The translations under genes were made by a program, and so were the position numbers. The notes beneath the pieces are model-generated. The model was given only the letters and a program-made list of their open reading frames with translations, had not been told where the DNA came from and did not search any database. Positions 1 to 64,000 of a stretch of 64,000 nucleotides of DNA are shown one piece after another. This stretch comes from a virus, in IMG/VR virus record IMGVR_UViG_3300025875_000008, positions 12,538-76,537 of that record, one strand, 5' to 3'. The stretch's first letter is position 1, and the number at the start of each line of letters is the position of its first letter.

Positions 1-172
1 CGCATGCACCTTCATCGGTGTTCTGCTCATGTCGCCACTGTGCCTGATCGCGGGCGTTTGGGCCGGAGACGATCGGTGGTACTTCACGGCAGGTTTCGTC
101 GCCGCGCTCGCAGCCATAGTGGGGGTTGCCTGGGTGATCGTTTGGATCAACGGAGTGGGTGAAGACGCGTGA
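1..172 (+). CDS. partial membrane protein (5' truncated)
   Basis: Open frame from nt 2 (ACTFIGVLLMSPLCLIAGVW...VAWVIVWINGVGEDA*) with two hydrophobic stretches; stop overlaps next GTG. Confidence 0.6.
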   Translation, partial: ACTFIGVLLMSPLCLIAGVWAGDDRWYFTAGFVAALAAIVGVAWVIVWINGVGEDA

Positions 173-330
173 AACTCACCCTCGCCGCCCTCCTCTTGTT
201 CTTCGCCACCCGCGCTTGGTGCCGGATCGTGCGCCAAACCGACCGGATGCGCGACAACGCAGCCCGACGCCGCACCGACAACAACTTTTGGGATCACGTC
301 CGACGAGAGATGCGAGCCGACCATGAGTGA
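169..330 (+). CDS. small hypothetical protein, paralog of 62062-62223
   Basis: MKLTLAALLLFFATRAWCRIVRQTDRMRDNAARRRTDNNFWDHVRREMRADHE; same length as, and near-identical to, the second copy. Confidence 0.75.
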   Translation: MKLTLAALLLFFATRAWCRIVRQTDRMRDNAARRRTDNNFWDHVRREMRADHE

Positions 331-616
331 GATAGCCACCGAACCCCTGTTCTACGACGACTGGTACGACCTAGGCATCCGAAGCATCGACTCAAGCGAG
401 GACGGTGGACCGCTCGGCAACCAGGCGTACTACGACTGGATGAAGCGGGTCATCGACGCAGCCACGGGGCGCGACATCGACTGGACGCACATCGATTTGG
501 CCATCGTGCTGGACCGGATGCTGCGCCAGGACGAGGCACGCAGGGCAGCCGACCACGCGTGCACCGGGGCGTACTGCACAAACTGTCGCACTGCTAAGGG
601 TGCCGACCATGAGTAA
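323..616 (+). CDS. hypothetical protein flanked by a 13-bp direct repeat
   Basis: 97-aa ORF; GCCGACCATGAGT at 316-328 and 602-614; gene absent at the homologous site 62209-62221. Confidence 0.7.
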   Translation: MSEIATEPLFYDDWYDLGIRSIDSSEDGGPLGNQAYYDWMKRVIDAATGRDIDWTHIDLAIVLDRMLRQDEARRAADHACTGAYCTNCRTAKGADHE

Positions 617-896
617 GTCCCGCGCCTACGACCCACCGCAGTGGGCTGACGCGAACCGGGCCAAACCCCGCCGCGCCACCTGGGACGACTTCCCCGAACC
701 CGAAATGGACGGCGACCCCACCATTTTGGTCAGCACCGAACAACTCACCCAACTCCGGGCGGCACGCGGCTGGGTCGACCCCACATCACACGGTGCGGCA
801 GTGATCGAACGCAGCCGGCAACGGGCCGAGGAAGACGCACGGTGGAAGCGATGGGCGGAAGCAGACCGCGAAGACCGTGACAGGTGGGCGATGTGA
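609..896 (+). CDS. hypothetical protein, paralog of 62216-62545
   Basis: Starts MSKSRAYDPPQW; first 84 nt have 3 mismatches to the second copy. Confidence 0.75.
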   Translation: MSKSRAYDPPQWADANRAKPRRATWDDFPEPEMDGDPTILVSTEQLTQLRAARGWVDPTSHGAAVIERSRQRAEEDARWKRWAEADREDRDRWAM

Positions 897-918
897 CAAC
901 CAGCAAAGAAAGGGCAAC

Positions 919-1203
919 ATGACGCCGATCATTGATTTCCAACAAGCACTGGTCCCTGGCACTGCCGGTATCCGGCTCCCCTGTTGCTCTGTTTGTGGCG
1001 CGTGCGTCCTAGATTTCGTGACCCATCAGGAGTGGCACGCCGCTCTTTCCAGCGAGACAGTCGACCACGACGACGACAAGCAGCGAGAGGTCGCGCTGGC
1101 GTTACACAAAGCGGGCGGCACAGGTAACGACGGAACGTTCTGTACTGGATGCACCGACTATTACCCTTGCCCGACCGCTCGCGCCCTCGGGGTGACCGCA
1201 TGA
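919..1203 (+). CDS. Cys-rich hypothetical protein
   Basis: CSVC and CTGC..YPCPT motifs; AAGGG RBS upstream. Confidence 0.6.
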   Translation: MTPIIDFQQALVPGTAGIRLPCCSVCGACVLDFVTHQEWHAALSSETVDHDDDKQREVALALHKAGGTGNDGTFCTGCTDYYPCPTARALGVTA

Positions 1204-1550
1204 CCGCGTACACCCGAGGTCGGTCATTCGAGTACGACGTCCGCGACCAGCTCACCAACGACGGCTACGAGTGCTTCAGGTCAGCCGGCAGCAAGACGAA
1301 GGTCGACATCATCGCCATCAAGCACGGGCAGATCCTACTGGTGCAAGCGAAACGCGACGGACGGATCAGCCCAGCCGAACGAGCCTCAGTGCAAGCCACA
1401 GCAGCCCTCATCGACTGCGCCGTGCCCATTTTGGCGTACAAGGTGGTCGGCAAGTCGGCTGTGCTGCTGGCAAGGCTGACCGGGCCAGGGCCGAAGGATC
1501 GGGTGCCGTTCGTTTGCGATGAGGTTGGCGCGGAGTGTGAATCTGGCTGA
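1200..1550 (+). CDS. Hjc-like (archaeal-type PD-(D/E)XK) Holliday junction resolvase
   Basis: GRSFEYDVRDQL, RSAGSKTKVDIIA and LLVQAK motifs; occupies the slot RusA fills in the second copy. Confidence 0.75.
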   Translation: MTAYTRGRSFEYDVRDQLTNDGYECFRSAGSKTKVDIIAIKHGQILLVQAKRDGRISPAERASVQATAALIDCAVPILAYKVVGKSAVLLARLTGPGPKDRVPFVCDEVGAECESG

Positions 1551-1603
1551 CATTTGTTGCCAGTTCTATTGACACGCACGCCAGAGTGCGCAACGCTGGA
1601 TGC
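1547..1603 (+). promoter_or_regulatory. promoter with operator-like array, leaderless start
   Basis: CTGACA-N5-TGCCAG-N5-TTGACA(-35, 1569-1574), 17-nt spacer, AACGCT(-10), 6 nt, ATG at 1604. Confidence 0.7.
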
Positions 1604-1783
1604 ATGAACCCCACATTGATCACCACAGCTCAAGCGATGATCATGCTGAAACTCTCCGCGACCTCATCCGTGACCCGCATGGTTGAACGCGGAGAGTTGA
1701 CGCCCATCTACGCCGGGCGCGTACTCCTGTTCGACCGCGACGACGTTGAGCGGCTGGCTAAGCAGCGAGCGGTGAAGGCGTGA
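1604..1783 (+). CDS. small MerR/excisionase-type HTH protein
   Basis: LITTAQAMIML...VTRMVERGELTP...LLFDRDDVERL; paralogs at 54340-54525 and 63566-63745. Confidence 0.8.
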   Translation: MNPTLITTAQAMIMLKLSATSSVTRMVERGELTPIYAGRVLLFDRDDVERLAKQRAVKA

Positions 1784-2439
1784 AGCTCCTCGATCTGTTC
1801 TGCGGCGCCGGCGGCTGCTCTGTTGGCTACGCCCGTGCCGGTTTCGACGTGACGGGCTACGACATCACGCCGCACCCCGACTACCCGTTCGAGTTTCACC
1901 AAGGGGACGCGATTGAGGTCATGCGCGACCCTGCGTACCTGTCTCAGTTCGACGTGGTGCACGCCAGCCCGCCCTGTCCTCTCTACAGCGTCGCAACGCA
2001 GGCTGAGAACCGGAAGAATCATCCTGACTTTGTGCCCATTACCCGCGAGCTTCTTACCGCCTGGGGTGGCGCTTACATCATGGAGAACGTGCCAGGTGCG
2101 CCCATGCCGCAAGCTGTGACCATCTGCGGCTGGGCTATGGGACTCAAGCACATCAAGCGGCATCGGTTGTTCGAGTCGAATCTGCTGTTGATGTCTCCTG
2201 GCTGTGCTTGCCCGAACGGTGACACGGTGTCTGTGTTCGGACACTCGGGTGAAGACCGGAGGAGGGCGACAATCGCTGTGCACGGCAACCGTCGCGTTCA
2301 CGTTCCGATCGCCGAGGTGCGGCAGTTGATGGGCGTCGAGTGGATGACCAACCGAGACGACATCTCCGATGCAATACCACCCGCGTACACCGAATACCTT
2401 GGCGGCCAACTCATCGACCAGCTCGACATCGCCGCATGA
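1780..2439 (+). CDS. compact DNA cytosine-5 methyltransferase
   Basis: Motif I LDLFCGAGG, motif IV ASPPC, motif VI MENV, motif X-like DAIPP. Confidence 0.9.
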   Translation: MKLLDLFCGAGGCSVGYARAGFDVTGYDITPHPDYPFEFHQGDAIEVMRDPAYLSQFDVVHASPPCPLYSVATQAENRKNHPDFVPITRELLTAWGGAYIMENVPGAPMPQAVTICGWAMGLKHIKRHRLFESNLLLMSPGCACPNGDTVSVFGHSGEDRRRATIAVHGNRRVHVPIAEVRQLMGVEWMTNRDDISDAIPPAYTEYLGGQLIDQLDIAA

Positions 2440-2636
2440 CCACCACTGCCAATCTGCCTGTCACCACCTGTCAATACGCCGGCCAGAACTGGTGGCAGGC
2501 GCCCGGGAACTGTGTCAGCCACGCCCTCAACGAGTGGTCGAAGCAGTGGCATCGGGCCGCGAACGTCACCATCACCGTCACCCTGGACCCCGACAGCCGG
2601 GTCCAAACCGTCACCGTCACGGGAGAAGCAGCATGA
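2436..2636 (+). CDS. hypothetical protein
   Basis: ATGA-coupled ORF in early operon. Confidence 0.55.
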   Translation: MTTTANLPVTTCQYAGQNWWQAPGNCVSHALNEWSKQWHRAANVTITVTLDPDSRVQTVTVTGEAA

Positions 2637-2800
2637 GAAACAGCCGCGAGCAACCTATCTGCGGCGCACCCTGTCACTACGGCAACGTCGCAGCAACGCG
2701 CAAGTACAGCAAAGCCGAACTCGGTTGGATGTGGCACTGCAACCGGGCGGTCAAAGTCGAGGGGCAGCACTGCTGGCAACACAAGGACGCATCAGCATGA
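2633..2800 (+). CDS. small Cys/His hypothetical protein
   Basis: ICGAPC...HCN...HCWQH; ATGA overlaps at both ends. Confidence 0.55.
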   Translation: MRNSREQPICGAPCHYGNVAATRKYSKAELGWMWHCNRAVKVEGQHCWQHKDASA

Positions 2801-3123
2801 ACCGCATCTGCGCGCACTGCCCGAACCCGATCACCCGTCGCCCGAAAGAGTCCACACCCCGCTACATGCGGCGCCAGTACTGCTCAATGGCTTGCTGGCA
2901 CGACAAGCAACGCGAGGGCGGCGTCAGCCAGCAGCGCCCCTACGAACGCACCGCAGGCCGTTACGAAGACCTCACCATGCTCCTTGACGCCGGCGAATCC
3001 CTGCACCACATCCCCGATCGGCTCGGCACCACAGCAGGCGCGCTCGCACGCTGGCTGCACCGATACGGCTACCACCAAGAAGCGCGACTGTTCGACCGCG
3101 CAGAAATCAGAAGGGCAGCATGA
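2797..3123 (+). CDS. zinc finger + HTH protein
   Basis: N-terminal CxxC...YCSxxC; C-terminal HTH-like GESLHHIPDRLGTTAGALARWL. Confidence 0.65.
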   Translation: MNRICAHCPNPITRRPKESTPRYMRRQYCSMACWHDKQREGGVSQQRPYERTAGRYEDLTMLLDAGESLHHIPDRLGTTAGALARWLHRYGYHQEARLFDRAEIRRAA

Positions 3124-3392
3124 CCGACCAGACGCTAGACCTTGACACCCTGCGCATAACCGTCCGCGACACCATCGACGCGAGCCTGTCCACCGCCACC
3201 AAAGCAACGATGGCCTACGAGGACCTGCAAGCCGTCGCCGACGCAGTAGGAGAAGCGGTGCTCGAACTACTACCCAGCTCGTTCGACCGCTTCAACGCCA
3301 TCGTAGACGCCCCCGCATCGGCAGCCGTTGAGGACGTCATGTGCGGCGAGATGTGCCAGTGCTACGAGTGCGGCGAGAGAGGAAACCACTGA
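3120..3392 (+). CDS. hypothetical protein
   Basis: 90-aa coupled ORF with C-terminal Cys cluster. Confidence 0.55.
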   Translation: MTDQTLDLDTLRITVRDTIDASLSTATKATMAYEDLQAVADAVGEAVLELLPSSFDRFNAIVDAPASAAVEDVMCGEMCQCYECGERGNH

Positions 3393-3802
3393 TGACCGAC
3401 CGCATCTGCCAGTCCCGCACCTGCAACAACCCCATCCCCAAACGCGACAGCGAATCCTGGCCCGCCTGGGCGAAACGCAAATACTGCTCCCAGCAACACG
3501 CCCGCGACGAAGCACGCATCCAAGCCGAGGAGAACCCCATGCCCAAATACCCGCACAAGTCGATGGCGTTCTACCTCGACACCCCCAACATGCCCCAAGC
3601 CGCCTGTAAAGGGCGCACATACGTGGCCGACAGCGACACGCCCTCAGGGATCGCAGCGGCGAAGGAGGTGTGCGTCGACTGCCCCGAACTGGACCTGTGC
3701 CGCGACTGGGCCATCACCACACGGCAATCTGCGGGCGTTTGGGGCGGACTCAGCCTGGACGAACGCGAGAAGCTGCGGCGGCGGATGAGCAGGGCAGCAT
3801 GA
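3392..3802 (+). CDS. whiB: WhiB-family transcription factor with extra N-terminal Zn finger
   Basis: AACKG...AKEVCVDCPELDLC...GVWGGLSLDER: four Cys plus GVWGG turn. Confidence 0.9.
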   Translation: MTDRICQSRTCNNPIPKRDSESWPAWAKRKYCSQQHARDEARIQAEENPMPKYPHKSMAFYLDTPNMPQAACKGRTYVADSDTPSGIAAAKEVCVDCPELDLCRDWAITTRQSAGVWGGLSLDEREKLRRRMSRAA

Positions 3803-3891
3803 CCGAACGTCAGGACGGCGACCCGCATACCTGCACGTATGTAGACGGCTACTGCATCCGCTGCGAGAAACCCGAACCTGCCCAGAAGTGA
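3799..3891 (+). CDS. 30-aa Cys peptide
   Basis: MTERQDGDPHTCTYVDGYCIRCEKPEPAQK, ATGA-coupled. Confidence 0.4.
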   Translation: MTERQDGDPHTCTYVDGYCIRCEKPEPAQK

Positions 3892-3942
3892 CACCTCAAC
3901 TGACACCAGTTGCTACTGTGACAACACCATAAGGAGACTCAG

Positions 3943-4122
3943 ATGAGCCAAGACGAAACCACCGACACCACCCAGTTCCCGTGCCCGGTCTGCGGCCAGT
4001 TCTTCAGCAGATCCGTGGAGAGCACCAACCACATGAGCGTGACCGAAGCTAACCTGCTGTGCCCTGACGGACACGCATGGTCAATGCGTTGGGTATCGCC
4101 GCAGCTCGCGGTCAGCGCATGA
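3943..4122 (+). CDS. small Zn-ribbon protein
   Basis: AAGGAG RBS; CPVCG...CPDGHAWSMRW; stop overlaps the methyltransferase start. Confidence 0.65.
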   Translation: MSQDETTDTTQFPCPVCGQFFSRSVESTNHMSVTEANLLCPDGHAWSMRWVSPQLAVSA

Positions 4123-4808
4123 AGCCGTACTACGAAGACGAAGTAGTGAAGCTTTACCACGGAGACTGCACCGTCATCACGGACTGGCTCACAGCGGATG
4201 TCCTAGTGATGGATCCCCCGTACGGACGTAACTGGCAATCAGGTTCAGGGATGACCAACAGTCATGGTCGGGGCCAAGGATCTATTGCCCACGGTGGCAT
4301 CGCGGGCGACAAAGACACCGCTATGCGCGACGCAGTACTGCTTTTGTGGGGCGACCGACCTGGCGTCATCTTCGGCGACTTGCTGATCCAGCCGCCATCC
4401 ACTGCTAAGCAGGTGTTGATCTACGCCAAACCCCTGGACGCCGGAATCAAGGGCGCCCGAGGCGGATTCCGTCGTAACGCTGAAGCGATCTACCTCACCG
4501 GGCCATGGAAAGCGGGCGTGGGTGGCGAAAGCAGCATCATCACCACCCAGTCTTTGGTCGCTGGCCCTACAGGCGGCGCGACCCGCTACGGGCACCCGCA
4601 TGTGAAGCCTCAAGACGTGATGCAGCGTCTCATCCTGGCCTGCCCTACTGGCACCGTTGCGGATCCGTTCGCTGGTGCTGGGTCGACGCTGGTCGCCGCC
4701 AAGGCGCTCGGTGTGAGATCCATCGGCTGCGAGATAGATGAGCGTTACTGCGAGATCGCCGCCCGCCGCCTCTCGCAGGGTGTTCTCGACTTTGGTGACG
4801 CGGCATGA
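4119..4808 (+). CDS. DNA N6-adenine/N4-cytosine methyltransferase (beta class)
   Basis: LYHGDC, DPPY catalytic motif, HPHVKP, DPFAGAGST SAM motif, IGCEIDERY. Confidence 0.92.
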   Translation: MKPYYEDEVVKLYHGDCTVITDWLTADVLVMDPPYGRNWQSGSGMTNSHGRGQGSIAHGGIAGDKDTAMRDAVLLLWGDRPGVIFGDLLIQPPSTAKQVLIYAKPLDAGIKGARGGFRRNAEAIYLTGPWKAGVGGESSIITTQSLVAGPTGGATRYGHPHVKPQDVMQRLILACPTGTVADPFAGAGSTLVAAKALGVRSIGCEIDERYCEIAARRLSQGVLDFGDAA

Positions 4809-4966
4809 CCGAGCCCTGGAACAAGAACCCATGCCCACAGTGCGGCAGGGAGTCCGACCGCCGGCGCATGGTCGCCACCGACGATGTGCGGAAAGTGCAC
4901 CACGTTGACAGTGCGGGGCACACCTGGACGACGACATGGATGGTTGAGACGAGGACAGCGGCGTGA
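4805..4966 (+). CDS. small Zn-ribbon-like protein resembling 3943-4122
   Basis: CPQCG...DSAGHTWTTTW. Confidence 0.55.
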   Translation: MTEPWNKNPCPQCGRESDRRRMVATDDVRKVHHVDSAGHTWTTTWMVETRTAA

Positions 4967-4981
4967 AAGGACGAGTAGAAG

Positions 4982-5027
4982 TGCCAGTTTCGTTGACATT
5001 ATGTGCCACTTATACTAGCGTAAACCC
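4982..5027 (+). promoter_or_regulatory. promoter with operator-like array, leaderless start
   Basis: TGCCAG-N5-TTGACA(-35)-N5-TGCCAC; 17-nt spacer; TAGCGT -10; 6 nt to ATG 5028. Confidence 0.75.
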
Positions 5028-5231
5028 ATGAACATAGCGCCTACCCCTTGGCGAGTTCGGTACTCCGTACAAGAGGCAGCCGAAATGCTGGGGCTACACG
5101 TAGACACCGTTCGCCGGCGCATCCGAACCAAGGATCTGCACATCGTCCGCGACGGTGGACGAGTGTTCATCACCCACGACGAGCTGGTCCGATATGGCAC
5201 CCGCGACTTCGAACTTCCCGAGGCGGGCTGA
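5028..5231 (+). CDS. excisionase-type HTH protein
   Basis: YSVQEAAEMLGLHVDTVRRRI...GGRVFI. Confidence 0.85.
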   Translation: MNIAPTPWRVRYSVQEAAEMLGLHVDTVRRRIRTKDLHIVRDGGRVFITHDELVRYGTRDFELPEAG

Positions 5232-5452
5232 TGTCCGAGAATCTGACCGCGCACATAGGACTAAACGCGCACATCGAAGCGGTACTGAGGTACTTGGAGA
5301 AGTACGCCGCGAGGGTGTCCGACGTTCATCTGTTCACCCTGACGCAGGTGCTGTCATCGAACCTGTACTCCGAGGATAAAGAAGCCGTTGCCTTAGCAGC
5401 GGAGACTGCACTGTCGTCGCTGCTTGACGTGATGCAGGAGTTGATGCCCTGA
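5231..5452 (+). CDS. hypothetical protein
   Basis: TGATG-coupled on both sides. Confidence 0.6.
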   Translation: MSENLTAHIGLNAHIEAVLRYLEKYAARVSDVHLFTLTQVLSSNLYSEDKEAVALAAETALSSLLDVMQELMP

Positions 5453-6369
5453 TGGCTCGCGAGTTCGGACGCTTCAACATCGCCATCTGGCAGGATCCCG
5501 ACTGGCGCGAACTGCCGCCGCCAGCACAGCACCTGTACATGCTCCTCTGGACGCATCCGCAACTGAGCTACTGCGGGGTCGTGGACTGGCGCCCTGGCCG
5601 ACTCGCCGCGTTCGCGAAGGGCTGGACCGCAGAGGACATCCGCCTGCTCGCTGACTGCCTCGAGGCTCGCCACTTCATCGTGGTGGATGAGGACACCGAA
5701 GAGGCGCTGGTCCGGTCGTGGATGCGTTTTGACGGGCTGATGAAGCAGCCCCGGTTGGCCGTGTCGTTCGCCAATGCTTACGCGGGTGTGTCGTCCAACC
5801 TGCTGCGTGGGGTCATCGTCCACGAGATGCTGAAGCTGCAAGAGATCGAGCCGACACTACCCGCGTGGAACGTGTCGCAGATCCAGGCGATGAACGGTTT
5901 GCCCAGCGTTGACCCCAAGTCCAGGGAGGGGTTACGGGACCCTTTTACCGATGGGTTTGCCTATGACTTTGGGCATGCCTTTGGGGATAGTTTGGGCCAA
6001 ACGCGAGATGGGGTTAGGGGATTGGTTTCGGTACCCCCTACTACTACTACAGCTACATCTACTGTCTACAGCAACACGCAAGCCAAGACGCAAAGCATGC
6101 GCGACACGTCGCGCTTCGTTGAGTTCTGGAACGTCTACCCGATTAAGCGCGACAAGAAGAAGGCTCAGGAAGCGTACGAAAGACTTGTGCGCAAAGGAGT
6201 CGACCAAGACCGCATCATCGCTGGCGCCCGCACGTACGCCGAGTTCCAGCGCCGACCAGGCGCACCGGCCACCAAGTACGCGCAGGGATGGTTGAGCGGC
6301 GAACGCTGGGAAGACGAAGACCTGCTGCACGACGAGATCCAGTACGACGCCCTGGGGTTCGCGAAATGA
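5452..6369 (+). CDS. phage replication initiator protein
   Basis: Actinophage Rep-like N-terminus (IWQDPDWRELPPPAQHLY) and C-terminal FVEFWNVYP...KKKA...W domain; directly upstream of the helicase. Confidence 0.8.
   Translation: MAREFGRFNIAIWQDPDWRELPPPAQHLYMLLWTHPQLSYCGVVDWRPGRLAAFAKGWTAEDIRLLADCLEARHFIVVDEDTEEALVRSWMRFDGLMKQPRLAVSFANAYAGVSSNLLRGVIVHEMLKLQEIEPTLPAWNVSQIQAMNGLPSVDPKSREGLRDPFTDGFAYDFGHAFGDSLGQTRDGVRGLVSVPPTTTTATSTVYSNTQAKTQSMRDTSRFVEFWNVYPIKRDKKKAQEAYERLVRKGVDQDRIIAGARTYAEFQRRPGAPATKYAQGWLSGERWEDEDLLHDEIQYDALGFAK
5925..6075. repeat. putative replication origin: iteron-like repeats inside the initiator gene
   Basis: Clustered GGGTT(T/A)/TTTGGG motifs followed by a CTA run in the low-complexity linker. 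Confidence 0.45.
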
Positions 6370-7616
6370 TCGACTTCACGCAAGCGCCCCCGCAGGACGT
6401 CGCAGCCGAGCAGGCTGTCCTCGGTGCGGCCATGATGTCGCGGGAAGCGTTCAACACCGCCGCCGACATGCTCACCGCCGACCCACCCGGGGAAGAGTTC
6501 TACCGGCCCGCACATCAGCAGATCTGGCAGTCCATGCTGGACCTGAAGACTGCCGGCCAGCCGATCGACCCGGTGACCGTCTCCGACCAGCTCGCCCGCA
6601 ATGGTGTCCTCGGGGATGTCGGGGAACGCCCGTACATCCACACCTTGTACGCGTCCGTGGTGGTCGCGACCAACGTCAGCCACCACGCGACCATCATCAA
6701 AGACTTGCACCTGCACCGGAAGCTGATCGACGCAGCCACCCGCAACCTGCAAGACGCGCTGCAATCACTGGATCCTGTTGAGGCGATCCTTTCTCGGGCC
6801 GAAGCGCAACTGCGCACCGTGCCCACGCAGGCAGCCGACTTCACCACGTCTGTGATGTCGTTCGATGAGTTCTGCGACCAGCCCATTCCCCCCAATGACT
6901 GGATCGTCCCTGACCTGCTGGACCGGGGGGACCGCTTGGTGCTCACCGGCACCGAGGGTTTGGGCAAGTCGATCCTGATGCGCCAGTTCGCTGTGTCCGT
7001 CGCGGCAGGGTTTCATCCGTTCACGTACAAGCCGATGCCGTCGCAGACCGTGCTGTACGTCGACTGCGAGAACCCGAAAAAGATCATGATCAAGACGTTC
7101 GCCGAGATGCGCGATGCTGTGCGCCGCAACCGTGGGGCAATGGACGAGAAGCGGCTGTGGGTTGAGCGTCTGCCGTCCGGTCTAAACCTGGCTGAGGCGT
7201 CCGACCGGCTGTCGTTGCAGCGGCTGGTGTCACTCATCAACCCTGACCTGCTGTGCATCGGACCCGCGTACAAACTGTTCCGGGGTAGTTCGAAAGACAA
7301 GGATGAGGATCTGGCCCGCACTGTCACGCAGGCGCTGGACGACATCCGCGAATCCGTTGGGTGCGCCCTGGTCCTCGAGCACCACTCACCGCACGGATCC
7401 GATGGGGCGGACCGGGCAGTCAGACCGATCGGCTCGTCGTTGTGGCTGCGTTGGCCTGAGTTTGGCTACGGCATCCGGGCTGCAAAGGGCGCCACCAAGC
7501 AGAATCGGCTGGTTGACCTGCTGCCGTGGCGTGGATCTCGTGACGAACGTGACTGGCCGGACCAGCTCGCAGCCGGCACGAACTTCATGCCGTGGGTCGA
7601 CGCGAGTTGCGCATGA
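6366..7616 (+). CDS. dnaB: replicative helicase (DnaB N-domain + RecA/AAA_25 ATPase)
   Basis: PPQDVAAEQAVLG N-terminus; Walker A GTEGLGKS; EHH; IGSSLWLRWPEFG. Confidence 0.85.
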   Translation: MIDFTQAPPQDVAAEQAVLGAAMMSREAFNTAADMLTADPPGEEFYRPAHQQIWQSMLDLKTAGQPIDPVTVSDQLARNGVLGDVGERPYIHTLYASVVVATNVSHHATIIKDLHLHRKLIDAATRNLQDALQSLDPVEAILSRAEAQLRTVPTQAADFTTSVMSFDEFCDQPIPPNDWIVPDLLDRGDRLVLTGTEGLGKSILMRQFAVSVAAGFHPFTYKPMPSQTVLYVDCENPKKIMIKTFAEMRDAVRRNRGAMDEKRLWVERLPSGLNLAEASDRLSLQRLVSLINPDLLCIGPAYKLFRGSSKDKDEDLARTVTQALDDIRESVGCALVLEHHSPHGSDGADRAVRPIGSSLWLRWPEFGYGIRAAKGATKQNRLVDLLPWRGSRDERDWPDQLAAGTNFMPWVDASCA

Positions 7617-7735
7617 CTGACGATCTGCTGCATTGGCTGCGTCAGCAACCCGGGCGCTGTCGTCAGTGCGGCTTCCACACCACCCAAGGGCACCGCGCAA
7701 ATTGCGGGGCGAACAAACGACCGGAGGAACGATGA
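7613..7735 (+). CDS. small Cys/His peptide
   Basis: MTDDLLHWLRQQPGRCRQCGFHTTQGHRANC; coupled at both ends. Confidence 0.5.
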   Translation: MTDDLLHWLRQQPGRCRQCGFHTTQGHRANCGANKRPEER

Positions 7736-8031
7736 GTGAGCAGATGCCCGACCTGGAAGCGATCCGAATGAAGATCGCACGCAAGCGAAACAGCGGTTAC
7801 TACTTCGGCCTGCCAGCCGAGGAAGCGTTGCTTGCCGAGGTCGATCGCCTCGCCGCTCGCCTTGCCATGTTCGACGCTGCCACTTCTGCTGGCACTGAGC
7901 GCCCGTCAGATGGACAGGGGGCACTGGGAGACGCTACAGACCCCCGAGGCGCTACAAACCGCCCTACAGCCCCTGGAATGACCACTCTCGACCTCACCGC
8001 CATCCACGACTACTGCCACCAGGAGGACTGA
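7732..8031 (+). CDS. hypothetical protein
   Basis: GGAGG RBS, coupled ORF. Confidence 0.55.
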   Translation: MSEQMPDLEAIRMKIARKRNSGYYFGLPAEEALLAEVDRLAARLAMFDAATSAGTERPSDGQGALGDATDPRGATNRPTAPGMTTLDLTAIHDYCHQED

Positions 8032-8393
8032 TGACCAAGTTCGAAGTGCCCGTGTGTCGCTGCGGCGTCTATATGCACCTGCATCCCACAAGCCAGTGCG
8101 ACCTACGCAGGAAGGCGCGGTGGTGGCACCAGCACTACCTACACCGTCACATCGCCGTTCGCATCTGGTGGTCGCTGTCGGACAAAGCTCGTTGGGCTAT
8201 CGCGCACCGTATGGCATCCGACAAGCGCGACTGGTGCGACCTCGTGGATTCCGTCATCGCAGCAGGCCAGGACCGACGTGGTGACTGCTACGACGACCTG
8301 TGTGACGTGCCTTTGCCGACCGACGCCCGCCCTGTGGTGCCTGGTCGCTGCTACTGCTCACCGTCAACCCGAATCAAGGAGATGTCTGCATGA
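8031..8393 (+). CDS. Cys/Trp-rich hypothetical protein
   Basis: AGGAGG RBS, 120 aa. Confidence 0.6.
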   Translation: MTKFEVPVCRCGVYMHLHPTSQCDLRRKARWWHQHYLHRHIAVRIWWSLSDKARWAIAHRMASDKRDWCDLVDSVIAAGQDRRGDCYDDLCDVPLPTDARPVVPGRCYCSPSTRIKEMSA

Positions 8394-8638
8394 CGCTACA
8401 GATGACCCCGCAGCGAGCCCGCTACCTCGCGAAGAACTCACTGAACCCGGCCACCCAAGCCAAGATGTTCTCGTTCCTGCGCGACTACCAGGACCAGCGG
8501 CGTCGGCTGCGTGCAGGTGAGGATCTGCGGCCAGCGGACTACGGGCGCCACAAGCACACGATGCACCAGTACGCGCTCGGGTTTTCGCAGTGCACCGGCT
8601 GTGAGTTGCGGGTCAAGGATGAGCAGGTGGCGGCGTGA
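8390..8638 (+). CDS. hypothetical protein
   Basis: AAGGAG RBS; C-terminal CTGC. Confidence 0.6.
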   Translation: MTLQMTPQRARYLAKNSLNPATQAKMFSFLRDYQDQRRRLRAGEDLRPADYGRHKHTMHQYALGFSQCTGCELRVKDEQVAA

Positions 8639-8838
8639 AACGGCAGTGCCAGAGCAAGGCAGAGTGCGGCGCTTGCTGCCTTGAACAGGGCCATGAAGGT
8701 CCCCACGGTGTAGGCATCGGCCCGGGTTATTGGTTCGCGTACACCCGCCGCACATTGCTGCCACTTGGATACACCAGCGATATGCGCACCAATTCTTTGA
8801 CGCGCTTGCCCCTTGCACCGCTAGACGAGGCCGCGTGA
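8635..8838 (+). CDS. hypothetical protein
   Basis: GTGA-coupled; CxxxxxCGACCLEQGHEGPH. Confidence 0.5.
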   Translation: MKRQCQSKAECGACCLEQGHEGPHGVGIGPGYWFAYTRRTLLPLGYTSDMRTNSLTRLPLAPLDEAA

Positions 8839-9029
8839 CCGGCTCAAAGTTGGATTGGGAGTCGTCGCTGGTGTGGTTCCCGTGCCCTGAAGGGTGCGGC
8901 GGGCTGATCCGGGTGAGAGTTCGCGGGGTGGTGGAGGTTGTTGATGGCGAACGTGTCATGACGACAGCAACGGCGGATCGCGCCGACCTTGACCTGCACA
9001 TGGAGAAGAACCACGGGAAGGCTGCATGA
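8835..9029 (+). CDS. hypothetical protein
   Basis: GTGA-coupled; CPEGC...HMEKNH. Confidence 0.5.
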   Translation: MTGSKLDWESSLVWFPCPEGCGGLIRVRVRGVVEVVDGERVMTTATADRADLDLHMEKNHGKAA

Positions 9030-9718
9030 GCAACTGCGGATTTTGCCAGGCTGAGTGCGGCGACTCGTTCGTCTGCCCTCGCTGTGTTCGTGTGACCAGC
9101 CACAATCTCGCCGACATGCGCAACCACGCCGTCGAGCTGACGACGGTGATGATCAAGGACACCGCGTACTCCGAGAAGAGTGACGGCGGCAAGTCTGCTG
9201 ATCCGACAATTGCGTGGGCGAACATGGGTGACCGGTTCTTGGCGGATGTGCCGGGTGAGGTTGAGCGGAACCCGATCGCGACCCCGTATCAGAAGCAGGC
9301 GGCTGCGGTGATGCGCGAGCTGCACGCCACGTTGGTGCAGTGGACAAGGTTGCTCAACGAGGAACGGGGGATTCGGCTGCCGAGAAACACGATTCCGTCG
9401 TTGGCTGCGCATTTGCGGGACAACATGCGGATCCTGGCCGGGCATGAGGCGGCGGGTGAGTTCGTGGCCGAGATCACCGAGATTGTGAAACGCATCATGC
9501 AGGTGATCGACTCGCCGCCGTTCAGGGCCAGAGTGAAGGTCGGCAACTGCATCGAGAACATCGAAGGCCACGTGTGCCCCGGTGATGTGATCGCCTACAT
9601 CTACGCGGACGGCGACATGCTGGGGAAGCTGGCCTGCGTACGGTGCAAGCGGGAATGGGAACCTACCGATTGGGCAAAAGTCGGGCCGGCGATCGTGGCG
9701 AGGAAGGAAGCGGCGTGA
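9026..9718 (+). CDS. actinophage protein with terminal Zn fingers
   Basis: CxxC/CxxC at the N-terminus, C...C and CxxC...W at the C-terminus, helical core. Confidence 0.7.
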   Translation: MSNCGFCQAECGDSFVCPRCVRVTSHNLADMRNHAVELTTVMIKDTAYSEKSDGGKSADPTIAWANMGDRFLADVPGEVERNPIATPYQKQAAAVMRELHATLVQWTRLLNEERGIRLPRNTIPSLAAHLRDNMRILAGHEAAGEFVAEITEIVKRIMQVIDSPPFRARVKVGNCIENIEGHVCPGDVIAYIYADGDMLGKLACVRCKREWEPTDWAKVGPAIVARKEAA

Positions 9719-9882
9719 AAGTTGTGCGGATTTGGTCAGATGGTCCTGGGTCGTGGTTCGGGCTTTGTCGTCATTGCAACTACTCCCTTTGGCTCGGCGA
9801 GCATCGGTCAGTGGTACGACACATGGAAGTCCACTTCAATGCTGCGGCGGTTCACGTGATGTGCCAACGCCAAGATCGCTGA
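9715..9882 (+). CDS. small Zn-finger-like protein
   Basis: CRHC...HMEVH. Confidence 0.5.
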   Translation: MKVVRIWSDGPGSWFGLCRHCNYSLWLGEHRSVVRHMEVHFNAAAVHVMCQRQDR

Positions 9883-9895
9883 CAGGTTCTGCCAG
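9879..9895. promoter_or_regulatory. operator-like site
   Basis: CTGACA-N5-TGCCAG at a gene boundary, same arrangement as 1547, 58513 and 63228. Confidence 0.5.
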
Positions 9896-9973
9896 TCTGC
9901 GGTACCCTGAACGCAAGAGCCCCCGCACCTGTTGGCACAGGCCGGGGACGTGGACCACTATGAAGGAGTGGAC

Positions 9974-10180
9974 ATGACAGATGCTACAGACTTCCCAGCT
10001 ATGACCACCGCGAACCAGGCGAGTGACCACGAACACGAAAGTGAACTGAGAGTTGCGGACCTCATCGGCAGGTGCGCAAGGCTGATGGTTGAGTTGGAAA
10101 TGGCTCAACGCGAAGTGCGTGAACGAACGCGTGACGCTATGGTTCGCGTTATCGCGAGCGTTTCGGCAGTTGGTGATTGA
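9974..10180 (+). CDS. hypothetical protein
   Basis: AAGGAG RBS; coiled-coil C-terminus. Confidence 0.55.
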   Translation: MTDATDFPAMTTANQASDHEHESELRVADLIGRCARLMVELEMAQREVRERTRDAMVRVIASVSAVGD

Positions 10181-10184
10181 TCAC

Positions 10185-10508
10185 ATGACTGAGACCGAAG
10201 CCGTCATCATTCTCGGGTTGGCTTTCGCCGCTATCCCCCTCGTCTGGTTTGCGTGCTGGTTGGTTGACCACGATGCGCCTAAAAGCCGCATCGACCGCCT
10301 TAAGAAGGAAGTACTAGAGGCGCAGGCTGAGCGCGACCGGCACCAATTTGCCCGCAGTGCTTCTTTGGAGTTGCATCGTCACACGCAAGCGGAATTGCGT
10401 GAGACGCGGACTGCGCTTCAAGCCGCCGAGCTTCGATGCATTCAACTTGAAAACGAAGTATGGAACCTGACCGAGCGCGCTAATGCTGCCGAGACAATCT
10501 CAACATGA
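10185..10508 (+). CDS. single-TM coiled-coil protein
   Basis: AVIILGLAFAAIPLVWFACWLV followed by a heptad-rich region. Confidence 0.6.
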   Translation: MTETEAVIILGLAFAAIPLVWFACWLVDHDAPKSRIDRLKKEVLEAQAERDRHQFARSASLELHRHTQAELRETRTALQAAELRCIQLENEVWNLTERANAAETIST

Positions 10509-10684
10509 CTGAGCAGTGGGAACCTACGGTCGGTCAGTGCCTTGTGTGTGGCGGGCGTGGTGCATGGTGGTCAGGTCCACGTCGTGACACTTGCATCCGT
10601 TGCAAGGGAACGGGCTGGGATCCGTGCCGACACAAGGCTTGGTACAAGGAAACTATTGCACCGCTACAGAAGAGCAAGCCGTGA
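10505..10684 (+). CDS. DnaJ-type CxxCxGxG zinc-finger protein
   Basis: CLVCGGRG and CIRCKGTG. Confidence 0.6.
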   Translation: MTEQWEPTVGQCLVCGGRGAWWSGPRRDTCIRCKGTGWDPCRHKAWYKETIAPLQKSKP

Positions 10685-10872
10685 TTCGGCGACTGTGCGA
10701 CCTGATACGCGCCCGACGCTACAACCGCGCAATGGGTTACGACCTTCCCCGTGAGGTGCGAGCCGCGCGGACACGTGAAATATGGGATCGAGTACGGGCC
10801 AATTCTGCCGAAGGCGCAGCCGCGAAGGACAATCCCGAGTGGTGGAGGGACTGGCTTCAGTACCATCGCTAG
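10681..10872 (+). CDS. hypothetical protein
   Basis: GTGA-coupled ORF. Confidence 0.45.
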   Translation: MIRRLCDLIRARRYNRAMGYDLPREVRAARTREIWDRVRANSAEGAAAKDNPEWWRDWLQYHR

Positions 10873-10881
10873 TCTAATCGT

Positions 10882-11091
10882 GTGATCCTGCTTGGCATCA
10901 AGGATGCTGCAAGGTTCGGCGAGGTTCCCGAAGCGACCATCCGAAGGTGGATCACTGAGGGCAAGCTTGAGAAGCACGGGCGGGCGAAGCCGTACAAAGT
11001 GGACCTGAACAGGGTGCAGGAGTTAGGCGACACACTGCAACCAGGCAGACCACGTAAACCGAGCAATGGTCCTGATATAGTTGGCGCGTAG
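10882..11091 (+). CDS. small HTH protein
   Basis: IKDAARFGEVPEATIRRWITEGKL; TAGTCT -10 box 6 nt upstream of GTG. Confidence 0.75.
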   Translation: MILLGIKDAARFGEVPEATIRRWITEGKLEKHGRAKPYKVDLNRVQELGDTLQPGRPRKPSNGPDIVGA

Positions 11092-11124
11092 CGCGAGTCG
11101 ATTCCAACGGAGTCCTCGCGTTTT
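11091..11124 (+). terminator. intrinsic terminator
   Basis: CGCGAG..GATTCC-aac-GGAGTC..CTCGCG hairpin followed by TTTT. Confidence 0.55.
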
Positions 11125-11152
11125 GTCATGTTCCCTCACAGTTGGAGGTTGC

Positions 11153-11395
11153 ATGGCTGACGTCGCCTGCGCTTACTGCCGCGTTCAGAGCTACTACGGC
11201 GTCCTGTATCACGCTTACGACTGTGTGATGGTGGTCGACACCACGGCGGCTGGGGTTCACACCGCACGAGTTGGACAGGTGTGCGCGACCTGCGAGGACG
11301 AAATCGACTCGTTCTCGTACATAGACGACGGCATGGGTGGACGGCTGCCGGTGTGTCTTGGGTGCGCGGCTGAAGTGATGCTGATCGACCCGTAA
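11153..11395 (+). CDS. Cys-rich hypothetical protein
   Basis: GGAGG RBS; CAYC, CATC, CLGC. Confidence 0.55.
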   Translation: MADVACAYCRVQSYYGVLYHAYDCVMVVDTTAAGVHTARVGQVCATCEDEIDSFSYIDDGMGGRLPVCLGCAAEVMLIDP

Positions 11396-11460
11396 CCAGT
11401 TCGTCTGGCAAGTAACTGATTCGTTGACAACTACACATAACCGGTTGGGGGTGGCTGTTC

Positions 11461-14400
11461 GTGGCGATCGTTTTGGTTGGTGCTGCCACCTTGTTTGAGT
11501 CGGATGCGGTCACTGCGGCTGTTGTTCCTAAGCCGTCCGGGGTTGTGGTTGGTGACCTTCTCGTTGCGACCGTCACCCATTCGGACTCTGCCGGCATTGC
11601 TACCCCGTCTGGTTGGTCTGTTGCGATAGCTCGAGGTTCGTCGTCGGCGATTTTCACGGCGAAGTGGTATCGGTTCGCGACGTCAACTGATGTGGTGGCT
11701 GGGTCGTACACGTTCCAGACGTCGACCACTGCCGGTCGGGTCACTGGCGCCATGTACGCCCTGCGCGGGGTTGATCCCACTTCGCCGTTGGATTCAACTC
11801 CTGTTTCGGTGGGTGTGAACTCCACGACGGGGCCGTTGGTGCCTGGTGTGGATACGGTCACTTCTCAGGCGTTCATTGACAGCACGGCCACGTTGAACGC
11901 TTCAGCTTCGGAGACGTTGACTGCACCGTCGAACTTCACTGCCCTGTCGCAGAATGTGGCGGGGACTGGGCGTCGGCAGGCGATCGCGTACCGGTTCGAT
12001 GAGACGCCGGGCACGTCGTCTACGGTGCAGTGGACGAAAACCACCACGACGTCGTTGCAGCACATTGGTTCGCAGACTGCGTTTCGCCCGGACGCGAATG
12101 CGCCTGTCACCCCGACTGTTCCGATTCGGGTTGTTGGCAATGAGGGCCGCATCCGCACTCAGACGGCGAACGCGACCAGTGTCCGCATCAAGGTGGCGAC
12201 CGACGCGGCGATGACGCAGAACGTGGTTTACACGACTCCGCAGACCCCGACCGCGCAGGGGAACACTTACCATCAGGTGACCGGGCTCACCCCGTCTTTG
12301 ACGAAGTATTACTACCGGGTGATGATGACCGGTTCTGACGGTGAGATTCAGGACACGGAGTCGGTGCAGGGTCGTCTGCCGATTCTGCCCACGTCGGGGC
12401 AGTTGTCGTTCACGTTGAGCTTTTCGGCGTGCTGTGATGCGGTGGACTCTGCGGCGATGACCGCCATCTACAACCGCAACGACCCGATTTTCGTCAACAA
12501 CGGCGACTTCTACTACGCGAAGCCTGAGCCGGGCGAGATCTCCACCACGTCCTATCGCACCAAGTTCAACGGGAAAATGTCGAAGCTGGTGGCCCCGAAC
12601 CATGCGGCGGTGATGGCGACCTCCATCGTTGATGTTGGTCCGTCTGACCACGACTTCGGGATGAACAACAACCTGAACAATGGGACGACCCCGACCGCGA
12701 CCCCGCTTTACAATGCGGTGTATCGGGAGGTGTTCCCTGTTGGGTCGGTGGGGAACGGCACTACGGGTGTTTACCGGACTTACACGGTTGGTCGGGTGCG
12801 GTTCATTCGCATTGACTGTCGTTCGTTCGCTTCGGCGCCTTCCGCTACGGATAACACGTCGAAGACGATGCTGGGGTCGGTGCAGAAGCAGTGGTTGAAG
12901 AACACGATCACGGCTGCGACTGAACCGCTGATCGTCATTCACGGTGATACGTCGTGGATTGGTTCCGCTGATGCTGGCGACGACGGTTGGCTTGGGTACA
13001 CGGTTGAGCGTGCCGAACTGGGCGCGTTCTTCGCCAGCTCGGGGAAGAACATCGGTATGACCGGCGGCGATATGCACGCTTTGGCTGCGCATGCTGGCGG
13101 GTCTGGTTCGCCTGGTGGTATCCCTTATTGGGGTGCGGCGCCCATTCACAACGAGTCGTCCATTAAGGGTGGCCCGTACACGAATGGGCCGTATCCGTCG
13201 ACGGTGATTGTGGACCCGCCTGGGGTGGAGCAGTACGCCCGTTTGGCGTTCACTGACAGCGGTTCGAACATCACTGTTGCTTACACCGGCTACTCGGCTG
13301 ACAACACAGTCCGGCTGACTCAGACGAACACGTTTTCGGCTGACGCACCGGTCACCCCGCCGCCGTCTGGGACTGTGGTGCTCAACGAGAACCGTCAAGC
13401 TGGCGACCTCGACTTTCACCTGACCGTTGACCACCCGGCGTTGCGGACCGCGTATTTGGCGCGGAACCCGGGCACCACCCTTCCTGTGGTCACGGACCCG
13501 TTCGACGCGGTGCACAAAGCGGTTCATGCCACGTTGCATTCTGAGCACAACGCGTTGGGTGCTGGTACGACGTTGCCGACAACCATTGGTGCGTCAGGGC
13601 ATCTCGCGCACCATGCCGCGTTGGCGAAGGCGCACAACCTGCGTTTGGTCGGCGGCGGCGTTCCGAGCATCCCGACTAGCGTCACCCGCGTCTCGAACGC
13701 TTCCGACACGGCGACCATCACCTGGGCGCCGCCCACTTCCGCTGGCGGGTCTCCGATCACCGGGTACCGGGTATCTCGGGATGGGACGTCGGTCAACGGT
13801 ACTGGCCCGTACACGATTGTTCGTCCGTCGACGGATCGTTCGTTCACGTTCGGTTCGATGCAGACTGGTGTTGCTTACAACCTGACGGTGACGGCGATCA
13901 ACCCTTACGGTGACGGGCCGGCGTCTACGGGGTCGGTGACCATTCTGTCCGAGGCGACGGGTGGGATGCCCACCAACGACCTGGCGGACTTCACCCTGTT
14001 GTTCAATGACGACTTCAACGTGGACGCGTCGGCTGGTCAGTTCTTGAGCAAGTACCCGGGTTGGCGCGCCTACCCGAACAGCTACAAGGACACCTCCGAC
14101 CACGGCACCTATGAGCCGAACATCATCACCTGCGCCAACTCGACGTTGGACATGTGGATTCATTACGAGTCGTCGACTGGGCGGTATCTGTGCGCTGCGC
14201 CTGAGCCGCGCATCAACGGGATCAACGGTCCTCGAGGTCAGACGTATGGCCGGTACGCGTTCCGTTGGCGGGTTGTTGCCCCCATCCCCGGTTACAAGAC
14301 GGCGTGGCTGCTGTGGCCTGACAGCAACAACTCCGACGAAGGTGAGATCGACTTCCCTGAGGGCGATTTGGATGGTGTGGACACGATCCGCGCCTACTCC

Positions 14401-14700
14401 CATGACGTGCAGGGTGTTCATTCGCACAATGCGTTCTCGAAGAACACGGGTGTTGTTTACGCCGGGTCAGGTTGGCATACGGGTGTCATTGAGTGGAAGC
14501 CGACAGGGGTTACGTTCTGGTTGGACGGCACCAACTTGGGCACCACCCCGTCTTTGGGTACGCCGGTTACTCCGATGCACTGGGTGTTGCAGACCGAGAC
14601 CGAGTTGGGTTCCAGCAGCCCGCCGCCGCAGTCGTCGTCGGGGCATGTGCAGTTGGACTGGGTTGCTGTGTGGGATTACACGCCGGGCAGCACACCCTGA
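11461..14700 (+). CDS. phoD: multidomain protein: beta-sandwich + PhoD-like phosphatase + FN3 + GH16
   Basis: PhoD-type motifs SACC, GDFYY, SDHDFGMNN, IDCRSF, GSVQKQWL, DGWLGYTVER, GDMH; FN3 (ITWAPP..GGSPITGYRV); GH16 EIDFPE; no signal peptide. Confidence 0.8.
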   Translation: MAIVLVGAATLFESDAVTAAVVPKPSGVVVGDLLVATVTHSDSAGIATPSGWSVAIARGSSSAIFTAKWYRFATSTDVVAGSYTFQTSTTAGRVTGAMYALRGVDPTSPLDSTPVSVGVNSTTGPLVPGVDTVTSQAFIDSTATLNASASETLTAPSNFTALSQNVAGTGRRQAIAYRFDETPGTSSTVQWTKTTTTSLQHIGSQTAFRPDANAPVTPTVPIRVVGNEGRIRTQTANATSVRIKVATDAAMTQNVVYTTPQTPTAQGNTYHQVTGLTPSLTKYYYRVMMTGSDGEIQDTESVQGRLPILPTSGQLSFTLSFSACCDAVDSAAMTAIYNRNDPIFVNNGDFYYAKPEPGEISTTSYRTKFNGKMSKLVAPNHAAVMATSIVDVGPSDHDFGMNNNLNNGTTPTATPLYNAVYREVFPVGSVGNGTTGVYRTYTVGRVRFIRIDCRSFASAPSATDNTSKTMLGSVQKQWLKNTITAATEPLIVIHGDTSWIGSADAGDDGWLGYTVERAELGAFFASSGKNIGMTGGDMHALAAHAGGSGSPGGIPYWGAAPIHNESSIKGGPYTNGPYPSTVIVDPPGVEQYARLAFTDSGSNITVAYTGYSADNTVRLTQTNTFSADAPVTPPPSGTVVLNENRQAGDLDFHLTVDHPALRTAYLARNPGTTLPVVTDPFDAVHKAVHATLHSEHNALGAGTTLPTTIGASGHLAHHAALAKAHNLRLVGGGVPSIPTSVTRVSNASDTATITWAPPTSAGGSPITGYRVSRDGTSVNGTGPYTIVRPSTDRSFTFGSMQTGVAYNLTVTAINPYGDGPASTGSVTILSEATGGMPTNDLADFTLLFNDDFNVDASAGQFLSKYPGWRAYPNSYKDTSDHGTYEPNIITCANSTLDMWIHYESSTGRYLCAAPEPRINGINGPRGQTYGRYAFRWRVVAPIPGYKTAWLLWPDSNNSDEGEIDFPEGDLDGVDTIRAYSHDVQGVHSHNAFSKNTGVVYAGSGWHTGVIEWKPTGVTFWLDGTNLGTTPSLGTPVTPMHWVLQTETELGSSSPPPQSSSGHVQLDWVAVWDYTPGSTP

Positions 14701-14816
14701 TGGGGTTGTCTCGTCGGGAGGTTCTGCGCACCACCGTGTTGGCGTTCTTTTGGCCGCTGGGTAAGCCGAAGCGGTTGAAGGACGTGTACTCCGACCTGTA
14801 CAAGCGGAAGGGGTGA
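14700..14816 (+). CDS. 38-aa peptide with twin-arginine-like N-terminus, in frame with the downstream phoD
   Basis: MGLSRREVLRTTVLAFFWPLGKPKRLKDVYSDLYKRKG; TGATG-coupled to phoD-1; TGA CGT GTG leads in frame into phoD-2. Confidence 0.55.
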   Translation: MGLSRREVLRTTVLAFFWPLGKPKRLKDVYSDLYKRKG

Positions 14817-14819
14817 CGT

Positions 14820-16790
14820 GTGACGATCACCCTTGTTGGTTCGCCAACCCTTTATGAGTCGGATGGTGTAACCAGCGCCGTCATTCCCATCCCCTCGGGG
14901 GTTGCGGTCGGTGATTTGTTGGTGGCGACGGTCACTCACTCGACTAACGCTGCGATTGCCACCCCGTCTGGTTGGTCGTTGACGTTCGGGCGGGCTTCCA
15001 GTTCCGGCATTTACACGGTCAAGTTGCACCGGTTCGCTGTGTCCGGTGATGTTGCTGGTGGTAGTTACACGGTTGCGACAAGCGGCACTGCTGCCCGCGT
15101 GACTGGGATGATGTACGCCCTGCGGGGTGTGGACCCGACGACACCGGTTGATGTGACGCCTGTGTCGGTGGGTGTGAATGCGACCACCGCACCGTTGGTT
15201 CCGTCTATGACGACGGTGACGGCGAACACGTTCATCGACTGCACGGCGTCCGTGAACTCGTCCGCTTCGGAAACCTTGACCGCGCCGGCCCCGTTTGTGG
15301 AGCTGGTGCAGAACGTGACGGGTGCTGGTAGGCGTCAGGCGATCGCGACCCGCACAGCCCCTTCTGCTGGTGCGACGGGCACGGTTCAGTGGACTAAGAC
15401 GACCGCCACGTCACTTCAGCACATTGGTATGCAGGTTGCGTTCCGGGCTGACAGTTCGGTCGCTGCTGATCCTGCTGTGCCTATTCGTGTGGTCGGTAAC
15501 GATGGCCGGATTCGCACGCAGACGACGGATGCTGCGAGTGTGCGGATCAAGGTCGCCACCAATGCGGCGATGACTACAGGTGTGGTTTTGTCGTCCCCTG
15601 TCACCCCTGACAGTCGTGGCAACGCGCAGCATCAGATCACCGGGTTGACGGCTGGGGTCACCTACTACTACCGGGTGATGATGACGAGTGTTGGCGGGGT
15701 TGAGACCGCTGACACTGAGCCGGTGCAAGGCAGGTTGCCGATCGCACCAACGGGTGCAACCTCGTTCGGCATGAACATTGTGGCGTGCTGTCTTGCCGCT
15801 GATTCGCCTGTGATGGCAGCCGTGTACAACCGGGGCGATGGTTTGTTGGCTCATCAGGGCGACCTGTACTACAACGACGGTGGCCCGGTCACTGAGGCGA
15901 ACTACCGCACCCAGTTCGACAACAAAGCGTCAAAGCTGGTGGCACCCAACCATGCTTCGGTGATGGCAACCAACGTGTTCGACTATGGGCCGTCTGATCA
16001 TGACTTTGGTTTCAACAATGACCAGAACGCTGGGTCGACCCCGGCTGCTGTTGCCCCGTTCAACCTTGTTTACCGGGACACGTTCGCGGTTGGCGCTGTT
16101 GGGAACGGTACGACGGGCATCTATCACACGTTCACCTGGGGTCGGGTTCGGTTCATCCGCCTTGACACCAGGTCGTTTGCGTCGGCACCGTCAGCAACTG
16201 ACAACAGTTCCAAGTCGACCCTGGGCACCGTTCAGAAGCAGTGGCTGAAAGATACGATCACCGCCGCAACGGAGCCGCTCATCATCATCTTGGGTGACAC
16301 CACTTGGGTTGGGCCGGCGGTTGCACCATCGGATGGTTGGGTTGGGTTCACCACCGAACGGGCTGAACTGGGTGCGTTCTTCCTCGCCTCGGGAAAAAAC
16401 ATTGGCATGGTGACCGGCGACACTCACGCTGTGCAAGCACACAACGGTACTGATGTGACCGGTGGTGTTGGGTCCGAGGGCAAAATTCCCATGTGGGGTT
16501 CGGCGCCCATCAGTAACACTGCGAACCAGAAGGGCGGGCCGTACTCGGTTGGCCCATACCCTGCGTCGGGCACAGCATCGGTGCAGCAGTACGCACGACT
16601 CGCGATCACTGACACGGGCACGTCGAACATCACCGTTGACTACACGGCGTACAGCGCCGACAACACGGTGCGGCTAACGCAGTCCAGCACGTTCACCACA
16701 GCCACCGTCACAGCACCCACCAAGGCGCCCGCCAAGCGGATCCTCACCCCTCAGACAAGGAGACGCGATGGCTACCTACGCCGCAGCTAA
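14820..16790 (+). CDS. phoD: second PhoD-like phosphatase (paralog of the first ~630 aa of 11461-14700)
   Basis: VACC, GDLYY, SDHDFGFNN, LDTRSF, GTVQKQWL, DGWVGFTTER, GDTH. Confidence 0.8.
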   Translation: MTITLVGSPTLYESDGVTSAVIPIPSGVAVGDLLVATVTHSTNAAIATPSGWSLTFGRASSSGIYTVKLHRFAVSGDVAGGSYTVATSGTAARVTGMMYALRGVDPTTPVDVTPVSVGVNATTAPLVPSMTTVTANTFIDCTASVNSSASETLTAPAPFVELVQNVTGAGRRQAIATRTAPSAGATGTVQWTKTTATSLQHIGMQVAFRADSSVAADPAVPIRVVGNDGRIRTQTTDAASVRIKVATNAAMTTGVVLSSPVTPDSRGNAQHQITGLTAGVTYYYRVMMTSVGGVETADTEPVQGRLPIAPTGATSFGMNIVACCLAADSPVMAAVYNRGDGLLAHQGDLYYNDGGPVTEANYRTQFDNKASKLVAPNHASVMATNVFDYGPSDHDFGFNNDQNAGSTPAAVAPFNLVYRDTFAVGAVGNGTTGIYHTFTWGRVRFIRLDTRSFASAPSATDNSSKSTLGTVQKQWLKDTITAATEPLIIILGDTTWVGPAVAPSDGWVGFTTERAELGAFFLASGKNIGMVTGDTHAVQAHNGTDVTGGVGSEGKIPMWGSAPISNTANQKGGPYSVGPYPASGTASVQQYARLAITDTGTSNITVDYTAYSADNTVRLTQSSTFTTATVTAPTKAPAKRILTPQTRRRDGYLRRS

Positions 16791-17064
16791 AGCCAAGCAC
16801 GCCACCCTCACCGCTAGCACTGTGGACACTGTCACCCTCAGCAACTGCTCCAACGTGGAAGTGCTGAACCGTGGCACCACCGAGCTGTACTTCACCGTGG
16901 ACGGCACAACCCCCACTGTTGCAGGTGACAACTGTTACATCGTGCAAGCAGGGGCGGCGTTGCAGGTGCCCGGGTCTTCGCCTACCTACGTGCAGGACCG
17001 CGTTGCCATTGCAGTCAAGGTGATCTCGTCTGCTGCTGTCGCCTACTCGGTGACTGGGTTCTGA
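16768..17064 (+). CDS. small beta-rich, possibly virion-associated protein
   Basis: AAGGAG RBS; Thr/Val-rich (LYFTVDGTTPT). Confidence 0.6.
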   Translation: MATYAAAKAKHATLTASTVDTVTLSNCSNVEVLNRGTTELYFTVDGTTPTVAGDNCYIVQAGAALQVPGSSPTYVQDRVAIAVKVISSAAVAYSVTGF

Positions 17065-17073
17065 GCCTGAGTC

Positions 17074-17286
17074 GTGGCCGTTCTCGGCAATACTCCGTCT
17101 GCTCGAGCCAGACAGCATGAGGTCACAGCGCGTGAGCATGACAGGTTGGCAGCAGATGAACGCAGGTTGAGGGACGGGCTGATACGGCAACTGAGGGCTG
17201 ACAACCCGAAGGTGTGGACGTACGCAGCGTTAGCCAAAGCGGTTGGCATCACTGAAACAGCAGTACGAACGGCGATCAAAGGGTGA
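17074..17286 (+). CDS. small HTH protein
   Basis: WTYAALAKAVGITETAVRTAI. Confidence 0.65.
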   Translation: MAVLGNTPSARARQHEVTAREHDRLAADERRLRDGLIRQLRADNPKVWTYAALAKAVGITETAVRTAIKG

Positions 17287-17576
17287 GCCTGAGGGTCTGC
17301 GCTCAACCCGGATGCCCTGCACTAGTCAAGCAAGGCAAGTGTGTTGAGCACTCAATGACAACTACGCAACGCGGGTACGGTGTCGAGCACCAAGCCAAAA
17401 GGCAACAGTGGAAGCCGTCCGTTGATGCCGGCGTGACCGTGTGCTCAAGATGCAGTGAGCCGATACAGCCCGGTGAGCCTTGGCACCTAGACCACACCGA
17501 CATGCGCGACGGATACCTAGGGCCAAGCCACGAACGGTGCAACACAAGCGCGGCTGGCAAGGCTGCGCACGCATGA
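17283..17576 (+). CDS. packaging-associated HNH endonuclease
   Basis: CAQPGC, RGYG, CSRC...WHLDH...HERCN; directly upstream of terminase, as in cos phages. Confidence 0.85.
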   Translation: MSLRVCAQPGCPALVKQGKCVEHSMTTTQRGYGVEHQAKRQQWKPSVDAGVTVCSRCSEPIQPGEPWHLDHTDMRDGYLGPSHERCNTSAAGKAAHA

Positions 17577-17660
17577 AGGGTGGGGAGTGACCCCCTCCCC
17601 CTCCTCCCGGCGCTGACCGTCGGCAGGTCTCTCGCAGTCCAAACCCCTGAGTTTTGCCCC
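17577..17660. other. probable cos (cohesive end) region
   Basis: G/C-run intergenic gap between HNH and terminase small subunit (GGGTGGGG..ACCCC..CTGACCGTCGGCAGG); exact overhang not determinable. Confidence 0.45.
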
Positions 17661-17683
17661 GAACCCACGAAAGGAACGCTCCT

Positions 17684-18049
17684 ATGCCCCCTGTAGCCGC
17701 TCCTGTGGGGCTTGGTCCGTCTGGCGACGCCTTATGGTGTGACATCACCGAGGCCCACGAGTTGGACGCAACGCAACTGGTGACTCTGACTGAGGTGTGT
17801 CGGGCAAAAGATCGACTTGACCGGTTGGACGAACTGTTGCGGGGCAACCTTGACCCGACGACGCTAAACCAGGCGAACACCACTGCGAACTTGATGAAGC
17901 AGCTCATTGCGTCTCTTCGGCTGCCGGATCCTGTGTCGGAGAAGCGTCCCCAGTTCCGCGGTGCTCGTGGTGCTCAGAAGCCGTCTGTCCCTGGTGGTGG
18001 GTCGAAGGTGTCCAGCTTGGACCGCGCCCGGGCGGCTAAGACTTCCTGA
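17684..18049 (+). CDS. terS: terminase small subunit
   Basis: GLGPSGDALW...L..C...DRL...QLIASLRLPD pattern; position. Confidence 0.8.
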   Translation: MPPVAAPVGLGPSGDALWCDITEAHELDATQLVTLTEVCRAKDRLDRLDELLRGNLDPTTLNQANTTANLMKQLIASLRLPDPVSEKRPQFRGARGAQKPSVPGGGSKVSSLDRARAAKTS

Positions 18050-19635
18050 TGGGGTGGGCTGGTCCGCTGTTCGAAGGGCATGTGTGCAGCGTCGGCTATG
18101 AGGTTCTGGACTGGATCCACGAGTACGAGTGCCACGGCCCGGGAGATGTGCAGGGCGACCCGTTGGACTTGGATGACGAGATGCGTGAGCACATCATCGA
18201 GTGCTACCGCATCGACCCTGTGACTGGCCGGCGTGTGTTCGATGAGGCTGTGCTGTCTCGTCCGAAGGGCCGGGCGAAGTCGGAGATCGCCGGCTTGGTG
18301 GGTGTGGCTGAAGCGTTCGGCCCTGTCCGGTTTGACGGGTGGGACGCTGACGGGCAGCCGGTCGGCCGCCCTATTCGGTCCCCGCTGATCAAGTGCCTTG
18401 CCACTGAGGAGACTCAGGCTGGGAACACGTTCGAGAACATCGCGTTCATTGCTGGCGAGTGGGGCAAGGACACGCACCCGGACATCTACGGCGGCGTCTC
18501 GGGGATGAACAAGTACCAGTCGGCGTCGGTGCTGTACCTGGCCGGCGGCGGTGAGATCCGGGCGTGCACTGCTGGTGCGGCGTCGAAAGATGGCGGCAAG
18601 GAAACGCACGTCATCCCCGACGAGACGCACCTGTATGTGACTCGTGAGTTGCGCAGCATGTACGCGACGGTGGCCCGGAACTTGGGTAAGCGGAAGATTG
18701 CTGAGCCGTGGATGCATCAGACGTCGACCGCGTACCGTCCGGGCGAAGAGTCGGTGTTTGAGGAAACTCTGTCGTCATGGCGGAAGGGCACCCTGTCGCC
18801 GCGGGTCTACATGAACCACCGTGAGGCGAAGGGTCGCATCGACATTCGCGATGAGGCTCACACGAAGCGGCAACTGTTGTACGTGTACGGGGCTTCGGCG
18901 CCGTGGCAGGACATGGACCGCAAGTACCGCGACATGCTGGATCCGCGCATCTGCCCGGATGACGCGACTGCTGCCCGTTACTACCTGAACCGCCCGATGT
19001 CGACGGTGGATGCGTGGATCGCAAAGGACGTGCACGAACGGCAGGTCAAGGCTCGGGAAGTGTTGCCGGGTGAGTCGATCACGCTCGGCTTTGACGGTTC
19101 GCTGAACGACGACACGACGGTGCTGCGCGGCTGCTGCATGTCGGACGGGTTCCTGTTCCGCATCGGTGCTTGGCCGAAACCGGACGGTGCTGCGGGGATC
19201 GGCTGGGAGGTTCCCCGGCAGGATGTGCTGGCGACCATCCGTGAGGCGTTCGCGCGGTATGACGTGATCCGCGCCTACTTCGACCCGCACGAGTGGCGCA
19301 CAGACATCGACAACCTGGCCGACGAGTTCGGTGAGGACCGAGTCATCTCGTGGGCGACTACCCGGGACGTGGCAATGGGTGCCGCCCTAGACCGGTTGCA
19401 CGCGGACCTGATGAACGGCACGGTCTGGCATGACAACGACCCGCTAGCCGCTGAGCATTACGGCAACGTGTATGTGCGACGCAAGGGACCGCACCGTCTG
19501 GTCCGCAAGGAACACCCGAACTCTGCCCGCAAAATTGACTCGGTTGTGGGTGACGCTCTCGCCTATGAGGCTCGAGCAGATGCCCTGACCGCTGGCTTCG
19601 GCCAATCTCTTAGTGGATGGATGGTGGGGCTGTGA
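18049..19635 (+). CDS. terL: terminase large subunit
   Basis: SRPKGRAKSE Walker A region, DETH Walker B, LGFDGS and KIDS nuclease motifs. Confidence 0.95.
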   Translation: MGWAGPLFEGHVCSVGYEVLDWIHEYECHGPGDVQGDPLDLDDEMREHIIECYRIDPVTGRRVFDEAVLSRPKGRAKSEIAGLVGVAEAFGPVRFDGWDADGQPVGRPIRSPLIKCLATEETQAGNTFENIAFIAGEWGKDTHPDIYGGVSGMNKYQSASVLYLAGGGEIRACTAGAASKDGGKETHVIPDETHLYVTRELRSMYATVARNLGKRKIAEPWMHQTSTAYRPGEESVFEETLSSWRKGTLSPRVYMNHREAKGRIDIRDEAHTKRQLLYVYGASAPWQDMDRKYRDMLDPRICPDDATAARYYLNRPMSTVDAWIAKDVHERQVKAREVLPGESITLGFDGSLNDDTTVLRGCCMSDGFLFRIGAWPKPDGAAGIGWEVPRQDVLATIREAFARYDVIRAYFDPHEWRTDIDNLADEFGEDRVISWATTRDVAMGAALDRLHADLMNGTVWHDNDPLAAEHYGNVYVRRKGPHRLVRKEHPNSARKIDSVVGDALAYEARADALTAGFGQSLSGWMVGL

Positions 19636-21068
19636 GCGAACAACTGATGCGCTCACTGGCCTCCGATCTGTCTCATCGCAAGGTGTCGGTGCCTGAGAAG
19701 GTCGGTTACGACATGCTCGACGCCTACCACTCAAATCGACAGCCGTTGAAGTTCCTGCACCCGGACATTCGCCAGCAGGTCGGTGATCGGCTGACCGCGC
19801 TGGCGATCAACTGGGCTCGCGTGATCATCGGCAGCGTTGAGGAACGTCTGGACGTGGAAGGGTTCCGGCTCGGGACCGACTCTGCTGCTGACGATGACCT
19901 GTGGCGGATTTGGCAGGCGAACGACCTGGACGAGTGGTCGCAGCTCGGGCATGTGGATGCGATGAAGTTCGGTCGGTCGTTCGGGTTGGTGTGGGGCGAC
20001 GAGGACGACCCTGAGACGCCCCGTATCTCGGTTGAGTCGGCTCGGCAGATGACGGTGCAGTATCGGCCCGGGTCTCGCCGGGTTGAGGCTGCCGCGAAGG
20101 TCTATGTAGACCCGGACAGTGAAGCCGGCAACCCGACCCCGCAGCAGGTCGGCTGGCTGTACCTGCCTGACCGTGCGGAACGGTACGAGGGTGGTGGCAC
20201 TAGTAATCGCTGGACGAAGGTGGATGAGCTTCCGAACCCGCTCGGTGTGGTGTCGGTGGTGCCTTTGGTGAACCGTCCTCGGCTTGACGACCTGTCCGGC
20301 GAATCCGAGTTGGTCGACGTTCTGCCGCTGGTGGATGCGGTCAACAAGCTCGCCACGGACATGATGGTGGCCTCCGAGAAGCAGGCGATGGGCGACCGGT
20401 ACGCGACAGGCATTGAGATCCCCCGTGAGGCTCAGAACAATGAGCGGCTGCGCGCTGAGGTTGCTCATCGTTGGGAAGAGGCCACGAAGGGTAAGACGTG
20501 GCTTGCTGGTCCGGGTGTTGAGTTCGGCCAGTTCCCCGCTGCCCAGTTGACGAACTTCATCGCGGCGATTGAGATGTTGCAGCGCACGATCGCCGCCCTT
20601 GCCGGTTTGCCGCCGCATTACACGGGTCAGTCGTCGGACAACCCTGCTTCGGCTGACGCGATCCGGTCGGCTGAGGCTTCCCTGATCAAGCGGACGCTAC
20701 GGAAGATGCGTGGCTTCGGTGGGTCGTGGGAAGAGTTGATGCGGCTTGCAATGTGCGTCCGTGACGGTATCCCGCGTGCGGATCTTGACCGGAAGTTCGA
20801 CCGGTTGGAGACGCAGTGGCGTGACCCGGCAACACCGACGCCGGCCCAGAAGGCAGATGCGGCGGTGAAGTTGGTGACGGCGAACATCATCACCGTCGAC
20901 CAGGCGCTCGAGGATCTGGGTTACACGCCGCAGCAGATTGTGAAGAACAAGGCGGATCGGCGTGCTGCCGCTGTTGAGTCGGCTGCCCTGAACTTGTCGA
21001 ACGTATTCCAGCCGCAGCAGCCTCCGGTGGTTGCTCCTGTCGTTGAGCCTGATGCCGGCGTTCGCTGA
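19632..21068 (+). CDS. portal protein (SPP1 gp6-like actinophage type)
   Basis: INWARVII..VEERL.VEGF, WQANDLD, NPASADAIRSAE, WRDPATPT. Confidence 0.92.
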   Translation: MSEQLMRSLASDLSHRKVSVPEKVGYDMLDAYHSNRQPLKFLHPDIRQQVGDRLTALAINWARVIIGSVEERLDVEGFRLGTDSAADDDLWRIWQANDLDEWSQLGHVDAMKFGRSFGLVWGDEDDPETPRISVESARQMTVQYRPGSRRVEAAAKVYVDPDSEAGNPTPQQVGWLYLPDRAERYEGGGTSNRWTKVDELPNPLGVVSVVPLVNRPRLDDLSGESELVDVLPLVDAVNKLATDMMVASEKQAMGDRYATGIEIPREAQNNERLRAEVAHRWEEATKGKTWLAGPGVEFGQFPAAQLTNFIAAIEMLQRTIAALAGLPPHYTGQSSDNPASADAIRSAEASLIKRTLRKMRGFGGSWEELMRLAMCVRDGIPRADLDRKFDRLETQWRDPATPTPAQKADAAVKLVTANIITVDQALEDLGYTPQQIVKNKADRRAAAVESAALNLSNVFQPQQPPVVAPVVEPDAGVR

Positions 21069-21570
21069 GGTCGCATCGGTACTTGCGGCACAGACGGAAC
21101 GCGCTGCGCTGGCGCTCTGGGAACGGTACGAGTCAAGCGCGTTGACCCGGGATGAGTTCGTGGAAGCTATCGCGCTGTTGGTGGAAGCCACTCGGGACAG
21201 GGTTGGGACTTTGGCCGCTGCGGCCCTGGCAGCCCGCCTGTCTGAGCTGTCCGGCGAACGCGTGTTTCCGGTTGCGGTCAGCGTCTCGCACGCCGGCGTG
21301 ACGGCGGGTGTTGTGGCTGCCCTAGCTGCCCCTGTGGTGGTGGATGCGCTAGGGGTTATGGCGCGCGACCAGACGTTCTCCGCTGGCCGCGAGGCGTTCG
21401 CGGACGGGCTTGAAGCGCATGACGTTCCCGCCTGGCGACGGGCGACCAACCCGGGCGCGTGCAAGGTGTGCAGAGACCTGAGTGTCGCCGATTGGATTCC
21501 TCAATCAGTTCCGATGTGGCACCACACTGGGTGCGGCTGCCATCAGGACCCGGTAGTGGAGGTCTCCTAG
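21052..21570 (+). CDS. minor head / capsid maturation protein (MuF-like)
   Basis: Between portal and scaffold; C-terminal WRR...ACKVC...HTGCGC. Confidence 0.7.
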   Translation: MPAFAEVASVLAAQTERAALALWERYESSALTRDEFVEAIALLVEATRDRVGTLAAAALAARLSELSGERVFPVAVSVSHAGVTAGVVAALAAPVVVDALGVMARDQTFSAGREAFADGLEAHDVPAWRRATNPGACKVCRDLSVADWIPQSVPMWHHTGCGCHQDPVVEVS

Positions 21571-21648
21571 ATCAACCCGCATCAGCGGGGTAAGCGCCAC
21601 GTCCGCGCTCAAGGACGGTGCAAGACCTGACGAGGCAACGGAGAACGA

Positions 21649-22221
21649 ATGTCTGAGCCGTCCGCTGAACCAACCCCCAACGACGAAGCACCTGGTAACG
21701 ACCAGGAGCCGGATGCTGGGAAGACGTTCACGCAAGAGGAACTGAACCGCATCGTCGCCGATCGGGTGACGCGGGTCAAGAATCAGTACAGCGACTACTC
21801 GCAACTGAAAGCCGCCGCCAAGGAACTCGAGTCGGTGCGCAACGCGAACAAGTCGGAGCAGGAACGGATCGCCGACGCCGCCCGGTCTGAGGGTGCGCAG
21901 AGTGCGATGCAGAAAGCTCACGCCCACCTGATCCAGTCGGAAGCTCGTGCCCTGGCGGCAGCCGCCAAGTTCAGAGATCCATCCGATGCGGTGGCGTTCC
22001 TGGGCGATTTGTCGTCAGTTGCGGTTGGTGACGACTTCAGCATCGACACGAAGGCGTTGCAAGCGTCTCTGAACGATCTGGCGAAGAACAAGCCGTACCT
22101 GCTGGCGGAAGAGAAGCCGACCCGCCCAACCGGTGATGCCGGTCAGGGTCCGCGAGGAACGTCCGGTCCAGCGAACATGAACGACCTCATCCGGCAACGG
22201 ATGCAGGCGCCAAGAACCTAA
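21649..22221 (+). CDS. scaffolding protein
   Basis: KTFTQEELNRIVADR...YSDY..LKA..E..KSEQER pattern. Confidence 0.88.
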   Translation: MSEPSAEPTPNDEAPGNDQEPDAGKTFTQEELNRIVADRVTRVKNQYSDYSQLKAAAKELESVRNANKSEQERIADAARSEGAQSAMQKAHAHLIQSEARALAAAAKFRDPSDAVAFLGDLSSVAVGDDFSIDTKALQASLNDLAKNKPYLLAEEKPTRPTGDAGQGPRGTSGPANMNDLIRQRMQAPRT

Positions 22222-22272
22222 CCAAGTGGTGCCCCGGATTGCGGGGACTACTAACCGAGAGGAAACCCCGCA

Positions 22273-23229
22273 ATGCCGTACAACTCCCTTACCAGTCGCA
22301 CCGACGTCGGCGCTCTCATCCCCGAAGAGGTCGCCAACGACATGCTCGGTGCGGCCACGTCGCAGTCGGCTGTGCTGTCGCAGTTCCGTCGCCTGCCCGT
22401 TTCGCGCAGCCAGGTGCGACTGCCTGTCCTGTCGGCGCTTCCCGTCGCTTACTGGGTGACCGGCGACACCGGCCTGAAGCAGACCACCGAGATGGCTTGG
22501 GCGAACAAGTACATCAACATCGAAGAGGCTGCGACCATCCTCCCGGTGCCTGACAATGTGGCTGACGACATGGACGCGAATATCTGGGACGAGGCCATGC
22601 CTTACCTGGTTGAGGCGTTCGGTCGTCTGGTCGACTCGGCTGTGTTCTTCGGTGCGAACGCCCCGGCGTCGTTCCCGACGAACATCAACGCTGCTGCGAC
22701 CGCTGCCGGCAACGCCGTCTCCGTCTCCACTGCGACCACCGCTGCGAACGGTGGCGCGCTCGGCGACGTCGACTCGCTGTACGGTGCCCTGGACGCTGAC
22801 GGGTATGACCCGACCGGCTTCGTGGCTGCGACCACGTTCCGGGGCAAGATCCGCACCGCCCGCGACACCACCGGCCAGAAGCTCGACGCTGCCCGGGTCT
22901 CGGGTGGTCTGGACTCCATCGACGGTCTGCCGGTTCAGTACCCGATGCGGGGTCTGTTCCCGACCGGTGGCGGCGCTGGCACGAACGCGTCCGTGTTCCT
23001 CGGTGACTGGTCGCAGTTCGTGGTGGCAATCCGCAAGGACATCACCGTGGACGTGTTCCGTGAGGGCATCATCCAGGACGGTTCCGGCGCGATCATCTAC
23101 AATCTCATGCAGCAGGATATGACGGCTATCCGTCTGACCTTCCGTATGGGTTGGCAGGTCTCCAACCGGATTAACAATGACCAGCCCACCGAGGGTTCGC
23201 GCTACCCCGTGGCTGTCCTGAAGTATTAG
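22273..23229 (+). CDS. major capsid protein (HK97 fold)
   Basis: LIPEEVA, AYWV...K, GLPV, GDWSQ, NLMQQDMTAIR. Confidence 0.93.
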   Translation: MPYNSLTSRTDVGALIPEEVANDMLGAATSQSAVLSQFRRLPVSRSQVRLPVLSALPVAYWVTGDTGLKQTTEMAWANKYINIEEAATILPVPDNVADDMDANIWDEAMPYLVEAFGRLVDSAVFFGANAPASFPTNINAAATAAGNAVSVSTATTAANGGALGDVDSLYGALDADGYDPTGFVAATTFRGKIRTARDTTGQKLDAARVSGGLDSIDGLPVQYPMRGLFPTGGGAGTNASVFLGDWSQFVVAIRKDITVDVFREGIIQDGSGAIIYNLMQQDMTAIRLTFRMGWQVSNRINNDQPTEGSRYPVAVLKY

Positions 23230-23255
23230 CAGGTAGTGGCTTAACTGCCGCTTGA

Positions 23256-23362
23256 CTAGGTAGAATACCTAGTGGGTGAGGGCTAGGGTAGCTCCCGAAA
23301 AACGTCTCCTAAGCGTCTGCCTTCACTCCCTGCAACCTTAGGAAATCGACTGTAGGGGTCGA
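23256..23362 (+). promoter_or_regulatory. promoter and structured 5' leader of HNH gene
   Basis: CTAGGTA-gaa-TACCTAG palindrome containing TAGAAT; 10-bp stem 23274-83/23319-28 enclosing two hairpins; TCGAC/GTCGA hairpin over the RBS. Confidence 0.5.
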
Positions 23363-23363
23363 A

Positions 23364-23750
23364 GTGAAGTTTTGTCGCGACTGTCAGCAGACGCTTCCCA
23401 TCTCAGAGTTCTACCGCAACCACCGAATGCCAGACGGCTACCTGAAGCAGTGCAAAGTGTGCCACGGAAACCGTTACCGCGTCGGGCGCGCATCTCGAGC
23501 CAAACAGAACCGGCTCTACATTCAACAGATCAAGTTGGATCGCGGATGCACAGATTGCGGGTTCAACACCCACCCCGCCGCACTGGACTTCGACCACCTT
23601 CCGGGGTTCGTCAAGGTCTACCGGGTCTGCACGATGGCCGACATGCGTCGTGAGTTGATCGACGCCGAGATCGCCAAGTGTGAAGTGGTCTGCGCGAACT
23701 GTCACCGAATCCGAACAATGCAACGTCTAGAGGAGAACGCTCATGGCTGA
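23364..23750 (+). CDS. free-standing HNH endonuclease (homing-type)
   Basis: CRDC..EFY..CKVC, CTDCG, LDFDH, CEVVCANCHRIRT. Confidence 0.88.
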   Translation: MKFCRDCQQTLPISEFYRNHRMPDGYLKQCKVCHGNRYRVGRASRAKQNRLYIQQIKLDRGCTDCGFNTHPAALDFDHLPGFVKVYRVCTMADMRRELIDAEIAKCEVVCANCHRIRTMQRLEENAHG

Positions 23751-23943
23751 CAAGGAACCGAAGGACAACAAAGAGGTTCAGGAGAAGGTGAACGACGAGA
23801 CCGAGAAGGGTTATCGCGGCACCGTTCTGGATCCGACGCCGAACGAGAACTACACGATCGCTGGCGTGACCAGCGGCAAGCCGACTCCGGAGACGGACGA
23901 GAAGCTGGCCGCTGAGGCGCGTCAGGCCGTTCGCGGGTTCTGA
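23743..23943 (+). CDS. small head-region protein
   Basis: GAGGAG RBS; EKGYRG...PNENYTIAGV pattern. Confidence 0.65.
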   Translation: MADKEPKDNKEVQEKVNDETEKGYRGTVLDPTPNENYTIAGVTSGKPTPETDEKLAAEARQAVRGF

Positions 23944-24335
23944 TGGCTACCGTCCCTGGCCGCACGACCGAGCCGCGTTCGGTGACGGTGGGCAAGACAT
24001 CTGGGTCTGCTGCTGTTACCGGTGCTGCTGGGACGTTCCAGTCGACGGACGTTGGTCGCACGATCACTGGCACTGGCATCCCTGCTGGCACCACCGTTTC
24101 GGCGGTGGCGTCGGGCACGGCTGCCACCCTGTCGGCGAACGCGACAGCCACAGGTTCCGCTGCGGCGACTCTGGGTGCAGCTCAAGGCAGCACGTTGGGG
24201 TTCGTCGGTTGGTCTCCCGAATCGGAGGCCGAGGGCGCGACATACACGGTAGCCGGCGTGAACGCCGGTCAGACGCAGCCGGATCGCGTGCTGTTGCCAA
24301 ACGCGAACCGCACCGACCACAACCGCTCAAGGTAG
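23943..24335 (+). CDS. probable head decoration/fibre protein
   Basis: Ala/Thr/Gly-rich; ITGTGIPAGTTV...TLSANAT. Confidence 0.6.
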   Translation: MATVPGRTTEPRSVTVGKTSGSAAVTGAAGTFQSTDVGRTITGTGIPAGTTVSAVASGTAATLSANATATGSAAATLGAAQGSTLGFVGWSPESEAEGATYTVAGVNAGQTQPDRVLLPNANRTDHNRSR

Positions 24336-24869
24336 GTGACCGTGTTCGCAGACGTCGCTGACGTTGCGTCTCTCAACCTCACACCTGATGAGGCTGAAGC
24401 GCGGATTGCGTCAGCGACGGCTGCGATCCGGGGCGTGTGTGGTTGGAGTGTGACCGAGGAGACGGTGAACGCGACCGCCCCTTGGTCAAGGACCTTGTTC
24501 CTGCCCACTCTGCATCTGACCTCGCTGTCCGTGTCGGTCAACTCAACACCTTTGTCCAGCGGCGCTGACTATGCGTGGCAGACAAACGGTGTCGTGTCGC
24601 TGTTCCTAGGTCGGCTGCCCGCGATCAACGGCGGCTGGTCAGGTGCAACGCTGAACTTGTCGTACACACATGGGTACGAGACGGTTCCTGATGGCATCAG
24701 GGCTGTCTGCCTCGACTTGGTGGCTGAAGCGGTCAATCCGCAGCGGGCGCTGACGGGGGCGACTGTTGATGGGGTGACAGTGACGTACCAAAAGGAAACC
24801 AGTTCCGTCTTCACCAACCTTGAGGACGACTGGCGGCTTGTTCCCTACATTTGCCCCGTAGCCCGATGA
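24336..24869 (+). CDS. head-to-tail adaptor
   Basis: IRGVCGW, LFLPT, YTHGYETVP, GVTVTY. Confidence 0.8.
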   Translation: MTVFADVADVASLNLTPDEAEARIASATAAIRGVCGWSVTEETVNATAPWSRTLFLPTLHLTSLSVSVNSTPLSSGADYAWQTNGVVSLFLGRLPAINGGWSGATLNLSYTHGYETVPDGIRAVCLDLVAEAVNPQRALTGATVDGVTVTYQKETSSVFTNLEDDWRLVPYICPVAR

Positions 24870-25270
24870 TCGGTGACGAAGTTCGACAGATGATGCCTCA
24901 GTTGCAGGCGCTGTCTGAGTCGTTGATGCAAGACACCATCCGGGTCGACACCTTGTCGGGCGATGCTGTGTTTGACCCTGCCACGGGCGGTTCGTCACGA
25001 GCTGTTGATGCTGTCGCCTACGAGGGCAAGGCGCGTGTGCAGGTTGGCACGACGCAGCAGGATGCGCAGGATTCGGCGGATGAGCAGATCACGTTGAAGC
25101 GGTATTCGGTGTCGGTTCCGGTGTCTGTGACGGGGTTAACGGTGGATCAGCAGGTGACTGTCGTGTCGTCGCATGACCCGGATTTGGTGGGTCGGACGTT
25201 GACGATCCTTGCCACTGAGGGCGGCACGTTTGTGACGTCGCGCAGGTTCGTCGCATCCGACCAGCAGTGA
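24866..25270 (+). CDS. head-to-tail stopper
   Basis: SLMQDTIRV, YEGKARVQ, DPDLVGRTL, RRF. Confidence 0.8.
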   Translation: MIGDEVRQMMPQLQALSESLMQDTIRVDTLSGDAVFDPATGGSSRAVDAVAYEGKARVQVGTTQQDAQDSADEQITLKRYSVSVPVSVTGLTVDQQVTVVSSHDPDLVGRTLTILATEGGTFVTSRRFVASDQQ

Positions 25271-25279
25271 GGGGTTGCG

Positions 25280-25639
25280 ATGCCGTTCGATGTTTCTGAT
25301 GTTTCAAAATTGACAGCCGACCTAAACAGGACGCGGCTTCGAGTCGGGAGGCAGTCCGCTGCCGTAGTTCGCGACGCAGCTTTTCGAGTCGAGGCTTCAG
25401 CTAAGTCAAGGGTTCCTGTGCAATCAGGAGAACTGCGGGGCAGCATCGACACGCGGTTCTACGGCTCGGGGAACTCCGGACGCATGTCTGCCGTGGTGCG
25501 CGCTGGCGCTTTCTATGCGCGATTCGTTGAAGATGGGACGTCGCGTCAGGCGCCTCAACCATTCATGCAGCCCGCACTGAATGATCAACGGGCGAAGTTT
25601 CTAGCCGCGATCACTCGTCTGTCGGATGTGCTCAAGTGA
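25280..25639 (+). CDS. HK97 gp10-like neck protein
   Basis: AKSRVPVQSGELRGSI, YARFVEDGTSRQAPQPFMQPA. Confidence 0.88.
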   Translation: MPFDVSDVSKLTADLNRTRLRVGRQSAAVVRDAAFRVEASAKSRVPVQSGELRGSIDTRFYGSGNSGRMSAVVRAGAFYARFVEDGTSRQAPQPFMQPALNDQRAKFLAAITRLSDVLK

Positions 25640-26055
25640 CTACGGTCGGCCAGCTCGGTGACCTGATCTTGGCGCGGTTGCGAACCATCCCGAACCTGAC
25701 CGTGTTCGACGGGAAGGTCGGGCAGGTGGTGAAGGATGCGGGCACGACCCGCCCCTACGCCGTTCTGTACATGTCGCCCGGTTCGTTTGTGAGCCAGCGC
25801 ATGTCTGGGCAGTCGGAGCAGTTCCGGGTGTCCGGTCAGATCACGGTCGCTGCCGGCACGGTTGCCGGGTTCCGCTGGGCTGCCCATCAAGTGATGGACG
25901 CACTGACCGACTTCCGCCTCGAGCCCGCCAACAGGGGTGCAACCCCGTTCACGTTCGACACCGACCCGGGGCCGGAACGCCGCGACGACGACGACCCCTC
26001 CGACATTCGTTGGTATGCACCTTTCACGTTTTCATTCACCACAACCAGGAGCTGA
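25636..26055 (+). CDS. tail terminator
   Basis: VFDG, RPYAVL, position before the major tail gene. Confidence 0.75.
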   Translation: MTTVGQLGDLILARLRTIPNLTVFDGKVGQVVKDAGTTRPYAVLYMSPGSFVSQRMSGQSEQFRVSGQITVAAGTVAGFRWAAHQVMDALTDFRLEPANRGATPFTFDTDPGPERRDDDDPSDIRWYAPFTFSFTTTRS

Positions 26056-26057
26056 CC

Positions 26058-26237
26058 ATGACTGAACTCGTACGAGTCAGGGACAAAGAAACCGGCCACG
26101 AGTACAGCGTGAGCCGGGTCCGCAAGCACCAGGAGCAGGTCGACAAGCCTGCTGCTGACAAGAACGGCAACCCGCTTCCCCCGAAGCACAACATCCAGTC
26201 GGGCCGTAAGGCCACCTCGAAGGCTCAGGAGGCCTGA
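26058..26237 (+). CDS. small tail-region protein
   Basis: AGGAG RBS; VRVRDKETGHEYSV. Confidence 0.65.
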   Translation: MTELVRVRDKETGHEYSVSRVRKHQEQVDKPAADKNGNPLPPKHNIQSGRKATSKAQEA

Positions 26238-26239
26238 AC

Positions 26240-26758
26240 ATGAGTGTTGCAACTTTCCCTCTCGGCATTTCGGCCCGTGGCAACGGTGCCCTGTGGTATC
26301 TGCCGACCGTGGCGAACCCGGACACGGGTGTGACGGTCGCTGAGTTCACGGCGGGTCTGAACCTGTCGTGCGCGATCGCAGGGTTTGCGCCGTCGTCTGA
26401 GCAGTCGACGGTGACCCGCACCCGATACTGCTCGCGTGCCGGCTATGAGATCCCGGGCACGGTCACCACGTCCATCCCCGCGATCGAGTACGTGTATGAC
26501 CCGCAGGAGCCGGACAGCGACGAGTACGAGTGGTACTCGGTGCTGGCTCAGGGTGTGACCGGCTACTTCGCGAACCGGCTCGGCATGGCGTTCGAAGACG
26601 CTGTGACCGCCGGCCAGTACGTCGACCTGTACCAGATCCAGGCTGGTGTGCAGAACCGGGTTGCGATCGACCCGACCGCTGAGGGTGACGAGCTGCGCAT
26701 CTCGCAGCGGTTCTTCAACACCGGGCCGGTGAGGTTCGACACCATCGTCATCGCCTAG
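26240..26758 (+). CDS. major tail protein
   Basis: PTVANP..TVAE...LSC, RYCS...IPG, YVYDPQ. Confidence 0.85.
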   Translation: MSVATFPLGISARGNGALWYLPTVANPDTGVTVAEFTAGLNLSCAIAGFAPSSEQSTVTRTRYCSRAGYEIPGTVTTSIPAIEYVYDPQEPDSDEYEWYSVLAQGVTGYFANRLGMAFEDAVTAGQYVDLYQIQAGVQNRVAIDPTAEGDELRISQRFFNTGPVRFDTIVIA

Positions 26759-26850
26759 TTCGTATCCTGCTGGTCGGTGCCGTGGGGGTCCCGGCCAGCA
26801 GGGTTTCACCAACTACCCCCACAACACCCCCACACTGTTAGGACTTCCGT

Positions 26851-27417
26851 ATGGCTGAGAAGCAATCGTTGCGTGCCCTGATCCAGGCTCGGGCGGCGCA
26901 GCAGGCGCGCCCTGTGCACCGGCACCTGTTTACCCTTGACCCGGAGTTGTACGCGGACCGGCTTGAGATTGAGCAGGCGTTGGACGATTTGCCGCGTGAG
27001 CGGGAGTTCACCGACGAGTCGCAGCGCCCCCGAATGAACCCGAACAACCCTCGTGCGTTGTTGGAGAAGCAACTGGCCGAGTTGGATGAGCGGATCGCCA
27101 CCGCGTCGGTGGTGGGTGTGTTCAAGGCACTGACTGCGGATCAGGCTGCGGCGAAACTGGCTGAGTGGGATGCGTCGGAGTTGTCGCCGCTGGATAAGGC
27201 GCGGGCGACGATTGTCGAGTGCTTCGACCACTTTGACACCGATGAGGAACTGTCGAAAGATGACCTCGAGGCTTTGCTGCCCACGTTGACGCAGGGCGAA
27301 ACGTATGACGTGTCGAACGTTCTCATGAACCTGTCAGCGGGTGCGATTGATGTCCCAAAATCCGTACGGCAGTCTTTGAGCAGCCGGAAATCCGGCGCGA
27401 CCTCCAAACCTGCCTAG
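26851..27417 (+). CDS. tail assembly chaperone (short form)
   Basis: Position between major tail and tape measure; contains slippery CCCAAAA. Confidence 0.8.
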   Translation: MAEKQSLRALIQARAAQQARPVHRHLFTLDPELYADRLEIEQALDDLPREREFTDESQRPRMNPNNPRALLEKQLAELDERIATASVVGVFKALTADQAAAKLAEWDASELSPLDKARATIVECFDHFDTDEELSKDDLEALLPTLTQGETYDVSNVLMNLSAGAIDVPKSVRQSLSSRKSGATSKPA

Positions 27418-27812
27418 AGCTTGGGATCTCCCCCACCCGCTTCTTTGCGGAGTGGAACGAGGCTGAGCGAATCCTGCTTGACGCTTACTTGGACTGGAAG
27501 ACGGACCTGCATTCGTGCGGGCATCACCTGTCCGAAACCACACACCAGGACGGCAAGCCGGATCCAATGTTCGCGGCCAAGTTCGATGTGTGCCTGTCCT
27601 GTCTGGCGTTGGAGCAGGCGCAGTTTGAGCAGGCAAAGAAGGATCAGGAGACGGCGAAGGGTGGCGGGTTTGTCGCTGTCATGTCTCGACTGTGGCATGT
27701 GGCGGTCGACACACACGCGGCTGCCGCTGAAGCGGATCTGGCGACCCGCCGCGAACGGTACAAGGCGCAACGCAAAGCCGCCCGCAAGGCGGCTCGTGAG
27801 CACGACAACTGA
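27354..27812 (+). CDS. -1 frameshift extension of the tail assembly chaperone
   Basis: C CCA AAA heptamer at 27354-27360; -1 frame open from 27360 (IRTAVFEQPEIRRDLQTCLELGISPTRF...) to 27812. Confidence 0.75.
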   Translation, partial: PKIRTAVFEQPEIRRDLQTCLELGISPTRFFAEWNEAERILLDAYLDWKTDLHSCGHHLSETTHQDGKPDPMFAAKFDVCLSCLALEQAQFEQAKKDQETAKGGGFVAVMSRLWHVAVDTHAAAAEADLATRRERYKAQRKAARKAAREHDN

Positions 27813-27822
27813 ACAGGGGTGA

Positions 27823-30800
27823 GTGGTGGCTGACAGGTCTATCAGGGTTGTTCTGACCGCTAACGCTTCCGGTTTCATCTCCACCTTGGGTCAGGCGTCA
27901 AACGCTTCCCGCAAGTTCGGTCAGGACCTGTCGGGTTCGGTCAGCAAGAACGAGCAGTCGTTGAACAAACTGGCTGGCGTCACGGGTCTTGTGGGCGCCG
28001 GTCTGGTTGCTGGTATCGGTGGCGCTGTCCGGTCTGCTGCCGACTTCGACCAGGCCATGTCGCGGGTTGCTGCGTCCGGTGACGACGCCCGGGGGAGTCT
28101 TGAGAGTTTGCGCGACGCTGCGATTGATGCTGGCGCGAAGACGTCGTTCTCCGCTGGTGAAGCCGCTGCCGGTATTGAGAACCTGGCGAAGGCTGGTGTG
28201 TCGGCCAGCGACATTCTTGGTGGCGGCTTGGCTGGCACCTTGGATTTGGCGGCTGCCGGTGAACTGAATGTGGCCGACGCTGCCTCGATTGCGGCGACCG
28301 CGATGACGCAGTTCAACCTGACCGGTGAACAACTGCCGCATGTGGCTGACCTGCTCGCTGCCGGTGCAGGTAAGGCGCAGGGGTCCGTTGAGGACATGGG
28401 CGCCGCGTTGAAGCAGTCCGGTTTGGTGGCGTCGTCTTTTGGGCTGTCCATTGAGGACACGTCGGGCACCCTGGCGGCGTTTGCTGATGCCGGTCTGATT
28501 GGGTCGGATGCTGGCACTTCGTTCAAGACGATGTTGCAATCGCTGGCGAACCCTTCCAAAGAGTCGGCGAAGCAGATGCAAGAGTTGGGCATTGCCGCGT
28601 ATGACGCGCAAGGCAACTTTGTGGGCATCACCGATCTGGCCGGTCAGTTGCAGACGCGCATGTCGAAGCTCACCCCGGCTGTGCGTGATCAGGCGATGGC
28701 GCAGATTTTCGGGGCGGATGCTGTCCGCGCCTCGAATGTTCTGTACAAAGAGGGCGCTGCTGGCATTCAGGGCTACATCGACCAGACGAACGATGCTGGC
28801 TACGCGTCGCGGGCTGCCGGGATCCTGCTCGACAACTTGAACGGTGACCTTGAAGGGCTCAAGGGGTCGTTTGAGACGGCGATGATCGGGCTCGGTGAGG
28901 GCGCTAAAGGTCCACTGCGGACGCTGGTTCAGTCGGTCACGGATGCGGTGAACGCGTTTAACAGACTGGATGATTCCACGAAGGGCACCGTGCTGTCGGT
29001 GGCCGCTGTTGGCGCCGGTGCCCTGCTGGGGTTGGCTGGTATCGCCAAGCTCGCCATCGGCGTGAATGACACCATCACTGCGTTTCGTGGTTTGCAGACC
29101 AACTCGCCGAAGGCTGCTGACGCTATCGGCAAGGTGGGTAAGGCTGCTGGTGTCGCCGCGATCGCGTTGACCGGGTTGCAGGTTCTCGGAAACATCGTTG
29201 ACAACATGAACGGTAAGGCTGTCCCCTCGCTGGAGGCGGTGCAGTCGTCGTTGATCGGAGTCGCGAGTGGAGCGGTCGGCGCAACTGCGTCGATGGACGC
29301 CTTCTTCACTGTCACCAATAAGCAGGCGGGCGTCTATGGTGACGAAGCGGTCAACGGTCTCGCAGATTCTCTTGAACGCTTACTGAGCAAGTCCAGCGGC
29401 GAGAAGATCAACGACTGGGGCTCGGACCTTGTCGATAGTCTCGGCGGTCCGGCAAGTGTCGCGAACGTACTGCGGGAAAAGTTCGACGCCGTTGACTCGT
29501 CGCTGACGAAGATGGTTTCCTCCGGTCAGGCCGAGGAGGCGGCGAAGTCGTTCCGATCGTTGCGTGACGCGGCTGAGCAGCGCGGCATCGGCATTGACAA
29601 GCTGATCACGCTGTTCCCTGATTACCAGGCGACGCTGACCGCTGAAGCGAACAGCCTGAAGGTGACCACGCTGTCGGTGGAGGATTACGCCGATTGGATG
29701 GGTGGGAAGGTTCCGCCTGCGATTGAGGCGGCTCGGCGGGCGTCGAAGGGTGCCACGGGTGCGTTTGAGTCGCAAGCGTCGAACACGACCTTGTTGAAGG
29801 ACGCCACCAAGAAGCTCGAGTCCGCTCAGGACGCGTTGGCAAAAGAGACGCAGACTGTCATTGACAAGTTCTCCATTTTGCGGGATGGCGCCCTCGATCA
29901 GGAGGACGCGAACAACGCGTGGGAACGGTCAATTGACGATGTAAAGGATGCGGTCAAGCAGAACGGTAAGGCGCTCGACTCGACCAGTGAGAAGGGTCGG
30001 GCGAACCGCGAGGTCGTGATTCGCATGATCCGGGCGTTGAACGACAAGACGACCGCCGACTTTAAGAACACAGAGAAGACGAAGGGGCTCGATAAGGCCA
30101 CTGGGGAACTGTCGGGGAAGATGAAGGTCGGCGAGCAGCGGATTCGGGATGCTGCGAAGGCTGCCGGGTTGAACACCCGTGAGACGCAGAAGATGATCGA
30201 CAAGTTCCTGAAGACACCTAAGCAGGTGAAGACGGACATCAAAACGCCGGGCATGAAGGATGCGCAGAACAACGTTGACTCGTTGGGGCGCAAGATCGGC
30301 GGTTTGAAGTCGAAGGAAGTCAACGTCACGGCGAACATTGACGTCAAGCAGACCGACATTGCTCGTGAGATCACGAAGAAGTACGGCAAGTACGCGAAGA
30401 TTCCTGGGCTGGCGACTGGTGGCCCAATTCAGAACTGGTCTGGGCAGGCGGTCAAGGGCAAAGACACTGAGCTGATTGTTGCCGCGTACGGCGAGCACAT
30501 GCTGCCCGCTGACGAGGTGGATGCGTTGGGCGGGCATGAGGGTGTGTACCGGCTGCGCAACGCTGTGAAGCAGGGCAAGATTCGTGGGTTCAAGGATGGT
30601 GGCGCGGTCGAGCGCAGTGTCATTGTGAATGGTTCTGCGTCTGATGTGCCTGGCATTGACGGGTTGATGACGGTGTGGTCGACCGCTGGTGAGCACATGG
30701 GCAAGGCTGCCGCGAACTACATTGAGCAGGGCGCTGAGAAGGCGTTGATGGCGATGGCGCTCGGGGCGGCTGAGGCGACGTCCGGTGCTGATGGGAATTA

Positions 30801-32100
30801 CGCGGCAGGCAAGGCGGGTCGTTACGGCGATCAGCGGTTCAACGCGGAGCAGCTACGGAACGCGGCGATCATCGCTTCGGTGGGTGCGAGCATGGGCGCG
30901 CACGCACAAAGGATCGGTATTGCTACCGCGATTGTTGAGTCGGGTCTGCGCAACCTGTCCTATGGCGACCGTGACTCGGTGGGCTTGTTCCAGCAACGTG
31001 CCCCGTGGGGTTCGTTCGCGGCCCGGACGAACCCGCGCACGTCGGCGGACATGTTCTTCCACGGCGGGCGTGGTGGTCAGCGCGGGCTGGATGACATTCC
31101 GGGTTGGCGGTCACGTTCGCTCGGTTCGGCAGCCCAGGCTGTGCAGGTCAGCGCGTTCCCCGGTCGTTACCAGACGCACGCTGATGAGGCTGCCGCCATT
31201 CTGAGGGGTTTGAAGTCGGGTGACGGTGGCACGTCTAACCCTGGTGGTGGGACTGGTCAGTCGAAGGGTGGCGGTAAGTACCGTCCGGTCAGGGGTGGCC
31301 GGGTTGGCTCGCGTTACCACGGCAGCCCGCCAGCTATCGACATTGGTATCGGGGTCGGGAACACGGTGTACGCCGGCCATGACGGTCGGGTGACGATCTC
31401 GCGGGATCTGCGCGGCAATCAAAGTCAGGGGTATCGGTCGTACGGTCGGTACATCACGATCAGTGGTGACGGGTACAAAACGTTGTACGCCCACTTGTCG
31501 TCCCGGGGTGTTTCCGCTGGGCAGACGGTGCGTGGTGGTCAGCCGATTGGCCGGTCAGGTAATACGGGCAACTCGACCGGACCTCACCTGCACTTCGGGG
31601 CAACGGGTGCTCGGGCTGGGTCGTTCTTCGCGAACGGCGGCATGGTGGGTGGTTGGTCGCCTCACTCGAAGGCAGACAACATCCCGATCATGGCAACAGC
31701 CCGGGAGTTCATGCAGCCGGTGCGGGCGGTCAACTATTACGGCGCTGACGCGATGGAGGCGTTGCGGCGGCTCAGTGTTCCGCGTGAGGAGTTGCGGCGA
31801 CTGATCGACAAGAAGGCGTCAACAGTCAAGAACGTTGACTTTTATCACGACCTTGCCGGTATGGCTGACGGCGGTTGGTTGCGGGACCGTCGCGTCATGT
31901 CTCCGAACTATGCGACTGCTGCACCGTTCTACCGGACAGCGGTCGGCATGAGTGGTCAAACGGCCAGTTCGCAGGCTCAGGGGCGCGGGAAGCTCGCGGA
32001 CAGCATCACGATTCAGGGTTACACCGCTGACGATGTGGCCCGGCAGATTGTGACCAGGGAACGGCGTGAGGACGCTTTGCATCCGGTGTGGGTGTCTTGA
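27823..32100 (+). CDS. tape measure protein with lysozyme-like and M23 peptidase domains
   Basis: Helical TP901-type core; IVESGLRNL.YGDRDSVGLFQQR; AHL and GNTGNSTGPHLHF M23 motifs. Confidence 0.93.
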   Translation: MVADRSIRVVLTANASGFISTLGQASNASRKFGQDLSGSVSKNEQSLNKLAGVTGLVGAGLVAGIGGAVRSAADFDQAMSRVAASGDDARGSLESLRDAAIDAGAKTSFSAGEAAAGIENLAKAGVSASDILGGGLAGTLDLAAAGELNVADAASIAATAMTQFNLTGEQLPHVADLLAAGAGKAQGSVEDMGAALKQSGLVASSFGLSIEDTSGTLAAFADAGLIGSDAGTSFKTMLQSLANPSKESAKQMQELGIAAYDAQGNFVGITDLAGQLQTRMSKLTPAVRDQAMAQIFGADAVRASNVLYKEGAAGIQGYIDQTNDAGYASRAAGILLDNLNGDLEGLKGSFETAMIGLGEGAKGPLRTLVQSVTDAVNAFNRLDDSTKGTVLSVAAVGAGALLGLAGIAKLAIGVNDTITAFRGLQTNSPKAADAIGKVGKAAGVAAIALTGLQVLGNIVDNMNGKAVPSLEAVQSSLIGVASGAVGATASMDAFFTVTNKQAGVYGDEAVNGLADSLERLLSKSSGEKINDWGSDLVDSLGGPASVANVLREKFDAVDSSLTKMVSSGQAEEAAKSFRSLRDAAEQRGIGIDKLITLFPDYQATLTAEANSLKVTTLSVEDYADWMGGKVPPAIEAARRASKGATGAFESQASNTTLLKDATKKLESAQDALAKETQTVIDKFSILRDGALDQEDANNAWERSIDDVKDAVKQNGKALDSTSEKGRANREVVIRMIRALNDKTTADFKNTEKTKGLDKATGELSGKMKVGEQRIRDAAKAAGLNTRETQKMIDKFLKTPKQVKTDIKTPGMKDAQNNVDSLGRKIGGLKSKEVNVTANIDVKQTDIAREITKKYGKYAKIPGLATGGPIQNWSGQAVKGKDTELIVAAYGEHMLPADEVDALGGHEGVYRLRNAVKQGKIRGFKDGGAVERSVIVNGSASDVPGIDGLMTVWSTAGEHMGKAAANYIEQGAEKALMAMALGAAEATSGADGNYAAGKAGRYGDQRFNAEQLRNAAIIASVGASMGAHAQRIGIATAIVESGLRNLSYGDRDSVGLFQQRAPWGSFAARTNPRTSADMFFHGGRGGQRGLDDIPGWRSRSLGSAAQAVQVSAFPGRYQTHADEAAAILRGLKSGDGGTSNPGGGTGQSKGGGKYRPVRGGRVGSRYHGSPPAIDIGIGVGNTVYAGHDGRVTISRDLRGNQSQGYRSYGRYITISGDGYKTLYAHLSSRGVSAGQTVRGGQPIGRSGNTGNSTGPHLHFGATGARAGSFFANGGMVGGWSPHSKADNIPIMATAREFMQPVRAVNYYGADAMEALRRLSVPREELRRLIDKKASTVKNVDFYHDLAGMADGGWLRDRRVMSPNYATAAPFYRTAVGMSGQTASSQAQGRGKLADSITIQGYTADDVARQIVTRERREDALHPVWVS

Positions 32101-32118
32101 TGGGAAGGTGGTGACGGG

Positions 32119-33063
32119 ATGCCGATCCTTGGTGGTATCCCGGTTCGCACCCCTCGACCGCCGCGTGTTGATCCGTTTGAGGACAGCCGCACGTTGGCGT
32201 TCCGGTCGTTGGATGGTACGGCGTTCATGGAATTCACCGGCAACGAGTTCTTCGACCTTGACGGGGTTGAGGGCTTGGACTTACCGCCGCGTGAAGTGAT
32301 CCGCGAGTCCATGCCGAACCTGGACGGCACCCGTTTGCGTGAGGTGCGGACAGGTGAACGTCAGGTGTTCCTGCCGTTCTGGCTATCGTCCACGTCCAGC
32401 CACAGTAAGTACTTGGACCGTCGTGACGAGCTGGCATCCCTGTTTAACTATCGCGGACTAAACCTGTCCGCGACCGATGGCACCTTTGATCTGGTGGCGA
32501 ACTCGCTGCGTGGTGAACGGTCGCTGCGTTGCGTGTACCTCGACGGTATGCCCGGGTCGAACATGACCGACAATTCGGGGGCGTCGTGGGAATCTCTGGG
32601 GCTCACCTTCCTCGCCTGTCGCCCTTACTGGTCGGGGGCGCGCTGGTCGACACCGACGATCCAGCGCCCATCGGGTGGTTCATGGGGTGTGTCGTGGCCG
32701 TACCAATTGTCGTCCGCGCAGGCGCTCGGCAGCGGCATCCCGGTCACTGTTGGCGGCGATGTCCCCTCATGGCCGACGATCGACTTGGTTGGGCCAGCAT
32801 CGGCAGCCTCGGTAACAGGGCCGGGTTTGTCTGTGTCTATTGCGGGCGGTCTGGCTGCGGGTGAGACGGCGCGGATTGTGACGGATCCGCGTGGCCGCAC
32901 CGCCTCGTTCGGTGGAGTCAAGGACTGGTCGCGGGTGGCACCCACCGACCGTTACCGCCCGCTGATGCCAGGTGTGCAGGAGCTGTCGATCGTGCTTGTG
33001 GGTGCGACTGATGCAACGTCGGCTGTTGTTTCTGGGGACAGTCTGTTTGAGCGGTGGTGCTGA
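32119..33063 (+). CDS. distal tail (Dit-like) protein
   Basis: Follows TMP; R.V.LP, RSLRCVY, GDVPSWPTI. Confidence 0.75.
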   Translation: MPILGGIPVRTPRPPRVDPFEDSRTLAFRSLDGTAFMEFTGNEFFDLDGVEGLDLPPREVIRESMPNLDGTRLREVRTGERQVFLPFWLSSTSSHSKYLDRRDELASLFNYRGLNLSATDGTFDLVANSLRGERSLRCVYLDGMPGSNMTDNSGASWESLGLTFLACRPYWSGARWSTPTIQRPSGGSWGVSWPYQLSSAQALGSGIPVTVGGDVPSWPTIDLVGPASAASVTGPGLSVSIAGGLAAGETARIVTDPRGRTASFGGVKDWSRVAPTDRYRPLMPGVQELSIVLVGATDATSAVVSGDSLFERWC

Positions 33064-34545
33064 ATGTGGACCGCTCGAGCGCGTGACCAAAGCCTGAACC
33101 TGTTCGACCCGATCGAGTACACGACAGCGACACTGGTCGAAAACTATGGACTACCGGACATGCTGTCACTCACTGGCAACGTGCACGATCTGCGACCCGG
33201 CATTGGTCCGAATGCTGGTGTGGTGCTGTACGACGACAGTGGTGCTCGCAGGTTCAACGGGTTCCTGACTTCGGCTGAGCGGCTTGGGAACGGGACCGCG
33301 AATCTGATCTACGCATCCGACGACGCGAACCTGTGGCAGCGGATCGTCTGGCCCAGTTACAACGCCGCCTGGACAGCGCAGACGGCTGCGTATGACGTGC
33401 AGACGGGTCCGGCTGAGACCAGGCTGTTGACGTACATCAACCGCAACTTGGGACCGATCGCTTACACCCCGTCACCGTTCAGCGTGACCACCACTCGGCA
33501 GGTGCTGCACACAAGAATCCCGACGTCGCAGGGTCGCGGGCCGGTCGCGAAAACATCAGCCCGGTTCAACGTGCTCGGCGAATTGGTGTCACAACTTGCG
33601 GAGTCGGCGTCGTTGCGGGTACAGATCGTCCTCAACTATGACGGCTTCACCCCGTGGCTGGATGTGACGGTCACTGAGGTTCCTGACTTGTCGTCGTGGG
33701 CGCGGTTCGGTACTCCCGAGGCGTCAGGGCCGGGTGTGCTGGGTGCGGACTGGCGGTACAAGTACGAACAGCCGAAGGTGACCACGGTTCTGTCAGCGGC
33801 TGGCGGTGAAGGCAAGGACCGCCTGCTGAACTCGCTGACTGACTTGGACCGCAACAATCTGTGGGGTCGGCGGATTGAGCAGTTCATCGACCAACGCAAC
33901 ATCGGCAGTCAGATCGGCGCCCGTGAAGAACTGAAGAAGGCGACGGGCGCACGGGATGTGGCGTTGAAGGCGCGCAACGGCCAGTTGCGCATGAGGAACT
34001 TGGCCCAGAACGCAAAGGACCAAGCACAGGCCGCGTTGGACGCCAACCCGGGCAACGCTGCCGCCACAACGCGGCGAGATGCTGCGGTGGATGCGCTCAA
34101 CGAAGCCATCTCTGACTACAACCAAGCCAACACCGAATACAACCAGACGGTCACCGACTACAACGCCGCTGTTACCGCTCTGCAAGCCGCCATCGCCTCC
34201 GACACCAGCGAGATCAACCAAGCTCTGGCTGATGCGATGGCGGAAGCGGTCGGGTTGACGGAAATCTCCGCCCCGTTGGGCGAGTCGGATCTGAACGTTG
34301 GCGGCACTGGCGGCACTGCGGGTGTTGATGTGCCGTTGGGTGCGCGGGTGTCTGTGGTGTTGGACGGGGAGACGGTGACGGAACGTATCCGGCAGATCAC
34401 CACAACCATTTCAGCCCAGTCGGGGCAGGAGACGGTGCACGTTGAGCCTGTCATCGGCACCCCTGATGCGGGGTTGGCGTCCCCGACGCAACGGCGTCTA
34501 GCTGCCGCTTTCCGGCGGATCAGTTCTGTTGAACGTAACCAGTAG
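33064..34545 (+). CDS. baseplate hub / Gp37-like minor tail protein with coiled-coil insert
   Basis: TTVLSAAGGEG, RRIEQFIDQR, C-terminal VTERIRQIT. Confidence 0.75.
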   Translation: MWTARARDQSLNLFDPIEYTTATLVENYGLPDMLSLTGNVHDLRPGIGPNAGVVLYDDSGARRFNGFLTSAERLGNGTANLIYASDDANLWQRIVWPSYNAAWTAQTAAYDVQTGPAETRLLTYINRNLGPIAYTPSPFSVTTTRQVLHTRIPTSQGRGPVAKTSARFNVLGELVSQLAESASLRVQIVLNYDGFTPWLDVTVTEVPDLSSWARFGTPEASGPGVLGADWRYKYEQPKVTTVLSAAGGEGKDRLLNSLTDLDRNNLWGRRIEQFIDQRNIGSQIGAREELKKATGARDVALKARNGQLRMRNLAQNAKDQAQAALDANPGNAAATTRRDAAVDALNEAISDYNQANTEYNQTVTDYNAAVTALQAAIASDTSEINQALADAMAEAVGLTEISAPLGESDLNVGGTGGTAGVDVPLGARVSVVLDGETVTERIRQITTTISAQSGQETVHVEPVIGTPDAGLASPTQRRLAAAFRRISSVERNQ

Positions 34546-34553
34546 GAGACCCG

Positions 34554-35519
34554 ATGGCGACTGACAGTTATCCCGCAGTTGGGATCGGCGGTTTCACCGA
34601 TGCAGAGTTCACAAAGTCGTACGCCTCGCAGGACGGCATTTTCGAGGACTACCACACAGGCGGCGTCTCCGCGCTGAACTTGACCCGCAACAACACCACC
34701 GATGAGTGCACGATCGGTGTGGGCATGGTCCGGGTGAACGGGTACACGCTCGAGGTCACCAGCCCGCACGCCCTGCCTACGCCGCCGATCAGCTCGGGGA
34801 CGGTCACGTATCGGATTGCAGCCCAGTACGACCCGTCGCTGAACATTGCGGACGGCGGCGGGTCCGCTTCGACTTTGGGTGCGTGCCGACTGATTGTGAC
34901 CAGCGGTGCCTTGGACACGTCGAACAACAAGCAGTACACGATCTTGTACGAAGTAACCCGTGCTGCATCGCAAGTGTTGACCGCTGCCACGGTGGTGGAT
35001 CGTCGCCGTTGGGTTGGTCAGGTCATCGAGGTTCCCGACTACTCCAACTTGGTGACCGGGTTTGGTCCGTTCCCTCGCGGCACAATCATTGTGCAAACCG
35101 CTGATGCTGCCGCGCCGGGCACCATGAACATGTCAATCCGCACCGTCGACGGCAGCGTGTTGGTGTGGAAGTCGATGACCGGTGAGGCTGCGGTCCCGTT
35201 CCCGGCCGCTGGGACGTTGGTCGCGCAGGACGAGCCCGCGTTGATGTACAAAGAGTGGGGCACCGTCCATTTGCAGGGGACGTTGAAACGGTCTGCTGCC
35301 GGGTCGAACCTGAACAACGGTTCCCCGGTCATTTTGGGAACGCTGCCGGTTGGGTGGCGTCCCGGTGCCGGGTGCCGGTTCATGGTGCTCGCGTCCGGCC
35401 CTGTTGCTGTTGGGATCGTGGTGACTCCTAGCGGCACCGTGTCCATGTATGACCCGGTGGGGACGACGAACGTCGCTTACGTCCAACTCAACGGAATCTC
35501 GTTTCGAGCGGAGAACTAA
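34554..35519 (+). CDS. minor tail protein
   Basis: DSYP...F, VRVNGY, C-terminal VHLQG..LGTLPVGWRP domain. Confidence 0.75.
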   Translation: MATDSYPAVGIGGFTDAEFTKSYASQDGIFEDYHTGGVSALNLTRNNTTDECTIGVGMVRVNGYTLEVTSPHALPTPPISSGTVTYRIAAQYDPSLNIADGGGSASTLGACRLIVTSGALDTSNNKQYTILYEVTRAASQVLTAATVVDRRRWVGQVIEVPDYSNLVTGFGPFPRGTIIVQTADAAAPGTMNMSIRTVDGSVLVWKSMTGEAAVPFPAAGTLVAQDEPALMYKEWGTVHLQGTLKRSAAGSNLNNGSPVILGTLPVGWRPGAGCRFMVLASGPVAVGIVVTPSGTVSMYDPVGTTNVAYVQLNGISFRAEN

Positions 35520-35522
35520 GAC

Positions 35523-36179
35523 ATGGCGCGTTACCTGTTCGCTTCAGCCCTGGTTGAGTTGCCCGGCAACATTGTCGCGGCAGGCATCCCGTTCTCGTTG
35601 TGGTCTGAGTTGCACGGCGGCACCCAGTACACGGACATCAAGGCGCCGGATGGTGTGACCAGCATTCCGTTGGTGATGGACGGCAACGGGGTCCGTCCTG
35701 AGCTGCGCGGCCCCGACAGCGTGAAAACGATGTATTGCGATGCCGGTGGCGGTGTGCGGTTTGAGATGTACGCCACCGATGAGCTGTCGTACATTCTCGA
35801 CCAGTTTCGGGTGTTGGCGTTCCAGTTCGGGCAGTTGGCGACGCAGGTCGACAACCTGGATTTGTCGGGTGGCGGCACTGGTGGTGGCGGGTTGCCGGTG
35901 GGCACCACGTTGGACCAGATCCCGAACGGTGCCGACCGGTTGGCGATGACGTACGCCGAACGGAACCGGATTGCTGGGTTGCCGTCATCGTTTTTGCAGT
36001 TGGGTACGACGGCGGGGACGGCGAAGGCTGGGAACTATAAGCCGACCCCGGCTGAGATCAGTGCGGTGCAGAATGTGAACGGTGCCCCGCGTTTGTGGGG
36101 GCGTAGCGCGTCGCAGGCGTTGCCTACGGCGGCTGAGGGTGCTGTTGACGGTGACTGGTTGTTCCGAGAGAACCCCTGA
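35523..36179 (+). CDS. tail fibre proximal protein
   Basis: DGNGVRPELRGPD, LQLGTTAGTAKAGN, DGDWLF terminus. Confidence 0.7.
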   Translation: MARYLFASALVELPGNIVAAGIPFSLWSELHGGTQYTDIKAPDGVTSIPLVMDGNGVRPELRGPDSVKTMYCDAGGGVRFEMYATDELSYILDQFRVLAFQFGQLATQVDNLDLSGGGTGGGGLPVGTTLDQIPNGADRLAMTYAERNRIAGLPSSFLQLGTTAGTAKAGNYKPTPAEISAVQNVNGAPRLWGRSASQALPTAAEGAVDGDWLFRENP

Positions 36180-37504
36180 TGCCGCTGTACCGGTACTCGA
36201 ACGGGGCGTGGAGGCAGGGCGCGTCTGTTCTGTACCCGAACACGTCCAGTGTTGAGGCGGCGTTGCCGACCGGCCCTGACTACATTCACTATGACGTTTT
36301 GAGGGCGCGGGCGACGCTTGGGGGCGCTGTCGACCCGGACTTGCAAACCGTGTTCGACACACTGGTTGAGCCGAAGATTGTCACCATGCCGCCTGGTGTG
36401 TTTGAGACGAAGCGGAAGTGGGGCAAGGCACCGTACTACTCGGGTGCGACCACACCGCAACGTCAGGCTGCGTTGTTGGTGCCGAAGGTTTGCCGTGGCA
36501 TTTGGGGGTCGGGGCGGGGTTCTGTTGGGTCCACGTCGGGCACTATCATCCGTGTCACCCCGATGACGTGCCAGTCAGCGTCTGAGGGTGGGTCGTGGTT
36601 TCAGACGGGCGGGTCAGGGTCGGGTGACTTCCTGCTGAAGAACCTGCACATTGAGGGCACCGAGCAGGGGAACCAGACGGCGGCGAAAGCCGACGCGCCC
36701 GGCTATGACGGGGTGTCTCGGAAACTGTTCACCAACTACTTTGAGCAGGGCAACCGAACGGGCCAGTACGTTGCTGAGGACATCCTGTCGAACGGGTCGT
36801 ACGGCAACAACGGTGCCCCTCCTGGGGAGACGTTCAACTTCCAGGTGTACAACGCCGACTATCACATTTTGCGCAGGGTGGAGACGGACGGTCGGCGTGC
36901 TGTGGGTGGGCCGTCGTTCTCGAGCGTGGGGATCACCGCCGGGAACTGTTACGGCGCCGAATGGTACGACTGTTGGGCGCATCACATCAACGCCAAGACG
37001 TACCACATGGTCTATTACCAGACGATGGCGTGTAAGACGTTCAACTGCCGCCTGGGTGACTCGTCCGATCTGGACGGGTACGGCGACTTCGGGGTGACGA
37101 ACCCCTCCCCCACCACTCCCGGGTTCACGGGTGGCGGGTTCAACCAGGAACGTGCCGGCGACTCTGAGCATTACGGGTTGAACATTTACAGCAACCGGAA
37201 GGGTCCGAACAACCCCGACAAGGGTGTGCATTTCAACCATTCCGGCGATGACTGGTCGCGGGCGTTCATCGGGGACACGATGCGGTTGGTTGACCACCAG
37301 TACTGCCTGATTCAGGACGCGACTTGGTTCAACCACTGGGGCAAGACCGGGAACCCGCTGTACGTGTCCACGTGGATTCCGTACAGCAGCAACCCGAACG
37401 CGATCACCGTCTCGCCGACCGTCATCAACAACGGTGTGCCGCAGCGGATCGCGTGGTCGCCACCGGGCTACTCACCGACCGTCCTCAGCCCCTACCAGAT
37501 GTGA
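36179..37504 (+). CDS. probable beta-helix (pectin-lyase-like) tailspike
   Basis: VTMPPGVF, GIWGSG..GTII entry pattern and Asn/Gly-rich repeats. Confidence 0.55.
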   Translation: MPLYRYSNGAWRQGASVLYPNTSSVEAALPTGPDYIHYDVLRARATLGGAVDPDLQTVFDTLVEPKIVTMPPGVFETKRKWGKAPYYSGATTPQRQAALLVPKVCRGIWGSGRGSVGSTSGTIIRVTPMTCQSASEGGSWFQTGGSGSGDFLLKNLHIEGTEQGNQTAAKADAPGYDGVSRKLFTNYFEQGNRTGQYVAEDILSNGSYGNNGAPPGETFNFQVYNADYHILRRVETDGRRAVGGPSFSSVGITAGNCYGAEWYDCWAHHINAKTYHMVYYQTMACKTFNCRLGDSSDLDGYGDFGVTNPSPTTPGFTGGGFNQERAGDSEHYGLNIYSNRKGPNNPDKGVHFNHSGDDWSRAFIGDTMRLVDHQYCLIQDATWFNHWGKTGNPLYVSTWIPYSSNPNAITVSPTVINNGVPQRIAWSPPGYSPTVLSPYQM

Positions 37505-37515
37505 GGAACTGACTT

Positions 37516-38427
37516 ATGGCCGTGAAGGGCTTGTACTTTGAGGGCGGCACTGAGGGTGCTGCGCTGACGCCGGCGAACACCGGTGCCGTTTCCATTTCGC
37601 TTCAGGGCACGTCGACCGCGAGGTTCCGGGGTTCGGCGAAACAGTCCGGTGCGTTCGGTGCCGAGTTCATCGCCGCAGCTTCGTCGTACTCGTTCGCCCG
37701 GGTCATCGCTGTGGCAGAGTCGGGGTCTGCGGCTGCCGCGTTGGAGTTCATCTGCCCAGCTTTGCCGACTGCGGTCGATAAGACGATCCTCGCGTTTCGG
37801 TCTGGTGGCACCACCCCCGCATCGTTGGCTGTGAATGCGGCCATCACCCCGTTGGGGAAGATACGGGTCCAGGCTGGCGCGGTGACCGTGGTCAACCCAT
37901 TCCCGACCGCGACGACCGGCGACAACGTCCTCGTTCCCGGCCAGTCGTACCTGCTCGAGATGCTGGTGTCGGGGCAGTCGGCGACGAACGGGCGTGTGGA
38001 GGCACGGCTCACCCGCAAGTCCTCAGGTGCGGTCATCGGGACGGTCCTGTCAACGACAGCGAACGTGACAACCAACCTCATCGGCGGCTGCGACTTCGGG
38101 GTGCTGCCCACCACGGACCAGTCGTACACACTGCTGCTGGATAACGCCCGGCTGATCGACAACAACCCGGTCGGTCAGTGGCCGGGCGCCTACGTAGCTG
38201 CGGCTGACCCGCTCACCGGTTCAGCGACAGTCACCCCCACGTCGGGGGTTGTTCCGTTCACGGTGACCGCTGTGATCACCACCGAGGGTGGGACGGGGAC
38301 CGCGAAGGTTTACACCTACAACTGGGGCGACGGGACTCCCGTAACGTCCAGCAGCTCGGCCACTGCCACCCACACCTACTCGGCTGCCGGTAACCAGAAC
38401 TGGACGTTCACGGCTGCGAACACCTGA
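37516..38427 (+). CDS. lectin/concanavalin-like domain + PKD protein
   Basis: FEGG start; C-terminal PTSGVVPFTV...YNWGDGT...THTYSAAG. Confidence 0.6.
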   Translation: MAVKGLYFEGGTEGAALTPANTGAVSISLQGTSTARFRGSAKQSGAFGAEFIAAASSYSFARVIAVAESGSAAAALEFICPALPTAVDKTILAFRSGGTTPASLAVNAAITPLGKIRVQAGAVTVVNPFPTATTGDNVLVPGQSYLLEMLVSGQSATNGRVEARLTRKSSGAVIGTVLSTTANVTTNLIGGCDFGVLPTTDQSYTLLLDNARLIDNNPVGQWPGAYVAAADPLTGSATVTPTSGVVPFTVTAVITTEGGTGTAKVYTYNWGDGTPVTSSSSATATHTYSAAGNQNWTFTAANT

Positions 38428-38843
38428 TGGCTAACGAGGACGTTTACAGCGACCTCTACCAGACCGCCGCTGGCGACATCTACAGCGACCTGTACGGGGT
38501 GCCGTCCAGCCTGGTGACGATGACCGGGACGGTGATTGCCACCAGCCCGGCCCCGACGCCTGGTGCTGGCGCGGTGACGATGACCGGCACGGTTATCGCG
38601 GAGTCGCCCACATCAGGTGAAACGGTCATCATGACCGGCACTGTGACCGCGCTCGCCGGTGAAGATGGCGACGACGTTGTGGTGTACCGGTTCCGTGATG
38701 GGCAGTGGCGCCCCGGGTCGTTGTATGTGCGAGTGCTCGGCAACTGGGTGAACGACCAAACGGGGACTGTCGTCGGCGGCGGCACCCCAACAGCTCGCGG
38801 GTACGGGCAAGGCTTGTACGGCGAAACCCCTTACGGAGGCTGA
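38427..38843 (+). CDS. repeat-rich minor tail/adaptor protein
   Basis: D(V/I)YSDLY x2, V(T/I)MTGTV x3, C-terminal GYGQGLYGETPYGG. Confidence 0.65.
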   Translation: MANEDVYSDLYQTAAGDIYSDLYGVPSSLVTMTGTVIATSPAPTPGAGAVTMTGTVIAESPTSGETVIMTGTVTALAGEDGDDVVVYRFRDGQWRPGSLYVRVLGNWVNDQTGTVVGGGTPTARGYGQGLYGETPYGG

Positions 38844-38849
38844 AACTTT

Positions 38850-41801
38850 ATGGTGCGTCCTGTTCTTCCCGACGAAGGCGAAGCGAACTGGGATGACGAG
38901 CTTAACGCCGGCATCTTCTCGCTGGCCGACACCCTGGATGGGGTGGTTGCCCGCCTGGCATCGCTTGAGGTGCGGGTGAACAGTATTGCCCCCACCCCCG
39001 TCTATTCGGTGCCTGTGGCTGCGTTCACCGTCTCGCAAACGTCGGGGACTGCCCCGGTGACGGTGACGTTCACCGATCGGTCCACGAACACCCCGACCGG
39101 TTGGTTGTGGAACTTCGGCGACGGGTCCACATCAACTGTTCGGAACCCTACGCACACGTTCAGTTCTGCTGGTTCGTTCACGACGACACTGGTTGCCAGC
39201 AACTCGGCTGGGTCCAGTTCGAGCGGACCAACCCCCACCCCGCCGTCGCAGGTGATCACCGTGACGGCTGCCGCGACCGCAGCTCAGCCTGTCGCATCGT
39301 TCAGCGGAACCCCTGTCACCGGCTCGGCGCCGCTGTCCGTGTTCTTCACCGACACTTCCACGAACACCCCGACGTCGTGGCTGTGGGCGTTCGGTGACGG
39401 CACCACATCAACGGTGAAGAACCCGGCGAAGACGTATGCGACCGCAGGCACGTACACGGTGAGCCTGACTGTCGCCAACGCTGCCGGGACCGCACCCACG
39501 GCCACCCAAACCGGCTACGTGTCCGTTGGTGCGGCTACCACCCCCACCACGGGTTTGCGGGCTGCGATCTCCACATCTGCGCCGATGTACACCAACGCTG
39601 TGTCAGCGTTCCCGGTCGACACGAACCGAACCACCCTCAAAACGACGTCAACGGCAGCCCTGCCCACCAATGCATGGTTTGAGAACTTCATGGTTGGTTC
39701 TGGTCATCAGCCCGTCCAGTTCTTCCCGTACATGGCGAAGACGACCGTGACCGGGTTGGCGTTCTGCCAGGCACCGATCAACACCAGCTTCCCGAACTCG
39801 GTGCTGTCGACCATGCTCGAGTCGTGGAGTTTCGGTGCCGGGACTGCGCTGAACGCTGACACGGCAGGCCGGGTGACCGGGTTCACCGACCTGGGCTGCA
39901 CCCTGGCGTGGGCGACGACCTCGGGCGGCGGGACGATGACCGCCGACATTGTGCGCGGCATGGGCTATGTGACCATGCGGTACGGCACGCTGGTCCCGAA
40001 GATCACCACCATCCACGGCATCCTGACGATCAACGGTGTCGCGCCTGCCGGGACGGTGACCGGAACCAAGTTCAAGTTTGTTCTCAACAACGGGCAGACG
40101 TGGATCCTGTACGCGTCGTCGGCGATCTCACTGGCCTACGCGGGCACCACCCTGACCGGTTCGGCTGCGTTCACCGGCACCCTGCGGTTCGGGATCCTGC
40201 CCACAGGGGCCACAGAGTCAGTGCTGGACTCGTCCGCAACCGCCGTCCACACTGGCGGCACGGTCGGCTGGACAGTCTCCGGGAACACCGCCACAGAAAC
40301 GTTCACCTACACCTACACGGGTTCAGGGGCGCCGCTCAACTACACGCTGCCGCACCACCGGCCACGGTTGCAGAACGCCACCTACCCGACCGGGTTCACC
40401 CTCACCACTCTGCGCGGCCAAGTCCAGGCGGTCACGGGCAACCTGTGGACGATGCAGATCCCGTTGCCGTCTGTGAGCTGGAACAACCGCAACCCCATCC
40501 AGTCCGGTCGGCTCGCCGCGATCCAAACCGCTTTGACTGCTGATGCGTCGTTTGTGCCGCACACCAACGACCCGTACTTCGGCGGGAAGCAGATCGCGAA
40601 AGCTGCGCATCTGGCGTTGATCGCCGATCAGGTTGGGAACACGACCGTCCGCGACACACTGGTTGGGCGGCTCGAAACGGGTGTCAACGAGTACCTGACG
40701 AAGTTGCGGTACGAAACAGCGTGGGCGGGCATTGTGTCCGTTCCTGGGCTCACCGATCAGGGCGCCGACTTCGGCAACGGCATGTACAACGACCACCACT
40801 TCCACTACGGGTACACCATTTACGCCGCCGCTGTGCTGGTGAAGCTGCGGCCCGCCTGGAACACGGTCAGCAACAGGGCGAAGATCCACGACCTGATCCG
40901 CGACTTCGCGAACCCGACCAGCAACGACCCGTACTTCACCCCGATGCGGAACTGGGACTTCTACGAAGGCCATTCGTGGGCTGCCGGGCATTTTGAGTTC
41001 GGCGACAACCGCAACTCTGAGTCCACCTCGGAGGGGGTGAACGCCTACTACGGGATTCATCTGTGGGGGGTGGCGACCGGCAACGACCAGTTGACGAACT
41101 TGGGCCGGATCCTGATGGCTGAGGAAATCTCTGCCGCGCAGACGTACTGGCAGGTGAAGCAGGCCGAGACGATCTATCCGCAGCCGTTCCGCCAGAACGG
41201 TGTGATCGGCATCGTCTGGTCGAACAAGGTGGATGTGGCGACATGGTTCGGCGGGCAGTACGAGTACATCTTGGGCATTCAGGAACTGCCGACGAACCCG
41301 ACCACTGAGGTTCTGATCCGCAAGGACTGGTACGCGGAGATTTGGCCGACGAGGGTCAACCCTCTGTGGTCGCGTACTTCGGTGTGGCGTGCAGCGGTCA
41401 TCAACGGCGGCTCAGGCTATGTGGGCGCATCCAACTCAGGCGCACCCGCCTTCCAGGCGTACACGGACGGCATGACCGCACAGGGCGGCTCAGGGACCGG
41501 GTTGCAGTTCAACTGCAACATTGCAGGTGGGGCGATCGCTGAGGTTTACATCCGCCAACCGGACGGGCGCGGGTCGGGCTACGTCGACGGCGAAACGGTC
41601 ACCCTGAACGGGTCCGGCGGCACTGGTTGCACCGTCCGCATCTGGACGGAACCTGAGGACGGCTGGAAAGGGCTGCTCCTCGGCGGGCACGCCCTCAACA
41701 ACCCATCGGAGGCGTGGACGAAAGCTCTTGAGTTGACCGCATACGACGACGGCTCATCGAAGACGCAGTTGCTGTACTTCATCGGCACCCAGACCGGATA
41801 G
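38850..41801 (+). CDS. anchor + 2xPKD + GH81 endo-beta-1,3-glucanase
   Basis: PKD WNFGDG and WAFGDG; LPTNAWF, YNDHHFHYGY, FYEGHSWA, SESTSE, TWFG, GIQELP. Confidence 0.88.
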   Translation: MVRPVLPDEGEANWDDELNAGIFSLADTLDGVVARLASLEVRVNSIAPTPVYSVPVAAFTVSQTSGTAPVTVTFTDRSTNTPTGWLWNFGDGSTSTVRNPTHTFSSAGSFTTTLVASNSAGSSSSGPTPTPPSQVITVTAAATAAQPVASFSGTPVTGSAPLSVFFTDTSTNTPTSWLWAFGDGTTSTVKNPAKTYATAGTYTVSLTVANAAGTAPTATQTGYVSVGAATTPTTGLRAAISTSAPMYTNAVSAFPVDTNRTTLKTTSTAALPTNAWFENFMVGSGHQPVQFFPYMAKTTVTGLAFCQAPINTSFPNSVLSTMLESWSFGAGTALNADTAGRVTGFTDLGCTLAWATTSGGGTMTADIVRGMGYVTMRYGTLVPKITTIHGILTINGVAPAGTVTGTKFKFVLNNGQTWILYASSAISLAYAGTTLTGSAAFTGTLRFGILPTGATESVLDSSATAVHTGGTVGWTVSGNTATETFTYTYTGSGAPLNYTLPHHRPRLQNATYPTGFTLTTLRGQVQAVTGNLWTMQIPLPSVSWNNRNPIQSGRLAAIQTALTADASFVPHTNDPYFGGKQIAKAAHLALIADQVGNTTVRDTLVGRLETGVNEYLTKLRYETAWAGIVSVPGLTDQGADFGNGMYNDHHFHYGYTIYAAAVLVKLRPAWNTVSNRAKIHDLIRDFANPTSNDPYFTPMRNWDFYEGHSWAAGHFEFGDNRNSESTSEGVNAYYGIHLWGVATGNDQLTNLGRILMAEEISAAQTYWQVKQAETIYPQPFRQNGVIGIVWSNKVDVATWFGGQYEYILGIQELPTNPTTEVLIRKDWYAEIWPTRVNPLWSRTSVWRAAVINGGSGYVGASNSGAPAFQAYTDGMTAQGGSGTGLQFNCNIAGGAIAEVYIRQPDGRGSGYVDGETVTLNGSGGTGCTVRIWTEPEDGWKGLLLGGHALNNPSEAWTKALELTAYDDGSSKTQLLYFIGTQTG

Positions 41802-41812
41802 GACACCTAACG

Positions 41813-43444
41813 ATGGCGCTTCCCACAGACCGGGCGACAGGTCAGATCGTGCAAGCCGACGACATCAACTCCATCGCTGCCACCGTGAACGATGCAGCCA
41901 CTTTGCTGGCTGGGGTGATTAGTCGCCTCAACGCGTTGGAGACTGACGGGCCAGCGCAAACCACCACCGTCACAGCGACCACCGGCAACGCAACAGTCAC
42001 CGTGAACTGGACAGCTGCGGTCGGTGCCACCGGGTACACGGTTGCCCTAGACCGCATTGATGGTGGCGCGTCCGGTGTGACCCCCGCCAGCAAAACCGCG
42101 TCACAGCTCACCCACACGTTCACCGGGCTGACCAACTCGGTCGCCTACCGGGCCACCGTGACGATCGGCCCGTCCGGGGCGCAACGCACCGTCCAAGCCA
42201 CTCCCACCGCTGGCGCGGCCAACATTACGGTGACGAAAAGCGAAGGCGACGGGCAGGTGGTCATCAGTTGGACTGCCGCCACTGACGCCACCGGCTATCT
42301 GGTGGGGCGCAACGGCACTGACAGCAACGGTTCTGGACCGTGGTCGACAACTGACCCGGCGACCGCCCGCTCGAGGGCGTTCCTGAACTTGGTCAACGGC
42401 ACCGCCTACAACTTCACTGTCACCCCACTGCCGGGCGGCACTGCGGTGACAGTTACCGGCACCCCAGTCGCTGGCACTGGCACCACACAACCCACCGCCC
42501 CGTCAGGGACCGGCACAGTGTGGCTGTCCGGTGCAGGCGACGACCAGGCGAACAACACAGCCGGGGGCGGGTTCGGGTCGTTCCGTGGCGAACCAGCCAC
42601 GTTCGCCCGCTGCTGGGCTGACGCATCCACCGCAGCCATGACCGGACTCGACATGATGATGGCCTACAAGGTGTCGAACTGGTCAGGTGTGCTCGACATG
42701 GCGATCGGCGGTCCCGGTCGCGCAGGTGACTCGTGGGCGTCCGCAGCAACCGGATCCCTAGACGGGACGTGGCGTGCTCAGTGCCAGAAGATCAACGCGA
42801 ACTGGTGGTCCAACTGCAAAGGTGTGCACCTGTCAATGGCGCACGAACTGTCAGGCAACTGGTACCCGTGGTCGGTGAACTCCGGCAACGTCGCCAACTT
42901 CAAAACAGCCTGGCGCCGGTTCTACAACATCGTGCAGGAGGAACTGGTCGCCAAAGGCAAGAACGCGAAGGTGACACTCTGCTACAACTTCGACACCACC
43001 TCAGACATTTCGGTGCAACAGATCGACCCGGGCGCTGCCTACTACAACGTGGTCGGTGTCGACTTCTACAATATGTGGTGGGGTGGCACGGCGGCGTCCG
43101 GGTTGAACACCCAGTCGTTGTGGGATGCGAACCTGAACGCAATGGACGGGTCCAGCCCGAAAGGGATTGGCGCCTGGTTCACCTACGCCGCCAGCATTGG
43201 GAAACCCCTGTCGATCCCTGAGTGGGGAACCAGCCCACAAGCGACCGTCGAAGCTCCCCTGTTCGTCACGAACATGCGGAACTACCTTGCCAGCAAAGCA
43301 CCCGCAGACCCGTACAACCCTGGCGCTGGGAAGTGCGCTGGTGATGCGTATTTTAACACTTGGGCGCAATGCCGGCTGTACCCCAACACCAGCCTGCCGA
43401 ACACTGCCGCCGCTTACAAGGCGGCGAAATGGGGCGCGGTGTGA
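41813..43444 (+). CDS. anchor + 2xFN3 + GH26-like glycoside hydrolase
   Basis: HELSGNWYPW (acid/base), PGAAYYNVVGVDFY, KPLSIPEWG (nucleophile). Confidence 0.8.
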   Translation: MALPTDRATGQIVQADDINSIAATVNDAATLLAGVISRLNALETDGPAQTTTVTATTGNATVTVNWTAAVGATGYTVALDRIDGGASGVTPASKTASQLTHTFTGLTNSVAYRATVTIGPSGAQRTVQATPTAGAANITVTKSEGDGQVVISWTAATDATGYLVGRNGTDSNGSGPWSTTDPATARSRAFLNLVNGTAYNFTVTPLPGGTAVTVTGTPVAGTGTTQPTAPSGTGTVWLSGAGDDQANNTAGGGFGSFRGEPATFARCWADASTAAMTGLDMMMAYKVSNWSGVLDMAIGGPGRAGDSWASAATGSLDGTWRAQCQKINANWWSNCKGVHLSMAHELSGNWYPWSVNSGNVANFKTAWRRFYNIVQEELVAKGKNAKVTLCYNFDTTSDISVQQIDPGAAYYNVVGVDFYNMWWGGTAASGLNTQSLWDANLNAMDGSSPKGIGAWFTYAASIGKPLSIPEWGTSPQATVEAPLFVTNMRNYLASKAPADPYNPGAGKCAGDAYFNTWAQCRLYPNTSLPNTAAAYKAAKWGAV

Positions 43445-43995
43445 CGATCGTTCCGAAAGTCGACCACACACCTGGCGCGATGAGTAGGAGGGCGCGCATC
43501 TACATCATCGCGGGCGGCTCAAGGCACTTCCTGATCGGGCTCACCATCGTCCTGTTCCCGTGGCTGTACTCATCCGCCGCGTTCATCCCCGTATTCAACC
43601 TGGTCGACCAACTGCTATGGGGATGCATCATGCTCATCGTCGGCGCCGTGTGCCTCGTCGGTGCGATCACCCGCAAAGCCGACATTGCCCGGGCGGGCAT
43701 GGTCGGATCCGCTGTTGTCACCGCAGTGCTAGCGGTCGGGCTACTACTCGGCCTCATCAACGTGTGGATCATGTTCGGGCAAAACATTGGCGGGCCAGCC
43801 CTACTCGACCTCATCCGAGACCGGCCCCGCATGTTCCCTGTCGAACTTGCCAAAAAGATTGTCGCCCCGCCGTCACCCTTCCTTCCACTGCTGTTGCTTT
43901 CAGTAACAGTGAAGGACTTCACGATGTGCGCCCAACCGTTGCGTGTTCCCGTTGAGGACGATGCGCCGCGAAGGCTCAAAGTCCAGGAGGCGTAG
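43441..43995 (+). CDS. multi-TM membrane protein (lysis region)
   Basis: Four or more hydrophobic segments. Confidence 0.65.
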   Translation: MTIVPKVDHTPGAMSRRARIYIIAGGSRHFLIGLTIVLFPWLYSSAAFIPVFNLVDQLLWGCIMLIVGAVCLVGAITRKADIARAGMVGSAVVTAVLAVGLLLGLINVWIMFGQNIGGPALLDLIRDRPRMFPVELAKKIVAPPSPFLPLLLLSVTVKDFTMCAQPLRVPVEDDAPRRLKVQEA

Positions 43996-44459
43996 TGAGG
44001 TCCATTCCACCGGAACTCATAACTGCAATTCTCACATCACTTTCAATCGGGTCAGCATGGTTTGCGACATGGTTGGCCCGTCGCGGCAAACGCGAAGATA
44101 GCAAAATAGCGGATCGCGGTCAAGCGTTTGAACAGTTGGAAACGTCCCTTGCAGCAGCCCGGGAAGACCTCAGATATCAGCGGGACGAAGCCACAGCAGC
44201 CCGAGCCGAAAAAGCACGGATAGAAGCGGACACCCGCGTGCGGGTTGAACAAGCGCAACTCGACTACGAACAAAAATGGAACCGTCAAATGCACCGCTGC
44301 CGGGCCATCACCGACACTGCTACTCGTGCCATCGTGGCCTTGCAGCAGAACTTTGATAGTCCAGAACGTGCCATTCAGATCGCGGAGAGCGCCTTGCAGG
44401 ATGTGCGCAAGCACAACTCCGAGGATCACGGCGTGCCACCCACAGAGACGCCCAACTAG
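43995..44459 (+). CDS. single-TM coiled-coil protein (lysis accessory)
   Basis: N-terminal LITAILTSLSIGSAWFATWL then heptads. Confidence 0.65.
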   Translation: MRSIPPELITAILTSLSIGSAWFATWLARRGKREDSKIADRGQAFEQLETSLAAAREDLRYQRDEATAARAEKARIEADTRVRVEQAQLDYEQKWNRQMHRCRAITDTATRAIVALQQNFDSPERAIQIAESALQDVRKHNSEDHGVPPTETPN

Positions 44460-44610
44460 AAAGTGCTCACCTGACTGGCAAAAGTTGCTGTGCTGACAGC
44501 ACAACTAGATCGCCGCCCTGTCCTCCCCGGTCAGGTCGGCACCCCCAAGAAGACGACAGTCCCGTTGTTCCCCGACAGCGGGGCTGTCGCACGTCCAGGG
44601 AAGGACACTC

Positions 44611-44988
44611 GTGATTGCAGCCGTCATCTTGGCGCACCTTGTAGGCGACTACTTGATCCAATCCGACTGGATGGCGTCAGAGAAGGTGAAGCGTTTATGG
44701 CCCGCCGTGGTGCACGGCGTGACGTACACGCTGCCATTCCTGTTCGTCACACAATCACCATGGGCGCTGCTGGTCATCGCAGGGACGCACATCGTGATTG
44801 ACCGCTGGCGCCTCGCCAAGCATGTCACCTGGCTAAAGAATCAGGTGGCGCCGAAAGCGTTCCGACCACCGCACACTGCTACCGGCTACAGCGATGACAA
44901 GCCGCAATGGATGACCGTGTGGCTGATGATCCTGGCCGACAACACGCTGCATCTGATCATCAACGTCGCCGCTGTGAAGTGGCTGTGA
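44611..44988 (+). CDS. DUF3307-like membrane protein
   Basis: LAHLVGDYLIQSDWMA..K, HG..Y, THIVID, ADNTLH. Confidence 0.8.
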   Translation: MIAAVILAHLVGDYLIQSDWMASEKVKRLWPAVVHGVTYTLPFLFVTQSPWALLVIAGTHIVIDRWRLAKHVTWLKNQVAPKAFRPPHTATGYSDDKPQWMTVWLMILADNTLHLIINVAAVKWL

Positions 44989-46679
44989 TGGCTGACGCAC
45001 CTGACGTTGGATGCTGGAACGTCTACCGCGACAACACCGATGGCGTCCCCGGCATCAAGCGCGGTATCAACAAGCTGATCGACCGTGGCGCCGACGTGAT
45101 CTGCCTACAAGAACTGTCGAACGACGACTGGTGGCGTGAAGTCCGCGACTGGATGGAAAGCAAGGGTTGGTGGGTTCACCCGCTGAACGTCGCCATCCCC
45201 ATCTACGTGAACGCAGCCAAGTACGACATCCGATCATCGAAGAACACGGTCGTGTTCGACCCGTCCAAGACGGGCGAGATCCGGGTGGAGAAGTCCGGCG
45301 CCAACGAAACGTTGGGCTACAAGTCGTTCACCGAAGTCGTGGCGCAACGCAAGGGCACCCAGGACTTCACCGCGATCCTGAACAACCACATCGTGCCCAC
45401 CATCGAAAACGGTGACGGGCAGTTCATCAACCCGCTGCGCCTCAAGTACGCCAAAGCGCAGATCGTCGCCGTGGGCACCAAAGCCAAGCACTACATCGGC
45501 GAAGGTCTGAACGTCGCCGTCACCGCCGACTGGAACATCTCAAGCAGCACCCCAGCCGGCGCCCAACTCCGCGCATGGATGGCCGACTACGGGCTGACGT
45601 CCGCGCAACACACCCGGGGCCCGTTCAACACCCACGGGGTCCGCGAAATAGACGACCTGTACACCAACGCCGCCATCGGCAGCATGTGGCGCATCGGCAC
45701 CGGAAACGAACGCGGCTACACCAAAGACGGGTCCGACCACAACCCAATCGTGGTGAACCTCGACCCAAAAGGATCGGCGCCAAGCGCGCCAAACGAAGGG
45801 ACTGACGACGATATGGCTACAAGCCAGAACGGTTGGACCGCTGCCTCATCCACGGCAGGCATCCCCGGCGGCGTTACTAGCATCATTCCGAAGGGCGCAC
45901 CTGACACGAAGCTGACGGTTCGGAAGGGCGACGTTGCCACCGTGTTGCAGTACGTGGTGGACGAGTACCAGGCGACCGTTGAGGACATTGACCTGTACAC
46001 GAAGGGAACCGGGGACGACTGGGGATTCGCACCCCGACCCGTGCGAGGCAGCTCAACCACCCTCAGCAACCACGCATCCGCCACCGCGATCGACCTCAAC
46101 GCCACCCGTCACCCGCTCGCAGTGAAAGCGTCCAGCACGTTCACAGCCAAGCAACTGACGGCCATGCGCGCCATCAAATCGAGGCTGCGCAACGCCGTCC
46201 AATGCGGGGCGTTCTACTCGGGCAGACCGGACGGCATGCACTGGGAGATCAACGTCGGCTCGTCCACCCTGGCGAAGGTCGCTGACGACATCCGGTCCGG
46301 CAAGATCAAGCGCACCGGAGAAGCCGTGAAGCCTGCCACGTCCACGCCGAAACCACTCGACCACAAGCCGCTGATCTCGCTCAAAGCGGTTCAGGCTGGC
46401 ATCAAGTCCGGCACCGAACTGGTGGAAGGTCTCGACGGGTCGCAGTACCAGGAAATGCTGAACCGCTACACCGGGTTCAAGCTCGTCACCGATGGGGTGC
46501 TGGGTCGCAACACCCGCGTGGTGACCGCACAAGCCCAGTTGAAGGTCGCCAAAGCCAACGGCAACAAGACCCTGACCATCGCCGACTGCTGGCCCAACAG
46601 CGGCTACAACAGCGACCTTGACGGCATCCCCGGCGCTGAACTATTCAAAGCGTTGGGCGTCGACAACTCCGACTCATGA
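44988..46679 (+). CDS. endolysin: EEP domain + M15 peptidase + PG-binding-like C-terminus
   Basis: EEP motifs WNV, DVICLQE, NNH, ADWN, IDDLY, SDHNP; M15 SQNGW, SNHASATAIDLN, DGMHWE; DGVLG.NT. Confidence 0.82.
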   Translation: MADAPDVGCWNVYRDNTDGVPGIKRGINKLIDRGADVICLQELSNDDWWREVRDWMESKGWWVHPLNVAIPIYVNAAKYDIRSSKNTVVFDPSKTGEIRVEKSGANETLGYKSFTEVVAQRKGTQDFTAILNNHIVPTIENGDGQFINPLRLKYAKAQIVAVGTKAKHYIGEGLNVAVTADWNISSSTPAGAQLRAWMADYGLTSAQHTRGPFNTHGVREIDDLYTNAAIGSMWRIGTGNERGYTKDGSDHNPIVVNLDPKGSAPSAPNEGTDDDMATSQNGWTAASSTAGIPGGVTSIIPKGAPDTKLTVRKGDVATVLQYVVDEYQATVEDIDLYTKGTGDDWGFAPRPVRGSSTTLSNHASATAIDLNATRHPLAVKASSTFTAKQLTAMRAIKSRLRNAVQCGAFYSGRPDGMHWEINVGSSTLAKVADDIRSGKIKRTGEAVKPATSTPKPLDHKPLISLKAVQAGIKSGTELVEGLDGSQYQEMLNRYTGFKLVTDGVLGRNTRVVTAQAQLKVAKANGNKTLTIADCWPNSGYNSDLDGIPGAELFKALGVDNSDS

Positions 46680-46765
46680 CCCAAACAACCGCAGCCGCCC
46701 TGTTCATCGCGACATGGGTGGTCGTATTCGTCGGCTTCGTCATCATCTGGACCCGCAAACCGTAG
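46676..46765 (+). CDS. 29-aa single-TM peptide
   Basis: MTQTTAAALFIATWVVVFVGFVIIWTRKP, ATGA-coupled. Confidence 0.55.
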   Translation: MTQTTAAALFIATWVVVFVGFVIIWTRKP

Positions 46766-46772
46766 GAGTCTG

Positions 46773-46946
46773 ATGTTCAACCTCGTCGCCTACCGCCGCC
46801 TCGGCCAGTGGCGTTGGCGTGCCGTGTCCCCCAATGGCAACCGTCTCGCACACGGCGGCGAAGGAAACGCCAACAAAGCCGACTGCCTCGCAGCCCTCGC
46901 AATCCTGTGGCCCAACCACGAAATACAGATCAAGGAGAAACCATGA
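46773..46946 (+). CDS. DUF1508/YegP-like protein
   Basis: WRWRAVSPNGNRLAHGGEG..NKADC; AGGAG RBS. Confidence 0.7.
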   Translation: MFNLVAYRRLGQWRWRAVSPNGNRLAHGGEGNANKADCLAALAILWPNHEIQIKEKP

Positions 46947-47224
46947 ACACCACTTTGACCGGCATTCTCACCGGACGCACCCGCCAGATCGTGTACATCA
47001 TCTACACCGTCGCAGGGCTCGGCCTCGGCGCAACACAGGTCGCCTACAGCGCCAGCAACAGCGGTCAGCCGAGCTGGCTGACCGTCGCCCTCGCAGTGTT
47101 CGGCTTCCTCGGAGCAGCGATCGGCGCCACCGCAGCATCCAACGTTGGCACCGACCAGCCCGTCAGATCCATCGAGTACGGCACCAGCCTCGCCGAACGG
47201 GAAGCCCTCGAAGGCGACGTTTGA
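46943..47224 (+). CDS. holin
   Basis: Two TM segments, R..VY..Y, AASNV; AAGGAG RBS; follows the endolysin. Confidence 0.78.
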   Translation: MNTTLTGILTGRTRQIVYIIYTVAGLGLGATQVAYSASNSGQPSWLTVALAVFGFLGAAIGATAASNVGTDQPVRSIEYGTSLAEREALEGDV

Positions 47225-47280
47225 AGAGGGTTCATCACCCACAACGCAGGAGATAGACCGGACGAGCCGGTCTGACACGC

Positions 47281-47313
47281 ACAGCGCCCCAGTCGTCATG
47301 GCTGGGGCGCTGT
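47281..47313. terminator. 12-bp perfect hairpin
   Basis: ACAGCGCCCCAG / CTGGGGCGCTGT. Confidence 0.55.
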
Positions 47314-47338
47314 GCGTGTCTTACAATTGAGTTGTTGC

Positions 47339-47374
47339 TGCCCACCGTCCTCCGGGACTGGTGGGCATTTTTTG
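47339..47374 (+). terminator. intrinsic terminator of the late operon
   Basis: TGCCCACC-GTCC..GGAC-T-GGTGGGCA followed by TTTTTT. Confidence 0.75.
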
Positions 47375-47378
47375 CGTT

Positions 47379-47636
47379 CTAGGGCCGAGGCGCTTTCACG
47401 ATCTTGCTGACCGATTCGTAACTTACGCCAGCATCCTTGATCTGGTCCGCTGGTACGCCTGCCGCCAGCAGCGCGTCTCGCACAGTGTTCGCGATGTCGC
47501 CCACCGACTTCTGCTGCTCGTTGTGCATTCGCCACAGCCCAAGTCTTCGACGGTTGAGCTGATCGCCAGCCTCACGCAACGCGTCACGACGGGCCAGGGT
47601 CGCAGCAACGACCTCCGCAAGAGGGTCGTTGTCCAC
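47379..47636 (-). CDS. small putative DNA-binding protein
   Basis: AGGAG RBS; SVGDIA...GVSYESVSKIV. Confidence 0.6.
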   Translation of the reverse strand: MDNDPLAEVVAATLARRDALREAGDQLNRRRLGLWRMHNEQQKSVGDIANTVRDALLAAGVPADQIKDAGVSYESVSKIVKAPRP

Positions 47637-47720
47637 AAGTCTCCTGTCTCGCCGCTCACATCGGCTGTTGATGTTGCGACGAGTCTAACGGACTACGGCA
47701 TCCCGATACCTGCCCCGGGC

Positions 47721-47817
47721 AAGGGTTCGCCCCTCTAGCTGCTCCCTTATGAGTCTGACGCTAGAGGGGCGATGAACCCTTAAAAACAAGACCGGCGCTC
47801 GGCGAAGCCTCGCGCCT
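47721..47817. other. large inverted repeats, possibly an origin (oriT/dso-like)
   Basis: About 19-bp arm stem 47721-47739/47760-47781 and GGCGC-TC-GGC-GAA-GCC-TC-GCGCC hairpin upstream of the FtsK module. Confidence 0.4.
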
Positions 47818-47961
47818 AGCCTAACAACAAGACCTAGAAATATGCAACCCGCTACCTCTATGACCTCACAAGTAAGCCGTTACAGGTATGCTCATACTCA
47901 CCATCAACCCCCGACAGGGAAGGAACCACATGACCGCTACTCACTCCGACGAGGACAGCCC

Positions 47962-48222
47962 GTGAAGCTCCTCGTCGCGTTCGTGAAGTGGGTGTTCTAC
48001 ATCGTCGGTGGATGGCTTGCCATCCACATCGTTCTCGCCGTGCTCGTGGCGGTGTTCGCCCAAAGCATCCCGTCCGGGGCCAAGATCAGCCTCGGCCTGA
48101 TGCAGAAGGAAGTCATTATGACCGGCGCCTTGCTGTCGTACAGCGACAACGTCGGCCCCGACCTGGCTGAGGGTAAGCGCATCGGCGACAAAGCCCTTCA
48201 GAGCAAGTCCAGCGACAACTGA
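47962..48222 (+). CDS. small membrane protein
   Basis: GAGGA RBS; long N-terminal hydrophobic segment. Confidence 0.6.
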   Translation: MKLLVAFVKWVFYIVGGWLAIHIVLAVLVAVFAQSIPSGAKISLGLMQKEVIMTGALLSYSDNVGPDLAEGKRIGDKALQSKSSDN

Positions 48223-48253
48223 CCGACATGAGAAAGGAAGGGTTCGATCTGAG

Positions 48254-50146
48254 ATGAGCAAGCGATTCAGCACCACTCTCGCGAAGACCAAGATCCGACG
48301 TTGGGCGTTCAGCAAACTTGAGCGGTGGACGAAGAAGGCGTCCGCTTGGCTGGATGAACTGGGACGCGAACTGAAGCAGTTCGCGGTGGTGGGCGTGATC
48401 GCCACCATCATCCTGTTCTGCTTCGTTCCGTGGCAGACGTTGGAGTTAGCGGTGTTCGTGGGAGTGGTGCTGTTCGCTATCAAGCAAAGCCCGTTCGTGC
48501 TGTGGCTGCACGGGTGGCGGCAACGACTGGTGGCCGACCATCAGGAACTGCCGAAGCTGAAGGAACTGCGCAGCACCTACGACCACCTTCAGAAGCAAGA
48601 GGAACTACTCACCGACAAGTGGCCCGAGTTGTGCAAGATGCACGGCTTGCAACTCAACAAACTCACCCCCGTTCTGGTCGACGTCAAGCCAACCCTGGAC
48701 TCGACCCCCCGGGGCGACCACGACTTCACCGCCCGTATCCCTCGCACTGGGTTCGACCCCGACGACATCAAGAACAAGGCCCCCAAGATCGTCAAGGGTC
48801 TCGGTTGCCAGTCCATCGCGGTTCGTGAAACAGCGGTGGGTTCGTGCGACATCCGCTTTAACTGGACGAACCCGATCCGTCGCGAACTACCGCTGCGCGA
48901 GCTGAAAATGCCACTCCGTGGCGGAATCGTCGTCGGGCACACGGAACACAACATGCCAGCCGAACTGCCTCTACCCACGTCGAAAATCTGGGTGGGCGTG
49001 TCTGGCTCGGGGAAGTCGAACGGCGCCGAAGGTGCACTGTGCGACCTGGCACGGCGAGGTGTTCCGATGCGAATTCGAATCGTCAACCCGAAGAAGAACG
49101 AGTTGCGCCAGTTCAACGAACTGGTCAAGCAGAAGATGGGCAACTTTGAAGTCAGGGACTACGCCGAATCCAAAGACGACTGCATCCGACTGTTGAAGGA
49201 TGCAGAGCAGGCAATGATCCGACGCAACGGCGCGATGAAGGGACGCAAGCTCACTGCACCTACCCCCGAGAATCCGTTGGACATCACCTATGTGGACGAG
49301 TTGATGATGCTGCCAAAGGAGGCATACAAAGACGGGCCATACAGCCCTATGGGGCAACTGGCTATCGCAGGCCGCGCATCGCTGTATTCACTGTGGGGCT
49401 CAACTCAACAGTTCTACGCCGCAGACTTCGGGACTATGAAGGGTCTGTTTGACGAACGGATTCTGTTTCGAGTCAAGACAGCAATACAAGCCGACATGGT
49501 GATTGACGAAGCTGTTAAGCGCGGCGCCCTGGCTCACAGGATTCACAAGTGGAAAGAAAAGGGTGTCGGCTACATCGAAGACGAACACGGTGAGCTGACC
49601 TTGTTCCGCGCCCCAAAGGTTGAGGACTGGCACCTAGGGCGACTCATTCACGGTCAGATCCCTGACCCGGACATGATCACAGTTGCGACCAAGGAAGAAG
49701 ACAAGCCGCTCGATCAGTCTGTCTACTTCATTGAGGCTCAGGGCACGGACCTGGTGAAGATCGGGATCGCGGAGGTTCCCGAGAAGCGGCTGAAGGAACT
49801 GCAAACCGCCAGCCCGCACAAGCTCGCCATCCTCGGCACCATGCCCGGTGGGAAGCCGCAAGAGTCGGCGTTTCACAAGCAGTTCGCGGCCACTAGGGCG
49901 CACGGCGAATGGTTCCACCGCACCCCCGAAATCGACGCTCTGATCGCTGATGTGATCGCCGGCAAGTACGACGAGCAGCCACCCGAGAAGGTGAAAGCGC
50001 ACCCGGTGCAGACCGCCCGCCAGTGGATTGATCAGAAGCAGATCGCGCACCGCGAGGCGAAGGGGCTCGAGCCGAAGCAACCCGCAGTGTGGGGACCGGA
50101 CGAACTCCCGTGGCTGCGTCCTGACTTCGTGGCCGGGCACCGCTGA
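48254..50146 (+). CDS. FtsK/SpoIIIE (TraB/TcpA-like) ATPase with C-terminal T5orf172 (GIY-YIG-like) domain
   Basis: Two N-terminal TMs; Walker A GVSGSGKS; Walker B TYVDE; GRASLYSLWGSTQ; VYFI..VKIG...RL..LQT...E..FH..F....GEWF. Confidence 0.82.
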   Translation: MSKRFSTTLAKTKIRRWAFSKLERWTKKASAWLDELGRELKQFAVVGVIATIILFCFVPWQTLELAVFVGVVLFAIKQSPFVLWLHGWRQRLVADHQELPKLKELRSTYDHLQKQEELLTDKWPELCKMHGLQLNKLTPVLVDVKPTLDSTPRGDHDFTARIPRTGFDPDDIKNKAPKIVKGLGCQSIAVRETAVGSCDIRFNWTNPIRRELPLRELKMPLRGGIVVGHTEHNMPAELPLPTSKIWVGVSGSGKSNGAEGALCDLARRGVPMRIRIVNPKKNELRQFNELVKQKMGNFEVRDYAESKDDCIRLLKDAEQAMIRRNGAMKGRKLTAPTPENPLDITYVDELMMLPKEAYKDGPYSPMGQLAIAGRASLYSLWGSTQQFYAADFGTMKGLFDERILFRVKTAIQADMVIDEAVKRGALAHRIHKWKEKGVGYIEDEHGELTLFRAPKVEDWHLGRLIHGQIPDPDMITVATKEEDKPLDQSVYFIEAQGTDLVKIGIAEVPEKRLKELQTASPHKLAILGTMPGGKPQESAFHKQFAATRAHGEWFHRTPEIDALIADVIAGKYDEQPPEKVKAHPVQTARQWIDQKQIAHREAKGLEPKQPAVWGPDELPWLRPDFVAGHR

Positions 50147-51639
50147 TGCCCGACATCGCTGTTGGCCCAGTCGTTGTTGACGCTGGCACTGCCGCCAAGT
50201 GGACGGCGCGCATCATCGGTGCCGGGGTCATCAGTGTCGTCGTCCTGGTTGCGCTCGCGATGATTTTCGCCGGACTGGCTGCGAAGCAAGGCAACGACGT
50301 CGAGGTCAACTGCGGACCTGCTGTCTCCATGCCACTCGGCGACCAAGGGCTGAACGTCACCGGCAAGATCGGCGACAAGATGCACAAGCCGAACTTCAGC
50401 AGCGCCTGGCAAACCGTCAAGTCACTATTCCGGGCGATCGAGATTCTGCGCATGTGGATCGGCAACATCGGCAACCACGCACAAGGGTTGCCGGAGGGGA
50501 GTGGCGCCACAGGTTGGCGGAACAGGACCGAACAGGACAAAGCAGCAGACCTGGCTGCCTGCTGCCCATCTGAGCCAATTGCGCCCGCCGACCCTGACGA
50601 GGCACCCAAGGACCCGGCACCACCCAAGGAAGAATGGGACCCGAAGAACGCGTCGCTACAACTTGAGGACGCCACCAGTAAAGAGGAACGGCAGGTGAAG
50701 ATTCTGCGCACCGCGATCAGCGTCCGCAAAGCGAAAGACTTGCCACCTCGGGCTGACTTGGTGATCGCCGTCGCCGGCCTGGTGGAGTCGAACATTGCGA
50801 ACCTGAACTACGGCGACCGGGACAGTCTCGGCTGGTTGCAGCAGCGCCCGTCTGCTGGCTGGGGGTCACCGTCGCAGATCCGCGACATCCGCTACTCGTC
50901 GGCGAAGTTCTTCGACCACCTGAAAGGCGTCGACGGGTGGCAGTCGATGACGGTCGGCAGGGCAGCTCAGAAAGTGCAGATTTCGGCGTTCCCTGACCGG
51001 TATGACAAGCGAACCGCCGAAGCAAAGAAACTCCTCGCAATGGCTGGCGGGGGGAACCCCGACACCCAAGACGCACCCGCCGTTCCCAAGGCGCCGCCGA
51101 GCACCCCGAACATCGCCTGCGAATCCCAGTCGCCAACCACAGGCACCATCGTTCCCGCCGACACTGCACCCATCCCGGGTGGCACCACCCGCACCCCCGC
51201 CAGCTTCAACAAGCAAGGCAACCCGCGAACCGTCGAACAGACGATGACATTCCTCGAGAACATGATTGAGGACAAGACCCCGATTCAGCCGGACATGTGC
51301 GCTCGGTACGTCGCAAGGGCATACGGCTGGAAAAACTCGGGTTGCTACCCCTGGTCGGGCGATAGGAGCGGCTGCACTGCGATTGGTTTGTGGCACAGCA
51401 TCCCTGACAACCTCAAACGGCCCGGCAAGTCCAACCCACCCCGTGGCGCCCTCGTGTTTTGGAAGACAAAGAACGCCGCCCGGCACATCGCCATCTCGGC
51501 CGGCAACGGCAAGATCATCTCCACCGACATCCCGAACGGGCGCTGGGGAACGATCGACCTGGAAGAGATCGACCGCTGGGGGCCGCGCATCGGGTGGGCT
51601 GCCCCGCACTGGCCCGCACACTCAGGAACGCAAGCATGA
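50146..51639 (+). CDS. membrane-anchored bifunctional wall hydrolase (lysozyme-like + CHAP/NlpC-P60-like)
   Basis: N-terminal TM; LVESNIANLNYGDRDSLGWLQQRPSAGWG; CARYVARAYG...PPRGALVFW...HIAISAGNG. Confidence 0.82.
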   Translation: MPDIAVGPVVVDAGTAAKWTARIIGAGVISVVVLVALAMIFAGLAAKQGNDVEVNCGPAVSMPLGDQGLNVTGKIGDKMHKPNFSSAWQTVKSLFRAIEILRMWIGNIGNHAQGLPEGSGATGWRNRTEQDKAADLAACCPSEPIAPADPDEAPKDPAPPKEEWDPKNASLQLEDATSKEERQVKILRTAISVRKAKDLPPRADLVIAVAGLVESNIANLNYGDRDSLGWLQQRPSAGWGSPSQIRDIRYSSAKFFDHLKGVDGWQSMTVGRAAQKVQISAFPDRYDKRTAEAKKLLAMAGGGNPDTQDAPAVPKAPPSTPNIACESQSPTTGTIVPADTAPIPGGTTRTPASFNKQGNPRTVEQTMTFLENMIEDKTPIQPDMCARYVARAYGWKNSGCYPWSGDRSGCTAIGLWHSIPDNLKRPGKSNPPRGALVFWKTKNAARHIAISAGNGKIISTDIPNGRWGTIDLEEIDRWGPRIGWAAPHWPAHSGTQA

Positions 51640-51688
51640 TTGTCGGCCCGTACTGCCATACTGGAACCCACTACAGAACGGACCTGAC

Positions 51689-52162
51689 ATGCTGTTCCTG
51701 CTGATTGTTCTCGCCGCCATCGCCTGGGCCGCGCTGTCTTTCGCCCTGGCCGTGACCGTCGCACTGTTGATACGGATGCGCGGCAACTACCCCGAGGGCG
51801 AGTCGTTCAAGTCGTGGCGCAACGTCACCTTCAAGCACGTGCTGTTCGGCGGCTACGGGCTTGTCGGGGCAGGGTTCGCAGTCGGCTACATCTACCGGGT
51901 TCGCGAAGGTCTGTCCGAGACTCCCGCATGGGTTGAGAACGTGGTGTGGCTCACTGAGCATTGGTGGGTGATCCTCATCGTCGGCGTGCTGGCATTGCTG
52001 GGGTTCGCCGGTTGGTGGCTGTGGCAGCACCGCGAAGTGGTCGTCACCGAAGACACGCCTGACCTCTCCCCCGCAGTCCCCCACCCCGATCAGCAGATGA
52101 CAGCGGTCATGCCGTGGTCGCTGGACCCCAACACCCCGCACTGGCAGACAGGAAGGAACTGA
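51689..52162 (+). CDS. 3-TM membrane protein
   Basis: Three hydrophobic segments; same strand and operon as the FtsK gene. Confidence 0.65.
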   Translation: MLFLLIVLAAIAWAALSFALAVTVALLIRMRGNYPEGESFKSWRNVTFKHVLFGGYGLVGAGFAVGYIYRVREGLSETPAWVENVVWLTEHWWVILIVGVLALLGFAGWWLWQHREVVVTEDTPDLSPAVPHPDQQMTAVMPWSLDPNTPHWQTGRN

Positions 52163-52228
52163 CATGGCAGCGTTCGTCCGAGCTGAGCACTGCAAGCACC
52201 ACCGCAAGTTCGACATCAACTGTGGATC

Positions 52229-52351
52229 ATGTCGCAACGCCGCGTCGCGCAGGTAACCCGCCGCTGGACGATCGGCGACTACGCACTGCTCGCTGGGCTG
52301 CTGGCAACCGTGCTCATCGCCGTCCTGACCCTGCGCTGCTGGTTCCTGTAG
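52229..52351 (+). CDS. 40-aa single-TM peptide
   Basis: MSQRRVAQVTRRWTIGDYALLAGLLATVLIAVLTLRCWFL. Confidence 0.45.
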   Translation: MSQRRVAQVTRRWTIGDYALLAGLLATVLIAVLTLRCWFL

Positions 52352-52366
52352 CCACCTAGAACCGCA

Positions 52367-52401
52367 ACACCCTCTCGCCAACGTCAGGGGCGAGAGGGTG
52401 T
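52367..52401. terminator. bidirectional terminator
   Basis: 13-bp perfect stem ACACCCTCTCGCC/GGCGAGAGGGTGT between convergent genes. Confidence 0.75.
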
Positions 52402-52457
52402 TTGCCGTTCGGGGGATCCGGCTACCTATCAGAGACAGCAGCAGGCGGGCTGATACA

Positions 52458-53045
52458 TCACCCGACCTTCTTCCATTCTCCGCAGCCGCTGGACGTGAAG
52501 CTGTACGCCTTGCTGGTGATGCGGATCAGCGTCTTGCCTTTGGGGGTGACTTCCTGCTCAAGGATGTCGCCGTCCTCAGTTTCGGTTTGCGCGTAGCAGT
52601 ACGGTTCACCATCAGCCACGCCACCCGACTGCCACTTGCCGGTTTTGATCTCGTCCCCAACCAGGTAGGTGCCGTCCGAAATCGCGCCATCGTCCTGCGC
52701 GCCGCCCTCCTCATCCGACGTCGGTTCCGGCTCAGGTGCGGGCGCTTTCTCCGTCACCGTCACAGTGGGTGCCGGCTCAGCAGCCTTACCCGCCTGCGTG
52801 ACCGTCTTCCCGGGCTGCGTCACGGTTACTGTGGGCGCTGGACCGGCAGCAGGGACAGCGGTGGTCGCATCCCCCGCCGATCCCCCCGCGCACCCGATGA
52901 TCGTCCCCAACAGGAACCCGCCCACACCCGCCAACAACCATTTGCGGGACTTCTTCGGCTTCGGCAACGGCTGAGCTGGCCCCGGGTTGTAAGGACCGTA
53001 CGGCTGACCCTGCGGCGGATAGTTCGGCGGCGGCTGACTACTCAC
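52458..53045 (-). CDS. Pro-rich membrane-anchored/lipoprotein-like surface protein
   Basis: AGGAG RBS; TM ending GCAGG; PTVTVT repeats; DGTYLVGDEIKTG...CY...SSGCGEW domain. Confidence 0.8.
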   Translation of the reverse strand: MSSQPPPNYPPQGQPYGPYNPGPAQPLPKPKKSRKWLLAGVGGFLLGTIIGCAGGSAGDATTAVPAAGPAPTVTVTQPGKTVTQAGKAAEPAPTVTVTEKAPAPEPEPTSDEEGGAQDDGAISDGTYLVGDEIKTGKWQSGGVADGEPYCYAQTETEDGDILEQEVTPKGKTLIRITSKAYSFTSSGCGEWKKVG

Positions 53046-53124
53046 TGGACTCCTAAAGTTGAACGGGCACGACCATTGTTAAGGGTAACGGGGCAACAGG
53101 GGCGGGTTAGCGGTAACGAGTTAG

Positions 53125-53385
53125 TCACGAGAGTTCTGTCAATGGGGCGAGCCGCAACTGAATCGGACCTGACGTCGCTGCCAGATTTCCGCGCATGATC
53201 GCGAACACCTGATCGAGTCGTTCATGCGCGTGCTCAATGCACACAGCATCAGCGATGAAGCCCGGCTGGTGCGCATGATCGACACGAAACAGGAGCGACC
53301 GCCCTGGGCTGAGGATGTGTGCTGAAATGATGGCAGGATCACCGCAGTTCTCAATAGAGCACCTAGCGGCAGGGTTGAGTGTCAT
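53125..53385 (-). CDS. hypothetical protein
   Basis: ATGA-coupled; CSIENC...VCIEH. Confidence 0.55.
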   Translation of the reverse strand: MTLNPAARCSIENCGDPAIISAHILSPGRSLLFRVDHAHQPGFIADAVCIEHAHERLDQVFAIMRGNLAATSGPIQLRLAPLTELS

Positions 53386-53582
53386 CGGTCAGTTCCAACT
53401 AGATGGCCTAGTGCGGTGCGTCCGCACACTTCACACCACTTGGGCTTCGCGTCGTGGTGCTGCTGCGGTTCGTGAGGCCCTGGGCACGCTTCCCAAACGG
53501 CGAACTCCAATTTAGCTACGGCTCGGTGAGCCGTGTCGCGCAAAACGTCAAGTTCGCCCTGCGTTGTATCTACTTCACTCAC
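53382..53582 (-). CDS. hypothetical Zn-binding protein
   Basis: GTGA-coupled start; CPGPH...WCEVCG. Confidence 0.55.
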   Translation of the reverse strand: MSEVDTTQGELDVLRDTAHRAVAKLEFAVWEACPGPHEPQQHHDAKPKWCEVCGRTALGHLVGTDR

Positions 53583-53776
53583 AGCTTCCACGTCCATCCT
53601 GGCCGGATCCTCACTGTCACCCTGTTGCCGCGCCTGGCAGTAGGGTTGAACGTCACCCGATCCCACAGCCGAAACGAAAACGAGGGCAGGCCCAGATCCT
53701 GGTTCATGTGAATGTCGAGGTTCTTGCCGTCACGGAGTTGCTTGCGCTTGCGGAAACCGACGCCGAGGAACCTCAC
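53579..53776 (-). CDS. basic hypothetical protein
   Basis: GTGA-coupled in the leftward operon. Confidence 0.55.
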   Translation of the reverse strand: MRFLGVGFRKRKQLRDGKNLDIHMNQDLGLPSFSFRLWDRVTFNPTARRGNRVTVRIRPGWTWKL

Positions 53777-53982
53777 AGCGACGACTCCGCTCGAGCCATT
53801 ACGTCGGCGACAGTGGCGCGACGAACCTTAATGTGAACGTGCAGCTCGCGGGTGTAACCGAACTCCCGCTTTGCTTCCGCCAGATTTGCGGCGTACTTAA
53901 TGCTCTCAGTGGTCTTGCCCCAGGTGAATCGGCTGACGACGTACGCGTGCTTGCCGTCCTTGTCCGGCGCGAACTTGCTCAT
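53773..53982 (-). CDS. hypothetical protein
   Basis: ATGA-coupled; GGAAAGGGG RBS. Confidence 0.6.
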   Translation of the reverse strand: MSKFAPDKDGKHAYVVSRFTWGKTTESIKYAANLAEAKREFGYTRELHVHIKVRRATVADVMARAESSL

Positions 53983-54143
53983 GCTTCCCCTTTCCGGGGC
54001 TTGTTGTAGTTGACCAGCGACTTGCGGACTGCCTCGCTGACGGTTTCGCCGCGAGAGGCAGCACGACGGCGGGCGGTGTCGTAGTTGCGTGCGTTGCGAG
54101 CCTGAGTCTCGGCCAACTCGCGGATGACTGACTTCAGCATCAT
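53979..54143 (-). CDS. small RHH-like protein
   Basis: MMLKSVIRELAE...ARRRAASRGETVSEAVRKSL; coupled at both ends. Confidence 0.5.
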   Translation of the reverse strand: MMLKSVIRELAETQARNARNYDTARRRAASRGETVSEAVRKSLVNYNKPRKGEA

Positions 54144-54343
54144 TGCCCCTTGTAGCCGAGTTGCATCAACAGTCGCTCGTAGTTCCAGCGTTCCACCACA
54201 TGCCGCACAGTGTCGTGCGGGTATGCGACCAAGGGTGTCCCGTTGAACCTTCCCTTGAACTGGCCCTGCGCTCGTGCTGTGTTGAGCGCGGTTGCTGCCG
54301 CGTCGTCAATGCGAGTTCCAGGACCATAGGTGTCGTCGTTCAT
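54140..54343 (-). CDS. hypothetical protein
   Basis: AAGGAAGG RBS, ATGA-coupled. Confidence 0.6.
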   Translation of the reverse strand: MNDDTYGPGTRIDDAAATALNTARAQGQFKGRFNGTPLVAYPHDTVRHVVERWNYERLLMQLGYKGQ

Positions 54344-54525
54344 GCCTTACCTTCCTTTCGCTTCTCGGCCAACGCTTCCACGTCGGCAGTGTTGAACAAC
54401 AGTTGCCCGTTGGCGAGCTTGGCTGCCGGCTTCAGCTCACCTCGAACCACCATGCGGGTGACTGTGGACACGGACGCGACACCGAGGATGTCTCGGGCTT
54501 CAGCCGTTGTGATGGGATCGCTCAT
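54340..54525 (-). CDS. small MerR/excisionase-type HTH protein
   Basis: ITTAEARDILG...TVTRMVVRGELKP...LLFNTADVEAL; paralog of 1604 and 63566. Confidence 0.8.
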   Translation of the reverse strand: MSDPITTAEARDILGVASVSTVTRMVVRGELKPAAKLANGQLLFNTADVEALAEKRKEGKA

Positions 54526-54583
54526 GCATCAATCATTGCGCAATGAGTGTTGCAGTGTCAAGCAGATTGACAGTACATGTTCA
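54526..54583 (-). promoter_or_regulatory. leftward promoter with operator-like array, leaderless start
   Basis: Minus strand TGAACA-N5-TGTCAA-N5-TTGACA(-35), 18-nt spacer, AATGAT, 6 nt, ATG; CATTGCGCAATG palindrome. Confidence 0.72.
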
Positions 54584-54689
54584 CCCTGATGCGACAGATT
54601 TTGTTGTTGGTTGTCTCCATACGTCTTGGGTGACTCTGCTGGCCCTAGTGCTGTAGCCAAACACGTACACCAACTGGTATGGTCCGAGC

Positions 54690-55190
54690 ATGACCTCACT
54701 CAAAGACGACTTCGATGCCGACACGACGCACAGGTGGGCCGAGCAATGGCGCATTCCTCTAGTGACGAGTCCCTATCCCCGCTGGAACTACGAGGTCGCC
54801 CTGGTCGTCCCCTTCGGTGACGACGCCCTGTGGCGAACGGTTTGGCCCACGGACTTTGAAGCGGAGTTGGTGGCATCCCTGATCGACTACCGGCGCAGTT
54901 ACTACAACGACTCCTACCAGCGAAAGATGCTTAGCCGCAGCCTTGACGTAGATGGGTCAACGAACAGCAAGATTCTGCTCAAGACTGAGGATGGTTGGTA
55001 CTACCGCCTAGCAACCTGGCACCACGGCCCCTGGCCGCTGTACAACACCCCCGCCGAAGTGAAAGCGCCGTTCACGCCCGATGCCCGTGGTCTCGTTGCC
55101 TTGATGGATCGCATGTACACCATCGTGGATCACGTCTACGATCCTTGGCTTGACTGGAAGCGAACGCACCCAATCTTTGAGGGGCTGTGA
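54690..55190 (+). CDS. Trp/Tyr-rich hypothetical protein coupled to the integrase
   Basis: TATGGT -10 box 6 nt before ATG; GTGA overlap with int. Confidence 0.7.
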   Translation: MTSLKDDFDADTTHRWAEQWRIPLVTSPYPRWNYEVALVVPFGDDALWRTVWPTDFEAELVASLIDYRRSYYNDSYQRKMLSRSLDVDGSTNSKILLKTEDGWYYRLATWHHGPWPLYNTPAEVKAPFTPDARGLVALMDRMYTIVDHVYDPWLDWKRTHPIFEGL

Positions 55191-56557
55191 TATCCCCTGT
55201 CCGTGTCGTCATCTATCTCCGCATCTCCCTTGACGCTGTAGGGCTGGGTCTCGCCGTTGAACGGCAGCGCGAGGAGTGCATGAGGCTCATCCGTGAACGC
55301 GGCTGGCAGTTCGTGCGCGAGTACGCCGACAACAGCATCAGCGCATCCAAGCGGACCACGCTGCGCCCAGCGTATGAGCAGATGGTGTCCGACTTTGAAG
55401 CAGGCGAGTTCGACGCCATCGTGTGCTACGACCTGGACCGGCTCACCCGCCAACCCCGCCAGTTGGAAGACTGGTGCGAGGCAGCCGAGGAGAAAGGGCT
55501 GAAGCTCGTCACCGCCAACGGCGAAGCGGACCTGTCCAACTACAACGGACGCACCTTCGCCCGTATCAAAGCGTCCATCGCCCGGGGCGAGATGGAAGCC
55601 AAGAGTGCCCGCCAGAAGGCAGCGCACGTCCAACGAGCAGCAATGGGCAAACCGTGGGCTAACCGGCGACCGTTCGGGTTCCTTGGCGGCGGCAGCGAAC
55701 ACCACCCCGAAGAAGCGCCCATCCTCGCCGGCATCTACAACGACATCCTGATGGGTGCAGGGCAAACCACTATCTGTAGCACTCTCAACCAGTCTGGCGT
55801 CACAACCACCCAAGGCAACCAGTGGCGCCAGTCATCACTGCGGCAACTACTGTTGAACCCCCGCAACGCCGGACTGCGCGCACGCCACGGTGTCATCGTT
55901 GGGCAAGGACTGTGGCAGCCAATAGTCACCGAAGACGTGTGGCGGGCAGCATGCAACATCGTCACCAGCCACCCACTCGTCGGCCACCGAGGCAGCCTGC
56001 ACCTACTGTCCGGGTTGCTCACCTGCGGTCTGTGCGGCAGCTCAATGACCACCGGCTACACCAGCCGTAAAGTCCGCATGTACCGCTGTACTGAATGCAA
56101 ACGCATCGGCAGGAACGCCGACAACGTGGACGAATGGATCGCCGCTGTCGTGACAGCCCGACTCAACCGACCCGACGCTGACAGGCTGCTGGTCGACAAC
56201 AACGCACCCAACGTCACCGGGCTACAGGACGAAGTGCGCCGGCTCGAAGCTGTCCTAGAAGAGAACACGAAGATGCGCGGATCAGGCGACATGAGCGTGG
56301 CCGAGTGGAAGACAGCGAAGGTTCGCACCAGCGAGCTGATCGAAGCGACCCGGGCGAAGATCACCAAGAACACATCAGCCGCCATCCTCGAGCCCCTGGT
56401 CAACGCACCCGACGCCGCGATCGTGTGGCAAACCCAACCCGTCGACCGACGCCGCGCAGTCATCGGCACCCTTGCCCGCATCGTCGTCAACCCCACCCGC
56501 AAAGGGGCCAAGTTCAACCCCGACGACATCGACGTCCAATGGAGGATAGACGCATGA
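55187..56557 (+). CDS. int: large serine integrase
   Basis: IYLRIS catalytic Ser, RQ..C, D.ISAS, DRLTR, recombinase domain, CGLCG/YRC zinc ribbon, coiled coil. Confidence 0.95.
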   Translation: MISPVRVVIYLRISLDAVGLGLAVERQREECMRLIRERGWQFVREYADNSISASKRTTLRPAYEQMVSDFEAGEFDAIVCYDLDRLTRQPRQLEDWCEAAEEKGLKLVTANGEADLSNYNGRTFARIKASIARGEMEAKSARQKAAHVQRAAMGKPWANRRPFGFLGGGSEHHPEEAPILAGIYNDILMGAGQTTICSTLNQSGVTTTQGNQWRQSSLRQLLLNPRNAGLRARHGVIVGQGLWQPIVTEDVWRAACNIVTSHPLVGHRGSLHLLSGLLTCGLCGSSMTTGYTSRKVRMYRCTECKRIGRNADNVDEWIAAVVTARLNRPDADRLLVDNNAPNVTGLQDEVRRLEAVLEENTKMRGSGDMSVAEWKTAKVRTSELIEATRAKITKNTSAAILEPLVNAPDAAIVWQTQPVDRRRAVIGTLARIVVNPTRKGAKFNPDDIDVQWRIDA

Positions 56558-56562
56558 CGCTG

Positions 56563-56604
56563 CGTCAACATGCTTGACAACCTGTGCCATTTCGGCGCTA
56601 CAGT
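56563..56604 (+). promoter_or_regulatory. promoter with operator-like array
   Basis: CGTCAA-N5-TTGACA-N5-TGCCAT; TACAGT -10 (spacer long, 19 nt). Confidence 0.55.
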
Positions 56605-56672
56605 TGTTAGATAAGAACCCCGCACCTGAGGGCATCAGGCCGGGGCACGGTCCAACTATCTAGGAGTTAGAC

Positions 56673-57113
56673 ATGTCAAAGATTACCCATGCCGTCAGGG
56701 CCGCCGCAATCGCGGTCGCCTCGTTGGCGTTGACTCTCACAGTCGCGGTCGCGGCACCTACGGGTGCGAGCGCAGTCACGATGAAGAACTGGGAACGTAA
56801 CTCGGGTGGTTCCTACACGGGCGCCATATACCACTGCGCTAAGGATGGACGGATCACTGGTCGTGCGCTGGTAGTGGAGCGTGGCAACAGGGGCACGATT
56901 CGTTGCAAGTTCAGCAGCAAAGACAAGCCATACGGCATCAAGGTGTGGCAGCCCAAGAACAGTTGCTTGACCGTTCAGTACTACTACGGCCCCGGCGCGT
57001 GGGTCACGAAGTACCGGTACAGCGCCAAGCGTTACGGTCGTGACGTGTGGGTCAAGAAGGGTTCGTACGGCGGAACGCACCGCACCAAAATCGTTCGCTG
57101 TAAGGTGCGTTGA
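56673..57113 (+). CDS. secreted cationic protein with 4 Cys
   Basis: AGGAG RBS; Sec-type signal ending ASA; Lys/Arg/Tyr-rich mature part. Confidence 0.75.
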   Translation: MSKITHAVRAAAIAVASLALTLTVAVAAPTGASAVTMKNWERNSGGSYTGAIYHCAKDGRITGRALVVERGNRGTIRCKFSSKDKPYGIKVWQPKNSCLTVQYYYGPGAWVTKYRYSAKRYGRDVWVKKGSYGGTHRTKIVRCKVR

Positions 57114-57352
57114 TGGCTGAACTGACACCCCTTCGCCCCCCGGCCACGCCTCGAGAGTTGGAGCTGGCTCAACAGTTGCGCGAGACGCAAATCGACTTCC
57201 ACCGCACAATCGCAATCCTGCTTGCCAAGTTGGGCGGCTCGGCGCACATCACGGCAGCCGAACTTGACGAGTGGGTTGGAACTTTCACTCGCACACCGGA
57301 CCCACACGGCAGCGGATTCACGTTGACCGTCGAACAGGAGGGCGGCACTTAG
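57110..57352 (+). CDS. hypothetical protein
   Basis: Coupled to the upstream gene. Confidence 0.6.
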   Translation: MMAELTPLRPPATPRELELAQQLRETQIDFHRTIAILLAKLGGSAHITAAELDEWVGTFTRTPDPHGSGFTLTVEQEGGT

Positions 57353-57378
57353 ACTGGCATGGACGCCTAAACGCACAT

Positions 57379-57409
57379 CACCCCCGCAAGCCTCACATTT
57401 GCGGGGGTG
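57379..57409. terminator. bidirectional terminator
   Basis: CACCCCCGCAA/TTGCGGGGGTG stem between convergent genes. Confidence 0.7.
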
Positions 57410-57423
57410 CTGTTTGTGCGGGT

Positions 57424-57792
57424 TCAGGCGACGTTCACGCCGTCCATCGGCTGCGACGGTTCACCGTCAATCGCCGGCCAACCTTCGTCGTCGTCCACGC
57501 GCATCTTCCCCAGCCACAGCGCACTCTTGCGCTGCTCCTCAGTCAACCAACCCGTAGCCTCATGATGCCCCAGGTCAAGATGCGCAACAGCTTGAGCTGC
57601 AACCAACGGAATGTTCGGGCACTCCTCGTTGATGACGATCCGTTTCGCCCGCCTCATCACCACTTTTTCAGGCATCGTCTCGCCGATCCTGATGTCGATC
57701 TTCCTCACCACCAGCCGCCAATCCGGCCAGCGACGCGCCGCATCCTTGAAGGCGTCATACTTCTCGATCAACCGTTTGCTGCTCAACCGCAT
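57424..57792 (-). CDS. ImmA/IrrE-like protein with degenerate zincin motif
   Basis: IVINE...AAQAVAHLDLGH...E..A; immediately downstream of the repressor. Confidence 0.5.
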   Translation of the reverse strand: MRLSSKRLIEKYDAFKDAARRWPDWRLVVRKIDIRIGETMPEKVVMRRAKRIVINEECPNIPLVAAQAVAHLDLGHHEATGWLTEEQRKSALWLGKMRVDDDEGWPAIDGEPSQPMDGVNVA

Positions 57793-58339
57793 CGTTGTCT
57801 CCCGGATCGGTGGCCGTCGTGTCACCAGGGTCAGACTGGTACACGTAGGTTCCCCTCGGCGTCGTGGTCTGAGCCTCGGGTCCGGTAGTTGTACCACTTG
57901 AAACGTCGGTGCTGCTAGATCCCTGTCCATCTGCTGTGTCGTCCTGCACCTTTGTGCTGTCAGACCGCTTCCGCTGTTTGAGCATCGTCCTGTACAGAAC
58001 TATGAGCAGTTCACGATCATCTGAATTCAGCGCACCAGCTTCGCTGATCGCTTCCACGACGCCGCCGCGTGTACTCGCCTGGATGGGGAACCCGAGCGCC
58101 TCGAAGTACGCGGACGCAACCCGCAGCTCGGGCACGTTCAACGCTGCCGACAGCATGCGGATCTGGTTGAGCGACACAGACTCTGGTGGCCGGCGCCTGA
58201 TCCGGTTCAAGTTGGATCGGGACACTTCGAAGCCTCGCACCCGGGCACGCTCGGCCAACTCCAAATCGGACCAATGCTCAACCGCCTTCACAGCCTCGAT
58301 GAGCACACCCACGGCGTGCAACGGTTCACTCACGGGCAC
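57755..58339 (-). CDS. immunity repressor (XRE HTH)
   Basis: WSDLELAERA...VSRSNLNRI...IRMLSAALNVP; divergent from the Cro-like gene. Confidence 0.85.
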   Translation of the reverse strand: MPVSEPLHAVGVLIEAVKAVEHWSDLELAERARVRGFEVSRSNLNRIRRRPPESVSLNQIRMLSAALNVPELRVASAYFEALGFPIQASTRGGVVEAISEAGALNSDDRELLIVLYRTMLKQRKRSDSTKVQDDTADGQGSSSTDVSSGTTTGPEAQTTTPRGTYVYQSDPGDTTATDPGDNDAVEQQTVDREV

Positions 58340-58379
58340 AAGTCTCCACTCAAGTTGTCACGGGCGCTAGGTGGACTGT

Positions 58380-58563
58380 CCACCAGCACTGTCGGGCAGT
58401 GCTAGCCCCAGTGTCCACCAGTTCTGTAAGTGTGTCACGCCTGTTGACGCGCAAGTTACGCCTGACTTGGGTGAACTTTCGGTGCAACGCTTGACAGTCC
58501 TGTCCACTTGGACTGACACTAGTTGCCAGGAAGACTGGACACCGGCCACCGCTAGGAGATACC
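58380..58563. promoter_or_regulatory. lysis/lysogeny switch region with operator-like sites
   Basis: TGTCAC-N5-TTGACG (58433-49), TTGACA 58491, CTGACA-N5-TGCCAG-N5-CTGGAC (58513-40). Confidence 0.7.
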
Positions 58564-58905
58564 GTGAGACGACAACTACAACGGGCACAGGGGCCTAGCA
58601 AAGGGGGGATTTGGATGCTCGTCAGGGATCCAAAGATCATCAAGAAGCTCATGCTCGTCCAGGACGTCACGCATCGGGAACTAGCGATCGCGGTCGGGTG
58701 GATGAGATGGGACGACAAGCAGCAGAAGTGGGTTGGGAACCACTCAATGGTTGGCAAGATTCTGGACAAGCGGTCAGTGACGCCGGAGAAGGCAGCCGCG
58801 ATCGCCAAGTTTTTTGGGGTTGGCGTGGATGACCTCTTTTTGGTCAGAAGTGACAGCGAAACTGTCACTAGTCGCCAGTACGGTAAGAACAAGACAACAG
58901 CATGA
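58564..58905 (+). CDS. Cro-like HTH protein
   Basis: AGGAG RBS; VTHRELAIAVG...AAAIAKFFGVGVDDLF. Confidence 0.8.
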   Translation: MRRQLQRAQGPSKGGIWMLVRDPKIIKKLMLVQDVTHRELAIAVGWMRWDDKQQKWVGNHSMVGKILDKRSVTPEKAAAIAKFFGVGVDDLFLVRSDSETVTSRQYGKNKTTA

Positions 58906-59072
58906 CTCTCACACCGGCACTTCTGGCCCGCGCCCAGCAGCTCGCAGCGGACGCGCCGGAACTGACAACTGAACAGCAGGAACGGCTACGGCGGATCCTC
59001 AGCCTGAGCCTCACAGACGGGGCGGCGAGCGGTGACGCACAACCTGCTCGCCGCCCGGGCAAAGCCGCTTAG
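58902..59072 (+). CDS. hypothetical protein
   Basis: ATGA-coupled; APELTTEQQERLRRIL. Confidence 0.6.
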   Translation: MTLTPALLARAQQLAADAPELTTEQQERLRRILSLSLTDGAASGDAQPARRPGKAA

Positions 59073-59140
59073 AAAAGCAGAGAGGCCCCCGAGCCGGACA
59101 AGCACCAGGGGCCTCGCATCTACTAACGAAAGAAGGATAC

Positions 59141-59359
59141 ATGAGCACACTCAAAGTCCAGTCGTACGCAGTGTTCAGCGACGACAACCAGATGTACGGC
59201 TACTTCGGCAGCATCGACGTCAACTTGTACAAAAACGAGGGCGACCCTGGGAAGTTTTACGCGGTCACTGCCAACGAAGACGGCGAGCAGGTGTCGGAGC
59301 ACTTCCCCACCATTGAGTCCGCGCAGGCTTGGATTGACAACCAGCAGGTGCAGGCATGA
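59141..59359 (+). CDS. hypothetical protein
   Basis: AAGGA RBS. Confidence 0.6.
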   Translation: MSTLKVQSYAVFSDDNQMYGYFGSIDVNLYKNEGDPGKFYAVTANEDGEQVSEHFPTIESAQAWIDNQQVQA

Positions 59360-59724
59360 ACACCACCCTCAACCACTCCTGGGTGCAGCACGACAACGAG
59401 TGGAACATGCTCGCCCACAACGGCGACATTCTTGGCACCGTGCTGGAAGAGCCGACCGGCTGCTTCTGTGTCATCAAGTGGTCGCAGTTCGATGACTGCG
59501 AAACAGACCTCGGCTACCACGACAACCTGACCGAAGCCCAGTTCGCGCTGTACCAGGAATGCCTGCTGGACGCGGCTGGCTGGGACCGGATCGCGGCGGA
59601 AGTGTTCGCCGGACGGCAGGACTTCACCGAGCCGAAGCCGAAGCTGAACGTGGTGCAGGTCATGTTCCTCACCCTCATCGCCGAAGTCGTTCTCATCTGG
59701 CTGACCGTTTGGGCGGTGCGCTGA
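59356..59724 (+). CDS. hypothetical protein with C-terminal TM
   Basis: Ends VVQVMFLTLIAEVVLIWLTVWAVR. Confidence 0.6.
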   Translation: MNTTLNHSWVQHDNEWNMLAHNGDILGTVLEEPTGCFCVIKWSQFDDCETDLGYHDNLTEAQFALYQECLLDAAGWDRIAAEVFAGRQDFTEPKPKLNVVQVMFLTLIAEVVLIWLTVWAVR

Positions 59725-59954
59725 TGTGGACCGACCCCCGCCTGGACATCGCCACTTGGACGCCACCGACCTTCGACCAGATGCTGCGGCTGCGCGAGCT
59801 GTCCGGTTTCGACGCTGACGCCCGCATGAACGCCGCCTGTAGCGCCTGCAATGACAGCGGGATCCGTGAGCAGGTCAGCCACAGCGGGCCGTTCCGAGTC
59901 GTGGTCGATATCGACTGCGAGTGCGGCGGCAACGGACTGAGGGCCGTCGCATGA
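59724..59954 (+). CDS. hypothetical protein with CxxC motifs
   Basis: CSACNDSG...CECGG. Confidence 0.55.
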   Translation: MWTDPRLDIATWTPPTFDQMLRLRELSGFDADARMNAACSACNDSGIREQVSHSGPFRVVVDIDCECGGNGLRAVA

Positions 59955-60121
59955 GTGCCGACCAGTTGCAAGCCGAACTGTTAGAGCTGCTTGAGGAGTG
60001 GCGGCAAACGTGTGGCGCAATGGGGTTGCCGTTCATGCTTGTGGACGCTGTTTCTTTCGCCGCTGAGGCTGACTACTTCGAACGCCTTGCAGCCACACAA
60101 GAATCAGGCGCCGTCGCATGA
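59951..60121 (+). CDS. hypothetical protein
   Basis: ATGA-coupled. Confidence 0.5.
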   Translation: MSADQLQAELLELLEEWRQTCGAMGLPFMLVDAVSFAAEADYFERLAATQESGAVA

Positions 60122-60282
60122 CCACCGACCAGGCCACCCACACCGTCACCATCCGCCACGCCTACACAGGCTCCGGTCGCATGGTCTACGCCTCTTGCAC
60201 ATGCGGTGAGAAGTCGGACCTGTGGCCGACCGTCATGACCCCGCACAACTGGCGCCTGAAGCACGAAAGGAAGCACGCATGA
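60118..60282 (+). CDS. small Zn-binding protein
   Basis: ASCTCG...HERKH. Confidence 0.5.
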   Translation: MTTDQATHTVTIRHAYTGSGRMVYASCTCGEKSDLWPTVMTPHNWRLKHERKHA

Positions 60283-60425
60283 GCGACTATTTGGACAAGC
60301 TGATCGCTGACGAGGCTCGCCGGGAGGCGAACAAGCGGGCCAAGTTTCAGCCGCGCAGGTACACGCCGAACAAGCCCGACACCGCCACCATGAAGCGGGT
60401 CACCGCAATGGACCCGTGGGTATGA
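60279..60425 (+). CDS. hypothetical protein
   Basis: ATGA-coupled. Confidence 0.5.
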   Translation: MSDYLDKLIADEARREANKRAKFQPRRYTPNKPDTATMKRVTAMDPWV

Positions 60426-61027
60426 CCGCACACATCATCGGCACCTGGGAACCGGGAAGCCCTGAGTGGTTGGCGGCTCGCCGGTTCCGCATCGGCGGGT
60501 CCGAGATCGGAACGGTGCTCGGGTTCAACCGGTTCGAGTCCCGCGCCGACTTGCTGGACGTCAAGCTGGGGCTGAAGCCGCCACGTCCGAACACTGAGGC
60601 AATGGACCGGGGCACACGGCTCGAGGAGGCCGTCGTCAACTGGTTCTGCGACACCCGCAACCTGACGCTGCTGCCTGACAGCAAAGCCACCTACGTCCAC
60701 GACGACCACGACTTCTTGCTGTTCAACCCTGACGGGCTGCTGTCTGACGGCACCTTGCTTGAGGTCAAAACAGCGAAGGTCAAGGACACCGACCACGGCT
60801 GGGGTCGCGCCAACACCGACCAAGTGCCGCTCACGTACGCGGCGCAGGTCCAGTGGGGAATGCACTGTCTTGACATCCGCATCGCGCACATCGCCGTCCT
60901 GTTCGGCGACCCGTTCGCGTTCCGCGCCTACCACATCAAGTACGACCCGACCATCGCCAACTACCTCGTGCAGCAGGGCGCAGAGTTCGCCGCCGCACTC
61001 ACCACCCACCAACAGAAAGCCGCCTGA
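60422..61027 (+). CDS. YqaJ-like exonuclease
   Basis: EWLAARRFRIGGSE, G..LE, NPDG, LEVKT, Y.AQVQW.M. Confidence 0.92.
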   Translation: MTAHIIGTWEPGSPEWLAARRFRIGGSEIGTVLGFNRFESRADLLDVKLGLKPPRPNTEAMDRGTRLEEAVVNWFCDTRNLTLLPDSKATYVHDDHDFLLFNPDGLLSDGTLLEVKTAKVKDTDHGWGRANTDQVPLTYAAQVQWGMHCLDIRIAHIAVLFGDPFAFRAYHIKYDPTIANYLVQQGAEFAAALTTHQQKAA

Positions 61028-61028
61028 C

Positions 61029-61931
61029 ATGACTCTCGCAATCAACGAAACCGCCGCACAGAACAGCCTGCCCGACAAGATCCGGTTCGCTCAGGCAATG
61101 GCCGACGCATCCCTGCTGCCGAAGGAGTACCGCCAGCAGCCGGCGAACGTCTTGGTGGCAATGGAGCTGGGTGACGCGCTCGGCATCGCCCCGATTGTTG
61201 CCATCAACGAGGTGAACGTCATCAACGGCAGCCCGTCCCTGTCCGCGTCCCTGATGGCAGCCCTCGCCCGCCAGGCAGGCCACAAGGTGCGTGTGACCGG
61301 TGACGCCAAGTCGGCGACTTGCACCATTGTCCGCGCCGACGACCCCGACTTCACCCACGAAGCCACCTGGGACGAGGCGAAAGCCAAGCAGGCAGGACTG
61401 TGGGGCAAAGGACACTGGGCGAAGGACGCCGGCACAATGCTCCGCTGGCGTGCGATCAGCGAGTGCGTCCGGTTCGCCTGCTCCGAAGTGCTGGGCGGCA
61501 TCAAGTACACGCCGGAGGAGTTGCGCGACTCGCAGCCCGTGGTGGCCGTGACGCAAATCCACGACACCCCTGAGCCTGCCGCCAAGCCGCCGTCGCTGGC
61601 AACCGCTGTGCAGTCACACAAGGCGATTCACGCAGCCGAGCCGGTGGACGACCCTGAGCCCGACTACCGCACCGACGCGCAGTCGCGGAAGATGTTCGCC
61701 ACCGCCCGGGACGCAGGTGTCAGCAACGACGAACTGAAGCCGTTCATGGCGTCCGTGCTGGGCCGCGAAGTTGAGTCGTCCAAGACGCTAACGAAGGCTG
61801 AGTGCGCCCGGGTGATCGAAGCCCTTGAGATGGCGAAGGCCGACCCGGAGTCGGGCGAGATGCCGATCGAAGCCGAGCTGGTGGACGACGAGGGCGGCTG
61901 GCCCACTGTTGCCACGGCAGGTGCCCGATGA
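61029..61931 (+). CDS. RecT-like single-strand annealing protein
   Basis: LLPKEY...PANVLVA...G..LGI.P, W...A..AGL, ML.WRAISEC.R..C.EVLGG; pairs with YqaJ. Confidence 0.82.
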   Translation: MTLAINETAAQNSLPDKIRFAQAMADASLLPKEYRQQPANVLVAMELGDALGIAPIVAINEVNVINGSPSLSASLMAALARQAGHKVRVTGDAKSATCTIVRADDPDFTHEATWDEAKAKQAGLWGKGHWAKDAGTMLRWRAISECVRFACSEVLGGIKYTPEELRDSQPVVAVTQIHDTPEPAAKPPSLATAVQSHKAIHAAEPVDDPEPDYRTDAQSRKMFATARDAGVSNDELKPFMASVLGREVESSKTLTKAECARVIEALEMAKADPESGEMPIEAELVDDEGGWPTVATAGAR

Positions 61932-62065
61932 CCACCCTCACCCGTTGCGGTTGCTGCGGCGACTCGAAGCGCACCCTCGGCAAGCATTGCCGCCGCTGCC
62001 AACGCGACCTGGACGACACCGCCCGGCAGTGGGCACGCGACCACGGGCAAAGGGAAGCGGCATGA
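61928..62065 (+). CDS. small Cys-rich protein
   Basis: CGCCG...HCRRC; coupled. Confidence 0.5.
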   Translation: MTTLTRCGCCGDSKRTLGKHCRRCQRDLDDTARQWARDHGQREAA

Positions 62066-62223
62066 AGTCGCTCGTTGTCGGCGTCTTCATCTTCTTCGCC
62101 GCCCGCGCTTGGTGCCGGATCGTGCGCCAAACCGACCGGATGCGCGACAACGCAGCCCGACGCAGGTTCGACAACAACTTCTGGGATCACGTCCGACGAG
62201 AGATGCGAGCCGACCATGAGTAA
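62062..62223 (+). CDS. paralog of 169-330
   Basis: MKSLVVGVFIFFAARAWCRIVRQTDRMRDNAARRRFDNNFWDHVRREMRADHE. Confidence 0.75.
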   Translation: MKSLVVGVFIFFAARAWCRIVRQTDRMRDNAARRRFDNNFWDHVRREMRADHE

Positions 62224-62545
62224 GTCCCGCGCCTACGACCCGCCGCAGTGGGCTGCCGCGAACCGAGCCAAACCCCGCCGCGCCACCTGGGACGACTTCG
62301 CACCCCCGCTTGAACAGCACCAGGACTGGCCCCCGGTGGACGGCGACCCGACCATCATCGCCGACCCGAAACTGTTAGCCCGCCTTACCGAACTGCACCG
62401 CATCGAAGCCAACACACCACCACCCGCACCACGCCGTGCAGGGCCAGCCGTGTTCGACCGCAGCAAGCAAAAAGCTGCGGAAGACGCACGCTGGAAAGCG
62501 TTCATGGAGGCCGACCGGGGCGACGACGACAGGTGGGCGTCGTGA
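62216..62545 (+). CDS. paralog of 609-896
   Basis: MSKSRAYDPPQW...AAEDARWK. Confidence 0.75.
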   Translation: MSKSRAYDPPQWAAANRAKPRRATWDDFAPPLEQHQDWPPVDGDPTIIADPKLLARLTELHRIEANTPPPAPRRAGPAVFDRSKQKAAEDARWKAFMEADRGDDDRWAS

Positions 62546-62775
62546 CCGAAGTCCGCATCCGCTTCGAAGGCGGGCCACTCCGCAACCGTGAACTCGTCGT
62601 GCCGCCCGGCTCGTACGGATCCAACGGGCAACCCATCCCACCCGCAACCGTGGCCGTGCCCGACGAACACGGTAAGACGCACCTATATATGCGCACCTGG
62701 CAGAAGGCGAACCGGCTGGACGACGCCTGGAAGTATCTGCCCAGTGGGGCGCCGATCAGCGGGTGGACGTCGTGA
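62542..62775 (+). CDS. hypothetical protein
   Basis: IRFEGGP...YMR; GTGA-coupled. Confidence 0.6.
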   Translation: MTEVRIRFEGGPLRNRELVVPPGSYGSNGQPIPPATVAVPDEHGKTHLYMRTWQKANRLDDAWKYLPSGAPISGWTS

Positions 62776-63209
62776 AGCCGGTGTCGTTCGTCGTGTGGGG
62801 CCATCCAGCCCCGCAAGGCAGCAAAAGGCACGTGGGTAACGGGGTCATGCTCGAGATGTCGAAGCGGTTGAAGCCGTGGCGTGAGGACGTGAAGCAGGCA
62901 GCCTTGGACGCGCACCCCGGCGATCCGTTCACCACCCCTGTGAACCTGCGCATCAAGTTCCTGTTCCTGCGCCCTAAGTCGCATTACCGCACCGGCAAGA
63001 ACGCGCACATGCTCCGCGACGACGCACCGAGCTGGAAGGGCAGTACGCCGGACCTCTCAAAGCTGATCAGGTCCAGCGAGGATGCCATCACATCAGCCGG
63101 CCTGTGGAAGGACGACAACCTCGTGGCTCGCGTGGTCGCCACCAAGCAGTACAGCGACACCGGGTTCCAGGGGGCAGAGATCACCATCGCGCCGGTCACC
63201 GACGACTGA
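62772..63209 (+). CDS. rusA: RusA Holliday junction resolvase
   Basis: PAPQGSKR, PDLSKLIRSSEDAIT...WKDDNLV. Confidence 0.9.
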   Translation: MKPVSFVVWGHPAPQGSKRHVGNGVMLEMSKRLKPWREDVKQAALDAHPGDPFTTPVNLRIKFLFLRPKSHYRTGKNAHMLRDDAPSWKGSTPDLSKLIRSSEDAITSAGLWKDDNLVARVVATKQYSDTGFQGAEITIAPVTDD

Positions 63210-63227
63210 GGGGCAGTGTGAATCTCG

Positions 63228-63284
63228 CTGACATTTGTTGCCAGATGTATTGACACGCACCCCAGGGTGCGCAATGATTGAACC
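63228..63284 (+). promoter_or_regulatory. promoter homologous to 1547-1603
   Basis: CTGACA-N5-TGCCAG-N5-TTGACA, 17-nt spacer containing CGCACCC/GGGTGCG, AATGAT, 6 nt, ATG. Confidence 0.72.
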
Positions 63285-63569
63285 ATGACCACAGCAGCGA
63301 TCGTCCTTGGGTATTTCATCGTCGGCGGCATCTTCGCTCGCCTTTGCCTTCCACGCCTTTGGCGCTGGTCAATAGACACGTGGAAAGACCAGTATCAGAG
63401 GGGCGCTGTATTCAGGACGGCAATGCTGCGAGCAATTTTGTGGCCCGTCATGATTCCTGTCGAACTGCTCCAACGAGCCATCGACAAGACCGACCCCGGT
63501 TTGCAAGACCGCATCATTGCCGACCAAAGGGAACGCATCCAGGAGTTGGAGAAGGACTTAGGTCTATGA
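63285..63569 (+). CDS. membrane protein
   Basis: N-terminal TM, AILWP, C-terminal coiled coil. Confidence 0.65.
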   Translation: MTTAAIVLGYFIVGGIFARLCLPRLWRWSIDTWKDQYQRGAVFRTAMLRAILWPVMIPVELLQRAIDKTDPGLQDRIIADQRERIQELEKDLGL

Positions 63570-63745
63570 CTAGCACCGACCTCATTTCCACCACTGAAGC
63601 TCGCGACATCCTCGGACTCAAGGAACGATCCTCTGTGCGACGCATGGTTGAACGCGGCGCGCTGACACCCATCTACAGCGGACGCGTGCTGCTGTTCAAC
63701 CGGGCCGACGTTGAGCGTCTAGCGAACGAAAGGAACACCCGATGA
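63566..63745 (+). CDS. small MerR/excisionase-type HTH protein, paralog of 1604-1783
   Basis: LISTTEARDILG...SSVRRMVERGALTPIYSGRVLLFNRADVERLA. Confidence 0.8.
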   Translation: MTSTDLISTTEARDILGLKERSSVRRMVERGALTPIYSGRVLLFNRADVERLANERNTR

Positions 63746-64000
63746 AATTCCTCGGACTCAAGCCGAAGTGGCAGCCGCCATCCGGTGAGTATTTGCCGCG
63801 AAAGTTCACACGCGTTTCCACCCCGAACAGGCTCAACCTAGGCGGCACGGAGATTTGGGACTTGAACGGCGTTGGTGATCTGGAAGCTGAACTCCCACCC
63901 GTGAAACATGAGTGCTACGTCCACACTCAAGGCGTCGTCAATTGGTTCACCGTCATCCATCGTTGCGCTTGCGGGGCGGTCTGCTACGACCACCGTCCTT
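63742..64000 (+). CDS. hypothetical protein (3' truncated)
   Basis: MKFLGLKPKW...CACGAVC; open to the window edge. Confidence 0.55.
   Translation, partial: MKFLGLKPKWQPPSGEYLPRKFTRVSTPNRLNLGGTEIWDLNGVGDLEAELPPVKHECYVHTQGVVNWFTVIHRCACGAVCYDHRP

Follow-up and report, generated by a model that had tools for sequence, protein, structure and literature searches.

The window, a 64,000-nucleotide stretch of the viral record IMGVR_UViG_3300025875_000008 (positions 12,538 to 76,537), contains two long consecutive ORFs on its plus strand, here called A and B, whose translations are free of stops. As noticed in a first-pass annotation of this DNA, the two are colinear paralogs that share an N-terminal β-domain and lie upstream of the packaging genes. 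In a BLASTP alignment of 660 columns, they share 63% identity (E = 0). The features of the locus are as follows.

11461..14700, plus strand: ORF A, 1079 aa; N-terminal β-sandwich, PhoD_N-like domain, PhoD catalytic domain, linker, fibronectin type III (FN3) domain and GH16 domain
11461..12096, plus strand: ORF A N-terminal β-sandwich (aa 1-212), 67-68% identical to the ORF B N-domain
12106..12390, plus strand: ORF A PhoD_N-like FN3-type domain (aa ~216-310; PF16655, 23.9 bits; β-strands in the model)
12403..13356, plus strand: ORF A PhoD catalytic domain (aa ~315-632), with C324, D349, Y352, S395, D396, H397, N402-404, D452, D537 and H539
13363..13665, plus strand: ORF A His-rich linker (aa ~635-735; low pLDDT)
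13672..13932, plus strand: ORF A fibronectin type III domain (aa 738-824; PF00041, E = 4.7e-10; titin FN3 matches)
13978..14685, plus strand: ORF A GH16 laminarinase-type domain (aa ~840-1075)
14700..14816, plus strand: 38-aa micro-ORF with an SRR motif, a putative gene
14820..16790, plus strand: ORF B, 656 aa; N-terminal β-sandwich, PhoD_N-like domain, PhoD catalytic domain and a 21-aa basic tail
14820..15455, plus strand: ORF B N-terminal β-sandwich (aa 1-212; 13 strands in the model, pLDDT 95)
15465..15749, plus strand: ORF B PhoD_N-like domain (aa ~216-310; PF16655, 25.3 bits)
15762..16715, plus strand: ORF B PhoD catalytic domain, with C323, D348, Y351, S392, D393, H394, N399, N400, D449, D534 and H536
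16768..17064, plus strand: 98-aa ORF (phrog_32632, function not known), sharing its first 23 nt with the end of ORF B
17283..17576, plus strand: HNH endonuclease, a downstream context gene
17654..18049, plus strand: small terminase (TerS), a downstream context gene
18049..19635, plus strand: large terminase (TerL), a downstream context gene with the portal in the same run

ORFs A and B form a tight co-directional array with the HNH, TerS and TerL genes (gaps ≤77 nt) that runs on into the portal gene, and no promoter or terminator delimiting an ORF A/B operon was detected. They sit between the replication genes and the HNH/terminase genes, i.e., outside the tail module, with the tape measure gene (TMP; 27823-32100) following about 13 kb further downstream. 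The tail module of the same phage also encodes GH81 and GH26-like proteins. The 98-aa ORF at the 3' end of ORF B showed no significant similarity to small ORFs downstream of homologs elsewhere. The host of this uncultivated phage is probably an actinobacterium of the order Micrococcales.

Both ORFs matched the Pfam PhoD model PF09423 above its gathering cut-off of 27 bits (45.6 bits for ORF A and 45.9 bits for ORF B), and a family profile built from 52 sequences matched B. subtilis PhoD (2YEQ) with an E-value of 2.8e-32. The metallophosphatase fold expected by the first-pass annotation was also recovered in the predicted structure, whose best Foldseek match was 2YEQ (E = 3.7e-19, TM 0.60 by target), with purple acid phosphatases next. 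Residues 1-635 of the full-length ORF A model mostly had pLDDT >90. The domain preceding the catalytic core scored below the 30-bit cut-off of PhoD_N (PF16655) in both proteins; the profile search placed this region on the 2YEQ N-domain, and the model shows it as all-β. On both sequence profile and predicted fold, ORFs A and B belong to the PhoD-family metallophosphoesterases.

The PhoD motifs C, GDxxY, DH..NN and GDxH, which had been named earlier, are all present: C324, GDFYY (348-352), PSDHD (394-398), NNN (402-404) and GDMH (536-539) in ORF A, and C323, GDLYY (347-351), PSDHD (391-395), NN (399-400) and GDTH (533-536) in ORF B. Metal ligands were mapped using the profile alignment to 2YEQ and the published ligand list (PMC4223295). 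The Fe(III) ligands Cys-180, Asp-207 and Tyr-210 correspond to C324/C323, D349/D348 and Y352/Y351 (ORF A/ORF B), Asp-436 and His-438 of GDxH correspond to D537/D534 and H539/H536, and equivalents of D266, N271 and N272 occur in both proteins. The only mapped ligand that is not retained is Asp-265, the first D of WDDHE. The replacement of this residue by Ser had been spotted from the motif, and the profile alignment places the Ser of both proteins exactly on it. Ser occupies this position in 46 of the 52 family members, while bacterial relatives at ~30% identity retain WDDHD in 27 out of 30 cases; the N271 position is Asn in only 21/52 relatives. The active-site residues C, D, Y, D, D, D and H are invariant in the 52 sequences (D534: 51/52), which argues for selection on catalysis. 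Asp-265, Asp-266, Asn-271 and Asn-272 are Ca ligands that are close to invariant across the PhoD family, an extracytoplasmic family whose chemistry requires Fe3+ and Ca2+ (PMC4223295). Since D265A abolished the pNPP activity of B. subtilis PhoD, as N271A and N272A each likewise abolished its activity (PMC4223295), the Ser variant may have lost or changed its activity.

The N-terminal ~212 aa of ORF B were modelled as an all-β sandwich with a mean pLDDT of 95, in which the first strand spans residues 4-17. No Pfam or PHROG model matched this module alone (ORF A aa 1-212), and fold matches were found in BFVD, AFDB and Atlas. By profile count, it represents a very large domain family of 42,812 cluster representatives for which there is no Pfam model, and no other protein of this genome contains a paralog of it. 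The fold recurs in actinobacterial surface proteins, where it is joined to three further types of phosphoesterase (PF04185, Metallophos/purple acid phosphatase and GDPD), and it is structurally common to the GDPD protein of Microbacterium phage ValentiniPuff. Structural relatives in mycobacteriophages PP and Hawkeye bear the annotation minor tail protein, a name that rests on synteny. As the module is also found at internal and C-terminal positions in bacterial surface proteins, it does not look like a dedicated virion adaptor.

The suggestion that the duplication allowed a different C-terminal cargo was borne out, with an FN3 domain and a GH16 β-1,3-glucanase-type domain in ORF A versus only the 21-aa tail in ORF B. 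Neither Pfam nor PHROG matched the His-rich linker of ORF A. When aa 825-1079 were scanned alone, PF00722 scored 23.0 bits (cut-off 22), and it fell below the cut-off in the whole-protein scan (19.5 bits). A single-sequence search with this domain found no PDB relative, whereas a profile of nine related domains matched GH16 β-1,3-glucanases/laminarinases with an E-value of 2.1e-25. The GH16 ExDxxE motif is intact in ORF A (EIDFPE, aa 962-967, nt 14344-14361) and aligns to GEIDIME of 3ATG. The C-terminal 440 residues of the ORF A model mostly had pLDDT <50 because the alignment is shallow there.

As the first-pass annotation had stated, neither protein has a signal peptide. There is no RR motif in the first 60 residues of either, the N-terminus is a folded strand, and in-frame stops 36 nt before ORF A and 6 nt before ORF B leave no possibility of an N-terminal extension. 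Signal peptides were likewise absent from 27 aligned homolog N-termini.

Nearly all occurrences of the full architecture were in phages. Six metagenomic phage or prophage loci were examined, and in five of them the gene is located between the tail genes and the lysis genes, as is the homolog in Thermobifida phage P1312. The homolog is encoded within the tail module in loci L006-L010 and P1312, and in L006, L008, L009, L010 (a Segeticoccus prophage) and P1312 it is downstream of TMP, Dit and Sipho_Gp37. In one protein (P0008), the N-module, PhoD, repeats and the tail-tip protein Sipho_Gp37 are joined in frame, and in another (P0105) the N-module alone is fused to Sipho_Gp37. Fusions of family members to GH16, a GH99-like domain, PKD or FN3 recur, and in many homologs the C-terminus is a run of 20-aa tandem repeats of fibre-like appearance. 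The homologs in Streptomyces BE-cluster phages are instead located in a non-structural part of the genome, with tRNA and RNA-related genes around them, and cyanophage homologs carry the annotation alkaline phosphatase D.

Based on this comparative context, we suggest that ORFs A and B encode wall-glycopolymer depolymerases, and, tentatively, that these act as free accessory enzymes released at lysis. Depolymerase chemistry on wall polymers is probable whatever the delivery; the GH, PKD and FN3 fusions, the position of homologs between tail and lysis genes and the Sipho_Gp37 fusion all favour a wall-polymer target. The proteins would cut phosphodiester-linked envelope glycopolymers of the actinobacterial host, of the teichoic acid type or phosphoglycans. 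The N-terminal β-sandwich may serve as a targeting or binding module, and the PhoD domain would hydrolyse phosphodiester bonds with a metal centre in which the bridging Asp and the Fe(III) ligands are retained and the third metal site is presumably remodelled by the Asp-265 to Ser replacement and the variable Asn-271 position. The GH16 domain of ORF A may additionally cut β-1,3-glucan-type linkages. Both proteins would be synthesised in the cytoplasm, presumably with the late genes, and as they have no export signal, they would stay there until holin and endolysin open the cell, upon which they could reach the wall. As free enzymes, they might finish wall breakdown, free the progeny from debris or strip neighbouring cells. 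Free delivery in this phage is a cautious preference, because the genes lie outside the tail module, the BE-cluster homologs are found among tRNA genes, the P1312 homolog ORF22 has no listed virion peptides, and we found no virion-anchor domain and no N-domain paralog in the genome. Against it, the five loci with the homolog among tail genes and the two Sipho_Gp37 fusions favour virion display.

The same chemistry might alternatively be carried by the virion, which we consider possible at a somewhat lower likelihood. The proteins would then be accessory appendages, such as side fibres or tail-tip decorations, that strip phosphodiester-linked wall polymers during adsorption, by analogy with phi29 gp12 or the Ld17 baseplate glycerophosphodiesterase. 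Besides the tail-module position of the homologs and the fusions, this would fit the fibre-like repeat tails, the minor tail protein names in phages PP and Hawkeye, and the presence of two diverged copies, which resembles multi-depolymerase phages. However, ORFs A and B are far upstream of the tape measure gene, between replication and packaging genes. They also contain no recognisable anchor domain, coiled coil or trimerisation module, ORF B consisting of the enzyme and the N-module only. The N-module is not confined to N-termini in bacterial surface proteins, the minor tail names are synteny-based, and no peptide coverage is listed for ORF22 in the virion LC-MS/MS table of P1312. Of the wall-stripping virion appendages that had been proposed initially, we thus retain the wall-polymer target and give less weight to the appendage.

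It is unlikely that the PhoD domains are non-catalytic and only bind phosphorylated wall polymers in a receptor-binding or lectin-like manner. The inactive B. subtilis mutants, the prevalence of Ser at the D265 position and the variable N271 position would allow for this, but seven further active-site positions, among them the Cys and Tyr iron ligands and the His of GDxH, never vary across the 52 sequences, both window proteins keep NN, and the fusion to an apparently intact GH16 domain suggests an enzymatic role.

Phosphate scavenging, the other role that had been put forward, is still less probable. In this reading, the genes would be auxiliary metabolic genes that, when phosphate is limiting, supply phage DNA synthesis with phosphate freed from organic esters, consistent with bacterial PhoD being a Pho-regulon phosphate-scavenging enzyme (PMC4223295) and with the annotation of the cyanophage homologs. 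This reading has no support here: the proteins carry no export signal, and their architecture is of the kind seen in carbohydrate-active enzymes. External substrates would be out of reach before lysis, and phosphate freed afterwards would be useless to the infection that made the enzyme. The binding module, the FN3 and GH16 domains and the placement of homologs near tail or lysis genes speak for polymers and against nutrition, and inspection of the upstream region revealed no obvious Pho-box-like repeat.

We consider it very improbable that the proteins are cytoplasmic phosphodiesterases that act on nucleotides, cyclic or oligonucleotide immune signals or teichoic acid precursors in anti-defence or host takeover. 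The absent signal peptide and the non-structural location of the BE-cluster homologs are in line with such a role, but PhoD chemistry needs Ca2+ besides Fe3+, and free Ca2+ is generally low in the cytoplasm. Moreover, a binding module and partner domains such as FN3, GH16 and PKD are what one would expect in extracellular enzymes, and the genes adjoin late genes. Least probable is that ORF B is partly Tat-exported by UGA readthrough from the micro-ORF, yielding a secreted enzyme, e.g., from a prophage. In favour of this, translation of the micro-ORF is coupled to that of ORF A, whose stop codon overlaps the micro-ORF start (TGATG); the micro-ORF shares the reading frame of ORF B, with only its own TGA and a CGT before the GTG start; and it has high GC3 (32/37) and encodes SRREVL followed by a hydrophobic stretch. 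However, this stretch is short and precedes a strongly basic segment, there is no AxA-type cleavage site, the micro-ORF has no homolog or family match, such a leader occurs in 0/27 aligned family N-termini, and ORF B has its own start with an upstream purine-rich site.

The job proposed for ORFs A and B, a phage enzyme cutting phosphodiester-linked wall polymers, is the same as that of the phi29 appendage protein gp12 and the baseplate glycerophosphodiesterase of Lactobacillus phage Ld17, which are reportedly virion-borne teichoic acid hydrolases (both cited in PMC6116005). Virion association is reported for those two and is only a possibility for the window proteins. The catalytic folds of the two enzymes, a β-helix or GDPD, are unrelated to the PhoD metallophosphatase. 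The C-terminal domain of ORF A has family matches to GH16 laminarinases/β-1,3-glucanases (3ATG, 2HYK) with the catalytic ExDxxE aligned; it differs from known GH16 domains in being very divergent, with a Pfam score barely above the cut-off, and in being fused behind a phosphodiesterase.

Among phage proteins, ORF22 of P1312 (phosphodiesterase, phrog_24476) similarly has a PhoD-type domain within a large modular protein. It carries a carbohydrate-binding module and directly follows TMP and a tail protein, and its authors predicted a signal peptide; its 26% identity to the window proteins is limited to the catalytic domain. PHROG 13624 ("hydrolase") gave full-length matches to both window proteins, with the N-module included (positions 17-645 of the 651-position profile; E = 1.3e-64 and 6.8e-61). 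Its members include Streptomyces BE-cluster proteins, e.g., Jay2Jay gp121, annotated as hydrolase or purple acid phosphatase. The BE-cluster homologs are ~28% identical over residues 18-631 (tblastn), and differ from the window genes in being single-copy, without GH16 and located among tRNA genes, with functions at the annotation level only.

B. subtilis PhoD (2YEQ) has the same fold and family, with an FN3-like N-domain preceding the metallophosphatase core, as probably in the window proteins, and equivalents of the Cys, Asp and Tyr iron ligands, D266, N271, N272, D436 and H438 in both window proteins. The profile alignment revealed no counterpart of the Bacillus PhoD capping helix region (residues 560-577). 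Compared to B. subtilis PhoD, the window proteins are without a Tat signal, have the Asp-265 to Ser replacement that is typical of the phage clade, and add the ~212-aa N-terminal β-sandwich, to which ORF A further adds FN3 and GH16.

The two PhoD-type genes lie head to tail on the + strand with a micro-ORF between them:

11461-14700, +, ORF A, 1079 aa, PhoD-type protein with FN3 and GH16 on its C-terminal side
14700-14816, +, micro-ORF, 38 aa, its start overlapping the ORF A stop (TGATG)
14820-16790, +, ORF B, 656 aa, PhoD-type protein with a 21-aa tail

ORF A and ORF B are 63% identical across about 650 residues, which excludes chance resemblance and upholds the proposal of the first-pass annotation that they are colinear paralogs. 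Both exceed the Pfam PhoD cut-off of 27 bits (45.6 and 45.9 bits, respectively) and match PHROG 13624 ('hydrolase') over their full length (E = 1e-64 and E = 7e-61). The duplication was also thought to have allowed different C-terminal cargo, and this is what we found: ORF B consists of the N-terminal module and the enzyme only, while ORF A continues through an unassigned His-rich linker into an FN3 domain (Pfam E = 5e-10) and a GH16 domain. Scanned alone, this C-terminal domain reached 23.0 bits against a GH16 cut-off of 22. A single-sequence search of the GH16 region found no PDB relative; only a nine-member profile of the domain matched solved laminarinases (E = 2e-25), aligning EIDFPE (residues 962-967) with their catalytic GEIDIME. 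The full-length ORF A model gave no useful prediction for the C-terminal 440 residues. The N-terminal domain, linker, GH16 part and micro-ORF, each scanned alone, had no PHROG match; Pfam returned nothing for the linker or micro-ORF and nothing credible for the N-terminal domain. Among phage records, there were zero matches to the 5.3-kb region (megablast) or to the N-terminal domain alone (tblastn, E <= 0.01).

The N-terminal module (residues 1-212 of both proteins) was predicted as a 13-strand beta-sandwich (pLDDT 95). Foldseek found nothing in the PDB at E <= 1e-3, and the best VIA-align hit among 48,161 chains had a Z of 5.4, inside the tool's stated noise range; weak TNF/C1q-like jelly-roll rows covered just the second half of the domain. 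No solved structure matches convincingly, and on the basis of the model we claim neither a known solved fold nor a new one. The module did match 86 viral proteins in BFVD (E <= 1e-3, TM about 0.8), including a Microbacterium phage ValentiniPuff glycerophosphodiesterase and, from mycobacteriophages PP and Hawkeye, proteins named minor tail protein. Bacterial multidomain surface proteins in AFDB clusters carry it at either end or internally. Atlas clusters, mostly from Actinomycetota, combine it with PF04185 phosphoesterase and GH99, with Metallophos/purple acid phosphatase and FN3, with PKD, or with cell-wall-anchor proteins. Across Actinomycetota and their phages, its observed partners were PhoD, PF04185, Metallophos/PAP, GDPD, GH99, PKD and Sipho_Gp37. 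Searched against 1.84 billion cluster representatives, a profile of the module retrieved 42,812 proteins at E <= 1e-3, of which 915 reached E <= 1e-30; many have 2-7 copies, and lengths go up to 6283 aa. Two of the best ten matches were PhoD proteins with two module copies and one was a fusion of the module to Sipho_Gp37. That the module is paired with four unrelated phosphoesterase folds suggests that its ligand bears phosphodiesters. Together with the number of representatives and the missing Pfam model, this pairing makes the module look like a large uncharacterised binding domain, and we infer a role in binding or targeting rather than as a virion anchor.

The pair had been placed upstream of the packaging genes, and the gene order agrees: ORF B is followed by ORFs of 98 and 70 aa, HNH, TerS, TerL, portal and the major capsid protein. 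On the 5' side come a DnaB-like helicase and some small ORFs, one of them for an HTH_17 protein. This 69-aa HTH_17/MerR-like DNA-binding protein at 10882-11091, just upstream of the pair and the late array, may regulate the late genes or be excisionase-like. Every gene between 10882 and 21068 is co-directional, with gaps of at most 77 nt, so the pair is likely co-expressed with the late genes. A promoter and terminator scan of 8500-18500 yielded fewer sites than shuffled controls and none usefully placed, which leaves gene spacing as our guide to operon structure. Further downstream are the tail module and several enzymes:

27823-32100, TMP, in the tail module with a Dit-like protein and a Sipho_Gp37 protein
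38850-41801, PKD-GH81 protein, 983 aa, two PKD domains, at the end of the tail module
41813-43444, FN3 and GH26-like protein, 543 aa, after the PKD-GH81 protein
44907-46679, endolysin, M15 peptidase in its C-terminal half

The 983-aa protein contains a complete GH81 endo-beta-1,3-glucanase (PF17652, E = 5e-90; PF03639, E = 2e-43), and with the GH26-like protein it shows that the phage holds several carbohydrate-active enzymes beyond the PhoD pair. As GH81 and the GH16 domain of ORF A are both beta-1,3-glucanase-type enzymes, they hint at beta-glucan in the host envelope. The N-terminal 300 residues of the endolysin gave a weak Pfam match to EEP (Exo_endo_phos; E = 0.043, 14 bits against a cut-off of 24.5). 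At 48254-50146 is an FtsK/SpoIIIE-like ATPase with a C-terminal T5orf172/MUG113 domain.

A word-based search identified 58 relatives of the PhoD proteins, the closest beyond this virus being 40-52% identical. Their conserved core is PhoD_N plus PhoD, most carry the N-terminal module, and their C-terminal extensions vary: none, a GH16 or ConA-like glucanase, FN3, a GH99-like domain with PKD (all but PKD below Pfam cut-offs), or 300-390 residues of about 20-aa 'LSGSGTL'-type tandem repeats. Judged by their sequence, these repeats may form a fibre-like stalk; in one relative (P0008) they are followed by a Sipho_Gp37 tail-tip domain. Ser/Gly/Thr-rich repeats of about 20 residues were observed downstream of the PhoD domain in P0029, P0032, P0033, P0037, P0038, P0017, P0005, P0015, P0021 and P0026; the one repeat tail searched (P0029) had no Pfam or PHROG match. 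Among one representative genome each of 185,579 species, only that of Segeticoccus rhizosphaerae (Micrococcales) had the full architecture, in a prophage, where the gene sits about 7.5 kb downstream of the TMP. The contexts of other relatives were as follows:

Contexts of PhoD genes in other phages
Metagenomic locus L006: two paralogs, one carrying GH16, preceded by tail genes (Sipho_Gp37, Gp53-like) and followed by a LysM protein
Metagenomic locus L007: directly 3' of the TMP, then amidase and holin
Metagenomic locus L008: preceded by the TMP, a 304-aa ORF at the Dit position and Sipho_Gp37; followed by a membrane protein and endolysin
Metagenomic locus L009: preceded by tail genes, one for a pectate-lyase-like protein; followed by amidase and holin
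One further contig: after the lysis cassette, adjoining a PKD-GH16 protein
Thermobifida phage P1312: a distant version, immediately 3' of the TMP and a tail protein
Microbacterium phage Hortus1: between capsid and connector genes
Streptomyces BE-cluster phages: among tRNA genes

These varied contexts point to a mobile late-region cassette that has no fixed location but usually lies close to tail and lysis genes. A conserved small partner gene was also considered: ORFs of 93 and 94 aa directly follow the PhoD gene in L006 (12751-13032) and L009 (12973-13257) and are 53% identical to each other. We rejected this candidate for the present locus, where the 98-aa ORF is unlike them (E = 0.37).

Two readings of where the proteins act stand ahead of the rest. 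The one we rank first, as a serious possibility somewhat short of probable, is that ORF A and ORF B are free late enzymes released at lysis. Their genes lie outside the tail module, as do those of the BE-cluster phages, no anchor domain was found, with ORF B reduced to module and enzyme, and the distant P1312 homolog (ORF22) has no peptide coverage listed in the virion LC-MS/MS table. Ranked below it, as a tentative reading, is that they are virion appendages. Most relatives sit in the tail module, some have fibre-like repeat tails, and there are two Sipho_Gp37 fusions (P0008, and the module alone in P0105). Our literature search found nothing relevant on PhoD or purple acid phosphatases on phage virions.

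Both readings presuppose an enzyme, and the predicted fold is that of a metallophosphatase. A profile of 52 family sequences matched B. subtilis PhoD (2YEQ, E = 2.8e-32). The full-length ORF A model (residues 1-635 mostly with pLDDT above 90) had 2YEQ as its best PDB match (E = 3.7e-19, TM 0.60 by target); purple acid phosphatases came next. In B. subtilis PhoD, substitution of the metal ligands C180, D207, D265, D266, N271, N272 and D436 abolishes or drastically cuts activity (PMC4223295). The profile alignment shows six of these kept in both ORFs and D265 replaced by Ser, which confirms the initial observation that PhoD motifs are retained with the first Asp of DDH changed. Ser occupies this position in 46 of the 52 relatives. 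Position 271 is Asn in just 21/52 and position 272 is Asn or Asp in 48/52. Since 27 of 30 bacterial PhoD-like genes at about 30% identity retain WDDHD, the Ser is a derived trait of the phage-type clade, which is found almost only in phages. We infer from the sequences that the third metal site (CaB) may be remodelled or in loss while the Fe/CaA pair is retained; this would shift the centre toward a binuclear, purple-acid-phosphatase-like arrangement. That D265A abolished the activity of B. subtilis PhoD (PMC4223295) might suggest that the domains have become inactive binders. We consider this improbable, as seven active-site residues are invariant in 52/52 relatives and speak for catalysis: the Cys, the Asp and Tyr of GDxxY, two Asp of SDHD (the second D and the one following), the xDxR Asp and the GDxH His.

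The signal peptides reported missing are indeed absent from both proteins. Both lack an RR motif and a hydrophobic leader, an in-frame TGA 36 nt before the GTG rules out an upstream extension of ORF A, and the N-terminus is the first strand of the folded domain (residues 4-17 in the model). RR-type leaders were likewise found in 0/27 aligned homolog N-termini. Phosphate scavenging is thus very unlikely, because an unexported enzyme would meet external esters only once the producing cell is dead. Least credible of all is Tat export of ORF B by UGA readthrough of the micro-ORF, which encodes SRREVL and a short hydrophobic stretch (GC3 32/37, manual count) and whose TGA is followed by CGT and the in-frame GTG of ORF B, but which has no homologs or family matches (Pfam, PHROG).

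The host is, as a reasonable guess, a member of the order Micrococcales. The portal is 41-44% similar to those of Streptomyces and Arthrobacter phages, GC content is 62%, and the closest cellular copies come from Segeticoccus and an Arthrobacter MAG; the phage has no tRNA genes and the contig no bacterial flanks. Members of the Micrococcales carry teichoic, teichulosonic and glycosyl-phosphate wall polymers. In the 85-kb IMG/VR record, 1975-21450 recurs imperfectly at 64893-83388 (about 19.5 kb, 74-98% identity); in the window the second copy runs from about 52356 onward, and it breaks off some 900 bp short of ORF A. ORF B also occurs, unchanged, on a 62,849-bp contig. Together these indicate a genome of about 62.7 kb, of which the record seems to join two related variants as an assembly concatemer; the coordinates of ORF A and ORF B are unaffected.

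Architecture and context give good support to the prediction of a phosphodiesterase whose substrate is extracellular and carbohydrate-associated, and a wall or envelope glycopolymer is its probable target. A more speculative proposal, which we put forward as possible only, is that the clade with Ser for Asp-265 and a degenerating CaB site, joined to an abundant beta-sandwich targeting module, represents a hitherto uncharacterised class of phage teichoicases or phosphoglycan depolymerases, carried on virions or released with them. Here it would form, with the GH16, GH81 and GH26-like enzymes, a toolkit for attacking a wall polymer that has phosphate linkages and contains beta-glucan. If true, the PhoD-type depolymerase would be a new enzyme class for breaching or dismantling Gram-positive walls, the N-terminal module would be a binding domain for phosphodiester-bearing polymers common to four unrelated phosphoesterase folds, and the proteins would be candidate reagents to analyse or strip the poorly known phosphate-containing wall glycopolymers of Actinomycetota.

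Homologs are already known from cultured actinophages, deposited as hydrolase, phosphoesterase or purple acid phosphatase, none of them characterised, so this locus is a further example of a phage PhoD and not the first. The locus adds the tandem diverged pair, the fusion of PhoD to GH16 and the position ahead of the packaging genes; the analysis adds the clade-wide Asp-to-Ser change and shows how large the family of the N-terminal module is and how varied its partners are. The folds of phage enzymes known to cleave polymers of the teichoic acid type are GDPD or beta-helix. Bacterial PhoD is marked by Tat export, whereas ORF A and ORF B have no Tat signal and an altered metal site.

Follow-up and report, generated by a model that had tools for sequence, protein, structure and literature searches.

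The window analysed here is a stretch of 64,000 nucleotides from an uncultured siphovirus-like actinophage of 85 kb (IMG/VR), whose host phylum is presumed to be Actinomycetota, the hosts being soil-type Gram-positive bacteria. Its tail module runs from the tape measure (TMP) through Dit, a minor tail gene and further tail-block ORFs to a beta-helix ORF, a PKD protein, a 138-aa protein and adjacent GH81 and GH26 genes, after which the lysis genes follow. The two glycanase ORFs lie exactly where the first-pass annotation had drawn them. The features discussed below are:

11461–14700, + strand: gene for P0122 (1079 aa), PhoD-like + fn3 + GH16 (Pfam, alignment)
13963–14697, + strand: GH16 laminarinase-like domain, residues 835–1079 of P0122 (homologues, profile search, fold)
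27823–32100, + strand: tape measure gene, first of the tail module that closes with the glycanases
32119–33063, + strand: Dit-like gene, tail module
33064–34545, + strand: minor tail gene, tail module
36179–37504, + strand: beta-helix ORF (441 aa), probable pectate-lyase type (language-model look-alikes, lead only)
37516–38427, + strand: PKD protein (303 aa), PKD domain C-terminal (Pfam; kept in related loci)
38427–38843, + strand: 138-aa protein directly 5' of the GH81 gene, with three internal repeats and a C-terminal triple YG peptide, ARGYGQGLYGETPYGG
38850–41801, + strand: GH81 gene, P0001 (983 aa), handle + two PKD + GH81 (ORF, Pfam)
38850–39002, + strand: N-terminal handle of P0001, residues 1–51, acidic (alignment of relatives)
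39012–39524, + strand: Ig-like PKD spacers of P0001, residues ~55–127 and ~145–225 (PKD 1.4e-19, PKD_4 5.9e-28)
39642–41798, + strand: GH81 catalytic region of P0001, N domain 265–542, C domain 558–983 (Pfam, profile, alignment)
40791–40793, 41019–41021 and 41031–41033, + strand: catalytic codons D648, E724 and E728 of P0001 (alignment)
41361–41657, + strand: insert of ~100 aa with GGSGY-type repeats, residues 838–936, within the GH81 C domain (alignment)
41813–43444, + strand: GH26-family gene, P0002 (543 aa), handle 1–45, fn3 ~48–130 and 137–220, TIM barrel 225–543
42845–42847 and 43220–43222, + strand: catalytic codons E345 and E470 of P0002 (alignment)
about 43480–44459: two membrane-protein genes between the glycanase genes and the endolysin
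44907–46679, + strand: endolysin, M15 peptidase, marking the lysis cassette, which begins after the glycanases and the two membrane-protein genes

The GH81 gene is preceded by a stop codon 6 nt before it and by a Shine–Dalgarno sequence (GGAGG) 9 nt upstream, and 11 nt separate it from the GH26 gene. Its product, P0001, had been described as carrying full GH81 motifs behind two PKD domains, and this was borne out: NDHHFHYGY and ESTSE are both present, and Pfam returned the PKD domains as well as a GH81 N domain at residues 265–542 (1.7e-43) and a C domain match at 558–850 (4.7e-90), with 149.5 and 302.8 bits for the GH81 models PF03639 and PF17652, well above the curated cut-off of 25.6. By profile search the closest solved relative is R. 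miehei Lam81A (RmLam81A; 4k35, 1.9e-71), and D648, E724 and E728 of P0001, invariant in 16 relatives, pair with D475, E553 and E557, its catalytic Asp and two Glu. To our knowledge, GH81 is known solely as an endo-beta-1,3-glucanase family (CAZy). Judged from its sequence P0001 is an intact member of this family, and cleavage of beta-1,3-glucan would be predicted. The GGSGY-repeat insert is confined to the phage clade P0001–P0015 in the alignment, and its structural look-alikes are phage virion protein domains, which we treat as a lead only. This phage GH81 clade is old and monophyletic, and the nearest cellular GH81s are those of Myxococcota and Flavobacteriales, outside the presumed host phylum.

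For P0002 the match to the Pfam GH26 model (PF02156) is marginal, at 21.5–23.1 bits against a cut-off of 20.2, and 26 of the 36 members of its family give a match. A 36-sequence P0002 profile searched against the PDB aligned over its full length with the GH26 lichenase CtLic26A (1.5e-14), nearly all returned chains being GH26 and the few others having E ≥ 0.015. The AF2 model of the catalytic domain (pLDDT 95) agrees, as its six top Foldseek matches are CtLic26A entries (5e-15), followed in seventh place by a fusion construct of CtLic26A. The catalytic Glu pair (acid/base in the HE motif, nucleophile before [WF]G) aligns with the CtLic26A motifs, E345 (AHE) and E470–W471 (PEWG) are invariant in 36/36 sequences, and Pfam also recognizes two fn3 domains, all of which bears out the GH26 motifs and paired FN3 domains reported before. 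Profile and modelled fold assign the barrel to GH26, with the lichenase CtLic26A as its nearest relative.

The first-pass annotation had placed GH16 (EIDFPE) at 11461–14700. Homologues, fold and the motif EIDFPE (E962, D964 and E967 of P0122) do indicate such a domain, but it is confined to residues 835–1079. The ExDxxE motif sits on a beta-jelly-roll, and E962 and E967 are invariant in 34/34 sequences. On its own the domain scores 19.5 bits against PF00722, under the cut-off of 22; the GH16 of P0017, 48% identical to it, reaches 43 bits, and PF00722 is present in all but one of the GH16 homologues listed (best 120 of 651). The best Foldseek matches of its AF2 model (pLDDT 96) are endo-1,3(4)-glucanases and laminarinases (2e-13), and sequence and model together indicate a genuine, laminarinase-like GH16, as a C-terminal domain only. 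Catalytic residues are invariant in all three families. Identity to solved enzymes (~18%) is too low for the substrates of the GH26 and GH16 domains to be read from it; as a group the three enzymes lean towards beta-glucan, judging by the family activity of GH81 and by the lichenase- and laminarinase-nearest domains. The beta-helix protein listed alongside them survives as a lead: language-model look-alikes of the ORF at 36179–37504 are pectate-lyase-type beta-helix clusters (0.96), a Pfam search gave no match, and one ORF in the related phage locus L006 shares 59% identity.

No relative of any of the four enzymes occurs among 50,697 GenBank phage records, a GH81 pattern scan of 2.9 million IMG/VR contigs found five loci, and a literature search returned no paper linking GH81 to phages, in keeping with the earlier remark that GH81 is very unusual in phages. 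Adjacent GH81 and GH26 genes occur in two further, metagenomic phages: in L006 directly after a Baseplate_J gene (8e-11) and a P2-I-like gene (weak Tail_P2_I match), the GH26 protein there having 73% identity to P0002, and in L106 after genes for a collagen-like, an Mtd_N, a PKD and an FG protein. Additionally, one 107-kb phage (L003) holds GH81, a GH26-like domain and GH16, and GH16–GH81 fusions are found in P0009, P0015 and P0017. This recurrent co-occurrence and fusion in other phage contigs supports the view, already put forward, that GH81, GH26 and GH16 form a set.

Glycanase genes lie inside the tail/baseplate block in the window, in the syntenic locus L002, on the contig of P0123 (69% identical to P0002, its gene coming third after those for TMP and Dit), in L006, where the pair stands in the place of the fibre gene in a P2-type baseplate operon, and in L106. 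In L003 and L008, GH81 comes after a homologue of the podophage GP4 fibre I protein gp80. Counterparts of the 303-aa PKD protein lie 5' of the anchored GH81 in L002 (31%) and L006 (41%), and L105 and L106 have a PKD protein at the matching position. Gene position in five independent contexts thus speaks for the proposed tail linkage, although the handles are without a detectable homologue among annotated tail proteins or known particle-attachment domains.

Searches with the handles of PHROGs, a 5.8-billion-protein index and 50,697 phage genomes (tblastn) likewise gave no homologue, and the phage-type anchor of the first-pass annotation is supported by gene context, not by homology with any annotated protein. 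The P0001 handle (~50 aa) is conserved in P0003, P0004, P0005 and P0007 and differs from that of P0002; it is an exchangeable module, as the L106 GH26 protein bears a GH81-type handle. By inspection, neither P0001 nor P0002 has signal-peptide features, as would suit virion-borne proteins. All five loci with a handle-bearing GH81 contain exactly one ORF ending in a triple [YF]G peptide, directly upstream of the GH81 gene in four and two forward genes upstream in one. Across 12 phage loci this ending was found in 5/984 six-frame ORFs, all five in the handle-bearing loci and none where GH81 is without a handle, and the background in bacterial loci was 1/5236 ORFs. The [YF]G protein is a candidate docking socket, whose co-occurrence lends indirect support to the handle as an attachment part, and in the window this candidate socket or adaptor is the 138-aa YG-peptide protein; it counts against this that the two handles differ and that the window has a single such protein for both.

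Given that the proteins belong to these families with their catalytic residues intact, and given where the genes lie and how the set recurs, we consider it probable (at about 0.6) that the GH81 and GH26 proteins are virion-borne depolymerases directed against a beta-1,3-glucan coat of the host. Their genes would take the tail-fibre slot of the actinophage, and each protein would be tripartite, with a handle, two Ig-like spacers (PKD or FN3) and a CAZy catalytic domain at the tip. The handle (~45–50 residues) would probably oligomerize and dock on the tail, most likely on the [YF]G-repeat peptide that ends the small protein of the gene directly upstream; virion attachment and docking on this YG/FG peptide we infer, as we do substrate and host. 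Beta-1,3-glucan would be the substrate of the GH81 domain, the GH26 domain and the GH16 domain that ends P0122 would attack beta-1,3 or mixed-linkage glucan or bonds related to these, and the probable beta-helix enzyme, encoded three genes upstream, may join this toolkit. Acting together, the enzymes would remove a capsule or EPS of beta-glucan made by the host, letting the tail tip reach the wall.

As the glycanase genes of the window, L002 and L105 also adjoin the lysis cassette, with GH81 between tail genes and holin-like/endolysin genes, position alone is compatible with a role in exit, in which soluble late or lysis accessory enzymes, freed at lysis, would break down the glucan matrix surrounding the burst cell, leaving progeny free to escape instead of being caught on debris. 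The missing signal peptides fit release by lysis, free forms of phage depolymerases and LysB (an extra envelope-layer enzyme) are analogues, and the extra phosphoesterase-like domain on the phage's endolysin (match in L006) suggests that envelope-directed accessory activities are a theme. We nevertheless regard this as unlikely, since the pairs of L006 and L106 come after baseplate/fibre genes and not beside membrane or lysis proteins, P0123 follows so shortly after the tape measure, and it is hard to see why a free enzyme should have a handle and Ig-like spacers and be accompanied by a [YF]G-peptide protein.

A foreign beta-glucan, in fungal or plant walls or a mixed biofilm matrix, might instead be attacked, either by an auxiliary metabolic set feeding the infected host or during virion passage through fungal or plant matrix. 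All three families are classical in biomass degradation, the solved GH81 closest to P0001 comes from a fungus and the nearest cellular ones lie outside the presumed host phylum. Without a secretion signal, however, the enzymes could serve metabolism outside the cell only through lysis; the fibre-slot position and the handle/socket pairing speak for a structural role; an old, monophyletic phage clade with its own insert is not a recent catabolic-gene capture; and Actinobacteria can themselves produce beta-1,3-glucans. This makes a foreign target, the first option of the first-pass annotation, quite improbable, and nothing points to fungal or plant walls. That the domains are lectin-like, glucan-binding receptor-binding modules only, with hydrolysis lost or irrelevant, would suit the Ig-like spacers and handles, as for an adhesin, and phage receptor-binding proteins are frequently enzyme-derived; it is made highly improbable by catalytic residues that are invariant in the phage clades (GH81 16/16, GH26 36/36, GH16 34/34). 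As a whole, the first-pass interpretation is partly supported.

A host-made beta-glucan coat is a more economical target than fungal or plant walls, and the joint recurrence of GH81 and GH26 in related phages suggests that the hosts wear one. A GT2 synthase gene adjoins GH81 in five actinobacterial loci. It counts against the main reading that genomes with TerL-related prophages carried no GH81. Precedents for beta-glucans within the presumed host phylum are the curdlan glycocalyx of Cellulomonas flavigena (PMC3544764) and the (1->3,1->2)-beta-glucan capsule of P. freudenreichii (PMC12191393). A broader picture, which we offer only tentatively, is that many soil Actinomycetota might carry a curdlan-like beta-1,3-glucan coat, produced by a GT2 + adaptor + GH81 operon, as a first phage barrier or receptor, and that lineage-spanning actinophages might counter it with a dedicated GH81 + GH26 + GH16 toolkit on a plug-and-socket mount (N-terminal handle on C-terminal [YF]G-repeat peptide), through which any enzyme could be exchanged on a baseplate of siphovirus or myovirus type; the mount could even be common to Saccharibacteria, parasites of the same hosts.

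Compared with known systems, P0001 shares the full three-domain GH81 core with RmLam81A (4k35, 5xbz; residues 341–836 and 936–980 of P0001 align, 1.9e-71), and the bacterial GH81s CtLam81A (6fop) and BH0236 (5t49) are also among its closest. Unlike RmLam81A, P0001 is phage-encoded, has a handle and two PKD domains in place of a signal peptide/CBM and carries the ~100-aa C-domain insert (838–936) specific to the phage clade. With CtLic26A, the GH26 lichenase domain of Clostridium thermocellum endoglucanase H (2vi0, 2v3g, 2bvd), the P0002 model has a (beta/alpha)8 barrel in common over the whole domain (Foldseek TM 0.68/0.78), and the HE..G.WYPW acid/base and E[WF]G nucleophile positions align, but identity is only ~18% and in P0002 a fibre handle and a pair of FN3 domains precede the barrel.

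Virion-associated polysaccharide depolymerases include the P22 tailspike and K1F endosialidase. Another is KP34gp57 of a Klebsiella phage (PMC10653864). As far as genes alone tell, the window proteins resemble these in being encoded in the tail module and in having an N-terminal particle-binding and a C-terminal glycan-cleaving part, and their presumed task would likewise be to open a surface glycan layer. Most such depolymerases come from Gram-negative phages and are trimers with a beta-helix or beta-propeller fold, whereas here GH81, GH26 and GH16 folds sit on Ig-like spacers and the target would be an Actinomycetota beta-glucan; tailspikes in particular are typically trimeric beta-helices, and the (alpha/alpha)6 and TIM barrels of the window differ from them, which counts against the virion-borne depolymerase reading. 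In P2/Mu-type baseplates (gpJ, gpI, fibre gpH) the likeness is one of gene order, as GH81 of L006 also stands after Baseplate_J and the weak Tail_P2_I match. The fibre gene of P2-like operons stands after J/I, and the N-terminus of the fibre docks on the J/I wedge. The tip encoded in the window is, by contrast, of siphovirus type (TMP, Dit), and its [YF]G peptide is borne by a small 138-aa protein and not by a gpI-like one.

The tail block of this actinophage closes with two long, adjacent glycanase genes, P0001 and P0002, separated by 11 nt. The main observation of the first-pass annotation, that GH81 and GH26 genes stand together in the tail block, is confirmed, with corrections for the extent of the GH16 domain and for the anchor. 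The features concerned are:

38850-41801: GH81 gene P0001, 983 aa, penultimate long gene of the tail block
41813-43444: GH26-family gene P0002, 543 aa, last long gene of the tail block
11461-14700: gene of P0122, a PhoD-like and fn3 protein with GH16 as its C-terminal domain (residues 835-1079)
36179-37504: ORF of a probable beta-helix protein, 441 aa, with an Atlas feature score of 0.96 to pectate-lyase-type clusters

P0001 starts 6 nt after the upstream gene, is preceded by GGAGG, and contains two PKD domains and both GH81 Pfam domains (1.7e-43 and 4.7e-90). The solved R. miehei enzyme 4k35 aligns with it at 1.9e-71, with D648, E724 and E728 opposite D475, E553 and E557; these three residues show no variation among 16 relatives, and the GH81 is complete as claimed. 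Endo-beta-1,3-glucanase is the only activity known for GH81 in CAZy. The C domain is split by an insert of ∼100 aa (residues 838-936) with GGSGY-type repeats, which is present only in the closest relatives and has no match in Pfam or PHROGs. Its structural look-alikes in the ESM Atlas are nearly all phage virion protein domains (TM 0.71-0.75), which for so short a piece is a lead only.

P0002 carries two fn3 domains and a Pfam GH26 match that is marginal, but the assignment to GH26 is borne out by profile and fold comparisons. An exhaustive HMMER search returned 1928 relatives, and in an alignment of the catalytic part from 36 sequences, 26 of which match Pfam GH26, E345 and E470-W471 are invariant. 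A search with the family profile aligns CtLic26A, a GH26 lichenase, along the entire domain (1.5e-14) and ranks GH26 mannanases behind it. Likewise, the six best Foldseek matches of the AF2 model (pLDDT 95) are CtLic26A entries (5e-15, TM 0.68/0.78) and the seventh is a fusion construct with a CtLic26A domain, the best mannanase following at 2e-8.

For P0122, the family and the EIDFPE motif were read correctly from the outset, but GH16 does not span the whole gene, being confined to residues 835-1079. The domain has 651 homologues (PF00722 is found in all but one of the best 120 of 651), and EIDFPE contains the invariant E962 and E967. PDB matches of its profile are beta-glucanases only; the nearest structures to its model (pLDDT 96) are endo-1,3(4)-glucanases and laminarinases, with other GH16 subfamilies close behind. 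At 13-19% identity to solved enzymes, the GH26 and GH16 domains appear to lean towards beta-1,3 and mixed-linkage glucan. The 441-aa beta-helix ORF had no match in Pfam or PHROGs. An N-terminal domain of ∼210 aa is common to two PhoD-like paralogues in the window (11461-12100 and 14820-15450), and three copies occur in two large proteins, one of them PhoD-bearing, that adjoin a GH81-GH16 fusion in locus L007 (499-1215, 5558-5974 and 6401-6913); this domain may be a shared attachment or binding module of the enzyme set.

That these enzymes form a set, as first proposed, is upheld by their recurrence in related loci. The adjacent GH81 and GH26 pair is also present in L006 and L106, and L003 combines a GH81 and a GH16 ORF with a C-terminus that resembles GH26 (31% identity over 459 aa). 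Furthermore, GH16-GH81 fusions exist in two architectures: the homologues P0009 and P0015 have an N-terminal GH16, whilst P0017 is composed of GH81, beta-helix, fn3 and GH16, its last two domains being 48% identical to their counterparts in P0122. L007 also has a giant PhoD-bearing protein, a Beta_helix protein and a further GH16.

The first-pass annotation had placed both glycanases behind a phage-type anchor. Homology gives no answer on tail linkage because the handles, the short N-terminal segments (∼50 aa in P0001, ∼45 aa in P0002) that are the putative attachment parts, match nothing annotated: only chance-level matches were returned for the handles from PHROGs (E ≤ 1), for both handles by tblastn against 50,697 phages (E ≤ 10), and for P0002 residues 1-48 from a word index of a 5.8-billion-protein set. 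The anchor is thus supported by gene context, but not by likeness to annotated proteins. This context argues for tail-linked enzymes, in the window and beyond it. L002 is syntenic with the window, and the gene of P0123, a protein with 69% full-length identity to P0002, is the third to follow a tape measure and Dit. In L006, Baseplate_J (8e-11) and then a weak Tail_P2_I match are followed by GH81 (P0007) and a protein 73% identical to P0002, in the slot that the fibre gene occupies in P2-type operons; this locus also has the beta-helix ORF (59% identity) and a 303-aa ORF (41%) in common with the window. GH81 and the GH26 homologue of L106 come after genes for collagen-like, Mtd_N, PKD and 189-aa proteins, in that order. 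The GH81 of phages L003 and L008 (107-117 kb) has no handle and stands behind a homologue of the podophage GP4 fibre I protein gp80 (3e-11).

The handles share a loose layout, in which a Pro-rich start leads into W-[GD]..[LI]-[NR] and on to an RL..LE helix, and they are exchangeable, because the GH26 protein of L106 has a GH81-type first half. Each of the five loci whose GH81 has a handle contains one, and only one, ORF with a triple [YF]G peptide at its C-terminus: a 138-aa protein with the ending GYGQGLYGETPYGG in the window, and the P2-I-like baseplate protein in L006. The gene lies directly upstream of GH81 in four of the five loci and two forward genes upstream in L105. Such an ending occurs in 5 of 984 six-frame ORFs (≥ 80 aa, 12 phage loci), exactly those five, with none in the loci with a handle-less GH81; the background is 1 of 5236 ORFs in 80 bacterial GH81 loci. 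On the strength of this co-occurrence, the [YF]G peptide is a candidate socket for the handle. Two further features unite the small [YF]G-tailed proteins (window 38427-38843, L002:9637-9999, L105:3415-3705 and L106:5374-5943): a common N-terminus, which reads MA-D/N-x-DVY in the window and L002, and three short internal repeats rich in T, A and V. The next protein in L105 (492 aa, 3741-5219) opens with these repeats too.

GH81 is indeed very unusual in phages. By tblastn, no GH81, GH26-like domain, GH16 of the P0122 type or relative of the beta-helix ORF was found in 50,697 GenBank phage records; megablast of the region and tblastn of each enzyme against GenBank phages gave one PKD-only match; and among 2.9 million IMG/VR contigs, a pattern scan detected five GH81 loci, one with a terminase (L010). 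A literature search found no paper connecting GH81 and phages. The IMG/VR contig L011 has two tandem distant GH81 genes (7261-12520; 33-36% identity to P0001), and none of their tested neighbours has a Pfam match. TROVE (Ro60-like) genes lie on three GH81-bearing phage contigs (L003:6593-8239, L008:23049-end and L106:12613-14271).

In the 5.8-billion-protein index, P0001 has a tight group of metagenomic relatives (48-72% identity). In a FastTree phylogeny these 20 sequences form one clade (support 100); phage context was examined for seven of the 20 (P0003 to P0007, P0009 and P0017). The clade stands among Myxococcota and Flavobacteriales GH81s, with a long-branched Saccharimonadales sequence as sister. 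Phylogeny had been proposed as a means of naming the donor; it rules out a recent capture from an actinobacterial host, Actinomycetota GH81s being only ∼30% identical and on the other deep branch. The sister sequence is one of two tandem GH81 and Big_3_5 genes (L022:9596-15980) on a 390-kb contig of a Candidatus Saccharimonadales MAG, in a housekeeping context (G6PD, 6PGD and GT4). Saccharibacteria live as epibionts on Actinomycetota, so this GH81 type may be common to a parasite and to phages that have the same hosts.

The IMG/VR record (85,091 bp, linear, estimated 87% complete; bases 12538-76537 make up the window) includes terminase and capsid genes, with ∼71% DNA identity to Arthrobacter phages, and tail genes for a 1425-aa tape measure, a Dit-like protein and a minor tail protein. 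Since, module by module, its relatives infect Arthrobacter, Streptomyces, Microbacterium and Gordonia, the host is probably an actinobacterium; endolysin and minor-tail searches led to different actinobacterial genera. Among 401 genomes from the order to which a Frigoribacterium genome belongs, a TerL search detected prophage TerLs with 74% and 68% identity; the genomes concerned contain no close relative of P0002 and no GH81. Promoter and terminator sites in a scan of the window from 31 to 48 kb showed no excess over shuffled sequence. The phage encodes an M15 endolysin, whose N-terminal part (residues 96-285; window 44907-45800) matches, at 27% identity, part of a large M23/NlpC_P60 protein (L006:31-564) with a weak Exo_endo_phos match; a phosphoesterase-like module may therefore travel with wall-degrading proteins in these phages.

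Actinomycetota can make beta-glucan coats: Cellulomonas flavigena has a curdlan glycocalyx (PMC3544764), and ∼30% of P. freudenreichii strains have a (1->3,1->2)-beta-glucan capsule (PMC12191393). In five loci (L054, L056, L059, L081 and L086, at ∼7.4-8.8 kb), GH81 has, 1-2.5 kb upstream, a GT2 homologue (32-39% identity, 1e-69 to 1e-78) of the cellulose/curdlan-synthase-like kind. They come from Microbacteriaceae, Propionicimonas and one Actinomycetota MAG classified no lower than phylum, and fall within a seven-locus actinobacterial clade; in its other two members (L050 and L074) the flank upstream is much shorter. The IMG/VR contig L012 has a GT2, HlyD-like and GH81 trio (6874-11905), with the HlyD-like gene in the middle. 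These neighbourhoods are candidate beta-1,3-glucan synthesis operons.

We favour, at a probability of roughly 0.6, a virion-borne set of beta-glucan depolymerases aimed at a glucan coat of the host: handle and socket would mount the enzymes on the virion, and the mounted depolymerases would act on the coat. Soluble enzymes serving the exit phase are an unlikely alternative. That the enzymes act on foreign glucans or serve metabolism is quite improbable. Proteins that only bind glucan, for which the PKD and fn3 domains might speak, are very improbable beside invariant catalytic residues.

If the enzymes are virion parts, as the depolymerase reading holds, they would be a sequence-level sign of beta-1,3/mixed-linkage glucan coats on uncultured soil actinobacteria, governing phage adsorption. 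The docking rule, by which the handle binds the [YF]G peptide, is testable. The set would also supply specific glucanases that are new, among them a GH81 whose insert is phage-specific, and GH81, GH26-like and GH16 together could mark phages of glucan-coated hosts in metagenomes. Depolymerase-bearing tails, hardly studied for Actinomycetota, are well known for capsulated Gram-negative pathogens.

What the first reader, a model, noticed from the sequence alone, without database searches (positions are those of the whole stretch)
47721..52401. Conjugation-like module (FtsK/TraB-type ATPase + wall hydrolase + membrane proteins) inside a complete temperate phage
Seen: a co-oriented unit between terminators encodes a 2-TM FtsK/SpoIIIE ATPase with intact Walker A/B, a membrane-anchored lysozyme-like + CHAP-like hydrolase and three small membrane proteins. 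No relaxase or VirB4 is evident. Known: Streptomyces plasmids and AICEs move circular dsDNA with one FtsK-like TraB plus spread proteins and no relaxase; Tn916/pCW3 pair an FtsK-like protein with a bifunctional wall hydrolase. Inference: the excised prophage circle, which has its own integrase and replication genes, may also spread cell to cell without a virion. This is the best candidate for an undescribed system in the window.
Basis: partly seen in the sequence, partly recalled or inferred. Interest (0 to 1): 0.82.

Follow-up and report, generated by a model that had tools for sequence, protein, structure and literature searches.

The report
Plasmid-type DNA pump cassette in phage
A temperate actinobacterial phage carries a self-contained, separately regulated gene cassette: a membrane DNA pump related to the ones actinomycete plasmids use for cell-to-cell DNA transfer, plus its own cell-wall-cutting enzyme. 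The phage may therefore move DNA between cells without a virus particle, but this has not been shown.

Summary
Between hairpins at 47274-47320 and 52366-52402 lies a co-oriented operon:
- an 86-aa membrane protein;
- a 630-aa two-TM FtsK/Tra-type ATPase ending in a T5orf172/MUG113 (GIY-YIG clan) domain;
- a membrane-anchored muramidase + NlpC/P60 hydrolase with CwlT-like architecture;
- a 157-aa membrane protein and a 40-aa membrane ORF.

The ATPase is homologous to Tra proteins that sit next to Rep genes on actinomycete plasmids (hhalign probability 99%). The cassette is intact in 12 other phage or prophage loci, one of which fuses pump and hydrolase into a single protein. It has no att sites, integrase or replication gene of its own. 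A diverged sister copy of the phage on the same contig lacks it, so it is an accessory phage module, not an inserted element.

Cell-to-cell transfer is plausible but unproven; superinfection exclusion is the main rival. The idea has precedent in the Streptomyces plasmid-phages pZL12 and pFP4. This scan has also noted Tra-like modules in two other phage genomes. I rate it a new variant of a known kind.

The parts
47274..47320 (.). Perfect 19-bp-stem hairpin. It is a bidirectional terminator between the holin-like gene (46943-47224, +) and the divergent small gene (-), and marks the left boundary of the cassette.
   Evidence: inverted repeat I1, 100% complementary, 9-nt loop; sequence
47379..47636 (-). 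Conserved 85-aa protein (P0282), transcribed divergently from the operon. It is probably a small DNA-binding regulator, playing a role like Kor/TraR.
   Evidence: Translation. tblastn finds homologues at 31-54% identity in L001-L007 in the same divergent position, and more distant ones downstream in L008 and L011. Only sub-threshold HTH_3 hits, E about 0.003, in two homologues.
47637..47961 (.). Divergent control region. It contains a 13-bp perfect inverted repeat (47727-47772), conserved TAACGG / CCGTTAC..GTA motifs, and an 11-codon leader ORF (47930-47965) behind a GGAAGGA ribosome-binding site. The leader's stop codon overlaps the GTG start of the next gene (GTGA).
   Evidence: alignment A4 of six loci shows the conserved motifs; frame reading
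47962..48222 (+). Small membrane protein of 86 aa with a conserved C-terminal motif (LSYxDNxGPDL..GK). It is the first gene of the operon in every locus.
   Evidence: 37-49% identical to the gene upstream of the ATPase in L001 and L003; 31% over 45 residues in L004; L005
48254..50146 (+). Membrane-anchored Tra/FtsK-type dsDNA translocase (P0001, 630 aa). Layout: TM hairpin at about residues 39-85, motor at 119-472, then a T5orf172/MUG113 (GIY-YIG clan) domain at 488-568.
50146..51639 (+). Membrane-anchored bifunctional peptidoglycan hydrolase (P0002, 497 aa). Layout: TM at residues 17-50, a family-specific helical anchor module at about 60-140, a muramidase at 200-302, then NlpC/P60 at about 350-490. 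Its start overlaps the ATPase stop codon by one base.
51689..52162 (+). 157-aa polytopic membrane protein with a C-terminal WSL..P.W motif. Homologues follow the hydrolase in L002, L004 and L005. A homologue also follows the endolysin in the cassette-less sister copy.
52229..52351 (+). 40-aa single-TM ORF, a candidate third small membrane protein. Its reality is unverified.
52366..52402 (.). Perfect 14-bp-stem hairpin. It is a bidirectional terminator and the right boundary of the cassette. Homology with the sister copy resumes at 52356.
   Evidence: (I8)

Best explanation
**What it is.** This is a phage-borne, separately regulated cassette that spans the cell envelope and acts on DNA. It descends from the Tra (TraB/TraSA) dsDNA-translocase family of actinomycete plasmids and AICEs.

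**Proposed mechanism.**
1. The small divergent protein keeps the operon repressed.
2. When it is expressed, the two-TM ATPase assembles as a ring in the membrane.
3. Its C-terminal GIY-YIG-clan domain recognises, and perhaps nicks or cuts, a site on the excised or replicating phage DNA.
4. The motor pumps double-stranded DNA outward.
5. The co-translated, membrane-anchored muramidase/NlpC-P60 enzyme opens the peptidoglycan locally.
6. The small membrane proteins complete the channel.
7. DNA thereby passes into an adjacent cell, either a sibling across a septum or a neighbour, without a virion.

**Shown here:** gene content, homology, architecture, conservation and insulation of the cassette.

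**Inferred:** ring assembly, the DNA target, the direction of pumping, and transfer itself.
For: - **ATPase fold and homology.** The ATPase has the FtsK/Tra fold and motifs. It is homologous over about 340 columns, including the pre-motor domain, to Tra-like proteins encoded next to RepSA (Gordonia pGRS1) and next to an RCR Rep plus a GntR regulator (8-kb Streptosporangium plasmid). hhalign gives 99.0-99.3% probability. A profile of 57 relatives scores E 1e-61 to 2e-75 on these proteins.
- **Nearest Atlas clusters.** These are short actinobacterial FtsK/SpoIIIE proteins and 'plasmid transfer protein TraB'.
- **Nucleic-acid domain.** A nucleic-acid-type domain sits where TraB and FtsK carry their DNA-recognition domain. 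Within the close family it alternates between the T5orf172 type and the canonical GIY-YIG type. This points to a DNA substrate rather than a protein substrate.
- **Dedicated wall hydrolase.** A membrane-anchored peptidoglycan hydrolase lies 0-3 genes downstream in the 11 other loci where pump and hydrolase are separate genes, as it does in the window. In L008 everything is one 973-aa polypeptide: TM, motor, GIY-YIG, TM, lysozyme, peptidase. A cytoplasmic DNA motor physically tied to an extracellular wall-cutting enzyme is what conjugation systems have (CwlT, TcpG).
- **Regulation.** A divergent small gene, conserved operator-like motifs and terminators on both sides give a kil/kor-like layout.
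- **Precedent.** Streptomyces plasmid-phages are reported to conjugate using a tra gene and also to form particles (PMC4170104, PMC3583192).
Against: - No functional data of any kind exist.
- Every member of the large ATPase clade whose context I could read (8 of 8 in the tree, 12 loci in all) is in a phage or prophage. The two plasmid Tra proteins fall outside that clade. The GIY-YIG-type end and the hydrolase are additions not reported for the Tra proteins of plasmids and AICEs, so the clade may have acquired a phage-specific job.
- No clt-like repeat cluster was found.
- The likely host group is Arthrobacter-like, not a mycelial organism in which TraB/Spd spreading is established.
- The sister phage copy does without the cassette.
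- Some relatives sit among early-type genes in contigs with no visible integrase (L011, L016, L017). A prophage-circle transfer role would not apply to a strictly lytic phage.
Confidence: 0.42

Rival explanations
1. Superinfection exclusion or defence. The membrane-anchored motor with its GIY-YIG-clan domain waits at the membrane, then seizes and cleaves or expels DNA injected by competing phages or plasmids. The prophage expresses it to protect its host.
For: - The cassette lies in the lysis-to-integrase accessory region, where temperate actinophages usually carry lysogen-expressed genes, and it is insulated by terminators.
- It is present in one phage variant and absent in the sister copy, as expected of a swappable accessory cassette.
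- Every family member whose context I could read is phage-borne.
- 24 of 57 relatives carry a canonical GIY-YIG catalytic domain.
Against: - No meaningful PADLOC match. The only hit is a P-loop hit at E 0.002.
- Exclusion does not explain an obligatory partner hydrolase with intact active sites facing outward, nor its fusion to the motor.
- The motor's nearest relatives in a known setting are transfer proteins.
Confidence: 0.22
2. The cassette helps the phage's own infection cycle. It could be an early-made membrane motor that pulls the rest of the genome into the cell, or a wall-remodelling and lysis accessory acting with the lysis cassette next to it.
For: - The cassette directly follows the endolysin and holin-like genes.
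- Its 157-aa membrane protein has a homologue that directly follows the endolysin in the cassette-less sister copy.
- Cassette hydrolases share catalytic modules with endolysins of related phages, for example EEP + SLT_3.
- Some relatives lie among early genes.
Against: - The phage already has a separate endolysin, a holin-like gene and a tape-measure M23 lysin.
- The cassette has its own divergent regulator and terminators rather than being part of the late operon.
- A DNA motor has no known role in lysis.
- The sister phage lacks it.
Confidence: 0.13
3. Manipulation of host chromosome segregation, division or development. This is what has been suggested for the FtsK-like genes of cultivated actinophages.
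For: The literature lists ftsK-like genes among actinophage genes that may act on host development (PMC10117723, PMC13587820). Cluster J mycobacteriophages and Streptomyces phages carry annotated FtsK-like translocases.
Against: - Those cultivated-phage genes are only distantly similar. tblastn with P0001 or P0162 finds no ATPase match in 50,697 phage records.
- They have a different context with no hydrolase.
- This idea does not explain the outward-facing hydrolase or the nuclease-type domain.
Confidence: 0.08
4. An independent integrative element (an AICE or an integrative mobilizable element, IME) that merely inserted into the phage, or an assembly chimera that placed foreign DNA next to phage DNA.
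For: The contig is unusual, at 1.36 genome lengths with diverged repeats, and one copy lacks the cassette.
Against: - There are no flanking direct repeats, and no integrase or Rep inside the unit.
- The same cassette sits in the same kind of phage neighbourhood in 12 independent contigs from different samples.
Confidence: 0.03

Closest known systems
Tra / TraB / TraSA dsDNA translocases of actinomycete conjugative plasmids and AICEs (pSVH1 TraB, pIJ101 Tra, pSAM2 TraSA)
   Same: - N-terminal membrane anchor followed by a single FtsK-type motor.
- Clear homology to plasmid Tra-like proteins next to Rep genes. TraSA and pIJ101 Tra appear among the top structural matches.
- Divergently transcribed regulator and small membrane proteins in the operon. 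This kil/kor- and Spd-like layout is known from the literature and is seen in L009.
- No relaxase and no VirB4.
   Different: - The C-terminal winged helix that reads clt repeats is replaced by a T5orf172 or GIY-YIG domain.
- No clt-like repeats were found.
- A dedicated hydrolase is always attached.
- The carrier is a tailed phage, not a plasmid or AICE.
- The regulator is not of the GntR type.
- In the tree the phage proteins form their own clade, apart from the two plasmid Tra proteins.
Streptomyces plasmid-phages pZL12 and pFP4 (Zhong et al. 2010; Chen et al. 2012, as cited in PMC3583192 and PMC4170104)
   Same: One replicon carries both tailed-phage particle genes and a tra-type transfer function. 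It is reported to conjugate as episomal DNA and also to form infective particles.
   Different: - Those are plasmid-maintained (ParAB) Streptomyces elements. This one is an integrating phage with a serine integrase and is probably from an Arthrobacter-like host.
- Their sequences could not be fetched here, so no direct comparison was made.
- tblastn of P0001 residues 1-480 against the plasmid collection found no Streptomyces record.
CwlT (ICEBs1, Tn916 family; PDB 4fdy, 4hpe) and TcpG (pCW3), the bifunctional conjugation hydrolases
   Same: - Membrane- or lipid-anchored.
- N-terminal lysozyme-like domain plus C-terminal NlpC/P60 domain.
- Both active sites conserved.
- Encoded beside an FtsK-like ATPase; TcpA is the second-best structural family for P0001.
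   Different: - The muramidase core resembles the fungal-type muramidases 8b2e and 8b2h rather than the CwlT lysozyme.
- There is an extra family-specific helical anchor module.
- No VirB4, VirB6 or VirD4-type T4SS partners are present.
FtsK-like DNA translocases annotated in cultivated actinophages (Cluster J mycobacteriophages, Streptomyces phage Gilgamesh; PHROG 1358)
   Same: Phage-encoded FtsK-superfamily ATPases. PHROG 1358 matches residues 119-472.
   Different: - Only remote similarity, with no tblastn hit from P0001.
- No partner hydrolase in the one Cluster J phage whose context I read, Minerva.
- No function is known for them either.

Membership tests
FtsK/SpoIIIE-HerA superfamily ATPase | Walker A and Walker B motifs in a RecA-like core with the FtsK alpha/beta motor fold | tested here: met
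   G253, K254, D348 and E349 are invariant in 57 relatives. Foldseek matches the FtsK motor 6t8o at E 4e-15 and probability 1.00.
FtsK/SpoIIIE-HerA superfamily ATPase | Scores above the Pfam PF01580 gathering threshold | tested here: not met
   P0001 gets no PF01580 hit at E<=0.01, although 39 of 57 relatives and PHROG 1358 do match. It is a divergent member.
Actinomycete conjugative Tra (TraB/TraSA) translocases | N-terminal membrane domain plus a single motor, homologous to Tra proteins of plasmids and AICEs | tested here: met
   TM hairpin at residues 39-85. hhalign gives 99.0% and 99.3% probability to Tra-like proteins next to an RCR Rep and next to RepSA. TraSA has TM-by-hit 0.61.
Actinomycete conjugative Tra (TraB/TraSA) translocases | C-terminal winged-helix domain that binds 8-bp repeats of a clt locus | tested here: not met
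   The C-terminus is T5orf172/MUG113. Relatives carry a canonical GIY-YIG domain.
Actinomycete conjugative Tra (TraB/TraSA) translocases | A clt locus (clustered short repeats) on the transferred replicon | tested here: inconclusive
   The k-mer clustering and over-representation scan found nothing convincing. The motif for a GIY-YIG-type domain is unknown.
Actinomycete conjugative Tra (TraB/TraSA) translocases | Demonstrated contact-dependent transfer of dsDNA | not testable with these tools
   This needs mating experiments.
AICE (integrative conjugative element of actinomycetes) | Int + Rep + Tra within one unit of about 9-24 kb bounded by att sites | tested here: not met
   There is no Int or Rep inside 47.3-52.4 kb and no flanking direct repeats. 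The integrase and replication genes present belong to the phage.
CwlT/TcpG-type bifunctional conjugation hydrolase | Anchored protein with a lysozyme-like domain plus an NlpC/P60 domain, both with catalytic residues | tested here: met
   TM at residues 17-50. E214 and H447 are invariant and C385 is nearly invariant. 8b2e matches with TM 0.78, and CwlT structures 4hpe and 4fdy align over both domains. NlpC/P60 is sub-threshold in Pfam, at 19.3 bits against a cut-off of 23.
CwlT/TcpG-type bifunctional conjugation hydrolase | Encoded within a VirB4/VirD4-type Gram-positive T4SS cluster | tested here: not met
   No VirB4, VirB6 or relaxase among the scanned ORFs of the window.
T5orf172 / MUG113 (GIY-YIG clan) | Scores above the Pfam gathering thresholds | tested here: met
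   MUG113 scores 39.7 bits (cut-off 22.3). T5orf172 scores 27.2 bits (cut-off 20). Both cover residues 490-558.
T5orf172 / MUG113 (GIY-YIG clan) | Catalytically competent GIY-YIG nuclease centre | tested here: inconclusive
   Y491, G504 and R512 are conserved, but the second Tyr is Lys (VKIG), as in T5orf172 proteins. The activity of this subfamily is not established.
Plasmid-phage of the pZL12/pFP4 kind | One replicon carrying tailed-phage particle genes and a tra-type transfer gene | tested here: met
   particle genes; Tra-type ATPase
Plasmid-phage of the pZL12/pFP4 kind | Extrachromosomal maintenance by ParAB and a plasmid replicon | not tested
   A serine integrase and a phage-type replication initiator plus DnaB were found. 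ParAB was not specifically searched for across all ORFs.

The most novel reading that the evidence does not exclude
A large clade of Tra-type membrane translocases, so far seen only in phages, carries a built-in GIY-YIG-superfamily nuclease domain and an obligatory anchored wall hydrolase. Together these would form a minimal, relaxase-free DNA export machine. The nuclease domain would open the circular phage genome at a specific site, and the motor would thread the linear duplex through a self-made hole in the wall into a neighbouring cell. Many temperate actinophages would then have a second, virion-independent and receptor-independent route of spread.
Probability: 0.2. Interest if true: 0.85.

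Novelty: new variant of a known kind. Interest (0 to 1): 0.6.

Why it matters
**If the cassette moves phage DNA between cells.**
- Host range and spread of these temperate phages would not be set by receptors and virions alone.
- The line between phage and conjugative element would blur further, beyond the two Streptomyces plasmid-phages studied so far.

**Mechanistic interest.** A dsDNA translocase fused to a GIY-YIG-type domain suggests an answer to an open question: how a circular duplex gets through a hexameric Tra ring. It might be cut first.

**If the function is exclusion instead.** It would still be a new type of membrane-located defence, built from a DNA motor and a nuclease.

**Either way.** The cassette is a recurrent, intact, uncharacterised five- to six-gene unit. 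Neither P0001 nor its relative P0162 finds an ATPase match in 50,697 cultivated-phage records. A scan for the close family also found nothing in one genome each of 185,579 species.

Tried and rejected
**DNA and protein similarity to deposited phages.**
- blastn of the module against 50,697 phage records gave no match.
- tblastn of P0001 and of its relative P0162 against the same records matched only the GIY-YIG/T5orf172 part.
- So no cultivated relative could be used.

**Searches for related loci.** With the close alignment A3 it found nothing in GTDB genomes or IMG/VR.

- The Nonomuraea record is too large to search, and control-genome FtsK loci were not returned. I therefore made no tree against chromosomal FtsK or EccC.

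**Other negative or weak results.**
- clt-like repeat search: nothing convincing.
- PADLOC: only a weak P-loop hit.
- NCBIfam: nothing for the module proteins.
- pZL12 paper and pSLE1 record: not held, so the closest functional precedent could not be compared by sequence.

**ORFs rejected as genes.**
- 47361-47738 (+), which lies over the real minus-strand gene.
- 51671-52381 (-) and 52398-53198 (+), which are shadow frames of real genes on the other strand.
- The ATG at 47842 as the start of the small-TM gene.

**Rejected reading.** A T7SS-like protein-secretion role. The protein has a single ATPase domain and a nucleic-acid-type C-terminal domain, and EccC/EssC rank below FtsK and TcpA.

Full report
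**1. What the DNA is**

The window is bases 12538-76537 of a single 85,091-bp virus record. It encodes a complete siphovirus-type temperate phage:
- a large terminase, 72% identical to that of Arthrobacter phage Hum25;
- an SPP1-type portal, an HK97-type capsid and a tape measure with an M23 domain;
- an EEP + M15 endolysin;
- a serine integrase;
- a repressor, a RecT-like protein, a replication initiator and a DnaB helicase.

The contig holds more than one genome length. Contig bases 1975-22059 are a mosaic copy, 74-98% identical, of bases 64893-84215, about 62.7 kb further on. I call the left copy A and the copy inside the window B. These are either two related phages in tandem or a strain-chimeric wrap-around assembly. 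I could not tell which.

**2. The observation**

It holds.

- *Boundaries.* Perfect hairpins at 47274-47320 and 52366-52402 bracket a co-oriented gene set.
- *The 630-aa protein P0001 (48254-50146).*
  - It has an N-terminal TM hairpin. Its Walker A and B residues are invariant across 57 relatives.
  - Pfam does not call FtsK_SpoIIIE on it, only MUG113/T5orf172 at residues 490-558.
  - PHROG 1358 'FtsK/SpoIIIE-like' matches residues 119-472, and 39 of 57 relatives hit PF01580.
  - A confident model (pLDDT 83) matches FtsK motors (E 4e-15), then the pCW3 coupling protein TcpA (E 1e-13), then EccC/EssC.
  - Among Swiss-Prot models, TraSA of pSAM2 is the best match by hit coverage (TM 0.61, residues 118-474). 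Tra of pIJ101 is also listed.
- *The 497-aa protein P0002 (50146-51639).* Its start overlaps the ATPase stop codon by one base.
  - It has a signal-anchor TM, a helical module and a muramidase core. The core matches 8b2h at E 6.5e-14 by sequence, and 8b2e at TM 0.78 and rmsd 1.6 by fold.
  - An NlpC/P60 domain follows. E214, C385 and H447 are conserved.
  - The next-best structural matches, aligned over both domains, are 4hpe and 4fdy. From my own knowledge these are the CwlT hydrolases of conjugative elements.
- *Membrane proteins.* These lie at 47962-48222 (86 aa), 51689-52162 (157 aa) and 52229-52351 (40 aa, unverified).

**3.

The stretch 47321-47961 is not empty. On the minus strand, 47379-47636 encodes an 85-aa protein (P0282). 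Homologues occupy the same divergent position upstream of the cassette in L001-L007, and lie downstream in L008 and L011. It gives only sub-threshold helix-turn-helix hits.

The intergenic region contains a 13-bp perfect inverted repeat (47727-47772). It also carries TAACGG / CCGTTAC..GTA motifs that are conserved in six loci.

In the window, an 11-codon leader ORF with a strong ribosome-binding site ends in GTGA on the start codon of the small-TM gene.

A divergent small regulator, operator-like repeats and terminators on both sides make this an independently controlled unit. The layout resembles the regulator/tra arrangement seen in the small Streptosporangium plasmid L009. From the literature it also resembles the kil/kor arrangement of Streptomyces plasmids.

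**4. Relatives**

- *Close family.* It is rare. Only 8 proteins were found among 5.8 billion, all from metagenomes. There were none in 50,697 phage records, none in IMG/VR, and none in one genome each of 185,579 species.
- *Wider family.* The exhaustive search finds 1,123 hits at E<1e-10, though some match only the T5orf172 domain.
- *Contexts I could read.* There are 12 loci: L001-L008, L011 and L015-L017. All look like phage or prophage. They carry endonuclease VII, HNH, a holin, tail proteins, DnaB, RuvC, integrases and a CI-like repressor. One is a probable prophage in an actinobacterial chromosome.
- *Conserved order.* In all 12 the order is small membrane protein, then ATPase, then a membrane-anchored wall hydrolase 0-3 genes downstream.
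- *The hydrolases.* They share the N-terminal anchor module but swap catalytic domains among SLT_3/muramidase, NlpC/P60, VldE, M23 and EEP.
- *A fusion.* In L008 the whole thing is one 973-aa protein: TM, motor, canonical GIY-YIG, TM, lysozyme, peptidase. This is strong evidence that the cytoplasmic motor and the extracellular hydrolase work as one machine.
- *The C-terminal domain.* Within the close family it alternates between the T5orf172 type and the canonical GIY-YIG type. 24 of 57 relatives hit the Pfam GIY-YIG catalytic domain.

**5. Relation to conjugation proteins**

tblastn of the motor region against plasmids finds three weak hits. Two were informative.
- *The Streptosporangium plasmid.* This is an 8-kb unit assembled twice in the record. 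Its hit follows a divergent GntR regulator and small ORFs, and precedes a rolling-circle Rep.
- *Gordonia pGRS1.* Its hit is immediately followed by a split RepSA (pSAM2-type) gene.

hhalign of the 12-member close alignment against these two proteins gives 99.0% (E 2e-18) and 99.3% (E 3e-20) over about 340 columns. A profile of 57 relatives scores them at E 1e-61 and 2e-75. The Atlas look-up agrees, returning short actinobacterial FtsK/SpoIIIE proteins and 'plasmid transfer protein TraB'.

In a quick maximum-likelihood tree, all eight phage-context proteins sit in one clade of 59-60 rows (SH-aLRT 90-96). That clade excludes the two plasmid Tra proteins. Only two plasmid proteins were sampled, and one has a long branch.

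**6. Is it an inserted independent element?**

No evidence supports that. There are no flanking direct repeats and no recombinase or replication gene inside the unit.

Copy A shows what the phage looks like without the cassette: a different endolysin, then 153-aa and 61-aa membrane proteins, then directly the minus-strand 199-aa gene. That gene is 93% identical to window 52458-53045. DNA homology between A and B resumes at window 52356, right at the terminal hairpin.

So the cassette is a dispensable accessory block in the mosaic lysis-to-integrase region. The 153-aa protein of copy A is a homologue of the membrane protein that follows the hydrolase in L002, L004 and L005. That gene may therefore belong to the lysis neighbourhood rather than to the cassette core.

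**7. Function**

The parts make sense together as an apparatus that moves DNA across the membrane and wall:
- a motor homologous to Tra;
- a nucleic-acid-type domain where FtsK and TraB carry their DNA-recognition domain;
- an outward-facing wall hydrolase tied to the motor;
- small membrane proteins;
- tight local regulation.

My best reading, at about 0.4, is conjugation-like cell-to-cell transfer of phage DNA. The GIY-YIG-clan domain would act as the site-recognition, and possibly cutting, module.

The main doubts are these:
- All readable members of this clade are phage-borne.
- They have two features, the nuclease-type domain and the hydrolase, that are not reported for plasmid Tra proteins.
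- No clt-like repeats turned up.
- The likely host group is not mycelial.
- Some relatives lie among early genes in contigs with no visible integrase.

A membrane-located exclusion device (about 0.2) fits the phage-only distribution and the genomic position. It does not explain the hydrolase or the fusion. A role in the phage's own DNA entry or in lysis, and manipulation of host segregation, are less likely.

**8. Novelty**

- FtsK-like genes in actinophages are known as annotations without a function (PMC10117723, PMC13587820). Those are different proteins in a different context.
- Phage genomes that also conjugate are known. [quoted passage not shown]
- This scan has also flagged Tra-like modules in two other phage genomes. 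One of those has a neighbouring GIY-YIG-like protein.

New here:
- the fusion of a translocase to a GIY-YIG-clan domain;
- the obligatory anchored hydrolase, and its fusion to the pump in one relative;
- the conserved divergent small gene;
- the recurrence of the cassette in a dozen uncultivated integrating phages.

Verdict: a new variant of a known kind.

Noticed in passing
whole contig; window 1-9522 versus 52356-64000 and beyond: The 85-kb record holds about 1.36 genome lengths. The lysogeny and early region occurs twice, about 62.7 kb apart, at 74-98% identity, including two 98%-identical serine integrase genes. Either two related phages lie in tandem or this is a strain-chimeric wrap-around assembly.
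   Followed up: partly
window 47227-47240 (+) and 47767-47780 (-): Two exact inverted copies of AGGGTTCATC(A/G)CCC flank the divergent 85-aa gene. With up to two mismatches the pattern occurs 7 times in the window against about 1 expected. This could be an operator or a recombination scar.
   Followed up: partly
window 47930-47965: An 11-codon leader ORF (MTATHSDEDSP) sits behind a GGAAGGA ribosome-binding site. Its TGA stop overlaps the GTG start of the small-TM gene. In the other loci the ATG after the same ribosome-binding site starts the membrane protein directly. This is therefore either translational coupling or a frame change at the 5' end.
   Followed up: partly
contig bases 1027-1488 (copy A, left of the window) and window 51689-52162: The roughly 150-aa membrane protein family that follows the cassette hydrolase in L002, L004 and L005 also occurs directly after the endolysin in the cassette-less copy A. 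It may be a holin-like or lysis-associated protein rather than a cassette component.
   Followed up: partly
window 52458-53045 (-): A 195-aa protein with a lipobox-like LLGTIIGC motif and a Pro/Thr-rich linker, 93% identical between the two phage copies. It is convergent with the cassette and is a likely lysogen-expressed surface lipoprotein.
   Followed up: no
L003 8604-9032, L005 13055-13405, L008 13478-13855, L015 11860-12117, L016 6930-7262: A DUF6221 protein accompanies the cassette in five of the related loci. It is absent from the window.
   Followed up: no
L001 6458-8050 and L008 14617-16257: Ro60/TROVE + vWA genes lie within a few kb of the cassette in two related phage contigs.
   Followed up: no
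L015 12822-14864; proteins P0167-P0169, P0240: Some cassette-type anchored hydrolases carry an EEP (endonuclease/exonuclease/phosphatase) domain. The same domain type is fused to the M15 peptidase in this phage's own endolysin (44907-46679).
   Followed up: no
L010 9240-10498 (Gordonia rubripertincta pGRS1): The RepSA gene next to the plasmid Tra-like gene is split into two overlapping frames. This suggests a decayed AICE-type module inside a 159-kb MOBF plasmid.
   Followed up: no
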